This document shows positions 1 to 24,000 of a DNA stretch of 24,000 bases, piece after piece; position 1 is the stretch's first letter, and every line of letters begins with the position of its first letter. The stretch lies in the NCBI GenBank assembly GCA_021785005.1, contig JAJYGT010000128.1, positions 1,361 to 25,360 on the forward strand, in the 5' to 3' direction. The DNA is from Actinomycetes bacterium. GTDB taxonomy: Bacteria > Actinomycetota > Acidimicrobiia > Acidimicrobiales > Acidimicrobiaceae. The position numbers and the translations under genes were made by a program. The notes under the pieces were generated by a model, which searched no databases, was not told the DNA's origin, and was given only the letters and a program-made list of their open reading frames with translations.

Positions 1-121
1 TTGGCTGGTCGTTTTGTTTATTTTGCAACGTACGCAGTGAGGATAAATGGTAAGCGCGAGTTGTCAAACCTTCGCTCATTTGGTGGCATTAAACGAGTAT
101 TCATCTGTCCATAATCGCGAA

Positions 122-1225
122 TCAGTTAGATCTGGCGAGTGTATCCGAGGGATTTTCTCCAAAGCGGGCTCGGTAACTCGCCGCGAAGCGGCCCAAATGC
201 GTGAATCCCCACGATTTTGCAATTTCCGCGATCGAAATGATTTCTGGTGCGAATCTACTTGAGTCTCTAAGTTCATCGTTCACTCGTTGTAGACGTTGAT
301 CACGAATGTACGATATGGCAGAAGTATCAAGTTCAGTAGCAAATGCGCTTTGGAGTGTCCTTGGACTGCAGTTTGCAGCATTGGCTAAATCTGCGATGGT
401 GATGTCTTCTGCAAGGTGTCCCTCGATGAATGCGACTGCTCTTCGCAAGGTTCGACTTGCCGGGGTTCTACCTGGAGTTCGTAGTTCCTGAGAATAATTC
501 GACGTCTGCACTAATAGTAGCGTTGCCGCTATGTAGTCTTCGAGTGATGTAAGTCCGGTTTCGATTTCTGATAACGGGGTTGGATGAGAGATTTCTTCAT
601 GCAGAAGCTGTATTGCCGATAGCCAACGCATTGACGATGCGGAAAATTGATCCAAAGCCTTGTCGAAAATAATCTCAGTGCGCACAGAGCGTCCTAACAT
701 GCGTTGCAGTTGTTGTTCAACCAACTTATGGGAAATCCGAACAAAAAGATGAGGCGAATCCGGTTCGAGATGAAATACTAAACGTTCGCTTGGAGGCGCT
801 ATATACGCTTGGACAGTTGAGGATTGAATCGCAGTCGAACCTATTTTGAACGTGCCTATCCCGTTGGTCGGCATAAACACAAAAAAGAAATCATTCGGCG
901 CGTTTTCGCAGGTAACTTCGACTGCTACGCGGTAGTCGAGGTAACCAAGAGTAATATCGCGCAGCTTTGCAGCATGCAATGACGCGTGAAAGTCAGAGGT
1001 GTCCCTGGCTAAAACGGTCAGGCGGTGTTTTCCCAGTATTTGTTCAAAGCCCTTTTCTGCGTCTCGAATTACGTTGGACGAAAAGATCTCGTACGATTCC
1101 AACGCTGGTGGAATGCCCCTTGACCGACCTCGCCTTGGCACGTTTGAATTCGTCTTCAAGGTGTTCATCATTTGAAGGTTATGAATTGTCACAATGTTAG
1201 TCTCGCGTATTTTGGATATCCTCAA
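122..1225 (-). CDS. AraC/XylS-family transcriptional regulator (N-terminal sensor domain plus C-terminal dual HTH)
   Basis: 367-aa ORF. The C-terminal ~100 aa (AFIEGHLAEDITIADLANAANCSPRTLQSAF...ISIAEIAKSWGFTHLGRFAASYRARFGENPSDT) is a textbook AraC-type HTH pair. The ORF-track start at 1225 is TTG; the first ATG (MMNTLK, at 1171) is an alternative start. The gene is divergent from the hydrogenase operon. Confidence 0.9.
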   Translation of the reverse strand: MRISKIRETNIVTIHNLQMMNTLKTNSNVPRRGRSRGIPPALESYEIFSSNVIRDAEKGFEQILGKHRLTVLARDTSDFHASLHAAKLRDITLGYLDYRVAVEVTCENAPNDFFFVFMPTNGIGTFKIGSTAIQSSTVQAYIAPPSERLVFHLEPDSPHLFVRISHKLVEQQLQRMLGRSVRTEIIFDKALDQFSASSMRWLSAIQLLHEEISHPTPLSEIETGLTSLEDYIAATLLLVQTSNYSQELRTPGRTPASRTLRRAVAFIEGHLAEDITIADLANAANCSPRTLQSAFATELDTSAISYIRDQRLQRVNDELRDSSRFAPEIISIAEIAKSWGFTHLGRFAASYRARFGENPSDTLARSN

Positions 1226-1242
1226 CGTTTATAGTACACCGA

Positions 1243-1291
1243 AAATGCAAGTGGTAGCAGGAATTGGATTGCAAATGCGTGAAGTGGATAG
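1243..1291. promoter_or_regulatory. Imperfect direct repeat AAATGC(N0-2)AAGTGG(A)TAG x2 in the AraC/hydrogenase divergent intergenic region; candidate regulator binding sites
   Basis: Copy 1 is aaatgcaagtggtag (1243-1257) and copy 2 is aaatgcgtgaagtggatag (1273-1291). The AAGTGG cores are 33 nt apart, about three helical turns. AraC-family proteins typically bind tandem direct repeats. This rests on the sequence pattern only. Confidence 0.35.
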
Positions 1292-1317
1292 ATTCTGGTT
1301 TGCGCAGGGGAATAAGT

Positions 1318-1347
1318 TAACGTAATATTCAACCAAAGATTACGTTA
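1318..1347. promoter_or_regulatory. Perfect 9-bp inverted repeat TAACGTAAT-N12-ATTACGTTA immediately upstream of the RBS of the first hydrogenase-operon gene (operator or 5'-UTR hairpin)
   Basis: TAACGTAAT (1318-1326) and ATTACGTTA (1339-1347) are exact reverse complements. The right arm ends 3 nt before the GAGGGGG Shine-Dalgarno (1350-1356), which precedes the TTG start at 1361. Confidence 0.4.
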
Positions 1348-1360
1348 TGAGGGGGTTGTC

Positions 1361-1891
1361 TTGAGTATTAGTACACCGCAGGAGCTGAAGACTCTAACTG
1401 AGCGAGACAAATTAGAGCTGAAGCTTTCGGATCCGAGCGTTGTCTCGTCGTTATCTCAGCTTATCGACCAAGCGGGATTGTTGGCTTTTTTGCTGCAGAT
1501 GCTAGACGGATTTTTAGTCCGGGGCGATGTGATTGCAGATTCAATTTCCCAAATGGCCGTAGAGGCAAGAGAGCAAACAAATAATGTTTTTGGAGACGAT
1601 GCAGCCAACTTGCAGCAGATCGTTACCGTTCTTAGTCGCCTAGGGGTGTCTTTTGCCAAAGCGGCACCAGATATTGTGACACTGTTCGATTCGGGACTGT
1701 TTCGGTCCGATGTAGTTCAGCTTTTATCGACTGCGGCCGACGCGGCTGTCGAGGCCCGCGTAAAAGTTGCAAATAAGCACCCCCGGATCAAAAGCGCGTT
1801 CTCTTTGATGAAATCTCTAAAGGATCCTGACGTACAAAAAGGCATGAGTTACGTTGTTGAACTTGCCGCTTCGCTCGGCAGAAGGGTCTGA
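1361..1891 (+). CDS. DUF1641-like helical protein, first gene of the hydrogenase operon
   Basis: 176-aa ORF with a TTG start 4 nt after the GAGGGGG RBS. The C-terminal KSLKDPDVQKGMSYVVELAASLG resembles the conserved DUF1641 C-terminal motif (..L+DP.VQ+G+.f......LG). The N-terminal half is Leu-rich and helical. The family assignment is from memory of the motif, not a search. Confidence 0.65.
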   Translation: MSISTPQELKTLTERDKLELKLSDPSVVSSLSQLIDQAGLLAFLLQMLDGFLVRGDVIADSISQMAVEAREQTNNVFGDDAANLQQIVTVLSRLGVSFAKAAPDIVTLFDSGLFRSDVVQLLSTAADAAVEARVKVANKHPRIKSAFSLMKSLKDPDVQKGMSYVVELAASLGRRV

Positions 1892-1896
1892 CGACA

Positions 1897-2262
1897 ATGC
1901 ATGAGCTCTCACTCGCACGGGCAATACTCGCTGAAGTAGTCGAGGCAGCTACAGTTCGGGAAGTCGAATGCGTGGAATCCATACATTTGAAAATCGGAGC
2001 ACTCTGTGGTATCTTTGCTGATTCGTTGGAACTGGGATTCGAGATTGCCTCGGTCGGTACTATTTGTGAAGCGGCAAGTTTGCAGTTTTCGACGTCGCCG
2101 GTGACTATTTGGTGTCAAAGTTGCGATACGGCGGTTTCTCCGATAGGTCAATTGGATTTCAGATGTCCAAAATGCTTGACCAGCTCGGCACAGCTGATCA
2201 CGGGTCGAGAATTAGAAATAGTTAGCTTCACCCCAAAGCCTATTGCGCTTGTTTCATGTTGA
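1897..2262 (+). CDS. hypA: Hydrogenase nickel-insertion metallochaperone HypA
   Basis: 121 aa. It has the N-terminal MHELS Ni-binding motif and a Zn site CQSC-x17-CPKC. Its stop overlaps the hypB start (ATGTTGA). Confidence 0.92.
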   Translation: MHELSLARAILAEVVEAATVREVECVESIHLKIGALCGIFADSLELGFEIASVGTICEAASLQFSTSPVTIWCQSCDTAVSPIGQLDFRCPKCLTSSAQLITGRELEIVSFTPKPIALVSC

Positions 2263-2969
2263 AAAATCTTGTTCAAGACTCCAATGTTGTAGACCTTGGA
2301 TTAAATATTTTGGCTGCAAACGACAAAGACGCTGCTCAATTGCGCGATTTATTTCATAGCAATGGAGTGAAGGTTTTGAACTTGATCTCAGCGCCTGGAA
2401 CTGGAAAGACCGAACTTGTTGTTCGCGTATGCCAAGAGCTCAACTCGCGAGAGTGTTCGGTCGGCGTCGTTGTCGGGGATTGTGCCACAGAAAATGATGC
2501 CAAGAGAATTTCCCGCGTGTGTGAAAATGCAATACAGATCGTAACGCAAGGAGTGTGTCATCTAGAGGCGTCGATGCTTGCTAACGCAATAAAGGACTTA
2601 GATTTGTCATCTCTTGATGTTCTGTTGGTTGAAAATGTGGGAAACCTGGTATGTCCCTCTGACTTTGATCTGGGTGAAGACCTAAAAATCGCGCTTTTGT
2701 CGGTGACCGAAGGTGAAGACAAACCTTTGAAATATCCCGACTTGTTTTCAAGTGCTGATTTGATCGTGGTGACAAAAATGGATCTTGTTGAACCCTGTGA
2801 AACCGACATGGCCCAAATACATAGAAATATCAATCAGATTAATTTCGGTGTGAAAGTCGTCGAGACTTCAGCTCGAACAGGCGTGGGTATAGAAGCGCTT
2901 TGCGACTTCTTGCTAGGCGCAAATTGTAGAAATAAAGTTGGAGTTGGCCAAGTCAACTCCAACAGTTAG
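2256..2969 (+). CDS. hypB: Hydrogenase nickel-incorporation GTPase HypB
   Basis: 237 aa. It has the P-loop SAPGTGKTELV, the ENVGNLVCP metal/switch motif and TKMDL (NKxD-like). There is no N-terminal His-rich or CxxCGC extension. Confidence 0.92.
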   Translation: MLKNLVQDSNVVDLGLNILAANDKDAAQLRDLFHSNGVKVLNLISAPGTGKTELVVRVCQELNSRECSVGVVVGDCATENDAKRISRVCENAIQIVTQGVCHLEASMLANAIKDLDLSSLDVLLVENVGNLVCPSDFDLGEDLKIALLSVTEGEDKPLKYPDLFSSADLIVVTKMDLVEPCETDMAQIHRNINQINFGVKVVETSARTGVGIEALCDFLLGANCRNKVGVGQVNSNS

Positions 2970-2989
2970 AAAAGGAGAATCGGGTAGAC

Positions 2990-3961
2990 GTGGCTACAGT
3001 TTTATGGTTGCAGGGCGGCGCATGTTCTGGGAACACAATGTCGTTTACGACTGCGGAAGAACCGAGCGTGGTTGATCTGATAGTCGACTTTGGCTTGGAC
3101 CTGATTTGGCATCCATCACTAGGTGAAGAGCTCGGTGAAAATGCTAAGAAGATCTTCAAAGATGTCGCTTCGGGCGCTCGACCTCTTGATATTTTCGTGT
3201 TTGAAGGTACGGTAATTGAGGGTCCTGAAGGATCAGGCCGATTCAACATGTTTGCCGAGAGACCTATGAAAGATTGGGTAAATGATATCGCGGCGCAAGC
3301 GCAGATCGTCGTTGCCTTAGGAGATTGCGCGTGTTGGGGTGGCGTTCCCGCAACGGATCCAAATCCTACGTCGTCTACGGGCTTACAATTTCATAAGCGT
3401 GCCAAAGGTGGCTTCCTTGGTGCGGACTTCAAGTCGAAATTTGGACTTCCGGTCATCAATATCCCAGGATGCCCAGCTCATCCCGACTGGATCACTCAAA
3501 TTATCGTTGCTTTGGCGTCAGGTCGTGCCGGGGATATCGCCCTTGATGAGCTACATCGTCCTTTGACATTTTTTAAGAGTTTTACGCAAACCGGATGTAC
3601 TCGAGTTCAGTTCTTTGAATATAAGCAGTCGACTACGTCGTTTGGTGAAGGCACTAGAACTGGTTGTTTGTTCTATGAATTTGGGTGTCGTGGTCCAATG
3701 ACACATTCTCCCTGCAATCGGATCTTGTGGAATCGGCAATCGTCTAAGACCAGGGCTGGGATGCCTTGTACTGGATGTACTGAACCTGAATTTCCGTTCT
3801 TTGACCTAGCGCCAGGAACAGTGTTCAAAACCCAAAAGGTCAGTGGAGTGGTTCCCAAAGAGGTCCCCGAAGGCAATGACCACCTTACTTATATGGCACA
3901 TGCGATGGCAGCTCGAGTTGCAGCACCCCAGTGGTCAAAAGAGGACATGTTCGTGGTATAG
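2990..3961 (+). CDS. [NiFe]-hydrogenase small subunit, Tat-less cytosolic type (group 2a HupS/HucS-like, or 1h-like)
   Basis: 323 aa, GTG start with an AGGAG 12 nt upstream. The protein begins directly at the conserved WLQGGAC motif with no twin-arginine leader. Fe-S motifs present are GDCACWGG, PGCPAHP, QTGC, GCLFYEFGCRGP, SPC and PCTGC. The canonical CxxC reads C12-S-G-N15 and the canonical HxxC reads Q200-T-G-C203. Confidence 0.93.
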   Translation: MATVLWLQGGACSGNTMSFTTAEEPSVVDLIVDFGLDLIWHPSLGEELGENAKKIFKDVASGARPLDIFVFEGTVIEGPEGSGRFNMFAERPMKDWVNDIAAQAQIVVALGDCACWGGVPATDPNPTSSTGLQFHKRAKGGFLGADFKSKFGLPVINIPGCPAHPDWITQIIVALASGRAGDIALDELHRPLTFFKSFTQTGCTRVQFFEYKQSTTSFGEGTRTGCLFYEFGCRGPMTHSPCNRILWNRQSSKTRAGMPCTGCTEPEFPFFDLAPGTVFKTQKVSGVVPKEVPEGNDHLTYMAHAMAARVAAPQWSKEDMFVV

Positions 3962-4030
3962 AGCAATTGCTTTAATGACCGGCGGCAATCGATGAATGTT
4001 ATAGCTAGTAAATAGGAGAGACTAAAAGAT

Positions 4031-5638
4031 ATGACGGCAGTAGATCTACATGTGAGCCCTTTAGGTCGCGTTGAAGGCGATCTAGATGTGAGGGTAACGA
4101 TTCAAGACGGCGTGGTGACGTCAGCCTGGACAGAGGCTTCGATGTTTAGAGGTTTTGAAATAATTCTGCGAGGTAAGGATCCACAGGCGGGATTAATTGT
4201 CACCCCTAGGATTTGTGGGATTTGTGGTGGAAGCCACTTGTACAAAGCGGCTTACGCACTTGACGTAGCGTGGCAAACCGAGATGCCTGAAAATGCGACA
4301 CTTGTTCGAAATATCGCGCAAGCTGTGGAGACTTTGCAGAGCATTCCAAAATACTTTTATGCGCTTTTTGCGATTGATCTAGTTAACAAGAAATATTCAA
4401 AATCACCCATGTACGAAGAGGCAGTACGTAGATTTGCTCCGTATGTGGGTGAACACTATCAAAAGGGTGTAATTTTATCGAACAAGCCCGTGGAAGTGTA
4501 CGCGATTTTTGGTGGGCAATGGCCACATTCAAGCTTCATGGTTCCAGGTGGTGTGATGTGTGCGCCTACCCTTTCTGATGTTACTAGATCTTTGGCAATT
4601 CTTGACTTTTGGAAAAATGAGTGGCTGGAGAAAATTTGGCTAGGCGGGTCGATTGACCGTTGGCTTGAGAATCAAACCTGGGAAGATATTTTGGTCTGGC
4701 TAAATGAGAGTAAATCTCATTATGACTCCGACTGTGGATTTTTCATCAGATATTGCCAAGACGTGGGGCTAGATCTATACGGGAAGGGCGTCGGAAATTA
4801 CCTGGCAACGGGGACTTATTTTGACCCAGCAAGCTATGCACGCCCGACAATTGACGCTCGAAACGCAGCACTTATCAACCGGTCAGGTATTTATGCCGAC
4901 GGTGACTTTTTTTCATTTGATCAATCTCGAGTGCGCGAAGATGTTACCCACTCTTTTTACGAGGGTACTACTTCTAGACACCCTTTTGAAGGTGAGACAT
5001 TGCCCATCGATCCAGCCCTTGGTAAGAAACAAGATAAATATTCATGGGCCAAGTCTCCAAGATACGATGTTCCAGGCAAAGGTCATGTTCCGCTAGAAGT
5101 TGGACCTCTTGCGCGCAGGGTCGTCGCTGGTTCGCCAGGTGCAACTTCACATCAGGATTATGATCCGTTATTTTTGAACGTTATCAATTCAATTGGTCCC
5201 TCGATCATGGTGAGACAATTAGCTCGTATGCACGAGGCACCTAAATATTTTAAGTGGGTCAAGCAGTGGTTGCACCAGCTTAATTTGCAAGAGAGTTTTT
5301 ACAAAAAGCCCGTAGAAATTGATAACGCCAAGGGATTTGGTGGAACCGAAGCAGCTCGTGGTGCACTATGTGATTGGATTGTTCTTGAAAATGGCAAGAT
5401 TGCCAATTACCAAGTGATCACCCCAACTGCCTGGAATATTGGTCCCCGCGATAAGGCTGGAGTTCTTGGACCCATGGAGAATGCGCTTGTCGGAAGTCCG
5501 ATTGTAGACGTTACGGATCCAATCGAATTGGGCCACGTGGCCAGGAGTTTTGATTCGTGTTTAGTTTGCACAGTTCACGCGTATGACGGCAAAAGTGGCA
5601 AAGAGTTGAGTCGCTTTGTTGTAAATGGCATGGTTTAG
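4031..5638 (+). CDS. [NiFe]-hydrogenase large (catalytic) subunit
   Basis: 535 aa. The N-terminal metal-binding motif is RICGICGGSH (C62/C65). The C-terminal motif is DSCLVCTVH (C510/C513/H516), followed by a 19-aa extension of the kind removed by the maturation protease. Confidence 0.96.
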   Translation: MTAVDLHVSPLGRVEGDLDVRVTIQDGVVTSAWTEASMFRGFEIILRGKDPQAGLIVTPRICGICGGSHLYKAAYALDVAWQTEMPENATLVRNIAQAVETLQSIPKYFYALFAIDLVNKKYSKSPMYEEAVRRFAPYVGEHYQKGVILSNKPVEVYAIFGGQWPHSSFMVPGGVMCAPTLSDVTRSLAILDFWKNEWLEKIWLGGSIDRWLENQTWEDILVWLNESKSHYDSDCGFFIRYCQDVGLDLYGKGVGNYLATGTYFDPASYARPTIDARNAALINRSGIYADGDFFSFDQSRVREDVTHSFYEGTTSRHPFEGETLPIDPALGKKQDKYSWAKSPRYDVPGKGHVPLEVGPLARRVVAGSPGATSHQDYDPLFLNVINSIGPSIMVRQLARMHEAPKYFKWVKQWLHQLNLQESFYKKPVEIDNAKGFGGTEAARGALCDWIVLENGKIANYQVITPTAWNIGPRDKAGVLGPMENALVGSPIVDVTDPIELGHVARSFDSCLVCTVHAYDGKSGKELSRFVVNGMV

Positions 5639-5652
5639 TTAGGGAGTTCTTA

Positions 5653-6183
5653 TTGCAAGAGTCTCGAAATAGGATTTCAGCCCTTGAGGCGGTCGGATAT
5701 GGTGACAGCGAAACACCAAGTTCTCGCGTTGTTATCGTTGGTTGTGGAAATTTGCTGCGCGGCGACGACGCTGTCGGGCCGGTGCTAATTCGAGAGTTAC
5801 TTTCACTTGATTTGCCCAGTGATGTGACTCTTGTGGATGGCGGAACAGCGGGTATGGACGTAGCGTTCAGAATGCGCGGAGCGGATTTTGCGATTTTGGT
5901 CGATGCATCAACCACTGGATCAGAGCCTGGGACGATTTTTCGGATCCCTGGCTCTGAGGTAGAGCAGTTGCCATCGTTAGATGCGATCCATAGCCACGCA
6001 TTTAGATGGGATCACTCACTTGCTTTAGCTCATTGGCTTTTAGGTGACCAATTTCCAAAAGATGTCGTGGTGTACCTAATCGAAGCGGAGAATTTAATGA
6101 TTGGAGATCCAATTTCGAGTAAAGTTCGGCTTGCGATGGACCAGGTCTCAAAAATGATTGAACTTGAGGTTCAGGCTAAATGA
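5653..6183 (+). CDS. Hydrogenase maturation endopeptidase (HyaD/HybD/HupD/HupW family)
   Basis: 176 aa. TTG start 6 nt after AGGGAG. Family motifs present: VIVGCGNLLRGDDAVGP, LVDGGTAGMD, ILVDAS. It lies immediately downstream of the large subunit. Confidence 0.88.
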   Translation: MQESRNRISALEAVGYGDSETPSSRVVIVGCGNLLRGDDAVGPVLIRELLSLDLPSDVTLVDGGTAGMDVAFRMRGADFAILVDASTTGSEPGTIFRIPGSEVEQLPSLDAIHSHAFRWDHSLALAHWLLGDQFPKDVVVYLIEAENLMIGDPISSKVRLAMDQVSKMIELEVQAK

Positions 6184-6596
6184 GCGAGGCTTTTGCTACT
6201 GTGCCCCCTGTTTCACTGCGGGTTTCAATTATCGATGGGAACATGTTGATTTCAGCGATTGATGCCGAGAAGTATTTTGGTTCGGGAGTAATCGGTGTTA
6301 GGGCAAATGGGCGATACCTAGACGTCTATCCACTCAATTCAAGTGAGAACGGTGGCACCTATTTGAAGACGCGTGACAGCCACAAAAACCGATCCGCCTT
6401 TATCGAGGAGGTTCTTCGGGAAATTCCAAGAAGCGTACAAGGATCTTTTGTTGGGACCTGGAGTGTGGACTTTGGCTGTTTTAAATTTCTCATTCACAAC
6501 GCCGAAGCGCTACAGATGCCAACAAACGCAAATGACAACACCTTGAGAATCCAATGCACGCAAGGTAGTGAGAAAAAGGACGCGCTATGCCAATGA
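6180..6596 (+). CDS. Hypothetical protein (orf138), hydrogenase-cluster accessory gene
   Basis: 138-aa ORF. Its ATG overlaps the protease stop (ATGA) and its stop overlaps the next start, which implies translational coupling. I recognise no domain. Confidence 0.6.
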   Translation: MSEAFATVPPVSLRVSIIDGNMLISAIDAEKYFGSGVIGVRANGRYLDVYPLNSSENGGTYLKTRDSHKNRSAFIEEVLREIPRSVQGSFVGTWSVDFGCFKFLIHNAEALQMPTNANDNTLRIQCTQGSEKKDALCQ

Positions 6597-7855
6597 TACC
6601 AATGGAAACTAACGAGCAGATCGTGTTGGATATTGAGGCTCAACCTCTTGGGATTTTTTCGTGGCCAGCAGGCATGATGCTAATCGAAGGCTCTTCTTGG
6701 AATCAAGACGTGCTTAAGGCGCTTGGTAGCGGAAAATATCCCCGAGAATATCCTCCTGGGTTGAACTACTTAGAAACTGCTTTATCGGGTGGAGATACCG
6801 AGTTGGTTCTAAAGCAACTTTTGGATCAAGCGTCGCCAGATAATGTGGTGGTTGATTTCAATTTACTAGTGGTGGATCCTACTTTTGAACGGTACTTTGG
6901 CTTGTGCAAGGTCGCGACCGGAGATTTTCTGGCCTTGGTACAGCTGCAAGGTTACATCAATAACTACTGCACTTTGCCCGAGGTAGACAGCGCCAAATCG
7001 CCGTTGGTTCGTTCACTGTTGTGTTCTGCGAAGGCATCTGAACTGCTTGCGGCAAATGATCGCGTTGGGTCAATATCAAATCTTCGAGCAGCGATTAGCT
7101 ATTCGACATCTGTGTCGCCAATCTTGGCCGCGGCCCATCGCAGTGACTTGGCAGAAATACTGATGCGAGACGGCAGAAATGGTGTTGAGGCGATCGGACT
7201 TTGGCGCCAAGCGTTGATCGATTTGACGCACAGCGATTTAAATGGCCTCAAGGCCCAGATTCATTTAAGCCTTGCAATAGCACTCCAAGTAGTCCAAAGT
7301 GGTCATCCGAATGCACTTCGTGAAGCGGTTGGTCACTATCTAGATGCCACTCGATTGGTTAGCGCGGAGTCAGACCCATTGATTTTTGGAACTGCTCATA
7401 TGAATCTTGGACTCGCATATCTCTCGATGCCAATGACAGATGCGTCGGATCAGCTCAGGTATGGCATAGCTATTTCATCCTTGAGACAGGCGGTAGCAGC
7501 TTTTGACCGTGAACTTTATCTCGAGTCATGGGCCGGTGCGAGGCTTAATCTGGCCAATGCTTTAGTTTATGCTCCATCGTCTCACGCCAATGATAATTTG
7601 ACCGAAGCACTTTCTATGTATGAGGAGCTATTGCAGATAAAAAGAGATCTGCAAGACCCGGTTGGCTATGCAAGAATATGCGCAAATCAGGGCAATGTTA
7701 TGGCTCATTTAGGAATGTATGATTACGCGAAAGCCAAACTTCATGAGGCCAGGTCGATTTTTGAAGAGTTTAACATGCTCGCTGAGACCGCGACTATTAG
7801 AGAAATACTTGATGGGATAGAGCGAGAGCGAGTTGGTAGGGGGTCTAAAAGTTGA
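6587..7855 (+). CDS. TPR-repeat protein, hydrogenase-cluster accessory gene
   Basis: 422 aa. The C-terminal two thirds contain repeated TPR-like helix pairs (AHMNLGLAYLS, ARLNLANALVYA, ARICANQGNVMAHLGMYDYAKAKLHEARSIFEE). Both flanking genes overlap it. Confidence 0.72.
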   Translation: MPMIPMETNEQIVLDIEAQPLGIFSWPAGMMLIEGSSWNQDVLKALGSGKYPREYPPGLNYLETALSGGDTELVLKQLLDQASPDNVVVDFNLLVVDPTFERYFGLCKVATGDFLALVQLQGYINNYCTLPEVDSAKSPLVRSLLCSAKASELLAANDRVGSISNLRAAISYSTSVSPILAAAHRSDLAEILMRDGRNGVEAIGLWRQALIDLTHSDLNGLKAQIHLSLAIALQVVQSGHPNALREAVGHYLDATRLVSAESDPLIFGTAHMNLGLAYLSMPMTDASDQLRYGIAISSLRQAVAAFDRELYLESWAGARLNLANALVYAPSSHANDNLTEALSMYEELLQIKRDLQDPVGYARICANQGNVMAHLGMYDYAKAKLHEARSIFEEFNMLAETATIREILDGIERERVGRGSKS

Positions 7856-8235
7856 CGCAAGCATGGAGTCAATCGATGTTTGAAGTATTCATGTTTGGAG
7901 CCCAAGAGCGCTTTATTGATCGAGCCCTAACACATTTTGAAGGTCAAGATAACGCTCTAAGTGCCTTTGCCGACCCAGAAATTGGGAAGTCGAAGTTGGT
8001 AGTTGATTTCGTAGACGCACTTTTTTGCGACTTTAGTTTCGACAATATTGGTGGAGCATGTTTTGTTTTGCAGGCTTTGGCAAATAGACCGGTTGAAATC
8101 AACTGTATCAAGGGCACAATCGGCGATGTGTTGTTGCAACTAGCGAAATCGACATTTACTGAACTTTTGATTAAGCGGTGCTTTGAAGGACTTGAGTTGA
8201 TCGCAAGTTACGACTTTCGCCCGAGTGCGATTTAA
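7852..8235 (+). CDS. Hypothetical protein (orf127), hydrogenase-cluster accessory gene
   Basis: 127-aa ORF. The TTG start overlaps the upstream stop (TTGA); an in-frame ATG at 7876 (MFEVFMF) is an alternative. No domain recognised. The coding call rests on operon context and length. Confidence 0.5.
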   Translation: MTQAWSQSMFEVFMFGAQERFIDRALTHFEGQDNALSAFADPEIGKSKLVVDFVDALFCDFSFDNIGGACFVLQALANRPVEINCIKGTIGDVLLQLAKSTFTELLIKRCFEGLELIASYDFRPSAI

Positions 8236-9142
8236 AGAAATTCAACTATTAAGTGTAACTTTGGTTGAAATGGAGGTAGCAGTGGTTCAAGAAGTTTCAT
8301 CAGCGGATGAAAGTCTTGCTGATTTTGAGCGAAGGGCCAAGGAGCTAGACGATGCCCTAGAAGGACTTGACAATCTTGACGAAAGGTCAAAAAAGAGCGC
8401 CTACGCGATAAAAGATTCGCTTGAAAGCTACTACATCATGGCTGTAAAACGCGCCGTAGAGATTCTGTTAGGACAAGGTGACCTGGGGTTAACTACTTTG
8501 CGAACGCTTTCATCGGATCCCATTGTACGGGCGCTATTTACCAGCGCTGGAGTGATCCAGACTGGACCAACCGAACGGGTGTTCAAAACATTGGCCTCTG
8601 TCAAGCCTTATCTTGATTCTGCTGGTGTGAGTGTCGAAGTGGTGAATATCAACCTCCCAGAGGTCTTAGTGCGACTGCGAGGAAATTTCGGTTCGTGTTC
8701 TTCATCGAAAGAACAACTTTTAGAAGAGATTCAAGAAATTATAATTTCGAACGTGGGCGAGGTCAGTAAAGTCCGAGCCATTGATGACAATGACCCTGAT
8801 CTTTTGAAACTTAGTCCTACTAGACGAAAAATTCCACAGTGGGAAATTGGACCAGCGCTAGAAGATATCGTTGATTATGGCGTATTGCCATTTACTATTG
8901 GCGAAGAGCGCTTGATCCTTACCTCGGTTGCGGGCGAGTTATCGTGCTTTAGGAATAGGTGTGCTCACCTAGGGATGGAACTAGATCGAGCGACGCTCGA
9001 CGTTGACGGGACTTTGGTGTGTCCGTGGCATAGGTTTTGTTTCGACGCTATATCTGGCGAATGCTTGACTATCCCGGGGGTTGAACTAGAGAAGTTTTCC
9101 GTTCGAGTCGAGGACGGAAGCGTAATGGTAAAACTAAAATGA
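8225..9142 (+). CDS. Putative Fe-S protein: NifU-C-terminal-like domain fused to a Rieske-type [2Fe-2S] domain (HucE/HhyE-like)
   Basis: The Rieske motif is C-A-H-x17-C-P-W-H (CAHLGMELDRATLDVDGTLVCPWH). The central region VFKTLASVKPYLDSAGVSVEVVNINLPEVLVRLRGNFGSCSSS resembles a NifU C-terminal domain. The track start is GTG at 8225. ATG 8270 or GTG 8282 (5 nt after GGAGG at 8272-8276) are more plausible starts. Confidence 0.8.
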   Translation: MRFKEIQLLSVTLVEMEVAVVQEVSSADESLADFERRAKELDDALEGLDNLDERSKKSAYAIKDSLESYYIMAVKRAVEILLGQGDLGLTTLRTLSSDPIVRALFTSAGVIQTGPTERVFKTLASVKPYLDSAGVSVEVVNINLPEVLVRLRGNFGSCSSSKEQLLEEIQEIIISNVGEVSKVRAIDDNDPDLLKLSPTRRKIPQWEIGPALEDIVDYGVLPFTIGEERLILTSVAGELSCFRNRCAHLGMELDRATLDVDGTLVCPWHRFCFDAISGECLTIPGVELEKFSVRVEDGSVMVKLK

Positions 9143-10233
9143 GCATGCATGAGCCGTTGGCGTGGGTTGGTTCGCCGAGTCTTGGAGGATTGAGGCTTCC
9201 AAGTGCAAAGTTGTCTCCATCATCGCTATATGCCCCTCGAGGCGTGTGGACCGACGGGAAAATGTTGGTTGTTGCCGACACTGGAAACCATCGGGTAATG
9301 ATTTGGAACGAGCTACCAAGATACGATCAAGCACCTGCTGACATCGTCCTTGGTCAGCCGGACTTTTTGAGTGAAGGTCCAAATACCAACGGTTTTGAGT
9401 ATGGTATGAACCTTCCAACTGGTGTGTGTTATGAAGACGGCCGTTTGATCGTCGCTGATGCGTGGAACCATAGATTGCTGGTATGGGACAAACTACCCGA
9501 TCATAATTGTGCCCGAGCTGATCATGTAATAGGCCAACAAGATCTATTTAGCGTTGAGGTCAACGCGGGCCAGAGTTGTGGACCGACATCGCTTTACTGG
9601 CCCTTTGGAATAGGGTTTGTGGGCGGCCGATTTTGGATTACCGACACCGGAAACAGACGCGCTTTGGCGTTCGAACATCTTCCTTTGCATGGTGAAAAGC
9701 CCGATTTGATATTAGGGCAATCTGATGGGTATCAAAACGAAGAGAACCGTGGTGGGCTTACGGAAAATAGTTTTCGCTGGGTGCACGCCGTTGCCGGCGA
9801 CGACGATTACGTATTTCTAGCCGACGCTGGCAATCACAGAGTCCTAGTTTGGCCGAGTGACGTGCGTTATGATAGTGTTCCGCTTGCCGCAGTTGGACAG
9901 ATTGATCTGCTCTCTGCCTATGAGTTTTCCCTGGGCCCGCAAAATGCAAAAATGCTGCGGTTCCCTTATTCAGTTACGTGCGATAAAAAACGATTGGCGG
10001 TTGCGGATACAGCCAATAACAGGATCTTGATTTATGACAACTATCCGCTTGAATGCGGACTTCCGGCAGATTCAGTTATTGGTCAAATTGATCTGGTGTC
10101 GAACGGTGAAAACCGTTGGCAGTCCGTTACGCATGAAACATTGTGTTGGCCATATGGTATTTGCATGAGCGGTGAAATATTAGCTGTTGCTGACTCTGGA
10201 AACAATCGTGTGATGCTGTGGCGCTTGTCTTAA
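9139..10233 (+). CDS. NHL-repeat six-bladed beta-propeller protein, hydrogenase-cluster accessory gene
   Basis: 364 aa with six [VIL]-[AT]-D-[TAS]-x-N-x-R-[VLAI] units: VADTGNHRV, VADAWNHRL, ITDTGNRRA, LADAGNHRV, VADTANNRI, VADSGNNRV. Five of them are followed by a ..D.[VI][LI]GQ.D linker. The ATG overlaps the upstream stop (ATGA). Confidence 0.87.
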   Translation: MSMHEPLAWVGSPSLGGLRLPSAKLSPSSLYAPRGVWTDGKMLVVADTGNHRVMIWNELPRYDQAPADIVLGQPDFLSEGPNTNGFEYGMNLPTGVCYEDGRLIVADAWNHRLLVWDKLPDHNCARADHVIGQQDLFSVEVNAGQSCGPTSLYWPFGIGFVGGRFWITDTGNRRALAFEHLPLHGEKPDLILGQSDGYQNEENRGGLTENSFRWVHAVAGDDDYVFLADAGNHRVLVWPSDVRYDSVPLAAVGQIDLLSAYEFSLGPQNAKMLRFPYSVTCDKKRLAVADTANNRILIYDNYPLECGLPADSVIGQIDLVSNGENRWQSVTHETLCWPYGICMSGEILAVADSGNNRVMLWRLS

Positions 10234-10325
10234 AACTCGATCGGAGTTTATCGTTTTGGGTGTTGTAAATTTAGAAAATTCATTAGCTCGAGTAATAAAT
10301 ACTTGCTTTGTAGAGAGGAAATCAT

Positions 10326-10619
10326 ATGTGTTTGGGAGTGCCGGGTCAAGTGATGGAGCTTTGGACAGAATCTGAAGTGATTATGGGAACCGTAGATTTT
10401 ATTGGGATAAGGCGCAAAGTTTGTTTCGCATCGCTTCCCGAGGTGCGAGTCGGGGAGTATGTATTAGTTCATGTTGGGTTTGCGCTCGCACGCCTGGACG
10501 AAGATCATGCTTTAGAGACAATTCAGCTAATGCGAGACCTGGGAATTTTCGAAGATGAACTCGGCGTGGGTTTAAGTCAATTTTTAGATTCGGATACCGA
10601 TTCGGTTTCACAAAACTAG
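10326..10619 (+). CDS. hypC: Hydrogenase assembly chaperone HypC/HupF family
   Basis: 97 aa beginning MCLGVPGQV, the invariant N-terminal Cys2 motif. The RBS is AGAGGAAA. Confidence 0.92.
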   Translation: MCLGVPGQVMELWTESEVIMGTVDFIGIRRKVCFASLPEVRVGEYVLVHVGFALARLDEDHALETIQLMRDLGIFEDELGVGLSQFLDSDTDSVSQN

Positions 10620-10646
10620 TGTTCGTAAGGTAGTTAGGTAGATCAG

Positions 10647-13016
10647 ATGTTGGTTCAACCTCGCATTGGCAAGCTCGAAGCTTTTGAAGTTACGATTTCG
10701 GGAATCGTGCAGGGCGTTGGCTTTCGTCCTCATATCTATCGTCGTGCGATTGAGCTAGGGCTCAATGGTTGGGTTGCCAACTCCCCTGAAGGTGTTCTGC
10801 TTTACCTGGAGTTAGAATCTGATCGCATTGAACAAGCGATTCACGACCTGCTACTTGATCTCCCAGAAGTTGCCAGGGTGGATCTATGGCGGATAAATAA
10901 AGTTGAGCCCACACATTTGCAGGGCTTTGAAATTTGTCAAACCCTTTCTGGTGGAAATTTCGCTGCGGAAATGTCGCCTGATTTGGCCGTTTGTGCTGAT
11001 TGTTTAACAGAGATGCGAGACCCGGGTAATCGGCGATTTGCTTATCCCTACATTAGCTGTACTAACTGTGGTCCCAGATACTCGGTTATGACCAGTTTGC
11101 CATATGACCGCAAGAATACAACAATGCGAACCTGGAAAATGTGTCAACAGTGCGACGAGGAGTATCGAAACCCGTATGACCGACGGTACCATGCCGAGCC
11201 AATCGCTTGTTTTGAGTGTGGTCCCGTTTTTAATCTGTACGAAGTAGATGCCGATGGATCATCGTTTGTTATACGCGAAGGTTCGGCGAAGTCGATCATA
11301 GATTCTATCGTCATCCTCTTGGAAAGTGGGGGAATTGCTGCAATCAAAGGTATCGGCGGTTACCACCTTGCATGTGACGCTTTTGATGCCAAGGCTGTAA
11401 AAAGGTTGCGTGACCTAAAGTTTCGTAAAGAAAAACCGTTTGCGCTATTGGTCAAAAATATAGAAGTTGCAAAGAAACTTTGCGAGGTATCTGGATCCGC
11501 TGAACAGCTTCTTGGGTCAAGATCTGCGCCAATTGTACTGTTGCCTGAGACAAATACTATCGAGGGAATTGCACCCGATGCGGCGAGGCTCGGAATAATG
11601 TTGCCTTATACGCCCGTACAGCATCTTTTGTTTGACTATGGTGCTCCAGAAGTTTTGGTTATGACCAGTGGAAATCGATCGTCCGAGCCTATCACGATCG
11701 ACGATGATGAGGCTTTGGATCGATTTTTGGGTATTGCAGATGCGGTGCTCGTAGGTGAGCGGGCAATCGCGAGACGACTAGATGATTCAGTTCTTGAACT
11801 TGGTGACGCTCCACGTTTTATTCGCAGGTCACGCGGATATGCACCATCCTTTGTAACAAAAATCGAGGCTCAAGGAACTTTTTTGGGTGTTGGATCAGAT
11901 TTAAAGTCAACCGTCTCGTTATTGGTAGACAACAAGGCTCTTATTTCTCAATACTTAGGTGACCTTAGCTATTTTGAAGTCCAGGAGTCACATAAGAAAA
12001 CCGTCAATGATCTTCTCGATCTTTATAGTGTTGATCCTTCGAGTGTCACGATTTGTGCTGACTTACACCCTGGTTATTACTCGACCAGGCTGGCTAGCGA
12101 GTACTCCTCGGATTTCAACGCTAAGAGCCCGTACTTTTTTCAGCACCACCGCGCCCACATTGCATCGGTTCTGGCTGAGGCAAATGTTTGGGAAGCCAAT
12201 GTTGTCGGAGTTGCACTTGATGGTACTGGCTACGGAGATGATGGGACTATTTGGGGCGGCGAGTTTTTCTTCGGTTCAATGAATGATGGTTTCACACGAA
12301 TCGCAAGTCTTGAACAAGGAGTGCTGCTAGGTGGCGATGCCGCGGCACAACGACCGCTACAAGCCTTGGCTGGATTGATTTCCAGCGATGCAGTCTGGGA
12401 ATTATTGGGCAGTGACATCTTTGGTGTAGCACCCGATAGTTTTAAAACAACTTCAAGTCTGCGTGCATCGCTTGGGCAGACGAGCACAAAAACCTCTTCT
12501 GCGGGGCGGTTATTCGATAGCTTCGCTGCAATTTGTGGCTTTGTTAGACCTATGACCTATGAAGGACAAGCCGCCATGTGGCTTGAGTCACTAGCTGCGA
12601 GTCTTGAGGATAAGCAAAAGAAAAATGTCAGTCCCTATTATTTTAGTTTTGATCAATCAGTGATGTCGTATCAAGGCGCGCTTGGCCAGGCAATTACCGA
12701 TCGACTGAATGGCGTTTCGCCCGCACTCATTGCTGGCAGATTTCACGCTGGATTCTGTGACGCGATTGCGAACCTGGTTCTAAATGCGGTCACGCTATAT
12801 CAAGTTGATACTGTTGTGCTAGCAGGCGGCGTATTCCAAAATCAGATCTTATCCCGTGAAATAATCTCTAATTTGTCGGGTAACCACATACAAGTCTTGG
12901 CTAATAGGCGACTGTCATGCAATGACGAGAATATTTCACTTGGGCAAATCGCGCTGGCATCGTTCGGTAACGTCCATACTCAAACTCTAGGAAAGAGTGA
13001 ACGTGTTGAATCTTGA
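10647..13016 (+). CDS. hypF: Carbamoyltransferase HypF
   Basis: 789 aa. It has an acylphosphatase-like N-terminus (VQGVGFRPHIYR), two Zn-finger pairs (CADC..CTNCGPRYS; CQQC..CFECGP), a YrdC-like domain (IKGIGGYHLACDA) and a Kae1-like C-terminal domain. Confidence 0.96.
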   Translation: MLVQPRIGKLEAFEVTISGIVQGVGFRPHIYRRAIELGLNGWVANSPEGVLLYLELESDRIEQAIHDLLLDLPEVARVDLWRINKVEPTHLQGFEICQTLSGGNFAAEMSPDLAVCADCLTEMRDPGNRRFAYPYISCTNCGPRYSVMTSLPYDRKNTTMRTWKMCQQCDEEYRNPYDRRYHAEPIACFECGPVFNLYEVDADGSSFVIREGSAKSIIDSIVILLESGGIAAIKGIGGYHLACDAFDAKAVKRLRDLKFRKEKPFALLVKNIEVAKKLCEVSGSAEQLLGSRSAPIVLLPETNTIEGIAPDAARLGIMLPYTPVQHLLFDYGAPEVLVMTSGNRSSEPITIDDDEALDRFLGIADAVLVGERAIARRLDDSVLELGDAPRFIRRSRGYAPSFVTKIEAQGTFLGVGSDLKSTVSLLVDNKALISQYLGDLSYFEVQESHKKTVNDLLDLYSVDPSSVTICADLHPGYYSTRLASEYSSDFNAKSPYFFQHHRAHIASVLAEANVWEANVVGVALDGTGYGDDGTIWGGEFFFGSMNDGFTRIASLEQGVLLGGDAAAQRPLQALAGLISSDAVWELLGSDIFGVAPDSFKTTSSLRASLGQTSTKTSSAGRLFDSFAAICGFVRPMTYEGQAAMWLESLAASLEDKQKKNVSPYYFSFDQSVMSYQGALGQAITDRLNGVSPALIAGRFHAGFCDAIANLVLNAVTLYQVDTVVLAGGVFQNQILSREIISNLSGNHIQVLANRRLSCNDENISLGQIALASFGNVHTQTLGKSERVES

Positions 13017-13092
13017 TGTCGGGAGAACAAATTAATTGAGTTTGCTAAAGAGGATATCGCTTTCATAAAAAGGTTTAACTGGAGGTATTTGA

Positions 13093-14205
13093 ATGAAAAT
13101 GGTTGATGAGTACCGGAATCCGAAGCAGATTTTGTCTCTCGCTGCAAAGATCGGCGATGCTGTACAAGATAGAGGATATCGCTTTATGGAGATTTGCGGC
13201 GGGCACACCCACTCCATCTATCGCTTTGGGTTAAGTGATTTGCTTCCTAGGAATATTGAACTGATCCACGGGCCTGGATGTCCGGTTTGCGTATTGCCGA
13301 TTGGAAAAGTCGATGAGGCACTGACGCTAACAAATGACCCCGACGTTATCCTGTGTGCATTTGGCGATGTTATGAGAGTTCCTGGATCTAAAGTATCCCC
13401 GTTGCAAGAGAGGGCGCGCGGCAAGGACATTCGTATGGTTTATTCGCCCTTGGACGCGCTGAAGATCGCAGTGCAAAATCCGTTAAAACACGTAGTGTTT
13501 TTTGCCATTGGTTTTGAGACCACAGCTCCGTCGACGGCTTTGACCATCATGCAAGCGAGTCAGATGAAGCTTACAAATTTTTCAGTATTTTGTAACCATG
13601 TGACAGTGGGACCTCCAATTAGGTCAATTTTGGAGAGTGCTGAGCTTGATTTGGACGGGTTTGTTGGCCCAGGTCACGTCTCTGCGGTTGTTGGAACCAA
13701 GGTTTATGATTTCGTTGCGCAAGAGTTCGGTCGTCCGCTGGTGGTATCTGGCTTTGAGCCTGTGGACATACTGGAATCTTTGCTCTTGTTGATCAACATG
13801 GTAAATCGCAAGGACGGATCAATTTATAACCAGTACGTGCGAGCAGTAAAGCGTGAAGGCAACTTGGCGGCGATCAATGCGATGTCTGAGGTTTTTGAGG
13901 AAAGGTCACGCTTTGAGTGGCGGGGTCTTGGATTTATCGATCAATCGGCACTAAAGATAAAAGAAAAGTATGCTCCATTTGATACAGAGATGCGCTTTAC
14001 AATACCCGCAATTCGAAGTCCTGAGCCCAAGAATGCAATTTGCGGAGATGTGCTGATCGGCGCAAAACGTCCGGAGCAGTGCGAGCTACTAGGTAAAAGT
14101 TGCACTCCGGAGAGCCCCGTTGGCGCACTTATGGTCTCATCCGAAGGTGCCTGCTCGGCATACTACACCTACGTGCATAGAACTTTAGCGACAGTGGAGG
14201 GTTAA
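13093..14205 (+). CDS. hypD: Hydrogenase Fe(CN)2CO-assembly protein HypD
   Basis: 370 aa with the conserved motifs CGGHTHSI, GPGCPVCV, GFETTAP and GPGHVS. Confidence 0.96.
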   Translation: MKMVDEYRNPKQILSLAAKIGDAVQDRGYRFMEICGGHTHSIYRFGLSDLLPRNIELIHGPGCPVCVLPIGKVDEALTLTNDPDVILCAFGDVMRVPGSKVSPLQERARGKDIRMVYSPLDALKIAVQNPLKHVVFFAIGFETTAPSTALTIMQASQMKLTNFSVFCNHVTVGPPIRSILESAELDLDGFVGPGHVSAVVGTKVYDFVAQEFGRPLVVSGFEPVDILESLLLLINMVNRKDGSIYNQYVRAVKREGNLAAINAMSEVFEERSRFEWRGLGFIDQSALKIKEKYAPFDTEMRFTIPAIRSPEPKNAICGDVLIGAKRPEQCELLGKSCTPESPVGALMVSSEGACSAYYTYVHRTLATVEG

Positions 14206-14213
14206 AAGACCAA

Positions 14214-15248
14214 ATGGAACCAACGATTAGATTTAGTGATAAAGAAATTCTTTTAGCTCACGGTTCAGGTGGTAAAGCAAGTAGAAGGCTCATTGAAGGC
14301 CTTATCGTTCCAATTCTTTCCTCTCCAGAGCTAGAACGTCTGAACGACGCGGCAACTGTGAAGGTCGGCAGTGACGATGTGGTAGTGACGACTGATTCTT
14401 TTGTGGTCAGTCCCAGGGTATTTTCCGGCGGATCAATCGGTGAGCTGGCGGTAAATGGGACTCTTAATGATTTGGCAGTTTCTGGTGCTGAACCTATTGC
14501 GATTACTTTGGCGATGATCCTAGAGGCGGGGTTGTCAACACAAGACCTTACCCATGAGCTTTTGGCAATTGCCAAAAGCGCTCGCGATGCAGGGATTGAG
14601 ATTGTAACTGGAGATACAAAAGTTGTAGAGCATGGAAAAGCTGATGGTATTTTTATTACTACTACCGGGATCGGCCGTATGCATCAAAATGCGCAACTTT
14701 CGGTCGAGCGCGCACGGCCCGGGGATAGAGTTCTTTTATCTGGGCCTATAGGAGATCACGGTATCACCGTTTTACTTGCGCGTGGAGAAATTGATCTCCA
14801 GGCCGATGAACTCGTATCAGACACTCGGAGCGTGTGGCCATTCATAAATACACTTCTTGATACATTTGGAGCAGAAGTGAAATGGATAAGGGATCCAACT
14901 AGGGGTGGATTAGCGACTACGTTGAACGAGTTTGCAACTGCAGCAGAGCTGCAAGTCCTGATTGACGAGGAGAACGTCGTCATAAATCCGCCAGTTCGCG
15001 GCGCTTGTGAAGTTCTTGGCCTGGATCCGTTTCATATCGCAAACGAGGGACAATTTGTGGCGATCATCTCAGACAAAGTTGCCGCCCATGCCGAATCTTT
15101 ACTTAAATCAATGCCGGGTGGCCATAATGCGCGACTTATAGGTTCGGTTACCGAGGGTTCGGTACCCATCGTCTTGTGTAAGACTGCCTATGGTGTAACT
15201 AGGGTTCTTGATATGCTAAGCGGAGATCCTTTGCCTAGAATTTGTTAG
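14214..15248 (+). CDS. hypE: Hydrogenase maturation (thiocyanate-forming) protein HypE
   Basis: 344 aa with a PurM-like fold signature and the diagnostic C-terminal PRIC motif ending the protein. Confidence 0.96.
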   Translation: MEPTIRFSDKEILLAHGSGGKASRRLIEGLIVPILSSPELERLNDAATVKVGSDDVVVTTDSFVVSPRVFSGGSIGELAVNGTLNDLAVSGAEPIAITLAMILEAGLSTQDLTHELLAIAKSARDAGIEIVTGDTKVVEHGKADGIFITTTGIGRMHQNAQLSVERARPGDRVLLSGPIGDHGITVLLARGEIDLQADELVSDTRSVWPFINTLLDTFGAEVKWIRDPTRGGLATTLNEFATAAELQVLIDEENVVINPPVRGACEVLGLDPFHIANEGQFVAIISDKVAAHAESLLKSMPGGHNARLIGSVTEGSVPIVLCKTAYGVTRVLDMLSGDPLPRIC

Positions 15249-15327
15249 AAAATTTAGCACGGCTACTCACCGCTAGTGATTTTGGTGACTAAGGGCACAC
15301 CGTGCTTCAATTCCTAATTTTAATCTG

Positions 15328-16953
15328 TTATGGTAGTGCTGGTAAACCTGTGGGATTTGGGACTTCCGCCCAAGTCGTTGGTGCATTTGGCGACGCCACG
15401 GGAAGCGGATAGAATGGCGAATTGACATTCTTGAGACGCGTGTCATAGATCAGCGCCCTTTGCGAGTGTGCACCAATGCAGTTAGTCGAGCTGCTTGGAA
15501 AGCCATTGATTCCCGCGTAATTTGCTACGACATTGCCATACAACATGATTTGATCATACGATGTTCCGCCTGCATTTGTGCAATCTGGAACTTGCAACGT
15601 AAATGAACCATTCATGGCAAAGATAGAGGCCATAACCACAGCGTCGTTGGCATTCATCTGTTTTGGTAGCTGAGACGAACAGTTGTCGCTTGGGGTTCCG
15701 GTCCAGGTCGTATTTGCCATTTCTACATTATTGGTTGCAACTAACCCAAGAACGTCTTGATTGGTAGTTGCACAATCGGCATAAAGCAGATTGCCATCTA
15801 TCACAATGTTGTCATCGGCGCCAATGGTAAGCGCGCCACCCGTAACGCCTTGAACAACTGCAGTTCCGTCGGTGCACGGGTAAGTGTAATTGTCGATGGT
15901 TATGTTTCCAGAGACCTGACAAGTAGTTGCATTTGCCACATAAATGGTTCCACTATTTACAGTCACCGACGCACCAGTCGTGTTCGCCAATCCAGACCCT
16001 CCGCATGCAACGTAATTTGGAACGGTAGATGGCGTTTCTGGGCTATATACCTGCACTGTAGGTGTAGGCGCGCTGGTAGTTGATCCGGGAGAGTTGGTGA
16101 CGGTAATTTGAGTAGGGCCCTCGTAGTAGCATCCGTTGGTGTAGGCCGCGCCGATCAAATTTGTCGGTGAAGGCGGTACATTGATCGAGCCTAAGCTAGA
16201 CGGCATAATTACAGGACTAGATACCGTAACTGGATTAGACGAAACTGCTCCGCAGTTTCCGGAAGAGGTGTCGATATAGCCACTTGCGCAAGTGCCAGAC
16301 TGTGTGGCGCCTGTTTCTAAAGTATTTTTGAAGCTGTTGGCTTGGTGGAGATAATAATTGCCATTGGTATACATAGTGCCAGGTGGAGCCCAGCTTGGAG
16401 CCGGCACGTTATTTAGTACATAATATTGCGGATTACCAGACATAGCATTTGCCAGCGCTGGGAGCATGGTCATTGAGTTGTAATAGAGTTCGAAATTAGC
16501 AAACGTGTTAGGTGAAATTGTCTCTTGGACGGTTCGTTCTTGAGTCTGTGCACCATGAAGAGTAACGCCAGTAGCGGTAAGTACGATATTTTTGCTCGTT
16601 GACGCGTAACTGGTGCTGTAGTGGAAGTATTCATTGGTAGAACCAGGTACTTGAACCCAGCCGGTAAGTGCGGCGTTTGGAGATGTCGTCGAGCTATTTT
16701 GGTTTAGTTGATTTAGGTAATCAGATACGCCAGATTCTGCTGCGGTTAGCGCTGATTGATAGTCTTGATTACCTCTGGCCAAAGGTTGCAAGCTGGTTGA
16801 GTTTATATAAGTCACAATCGGGATCATAGCTAGTAGCATGACTGCAATCACGGCTATGGTTACGGCCAGATCTCCACGGTCGGCGTCGCTAGCACGAACT
16901 TTGTGACCACTACGGTACAGCTTGGCAATGTGTTTAATTTGGATTGGTTTCAT
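15328..16953 (-). CDS. Large PilX-like type IV minor-pilin/tip-associated protein (Ser/Thr/Asn/Gly-rich, multi-Cys)
   Basis: 541 aa. An N-terminal basic leader is followed by the hydrophobic helix LAVTIAVIAVMLLAMIPIV. Next comes ARGNQDYQSALTAAESGVSDY, which resembles the PilX N-terminal domain pattern (..N......A..aAEsG). The rest is low-complexity and secreted-looking, with paired Cys. It is the last gene of a three-gene pilin-like operon. Confidence 0.6.
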   Translation of the reverse strand: MKPIQIKHIAKLYRSGHKVRASDADRGDLAVTIAVIAVMLLAMIPIVTYINSTSLQPLARGNQDYQSALTAAESGVSDYLNQLNQNSSTTSPNAALTGWVQVPGSTNEYFHYSTSYASTSKNIVLTATGVTLHGAQTQERTVQETISPNTFANFELYYNSMTMLPALANAMSGNPQYYVLNNVPAPSWAPPGTMYTNGNYYLHQANSFKNTLETGATQSGTCASGYIDTSSGNCGAVSSNPVTVSSPVIMPSSLGSINVPPSPTNLIGAAYTNGCYYEGPTQITVTNSPGSTTSAPTPTVQVYSPETPSTVPNYVACGGSGLANTTGASVTVNSGTIYVANATTCQVSGNITIDNYTYPCTDGTAVVQGVTGGALTIGADDNIVIDGNLLYADCATTNQDVLGLVATNNVEMANTTWTGTPSDNCSSQLPKQMNANDAVVMASIFAMNGSFTLQVPDCTNAGGTSYDQIMLYGNVVANYAGINGFPSSSTNCIGAHSQRALIYDTRLKNVNSPFYPLPVASPNAPTTWAEVPNPTGLPALP

Positions 16954-16984
16954 TTCTCATATACCTCAAAGTTAATTTCGCGTA

Positions 16985-17620
16985 CTAGCCAGGGGTCAGT
17001 GCGACGTTCCTCATCTCAATGGTGTTTTGCACTGTGGTGCTTGGTTGGTTTGCATACGGCTGTATCGTTGCATTGATTCCGATGGATTCGATTGCACTAC
17101 TCGAGCCAGAATTCAAAGGTGGCGGAAGATATGTGAAGACGTTGGCTGATGTTAGGTTATTCACGGAATAACGAAGAGTATTATTTGACCCAATAACGTA
17201 TTCGTCGAAACTGCAAGGACAACTTGTGGAAGCAGTCGTATTAGGACAGGTCGTGGATGGCGTTGAACTTGAACTTTGGACAATCATACACACGGTGATT
17301 GGATTACCAAGGGAATCAACGGTGTAGAACTCAAGCTGGCTTGGAGTATTGTAAATGATCGGACTGGCACTAGCTGTTGGAATAACTGCATTGCGGATGT
17401 CGAGTGCTATGCGATTGAAAGTGACCATCGCACTCGAAGTCGCTTGAGTATTAGATGCGACAGATTTCTGCACGGTCTCAAAATTGCTTATCACGCTGAG
17501 AACAGTGATGGTAATGAGTATAAATATCGACGAAGCGACGCTTAACTCAATCAGGGATAACCCTGAATCTTTGTCAAGTCGTCTTCGCTGAGTTTTGAAT
17601 TGCTTTACAAATTTTCTCAT
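16985..17620 (-). CDS. Prepilin-type N-terminal cleavage/methylation-domain protein (PilW/GspJ-like minor pilin)
   Basis: 211 aa. It has a class III signal: a basic leader ending ...DKDSG, then LSLIELSVASSIFILITITVLSV with Glu at +5 relative to the predicted G|L cleavage site. Confidence 0.78.
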   Translation of the reverse strand: MRKFVKQFKTQRRRLDKDSGLSLIELSVASSIFILITITVLSVISNFETVQKSVASNTQATSSAMVTFNRIALDIRNAVIPTASASPIIYNTPSQLEFYTVDSLGNPITVCMIVQSSSSTPSTTCPNTTASTSCPCSFDEYVIGSNNTLRYSVNNLTSANVFTYLPPPLNSGSSSAIESIGINATIQPYANQPSTTVQNTIEMRNVALTPG

Positions 17621-17628
17621 TTACAATC

Positions 17629-19023
17629 CTATGAGTTGACTGTTATCGTCACTGGTGCCCCTCCAGGCGGGGTATTCGTCGCGTCGATGATAGATGTTGT
17701 TGGCGCGGTTGGCGCACTTGATCCAGCTGTTACGGCTGCGAGAGCAAAGTAGCCATTAGGCAGATTTAGTACTGCGTTTCCGTTTGCATCCGTTGTGACT
17801 GGTATTGCTATGGGAGAAGGTGTGCAGCTCGACGTCGAGGTTAGAGTGGGATATTGCCATACATAAACAGAAAGTGCGGTATTGGCCGCTACAGGCGTTG
17901 AACTCGAGTTGACAAAACTGGCAGCAAGCGTCGAATACGCAAGATTTGCTAGATTTGAGGTTCCTCCAGGGGTCACGCTAACGGACAATGGTACTGTACT
18001 CGCGGGCGAAAAGCCGGTGCAAGTACCAAGCCACGTTTGGTAACCGCTCGTTGCTGGAAATATCGCTGGGGAGGTCTTGAAGTTGTCAGACGACACGGTG
18101 AGTGCGAGTGGTGAATCTCCCTGCGTGGTGAGGTAATTATTGTTGGCTGACAGGCCAAACTCACTGGCAATTTGGGTTTGTGGAGCACCTTGTATCTCCA
18201 AATATGAACCTTGGTCATAAGTGAACTGTAGTGCCGAGGTAACTCCCGCGGAGACAGTAGTCGACTGAATGGGATTGGGTATATCTGATTGATCCACATA
18301 GACTGAGTCTTGGTCAGAGGGCGCTGAGATAGTTACCTTGTCAGGTCCTGAAGATGACGGCGATACATTAGGGAAAAATGCACAACCATTTACATCGGTG
18401 GTGGAGGAAGACTGGACTAAACCATTTGAGTCCTCTAAGGTAACTGGCACTGTTGCTTGAGGGAGTCCGGCCGCATTTACCACCGATACTAAAACGCTAC
18501 CGTCAGACCCTCCGAAGAGGCTTGACGGGGCATTTAGAGCTTCAGACAGTGTAACGGGTTGGGACAATCTTTGATTTGGCCAGGTTACAGCTATTGCTGC
18601 TTCTAAAACCGGTGGCGTGCTGGAGGCAGAATAACCGCTTGAGAAGTTGCTCGAACATCCACCTTGTGCAAAATTAGAGGATGACCACGAAAGTGTAGTC
18701 TTTACAGTGTAATTCATCTGGCCGACGTTAACGGTGCTTGAACTAGACGCAGAGGCGGTACTGGCGGTTATCGAGTAGTTGGAGAGCAACGTCGAAAAGT
18801 TACCCTGAGCCTGGGCTCGAATTTGTTCCATTTGCTGAGTTGCTAGATTTGCCGCAACCACGCGGTGTTGGTTGTCACTCGAAATTGCCAACGTATTTTC
18901 AATTAGGTCAGCTGCTGGAATTAAGGTGAGCAGTATTAGCACGGACGCGATTACTACGCCGATGATGCTCATTCCATCGTCAGTAAGACTTTTATCGTAC
19001 GGGCAGCGCGCCGCTGTTTTCAT
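17629..19023 (-). CDS. PilV-like minor-pilin-like protein with large Ser/Thr-rich extracellular region
   Basis: 464 aa. The leader MKTAARCPYDKSLTDDG is followed by MSIIGVVIASVLILLTLIP, a hydrophobic helix with Gly rather than Glu at +5. Then comes AANLATQQMEQIRAQ, resembling PilV. Internal segments resemble small beta-sandwich modules (VSVVNAAGLPQATVPVTLEDSNG...DVNGCAFFPNV; VTTDANGNAVLNLPNGYF). No obvious RBS precedes ATG 19023. Confidence 0.55.
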   Translation of the reverse strand: MKTAARCPYDKSLTDDGMSIIGVVIASVLILLTLIPAADLIENTLAISSDNQHRVVAANLATQQMEQIRAQAQGNFSTLLSNYSITASTASASSSSTVNVGQMNYTVKTTLSWSSSNFAQGGCSSNFSSGYSASSTPPVLEAAIAVTWPNQRLSQPVTLSEALNAPSSLFGGSDGSVLVSVVNAAGLPQATVPVTLEDSNGLVQSSSTTDVNGCAFFPNVSPSSSGPDKVTISAPSDQDSVYVDQSDIPNPIQSTTVSAGVTSALQFTYDQGSYLEIQGAPQTQIASEFGLSANNNYLTTQGDSPLALTVSSDNFKTSPAIFPATSGYQTWLGTCTGFSPASTVPLSVSVTPGGTSNLANLAYSTLAASFVNSSSTPVAANTALSVYVWQYPTLTSTSSCTPSPIAIPVTTDANGNAVLNLPNGYFALAAVTAGSSAPTAPTTSIIDATNTPPGGAPVTITVNS

Positions 19024-19541
19024 GTGGATCGTATCGGTAATAATAAATTTTTTCTTTAGGGGATAGATGCCGACAAACCGTTACGATTGGTTCGCTAGAT
19101 CAACAAGATACGAAAAATTTCCTACACGGTTAGTCGAAAGCATGAAATTATTGGATTGATAACCATAAAGGTCACGTTGGAACCCACGATCGAACTGACT
19201 TATATCATTATTGCCTCAAGACATAGCGTTAGAGAGATTGTCTAAGGCTGTCTTTTGTCGAGCGCTCACTCTATAAATAGCTCTACAAGGAACGGAGCAG
19301 TACGCAAACAAATGCGCGTTTAGGTGAAGACGCACTCACCCTAGTTGAGAGAAGAGTTCATCTGACTTTCTTGTCAAGTTCCTCGGTACGGGAAGAACTT
19401 GGTTTTCTTGGTAAGAGTTGTCTGATTAGACGCGAATCGAGCAAGTGACATTGATTTTCGTTTTCAGTTGGCAGGCTGGCACAATATAAATTACACGTCA
19501 ACGACGGTCGAACGACCGAACGTTACCACTTTGTAGTTTCG

Positions 19542-20864
19542 TTAGCTAAGTAACAGCGCAAGGAGTGGTGCTGGCACAGCCCAGCTTGGATAGTCTAAAT
19601 CAAGGAGTGATTTGGTGGCGATAATACCGTGGCCGTATTTTGCTTTCATGCTTTTAGCTCCTGCTCGCCAGCCATCATCAACCCATTTGGATTCAATCGG
19701 TGTCGTCGTTGTACTTCCGCCGGCAGTCGGGATACGAATCGGCGCGAAGTCAATCTCGTTTCCCGACCCCGTGCGTGCATACCCGATCGTGTCACCAGCA
19801 ACCCATCGTCCCTCGTCTAAATTGTCTATAACGCGTGCTAGCGCGATTCCAAGAGCTGCTTCGCTCAATTTGGTAAAGTCGGGGATGGGTAGCCCAGGAC
19901 TAACAATTGCTGGACACCACGCTAATAACGGGTCTGTAAGGTACAATTTACTTTGTGCGCCGACAACGACGTAACCGCTATCGTTACGTTGGTGACAGCG
20001 CAAAGCTGCGTGAGAGTTAATGAGTCTTGTAACGCGTGTCGTTAAGGCTTCCTTACTTGCATAGCCTAGGGCTTGACTGGTAGCGGTAATATTCAACTGG
20101 CTCGTCATACGTTTGGCGATCTCAGCAAGCAAAAGAGGAACGGATTCAAGGGGGGCGTCGGGGTCGACATCGGATCGTAGCCACGCAATTATATCGCGCG
20201 CGTAAGCCTCAGACACTCTTCCGTGTCGCTGATGTTCGAATACTGCCCGCGGAAATCCGCCACAGATGAGGTAATCTTGCCAAGCTAAATCGTAAGCATC
20301 GAGGTTGAAGTTGATCGGGCGAAGTTCTTGTTTGGCGGAGTGGCTTTGCAGCATGGAAGGATGGACACTTGCAGGTCGGGGGAGTTCAGGTCGGGTAGCT
20401 TGTAGGTAGTCTCGGAAGGTCATTGGCAAAAGCTGTCTGATTCGACGCCCTGGAGCAGTACCTGCTCGACCTGCAATGAGATTTCCCTGTACGTCTTCAC
20501 CGCTTGCCCACCGGCTTCCAGTTATAACTACAGAATCGTCACCGAATGCCGTTGCGTCTCTTGCTGCTTTAATTGTGCTACTCCAGCCTTCAATTGCACT
20601 AATTTCGTCGAAAAACCAGATTCGTGAACGAGGCTCCGGGAAATCAATGGATTGTGTAATTGCTCGGCCAAGCTAAAGTGCGCGACGCAGATCCCGATCT
20701 CGCATTTCATCGCACGGGACGTATATAATTTGCCATGGATCTATTCCTGGCGTATTACAAAGGTTGACGATTGCGTCTAGTAGCGCTACTGACTTTCCAA
20801 TTCGGCGCGGACCCGTGAGAATTACGAGTTGCCCATCGGGTAGATTCTTGGAGATATCCGACAA
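19542..20864 (-). pseudogene. AAA+ ATPase (AAA_14 plus DUF4143-type C-terminal region) interrupted by an in-frame TAG; probable pseudogene
   Basis: ORFs 20673..20864 (Walker A LTGPRRIGKS) and 19542..20429 are in the same frame. I translated the gap by hand and it reads LGRAITQSIDFPEPRSRIWFFDEISAIEGW... (Walker B IWFFDE) with no further stops. The only break is TAG at 20673-20675 (cta on the + strand). The 5' end also looks short: a TTG start, a stop 15 codons upstream and no ATG or GTG between them. Confidence 0.75.
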
Positions 20865-21034
20865 TATGCTTGTGCGGTACCCGAGGTCATAGCTGGCACG
20901 ATCTCTAAGAAGTCGATTTGATCTAGTCCATGCTGTAGGATTTGTACCTGTGGCCGCTGCCCTCCACCAGGGGTTAGCTTCTTCCAGTATTCACCGTATT
21001 TCGTCGTCTCTCATGCAACTATCTTACACTAGTT

Positions 21035-21120
21035 GCCCCAAACTGGGTGGGGTACAGAGATGAGATAGCCCCAAACGGGGTGGGGTACAGAGATGAGATA
21101 GCCCCAAACTGGGTGGGGTA
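21035..21120. repeat. 33-bp tandem direct repeat, 2.6 copies (GCCCCAAAC[T/G]GGGTGGGGTACAGAGATGAGATA)
   Basis: Copy 1 is 21035-21067 and copy 2 is 21068-21100, with one T>G difference. Copy 3 is partial (21101-21120). Each unit contains the CCCCA...TGGGG inverted repeat and G3/G4 tracts. The array lies ~170 bp upstream of the ATPase pseudogene start. Confidence 0.9.
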
Positions 21121-21224
21121 TGATTTAGAGGTTGACAAAAAGTGCGTGAAATTGGTGCTTGGACTCACACCCAGGGGTTTGACACGACGTTTGGATCCAT
21201 AGCATAACGATCGCAGTTTTTGGC

Positions 21225-21248
21225 AGGGTAAGACCTTTTACTAGTATC
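21225..21248. repeat. Left copy of an imperfect ~24-nt direct repeat (AGGGTAAG-N7-ACTAGTATC)
   Basis: agggtaagaccttttactagtatc matches 21938-21960 (agggtaagccgttcactagtatc). An exact 8-mer and an exact 9-mer are separated by a 6/7-nt partly matching spacer. Confidence 0.6.
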
Positions 21249-21937
21249 TCGCCCGGGATATCCGAGAGGAAATGGAGTAGGTCTCACGTAATCGAGGTGA
21301 CAAAAGACCGCTGATGTGCTCCCCCATGCACATTGTGTGGTTACCGATTTCGCAACAGGACGACTAGGACATCAGGGAGAACGTCGAATTATCAAGAATT
21401 TTGCTAGCGAGCATTTTGCGCTTCAACAGCGACTGTTAATAGTTTTACTACATGAGATCCAATGGAGAACTCCAAAACTGCGAGTAAAATTAGCGGGACC
21501 TGAGCTGAAATAGTTTTCGCTTGCATTGTTCTGCACGGTCTCCGGTGTTGTATTTATCAAACGGAACGTAGTTTCGACCTTAGTCGCGTTACCTCGTCGC
21601 CCGGTGAGAGAGGGCGCTGGTTTACGTGGGAAAATTTGTTTCGGATTTTGCGGCGGATTCAATAAGCACGAAGTTTCTGCATTATTGGATACGAAGTTCG
21701 TAACCTTGAAATTTATCCCATTGCGGGCTTGGGTGTATCGTCCACATTACTGGTAGTGTGCCGAGTTATGTGCAAATAGGCCACAGAATCTTTGGACTCT
21801 CGTTATCTTGGGAGGCGATTTAGGAACCGGCAGTACCAGGGTACGACTTCGCGCAAGATGTGACCAGTATTACACAGATATTTGGCACCACTTCTGGGGG
21901 TTGTTAAATGGGATTTCATTTTGCAAACTGACGATGA

Positions 21938-21960
21938 AGGGTAAGCCGTTCACTAGTATC
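21938..21960. repeat. Right copy of the imperfect direct repeat (AGGGTAAG-N6-ACTAGTATC), just upstream of the rnhA RBS; may contain a TAGTAT -10-like element
   Basis: See the left copy. It ends 14 nt before AAGGAG (21975-21980) and 26 nt before the rnhA TTG start (21987). Confidence 0.6.
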
Positions 21961-21986
21961 CGTTTGGTAGAAGCAAGGAGATCGCA

Positions 21987-22460
21987 TTGGATTCAACCCC
22001 TGAAGTGGTTATTTACACTGACGGTGCCTGCAAAGGCAATCCGGGACCCGGAGGATGGGGTGCAATATTGAGATTTAAGGACAAATCTCTTGAGATATTT
22101 GATGGAGAATTGCAGACCACGAACAACCGAATGGAGCTGACGGCTGTCATTATGGCTCTTTCTTCACTAAAGCGATCGTGTTCGGTCCAGCTCTACACGG
22201 ATTCCAAATATGTACTTCAAGGCGCCACAAACTGGATAGAAGGCTGGAAGCGAAATAACTGGATGACCGCGTCCAAAAAGCCCGTAAAAAATGTTGATCT
22301 ATGGAAAAAGTTGGCCCCAGAGTTGGCTAGACATAAAATCAACTGGAGATGGGTTGAAGGTCATACTGGGGTGCCAGACAACGAACGTGCTGACCAGCTT
22401 GCTAATGCGGGAATTTTACTTGCGCAAGATCGCGAACATGCAAAAAATGCCAGATCTTGA
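21987..22460 (+). CDS. rnhA: Ribonuclease HI
   Basis: 157 aa. Motifs: [45 protein letters not shown]...W.WV.GH.G...NERADQLA. These match the canonical RNase H type 1 catalytic DEDD context. TTG start 6 nt after AAGGAG. Confidence 0.95.
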
Positions 22461-22658
22461 GCTGCGCGGATTTCAACCAATTGCTAAAACTATCTCCAAA
22501 AACATTTGGATTAGCGTCGGGTGTTCTGTTATTTCGGTGCGCTAGGCAAGGTTTTTTGGTCAAATAACTTGAAATCGAGCATGCGAGGACGAAGTCTCAC
22601 TTACGCCACTAATTTGCACGTTAACTTGCGTCACATTGCGGGATTTAATGTTAATTTT

Positions 22659-22853
22659 TTACCATTGGGAATGATTTTTTGAATGCATATTTGTCTGCTT
22701 TTTTTGTGCGATAACAGCAATTTTGGTAATGGAATATCTAGTGGTCCACGCAAGTTGTTTTGGTGTAATCTTGTGACACTTCAGGATGAGATACTCTTGT
22801 CTGGGTGTTGACAGGTCCCGAATATGAACATTCAAAATATGGTGGTCGGTCAA
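22659..22853 (-). CDS. Putative small HTH protein (LuxR/GerE- or sigma-70 region-4-like), possibly a gene remnant
   Basis: LSTPRQEYLILKCHKITPKQLAWTTRYSITKIAVIAQKK aligns by eye with the L(T)xRExEVLxL....T.KEIA..L.IS..TVK pattern of GerE/LuxR or sigma region 4. The frame stays open upstream to 23009 with no ATG/GTG/TTG, and that stretch includes a second ELKAIKIYRRFG segment. This may therefore be the 3' relic of a longer gene. The local context is AT-rich. Confidence 0.4.
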   Translation of the reverse strand: MTDHHILNVHIRDLSTPRQEYLILKCHKITPKQLAWTTRYSITKIAVIAQKKQTNMHSKNHSQW

Positions 22854-23425
22854 ACTTAAATTAATGTAAAACTGCGTAAAAGTGGCCAGTTGGCACTTGA
22901 GCGATGCCCCAAAGCGGCGATAGATCTTGATTGCCTTTAGTTCCTGTAATTTTAGGATTTGGATGAACGAAGCATAATATTGATTATCAACAAGTGCATT
23001 AACACCCGGCTAAAGAGAGTATTGATCAAGATGCAAGGATTTATCAAATGGCTATAGTAATGCAAATGCAGACTTTGATTATGTAAGATTGGCGCATCTT
23101 GACAATTGTTTTGGGAGATCATGGCCGAGTTTCTAGGAGTGGATCGGTACAGAAATCTCCTTCGATATTTCTCGGGCGGGGGAGCAAACCGAACTTCGTG
23201 TCACGCACTTGGGTCTGGTGCCCGAGTTCGAGTGCTTCGATGCGTGTTCGAGTGGATGGACTTTTTCATCAACGGCAGTCTCAAAAGTCTGATTACTACG
23301 GGCATGGGGTCGAGTGACCTTTGGTTACCTGCCCAGCACGTAGTGAATTTGACGCTACTTATGGAGATATTCTTATTTCATCAAATTGAAATTTCTTGCT
23401 TGATTGGATAAGCAGTCAAGTTTGT

Positions 23426-23544
23426 TCTTTAAATTGGGTGCGTTCTTATTGGGAAAATGGTCGATATCTCACGCTGAAAATTCTTCTTTAAATGTTCAAT
23501 TATTTGGGTGAATTTAAAGCCGTGCATTGGGAAAATCTTTAAAT
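23426..23544. repeat. Cluster of short AT-rich repeats: TCTTTAAAT x3 and ATTGGGAAAAT x2
   Basis: TCTTTAAAT occurs at 23426, 23485 and 23536. ATTGGGAAAAT occurs at 23448-23458 and 23526-23536. All copies are exact. Confidence 0.6.
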
Positions 23545-23550
23545 TTCACC
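23507..23550. repeat. Inverted repeat / hairpin GGTGAATTTAAAG-N17-CTTTAAAT(T)TCACC
   Basis: The left arm is 23507-23519 and the right arm is 23537-23550. That gives 13 bp of complementarity with one bulged T. The loop contains one ATTGGGAAAAT copy. No U-tract follows on either strand. Confidence 0.5.
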
Positions 23551-23741
23551 TGTATGACTGAAAAATAGCTTATGACTGATTTCGTTGCACAGTTTGGGGG
23601 AAACCTCATCTGCTTGCACGCGAACTTACGGCAAAGGCTGCTTGGCCGATTACGAGGCGGACTGCGTCTAATAATTTCGATGACGTAGGTTGAGAGTGTA
23701 AGTGCAAAGGACAGGTCGGTTTGTGTGCTGCGTAGGCTTGG

Positions 23742-24000
23742 TCAGCCGTCGACGTATCTGCCCAGATACTCACCAGTAATGGTTGAGCGAGCAGCGACGA
23801 GAGCGGCAGGTGTGCCCTGGAAAATGATTCTGCCACCGTCGTGGCCTGCGCTAGGTCCAAGGTCAATGATCCAATCTGCGTGCGCCATGACGGCCAGGTG
23901 GTGCTCAATGACAATGACGGACTTTCCTGAATCAACAAGACGATCAAGTAGTCCTAATAGTTGTTCGACGTCAGCTAGGTGTAAGCCCGTAGTGGGCTCG
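23742..24000 (-). CDS. uvrA: UvrA-family ABC ATPase (excinuclease ABC subunit A or paralog), C-terminal fragment; gene continues beyond the window
   Basis: My hand translation of the minus strand gives EPTTGLHLADVEQLLGLLDRLVDSGKSVIVIEHHLAVMAHADWIIDLGPSAGHDGGRIIFQGTPAALVAARSTITGEYLGRYVDG*. This is the Walker B / D-loop / H-loop region of the second UvrA ABC module. The stop TGA is tca at 23742-23744. The ORF-track entry 23606..23947 is in the wrong frame. Confidence 0.85.
   Translation of the reverse strand, partial: EPTTGLHLADVEQLLGLLDRLVDSGKSVIVIEHHLAVMAHADWIIDLGPSAGHDGGRIIFQGTPAALVAARSTITGEYLGRYVDG

Follow-up and report, generated by a model that had tools for sequence, protein, structure and literature searches.

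Counterparts of the gene block considered here have been described in several bacteria. In Nostoc, it was reported in 2008 as an extended hyp operon (Agervald 2008 PMC2408588): In Nostoc sp. PCC 7120 and N. punctiforme, five ORFs (asr0689, asr0690, alr0691, alr0692, and alr0693) lie between the group 2a uptake hydrogenase and the hyp genes and encode two small proteins and TPR, NifU-like, and NHL proteins. This set is co-transcribed with hyp and occurs only alongside the uptake hydrogenase, and its authors proposed that it acts in small-subunit maturation (PMC2408588; Holmqvist 2011 PMC3126725). In the HydDB naming, group 2a operons have hcaA as their TPR gene and hcaB as their NHL gene (cited in PMC7248562). 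The mycobacterial huc operon (MSMEG_2261-2270, HucE being MSMEG_2268) has the order HucM, S, L, protease, TPR, HucE, NHL. The group 2a locus of P. thermoglucosidasius reads hypA-hypB-S-L-protease-hypothetical-TPR-hypothetical-NifU-NHL-hypC, and its two hypothetical genes and the gene for NifU are co-induced with the structural genes by a factor of several hundred (PMC12976888). The O2-tolerant group 1d hydrogenases have HupGHIJK/HoxOQRT/HyaEF, aerobe-specific chaperones and redox helpers for Fe-S maturation of the small subunit, which according to the Nostoc authors lack sequence homology to the Nostoc block. In the group 1h (Hhy) set, a NifU-like Fe-S protein, HhyE, is needed for activity.

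The window, a stretch of 24,000 nucleotides from an Actinomycetes bacterium, holds a block with the same kinds of genes as the Nostoc operon and with an order identical to that of P. thermoglucosidasius, with no material difference; its TPR and NHL genes stand where hcaA and hcaB stand in group 2a operons. An earlier note on this DNA had singled out the block as the part of the window where genuinely new biology was most to be expected. That expectation does not hold, since the block is already described in Nostoc, hcaA and hcaB are named, and the Parageobacillus order is published. Both small Nostoc ORFs precede the TPR gene, whereas in the window one precedes and one follows it; asr0689 and asr0690 can be set beside the window genes by published gene order and sizes alone.

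The operon lies on the forward strand. Its first gene (1361-1891) encodes a HucM homologue, the membrane-associated stalk subunit of the HMP family (Pfam DUF1641/HMP), and because it matches HucM of PDB 7UUS over its full length (7uus_Q, residues 8-176, E 1.3e-16), the operon is, by sequence, of the Huc type (group 2a). An AraC-family regulator gene lies divergently upstream of hucM, here and in many of the other loci. The [NiFe]-hydrogenase small subunit (2990-3961; Pfam Oxidored_q6 and NiFe_hyd_SSU_C) begins MATVLWLQGGACSGN, straight at the conserved N-terminal motif, and has no Tat leader. The large subunit (4031-5638, 535 aa; Pfam NiFeSe_Hases) bears a C-terminal extension beyond CLVCTVH and shares 64-91% identity with its counterparts in loci every one of which has HucM, HucE, and NHL genes. 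A [NiFe]-hydrogenase maturation endopeptidase of the HycI-type short form follows (5653-6183, 176 aa; Pfam HycI 3.5e-13, TIGR00072 5e-37).

According to the ORF listing, the block consists of orf138 (6180-6596, 138 aa), a TPR protein gene (6587-7855, 422 aa), orf127 (7852-8235, 127 aa), a HucE-type gene (8225-9142, 305 aa; start uncertain), and an NHL gene (9139-10233, 364 aa). After a gap of 92 nt, of a kind usual among relatives, come hypC (10326-10619) and then hypF, hypD, and hypE. Read directly from the sequence, the protease stop overlaps the orf138 start in ATGA at 6180-6183, the end of orf138 overlaps the start of the TPR gene in ATGCCAATGA at 6587-6596, the TPR gene overlaps orf127 in TTGA at 7852-7855, and the HucE gene overlaps the NHL gene in ATGA at 9139-9142. 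A fifth overlap, between GTG 8225 and the orf127 stop (TAA 8233-8235), depends on the HucE start. ORF list and junctions thus agree with the earlier note, which had described five genes chained by overlaps between the protease and hypC; the stoichiometric co-expression with the protease that it added would be an inference from the overlaps. Spacing is 15 nt or less between protease and orf138 in 33/33 loci and between HucE and NHL in 42/42, counts that are upper estimates, since our junction script takes the start nearest the upstream stop.

About 45 loci, spread over several phyla and with 47-75% GC, share the order protease-orf138-TPR-orf127-HucE-NHL-hypC; Actinomycetes, Gemmatimonadaceae, Anaerolineaceae, Mycobacterium, and Pseudonocardia are among the named sources. 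With orf127 alone as the metagenome query, we obtained 32 loci (19 clusters at 70% identity), and all 32 have the order SSU-LSU-protease-(orf138)-TPR-orf127-HucE-NHL-hypC. The proposal that the module is dedicated to hydrogenase and inherited with it is borne out by this context in every one of them.

The window endopeptidase does not have the C-terminal domain borne by long-form Huc proteases. By homology, that domain stands here on its own as orf138. In the long-form proteases, which are 250-366 aa in length, the orf138-like domain occupies residues from about 180 to 285, and it is in frame with the protease in L008-L013, L046, and L048. In a first pass by phmmer against the loci, orf138 gave matches at E 1.7e-5 to 7e-4; phmmer and HMM searches together found homologues in 12 loci. 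More than 600 database proteins matched a combined profile, an artificial concatenation of the orf138 and orf127 alignments whose best 120 matches are almost all orf138-like (118, with 12 invariant columns). Among these best 120, the domain is C-terminal on a PF01750 protease in 59 and stands alone in 56, and the profile matches the 59 fused proteases at E 1e-27 to 1e-35. The earlier view that neither small ORF has a recognisable domain therefore fails for orf138, a detached domain of the long-form endopeptidase by these matches. What the fusion shows, as far as sequence can tell, is that orf138 acts together with the protease, and not what it does there. The core of orf138 covers about 100 residues (about 6180-6510), and residues 111-138 are unconserved and predicted to be disordered. 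There are no Pfam or NCBIfam matches to orf138, and our search of the literature on protease C-terminal extensions found nothing relevant.

The AF2 model of orf138 is beta-rich, with a pLDDT of 72 overall and about 85 in the core. Foldseek on this model against the PDB gave weak matches, the top ones all to MraZ chains (probability 0.9-0.98, E ~0.05, TM 0.44-0.47), so the predicted fold weakly resembles MraZ/AbrB. One could therefore ask whether orf138, or the protease C-terminal domain, is a DNA-binding regulator of the AbrB/MazE/MraZ type that feeds maturation back to huc transcription. MraZ chains are its best and only consistent structural matches, MraZ is a transcription factor, and no direct transcription factor has reportedly been identified for the mycobacterial huc operon. 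We nevertheless consider this very improbable: The match is weak, the family profile found nothing in the PDB at E<=10 and no Pfam SpoVT-AbrB or MraZ match, and an hhalign comparison of the N and C halves detected no internal repeat (probability 0.3). Nor is the family basic, its median pI being 6.1. MraZ works as a DNA-binding oligomer, whereas the orf138-like domain is covalently fused to a protease, which suggests protein binding, and the divergent AraC-family gene upstream of hucM is the more obvious regulator.

The second small gene, orf127, is a member of a small family that occurs in no other place than between the TPR gene and HucE, as in 32/32 of the metagenome loci. Its TTG start at 7852 is backed by homologue N-termini (MEAWSQSMF and MHAWEAQVF, against MTQAWSQSMF in the window), and the automatic gene call at ATG 7876 probably truncates helix 1. 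According to the AF2 model (pLDDT 92.7, pTM 0.85), orf127 is an acidic five-helix protein; the family has a median pI of 4.9 and the conserved motif FV.A.F.D..LDN..GACFVL.AL. Among 1.84 billion representatives, 77 clusters matched at E<=1e-3 and 59 at E<=1e-10. Pfam, NCBIfam, and PDB sequences gave no match, and the structure search with this confident model found no counterpart among PDB folds (best E 1.9). Several variant arrangements were considered. One TPR+orf127 fusion, P0146, is plausible, with a suspect end; P0156, P0177, P0179, P0193, and P0200, candidate orf127+HucE or TPR+orf127 fusions, look like frameshifted calls and low-complexity stretches. A Nostoc-like split of orf127 into two small ORFs was rejected, the 60-97 aa matches being fragments on short contigs, as was a hidden orf127 domain in TPR proteins of 469-472 aa, where the extra part is a low-complexity tail.

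The absence of Pfam and NCBIfam matches, a word-index search in which the orf138 query found only itself, and the unconserved, predicted disordered tail of orf138 might be taken to mean that orf138 and orf127 are spurious or decaying, non-functional ORFs. We give this practically no weight, given the more than 600 profile matches with 12 invariant columns, the 59 orf127 clusters at E<=1e-10, and the pLDDT of 92.7. Both ORFs have conserved homologues across phyla and keep their position, so the lack of conservation that the earlier note named as grounds for dismissing them was not found. For dN/dS, synonymous sites are saturated, since even the closest relatives of the small genes stay below 50% identity.

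The TPR protein is, by alignment, a full-length orthologue of the hcaA-type accessory proteins of group 2a operons: In all related loci, phmmer alignments span query residues 4-415 at E 1e-53 to 1e-140. The probable TPR region lies in its C-terminal part (about residues 333-396); Pfam TPR matches fall below gathering scores, and the match to LGN/Pins TPR chains in the PDB (E 5.5e-9) covers residues 335-396 only. The NHL protein, coded straight after HucE, is on its repeat pattern and matches a six-bladed beta-propeller accessory protein of the hcaB type, with [AT]D..N.R blades at residues 46, 106, 168, 228, 289, and 351 (about 60 apart), a Pfam NHL match of 8.6e-25, and a full-length match to the NHLRC2 propeller (PDB 6gc1, E 4e-10).

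HucE comprises an N-terminal helical region, a NifU-like domain (Pfam NifU 1.3e-10, residues 121-183), and a C-terminal Rieske [2Fe-2S] domain (Pfam Rieske 9.8e-14). GTG 8225, ATG 8270, and GTG 8282 (5 bases past GGAGG) are equally possible starts, and in an alignment with 7 relatives, the homologues align only from about residue 32. In the window, the NifU CxxC is degenerate, reading GNFGSC (about 8681-8698) with the first Cys replaced by Phe; the motif (G[AS]C..C) is present in L003, the nearest relative, in L004 and L007, and in nearly all other loci. L021 has lost it as well, and L032 is missing the NifU core. By contrast, the window protein has retained the Rieske motif CxH...CxxH (RCAHLG...CPWH), as have nearly all complete sequences. 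By its position and full-length alignment, the window protein remains a HucE orthologue despite the CxxC loss, and these sequences show the NifU CxxC to be apparently dispensable in some lineages.

Comparison across loci separates a core from optional parts. The set of protease domain, TPR, HucE, and NHL is the core; orf127 and a sixth small gene, present in 28/47 loci and absent from the window, are optional. The Mycobacterium-type L046 and the Pseudonocardia L048 have the gene order of the mycobacterial huc operon; in mycobacteria, the orf138-like domain is inside the 285-aa protease, behind which comes an 85-aa small gene, and orf127 is absent. The window differs in having protease and orf138 split, orf127 present, the small gene absent, and FxxC instead of CxxC in HucE. 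All fused-protease loci (L008-L013, L046, and L048) are without orf127, and orf138 was not detected in L004, L016, L021, and L022. Since orf127, orf138, and the sixth gene all vary, no small member is singly indispensable. At the median, orf138, TPR, orf127, and HucE are 28-36% identical to their window counterparts, versus 70-79% for the large and small subunits; the accessory proteins thus evolve much faster than the catalytic subunits, which fits adaptors and chaperones.

The earlier note had also described TPR, NHL, and Rieske-type genes as recurring in group 1h and 2a clusters alike. For group 2a this stands; to pool group 1h with it is too broad, judging by the one genome examined. There, in L050, a cluster on the opposite strand adjoining the 2a operon carries a short protease, DUF6084, DUF6893, and DUF6390 and is without orf138, TPR, and NHL; it is called group 1h from these accessory genes, the fetched stretch holding no hydrogenase subunit. 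In HhyE, moreover, CxxC motifs replace the Rieske motif.

Based on these findings, we propose that the five genes, the lineage-specific accessory set of this Huc-type hydrogenase, serve as a line for maturation and assembly in concert with the endopeptidase, and that their products are probably neither subunits nor electron carriers of mature Huc; we put this at about one chance in two. The closest working analogy would be the group 1d accessory proteins, which differ in handling a Tat-exported small subunit, whereas the window small subunit has no Tat leader. From the homology, fusion, synteny, domain content, and tight packing described above, we infer the following interactions and biochemical steps. 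As an adaptor, orf138 would bind the short protease when the C-terminal extension of HucL is removed, the final event in large-subunit maturation, and would keep hold of the substrate or of the factor that acts next. The TPR protein, together with orf127 where present, may be the scaffold that receives processed HucL or apo-HucS. The HucE-NHL pair would then supply, convert, or keep reduced the unusual Fe-S relay of HucS, after which S-L dimers would be mounted on HucM. Within this scheme, the degenerate NifU CxxC of the window and L021, with the Rieske motif kept, weakens the cluster-donor step and makes a redox role possible.

Such a role could extend to the mature enzyme: The high-potential Rieske cluster of HucE, helped by the NHL and TPR proteins, might shuttle electrons between Huc and the respiratory chain, or reductively reactivate or protect the enzyme in air, and the block would then serve finished hydrogenase and not its assembly. 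Islam et al. 2019 favoured an electron-acceptor role on five arguments, the hydrogenases concerned have no cytochrome b subunit, and the Rieske motif is kept nearly everywhere, even where the NifU CxxC is lost (the window and L021) or the NifU core is missing (L032). We regard this as rather unlikely. Purified Huc consists of HucS, HucL, and HucM only, without HucE, and contains three [3Fe-4S] clusters; it reduces menaquinone directly, with bound menaquinone adjoining the distal cluster. The electron hand-off raised in the earlier note is disfavoured by the same facts. Deletion of hucE in M. smegmatis abolishes Huc activity, and NBT staining is not restored, though this artificial acceptor bypasses the physiological one; within the literature we searched, HucE is, as the note had it, the only member with genetic evidence. 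Shuttling would also leave the fusion of the orf138-like domain to the endopeptidase unexplained.

A more specific version of the maturation and assembly proposal is tentative, and we are doubtful of it: On this reading, the block would be machinery dedicated to installing features unique to Huc, the candidates being the all-[3Fe-4S] relay of HucS, the D-histidine of HucL, or the loading of S-L dimers onto the HucM stalk. The MraZ/AbrB-like domain would in that case be a protease-tethered adaptor that links removal of the HucL tail to hand-over to the TPR/orf127 scaffold and the HucE-NHL pair, and orf127 would be a helical fold previously unseen.

The window adds no new system; what is new is the identity of its two small unnamed genes. 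The comparison ties the first of them, orf138, physically to the endopeptidase step, and in the single genome that allows comparison with a group 1h-type cluster (L050), the accessory set is confined to the group 2a operon. Huc-type hydrogenases, which are under development as catalysts, can oxidise atmospheric H2 in air, and the accessory block is the obvious candidate for what is needed to build Huc outside its native hosts.

[quoted passage not shown] This HucM homologue falls in Pfam PF07849, a family that goes by the name DUF1641 in our Pfam-A scan and by HMP in the precomputed matches; a 2026 paper describing a Bacillus NADH dehydrogenase scaffold expands HMP as helical membrane plugin. 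Between the HucM homologue and the small subunit lie hypA and hypB; the small subunit is followed by the 535-residue large subunit (4031–5638), whose precursor carries a 19-residue tail, a HycI-type endopeptidase (5653–6183), five accessory genes (6180–10233) and then hypC, hypF, hypD and hypE. Downstream of hypE are four ORFs on the reverse strand (541, 211, 464 and 295 aa; 15328–20429), for which Pfam gave no match except a sub-threshold CarboxypepD_reg in the 464-aa ORF, and a forward-strand RNase H gene (21987–22460). A contig of the MAG assembly GCA_027351545.1 matches the window, and the nearest large subunits come from Actinomycetes MAGs (86–89% identity), followed by those of Gemmatimonadaceae (about 70%).

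The accessory genes are orf138 (6180–6596), a TPR gene (6587–7855), orf127 (7852–8235), hucE (8225–9142) and an NHL gene (9139–10233), and the overlaps by which the earlier note had chained them can all be read in the sequence: ATGA at 6180, ATGCCAATGA at 6587, TTGA at 7852 and ATGA at 9139. The automatic gene caller starts orf127 at ATG 7876 (119 aa) rather than at TTG 7852 (127 aa). Since the N-termini of homologues (MEAWSQSMF, MHAWEAQVF) align with MTQAWSQSMF read from TTG 7852, the TTGA overlap is probably real, and the 119-aa call would trim the first predicted helix. For hucE, three starts are equally good, namely GTG 8225 (an 11-nt overlap with orf127), ATG 8270 and GTG 8282 behind a GGAGG; in the alignment with relatives, conservation of HucE starts only near residue 32.

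We compared the block with related loci gathered by the large subunit (L003–L006), by relatives of HucE (L007–L013) and of orf138 (L046–L051), and by a metagenome scan with the orf127 alignment (L014–L045). Wherever a locus had enough flanking sequence, its genes follow the order (hucM-hypA-hypB)-S-L-protease-[orf138-like]-TPR-[orf127-like]-HucE-NHL-hypC or hypF. The earlier note had staked its reading on co-occurrence with hydrogenase loci, and this clearly holds, because all 32 loci for which orf127 was the sole query (GC 47–69%, grouping into 19 clusters at 70% identity) carry it downstream of hucSL, flanked by the TPR gene and hucE. A junction of 15 nt or less was counted for HucE-NHL in 42/42 loci, protease-orf138 in 33/33, TPR-orf127 in 30/37 and orf127-HucE in 26/40, all of which are upper estimates of tightness since the start closest to the upstream stop was taken; between NHL and hypC a gap is usual in the relatives and is present in the window too. 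Sequence divergence has been much faster in the accessory proteins than in the enzyme: median identities to the window are 79% for the small subunit, 70% for the large subunit, 55% for the protease, 52% for NHL, 36% for orf127, 34% for TPR, 32% for HucE and 28% for orf138.

A word-index search with orf138 alone returned no homologue. Compared with the collected loci, orf138 matches small ORFs behind the protease and, where the protease is unusually long, its C-terminal part. A profile search of a 5.8-billion-protein collection gave at least 687 matches at E<=1e-3, and 118 of the best 120 are orf138-like; these 118 include 56 free-standing proteins (about 100 aa) and 59 PF01750 proteases (250–366 aa) that carry the domain near residues 180–285. 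The fused forms include proteins from Mycobacterium, Mycolicibacterium and Pseudonocardia. Because its homologues are found both standalone and fused to PF01750 proteases, orf138 is, on homology, the domain that long-form Huc endopeptidases carry at their C-terminus, split off as a separate protein. From the fusion it follows that orf138 and the endopeptidase, the enzyme for the last step of large-subunit maturation, act together. Of additional note, several database proteins of about 100 aa with the orf138-like domain only (P0013, P0041, P0061, P0065, P0071 and P0098) are annotated “hydrogenase maturation protease”; the PF01750 protease domain is absent from them.

AF2 models orf138 as a beta-rich protein with a single helix (pLDDT about 85 over residues 11–110), and the model and the comparison together make residues 111–138 a disordered, unconserved tail. 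MraZ chains were the only consistent PDB matches of this model (probability 0.9–0.98, E about 0.05, TM 0.44–0.47). The MraZ fold is AbrB/MazE/MraZ-like, raising the possibility that orf138 is a regulator. A Pfam search of 56 family members and a search of the family profile against the PDB gave no match, no internal repeat was detected, and the family is not basic (pI about 6); the predicted MraZ-like fold is therefore a lead only, without sequence support. That orf138 regulates the operon is a long shot. The likelier regulator is encoded divergently upstream of hucM: an AraC-family gene on the reverse strand (122–1225; AraC_binding_2 and HTH_18), found at the same place in L004, L007, L008, L046 (Mycobacterium type), L048 (Pseudonocardia) and L050 (M. 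aichiense). As a 2026 paper describes the mycobacterial huc operon as still lacking identified direct transcription factors, this gene is a candidate huc regulator.

The 422-aa TPR protein belongs to a full-length orthologue family, with query residues 4–415 aligned in every locus; its Pfam TPR matches are sub-threshold, and a clear match to Pins/LGN TPR chains lies within the last 90 residues. The 364-aa NHL protein has six blades spaced by about 60 residues and matches the NHLRC2 propeller over its whole length. Both TPR and NHL domains are protein-binding. The orf127 family is small: among 1.84 billion representatives, its profile picked out just 77 clusters at E<=1e-3 (59 at E<=1e-10), including members from Pirellulaceae and Bacteroidota MAGs. 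One of the Pirellulaceae proteins (P0146, MEZ6096829.1; 563 aa) reads as a candidate fusion of TPR (residues 2–396) and orf127 (432–530), its last ~30 residues looking frameshifted. Other apparent orf127 fusions look like frameshifted gene calls and were rejected.

Not all members are fixed. orf127 is missing from all loci with a fused protease/orf138 domain (L008–L013, L046, L048) and is present in all split-protease loci retrieved independently of it (L003–L007, L047, L049), a pattern that could reflect lineage or a functional trade-off. orf138 was undetected in L004, L016, L021 and L022. A sixth small family (about 70–85 aa; motif G.W.VYLEV.F...R.RI..Y.T...AE.AA.W..R.A.RD), for which we found no name, lies between the orf138-like and TPR genes in 28/47 loci, including the nearest relative L003 (8395–8598), L046 (9858–10115) and L048 (9768–10028); it is absent from the window, where its position would be about 6510–6587. 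Since orf138, orf127 and the sixth gene are each missing from some loci, the core consists of TPR, HucE, NHL and the protease, whether or not the protease has its extra domain. In L050 (CP192571.1), no gene is called in the group 2a protease region (8450–9001), and the orf138-like domain is standalone. On its opposite strand (12923–18315) is a second cluster with a short HycI, DUF6084, DUF6893, DUF6390 and a NifU-like protein, in which orf138, TPR and NHL are all absent; we take it to be group 1h, judged by its accessory genes because the fetched stretch contains no hydrogenase subunit.

The 305-aa HucE protein has NifU-like and Rieske domains and aligns along its length with the HucE-type proteins of all related loci. 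Huc activity needs HucE, and NBT fails to rescue the mutant; electron transfer and maturation were left undecided (Islam 2019). Purified Huc consists of HucS/L/M only, with three [3Fe-4S] clusters and a D-histidine in HucL, and reduces bound menaquinone directly (Grinter 2023). We give about a 50% probability to a role of the whole block in maturation and assembly, because orf138 is fused to the protease, because TPR and NHL domains bind proteins, and because HucE is required yet lies outside the finished enzyme, which needs no extra electron carrier. In this scheme, orf138 would be a protease adaptor, TPR and orf127 would form a scaffold, and HucE and NHL would serve the Fe-S relay of HucS. 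Our own evidence is homology, fusion, synteny and packing; the HucE requirement and the composition of Huc are from the papers, and all contacts and chemistry are inferred. The main rival, a redox or protective role of HucE, is unlikely overall but gains something from HucE itself, since the NifU motif is degenerate in the window and in L021 while the Rieske motif is kept. The NifU CxxC of the window reads GNFGSC (8681–8698; residues 153–158), with the first Cys changed to Phe; the motif is intact in L003 (GACTGC), G[AS]C..C is found in almost all other loci, L021 has CKGR in place of CxxC, and L032 is without the NifU core. The Rieske motif is retained in nearly all complete HucE sequences, including those of the window, L021 and L032.

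A maturation role has been proposed before. In Nostoc, the ORFs of the block are co-transcribed with hyp and occur only in strains with an uptake hydrogenase, and the authors proposed, by analogy with HupGHIJK, that they mature the small subunit (PMC2408588, PMC3126725). Common neighbours of hucL are hucE, NHL proteins and hypothetical proteins (Islam 2020), and a Kyrpidia paper calls the TPR and NHL genes hcaA and hcaB and states that their functions are unclear (PMC7248562). The 2a locus of P. thermoglucosidasius has exactly the gene order of the window, and two hypothetical genes and the NifU gene are induced there alongside the structural genes (PMC12976888). In the same RNA-seq data, TPR, NHL and hypB stay at about 0.02–0.04 FPKM in all conditions, whereas every gene neighbouring them reaches hundreds to thousands; this is odd within one cluster and may be a mapping or annotation artefact. 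Our literature search found no paper with data on the orf138, TPR, orf127 or NHL genes.

The earlier note had taken the block for what looked like a biochemically undescribed module and the likeliest site of new biology in the window. It was right that the block is real, dedicated to hydrogenase and biochemically uncharacterised; the block is not new, being another member, from an uncultured actinomycete MAG, of a long-known conserved set of group 2a operons. What the comparison usefully adds is that orf138 is linked to the protease domain, that the orf127 family and a sixth small family are defined, that core members are told apart from optional ones, and that the NifU motif of HucE is degenerate here.
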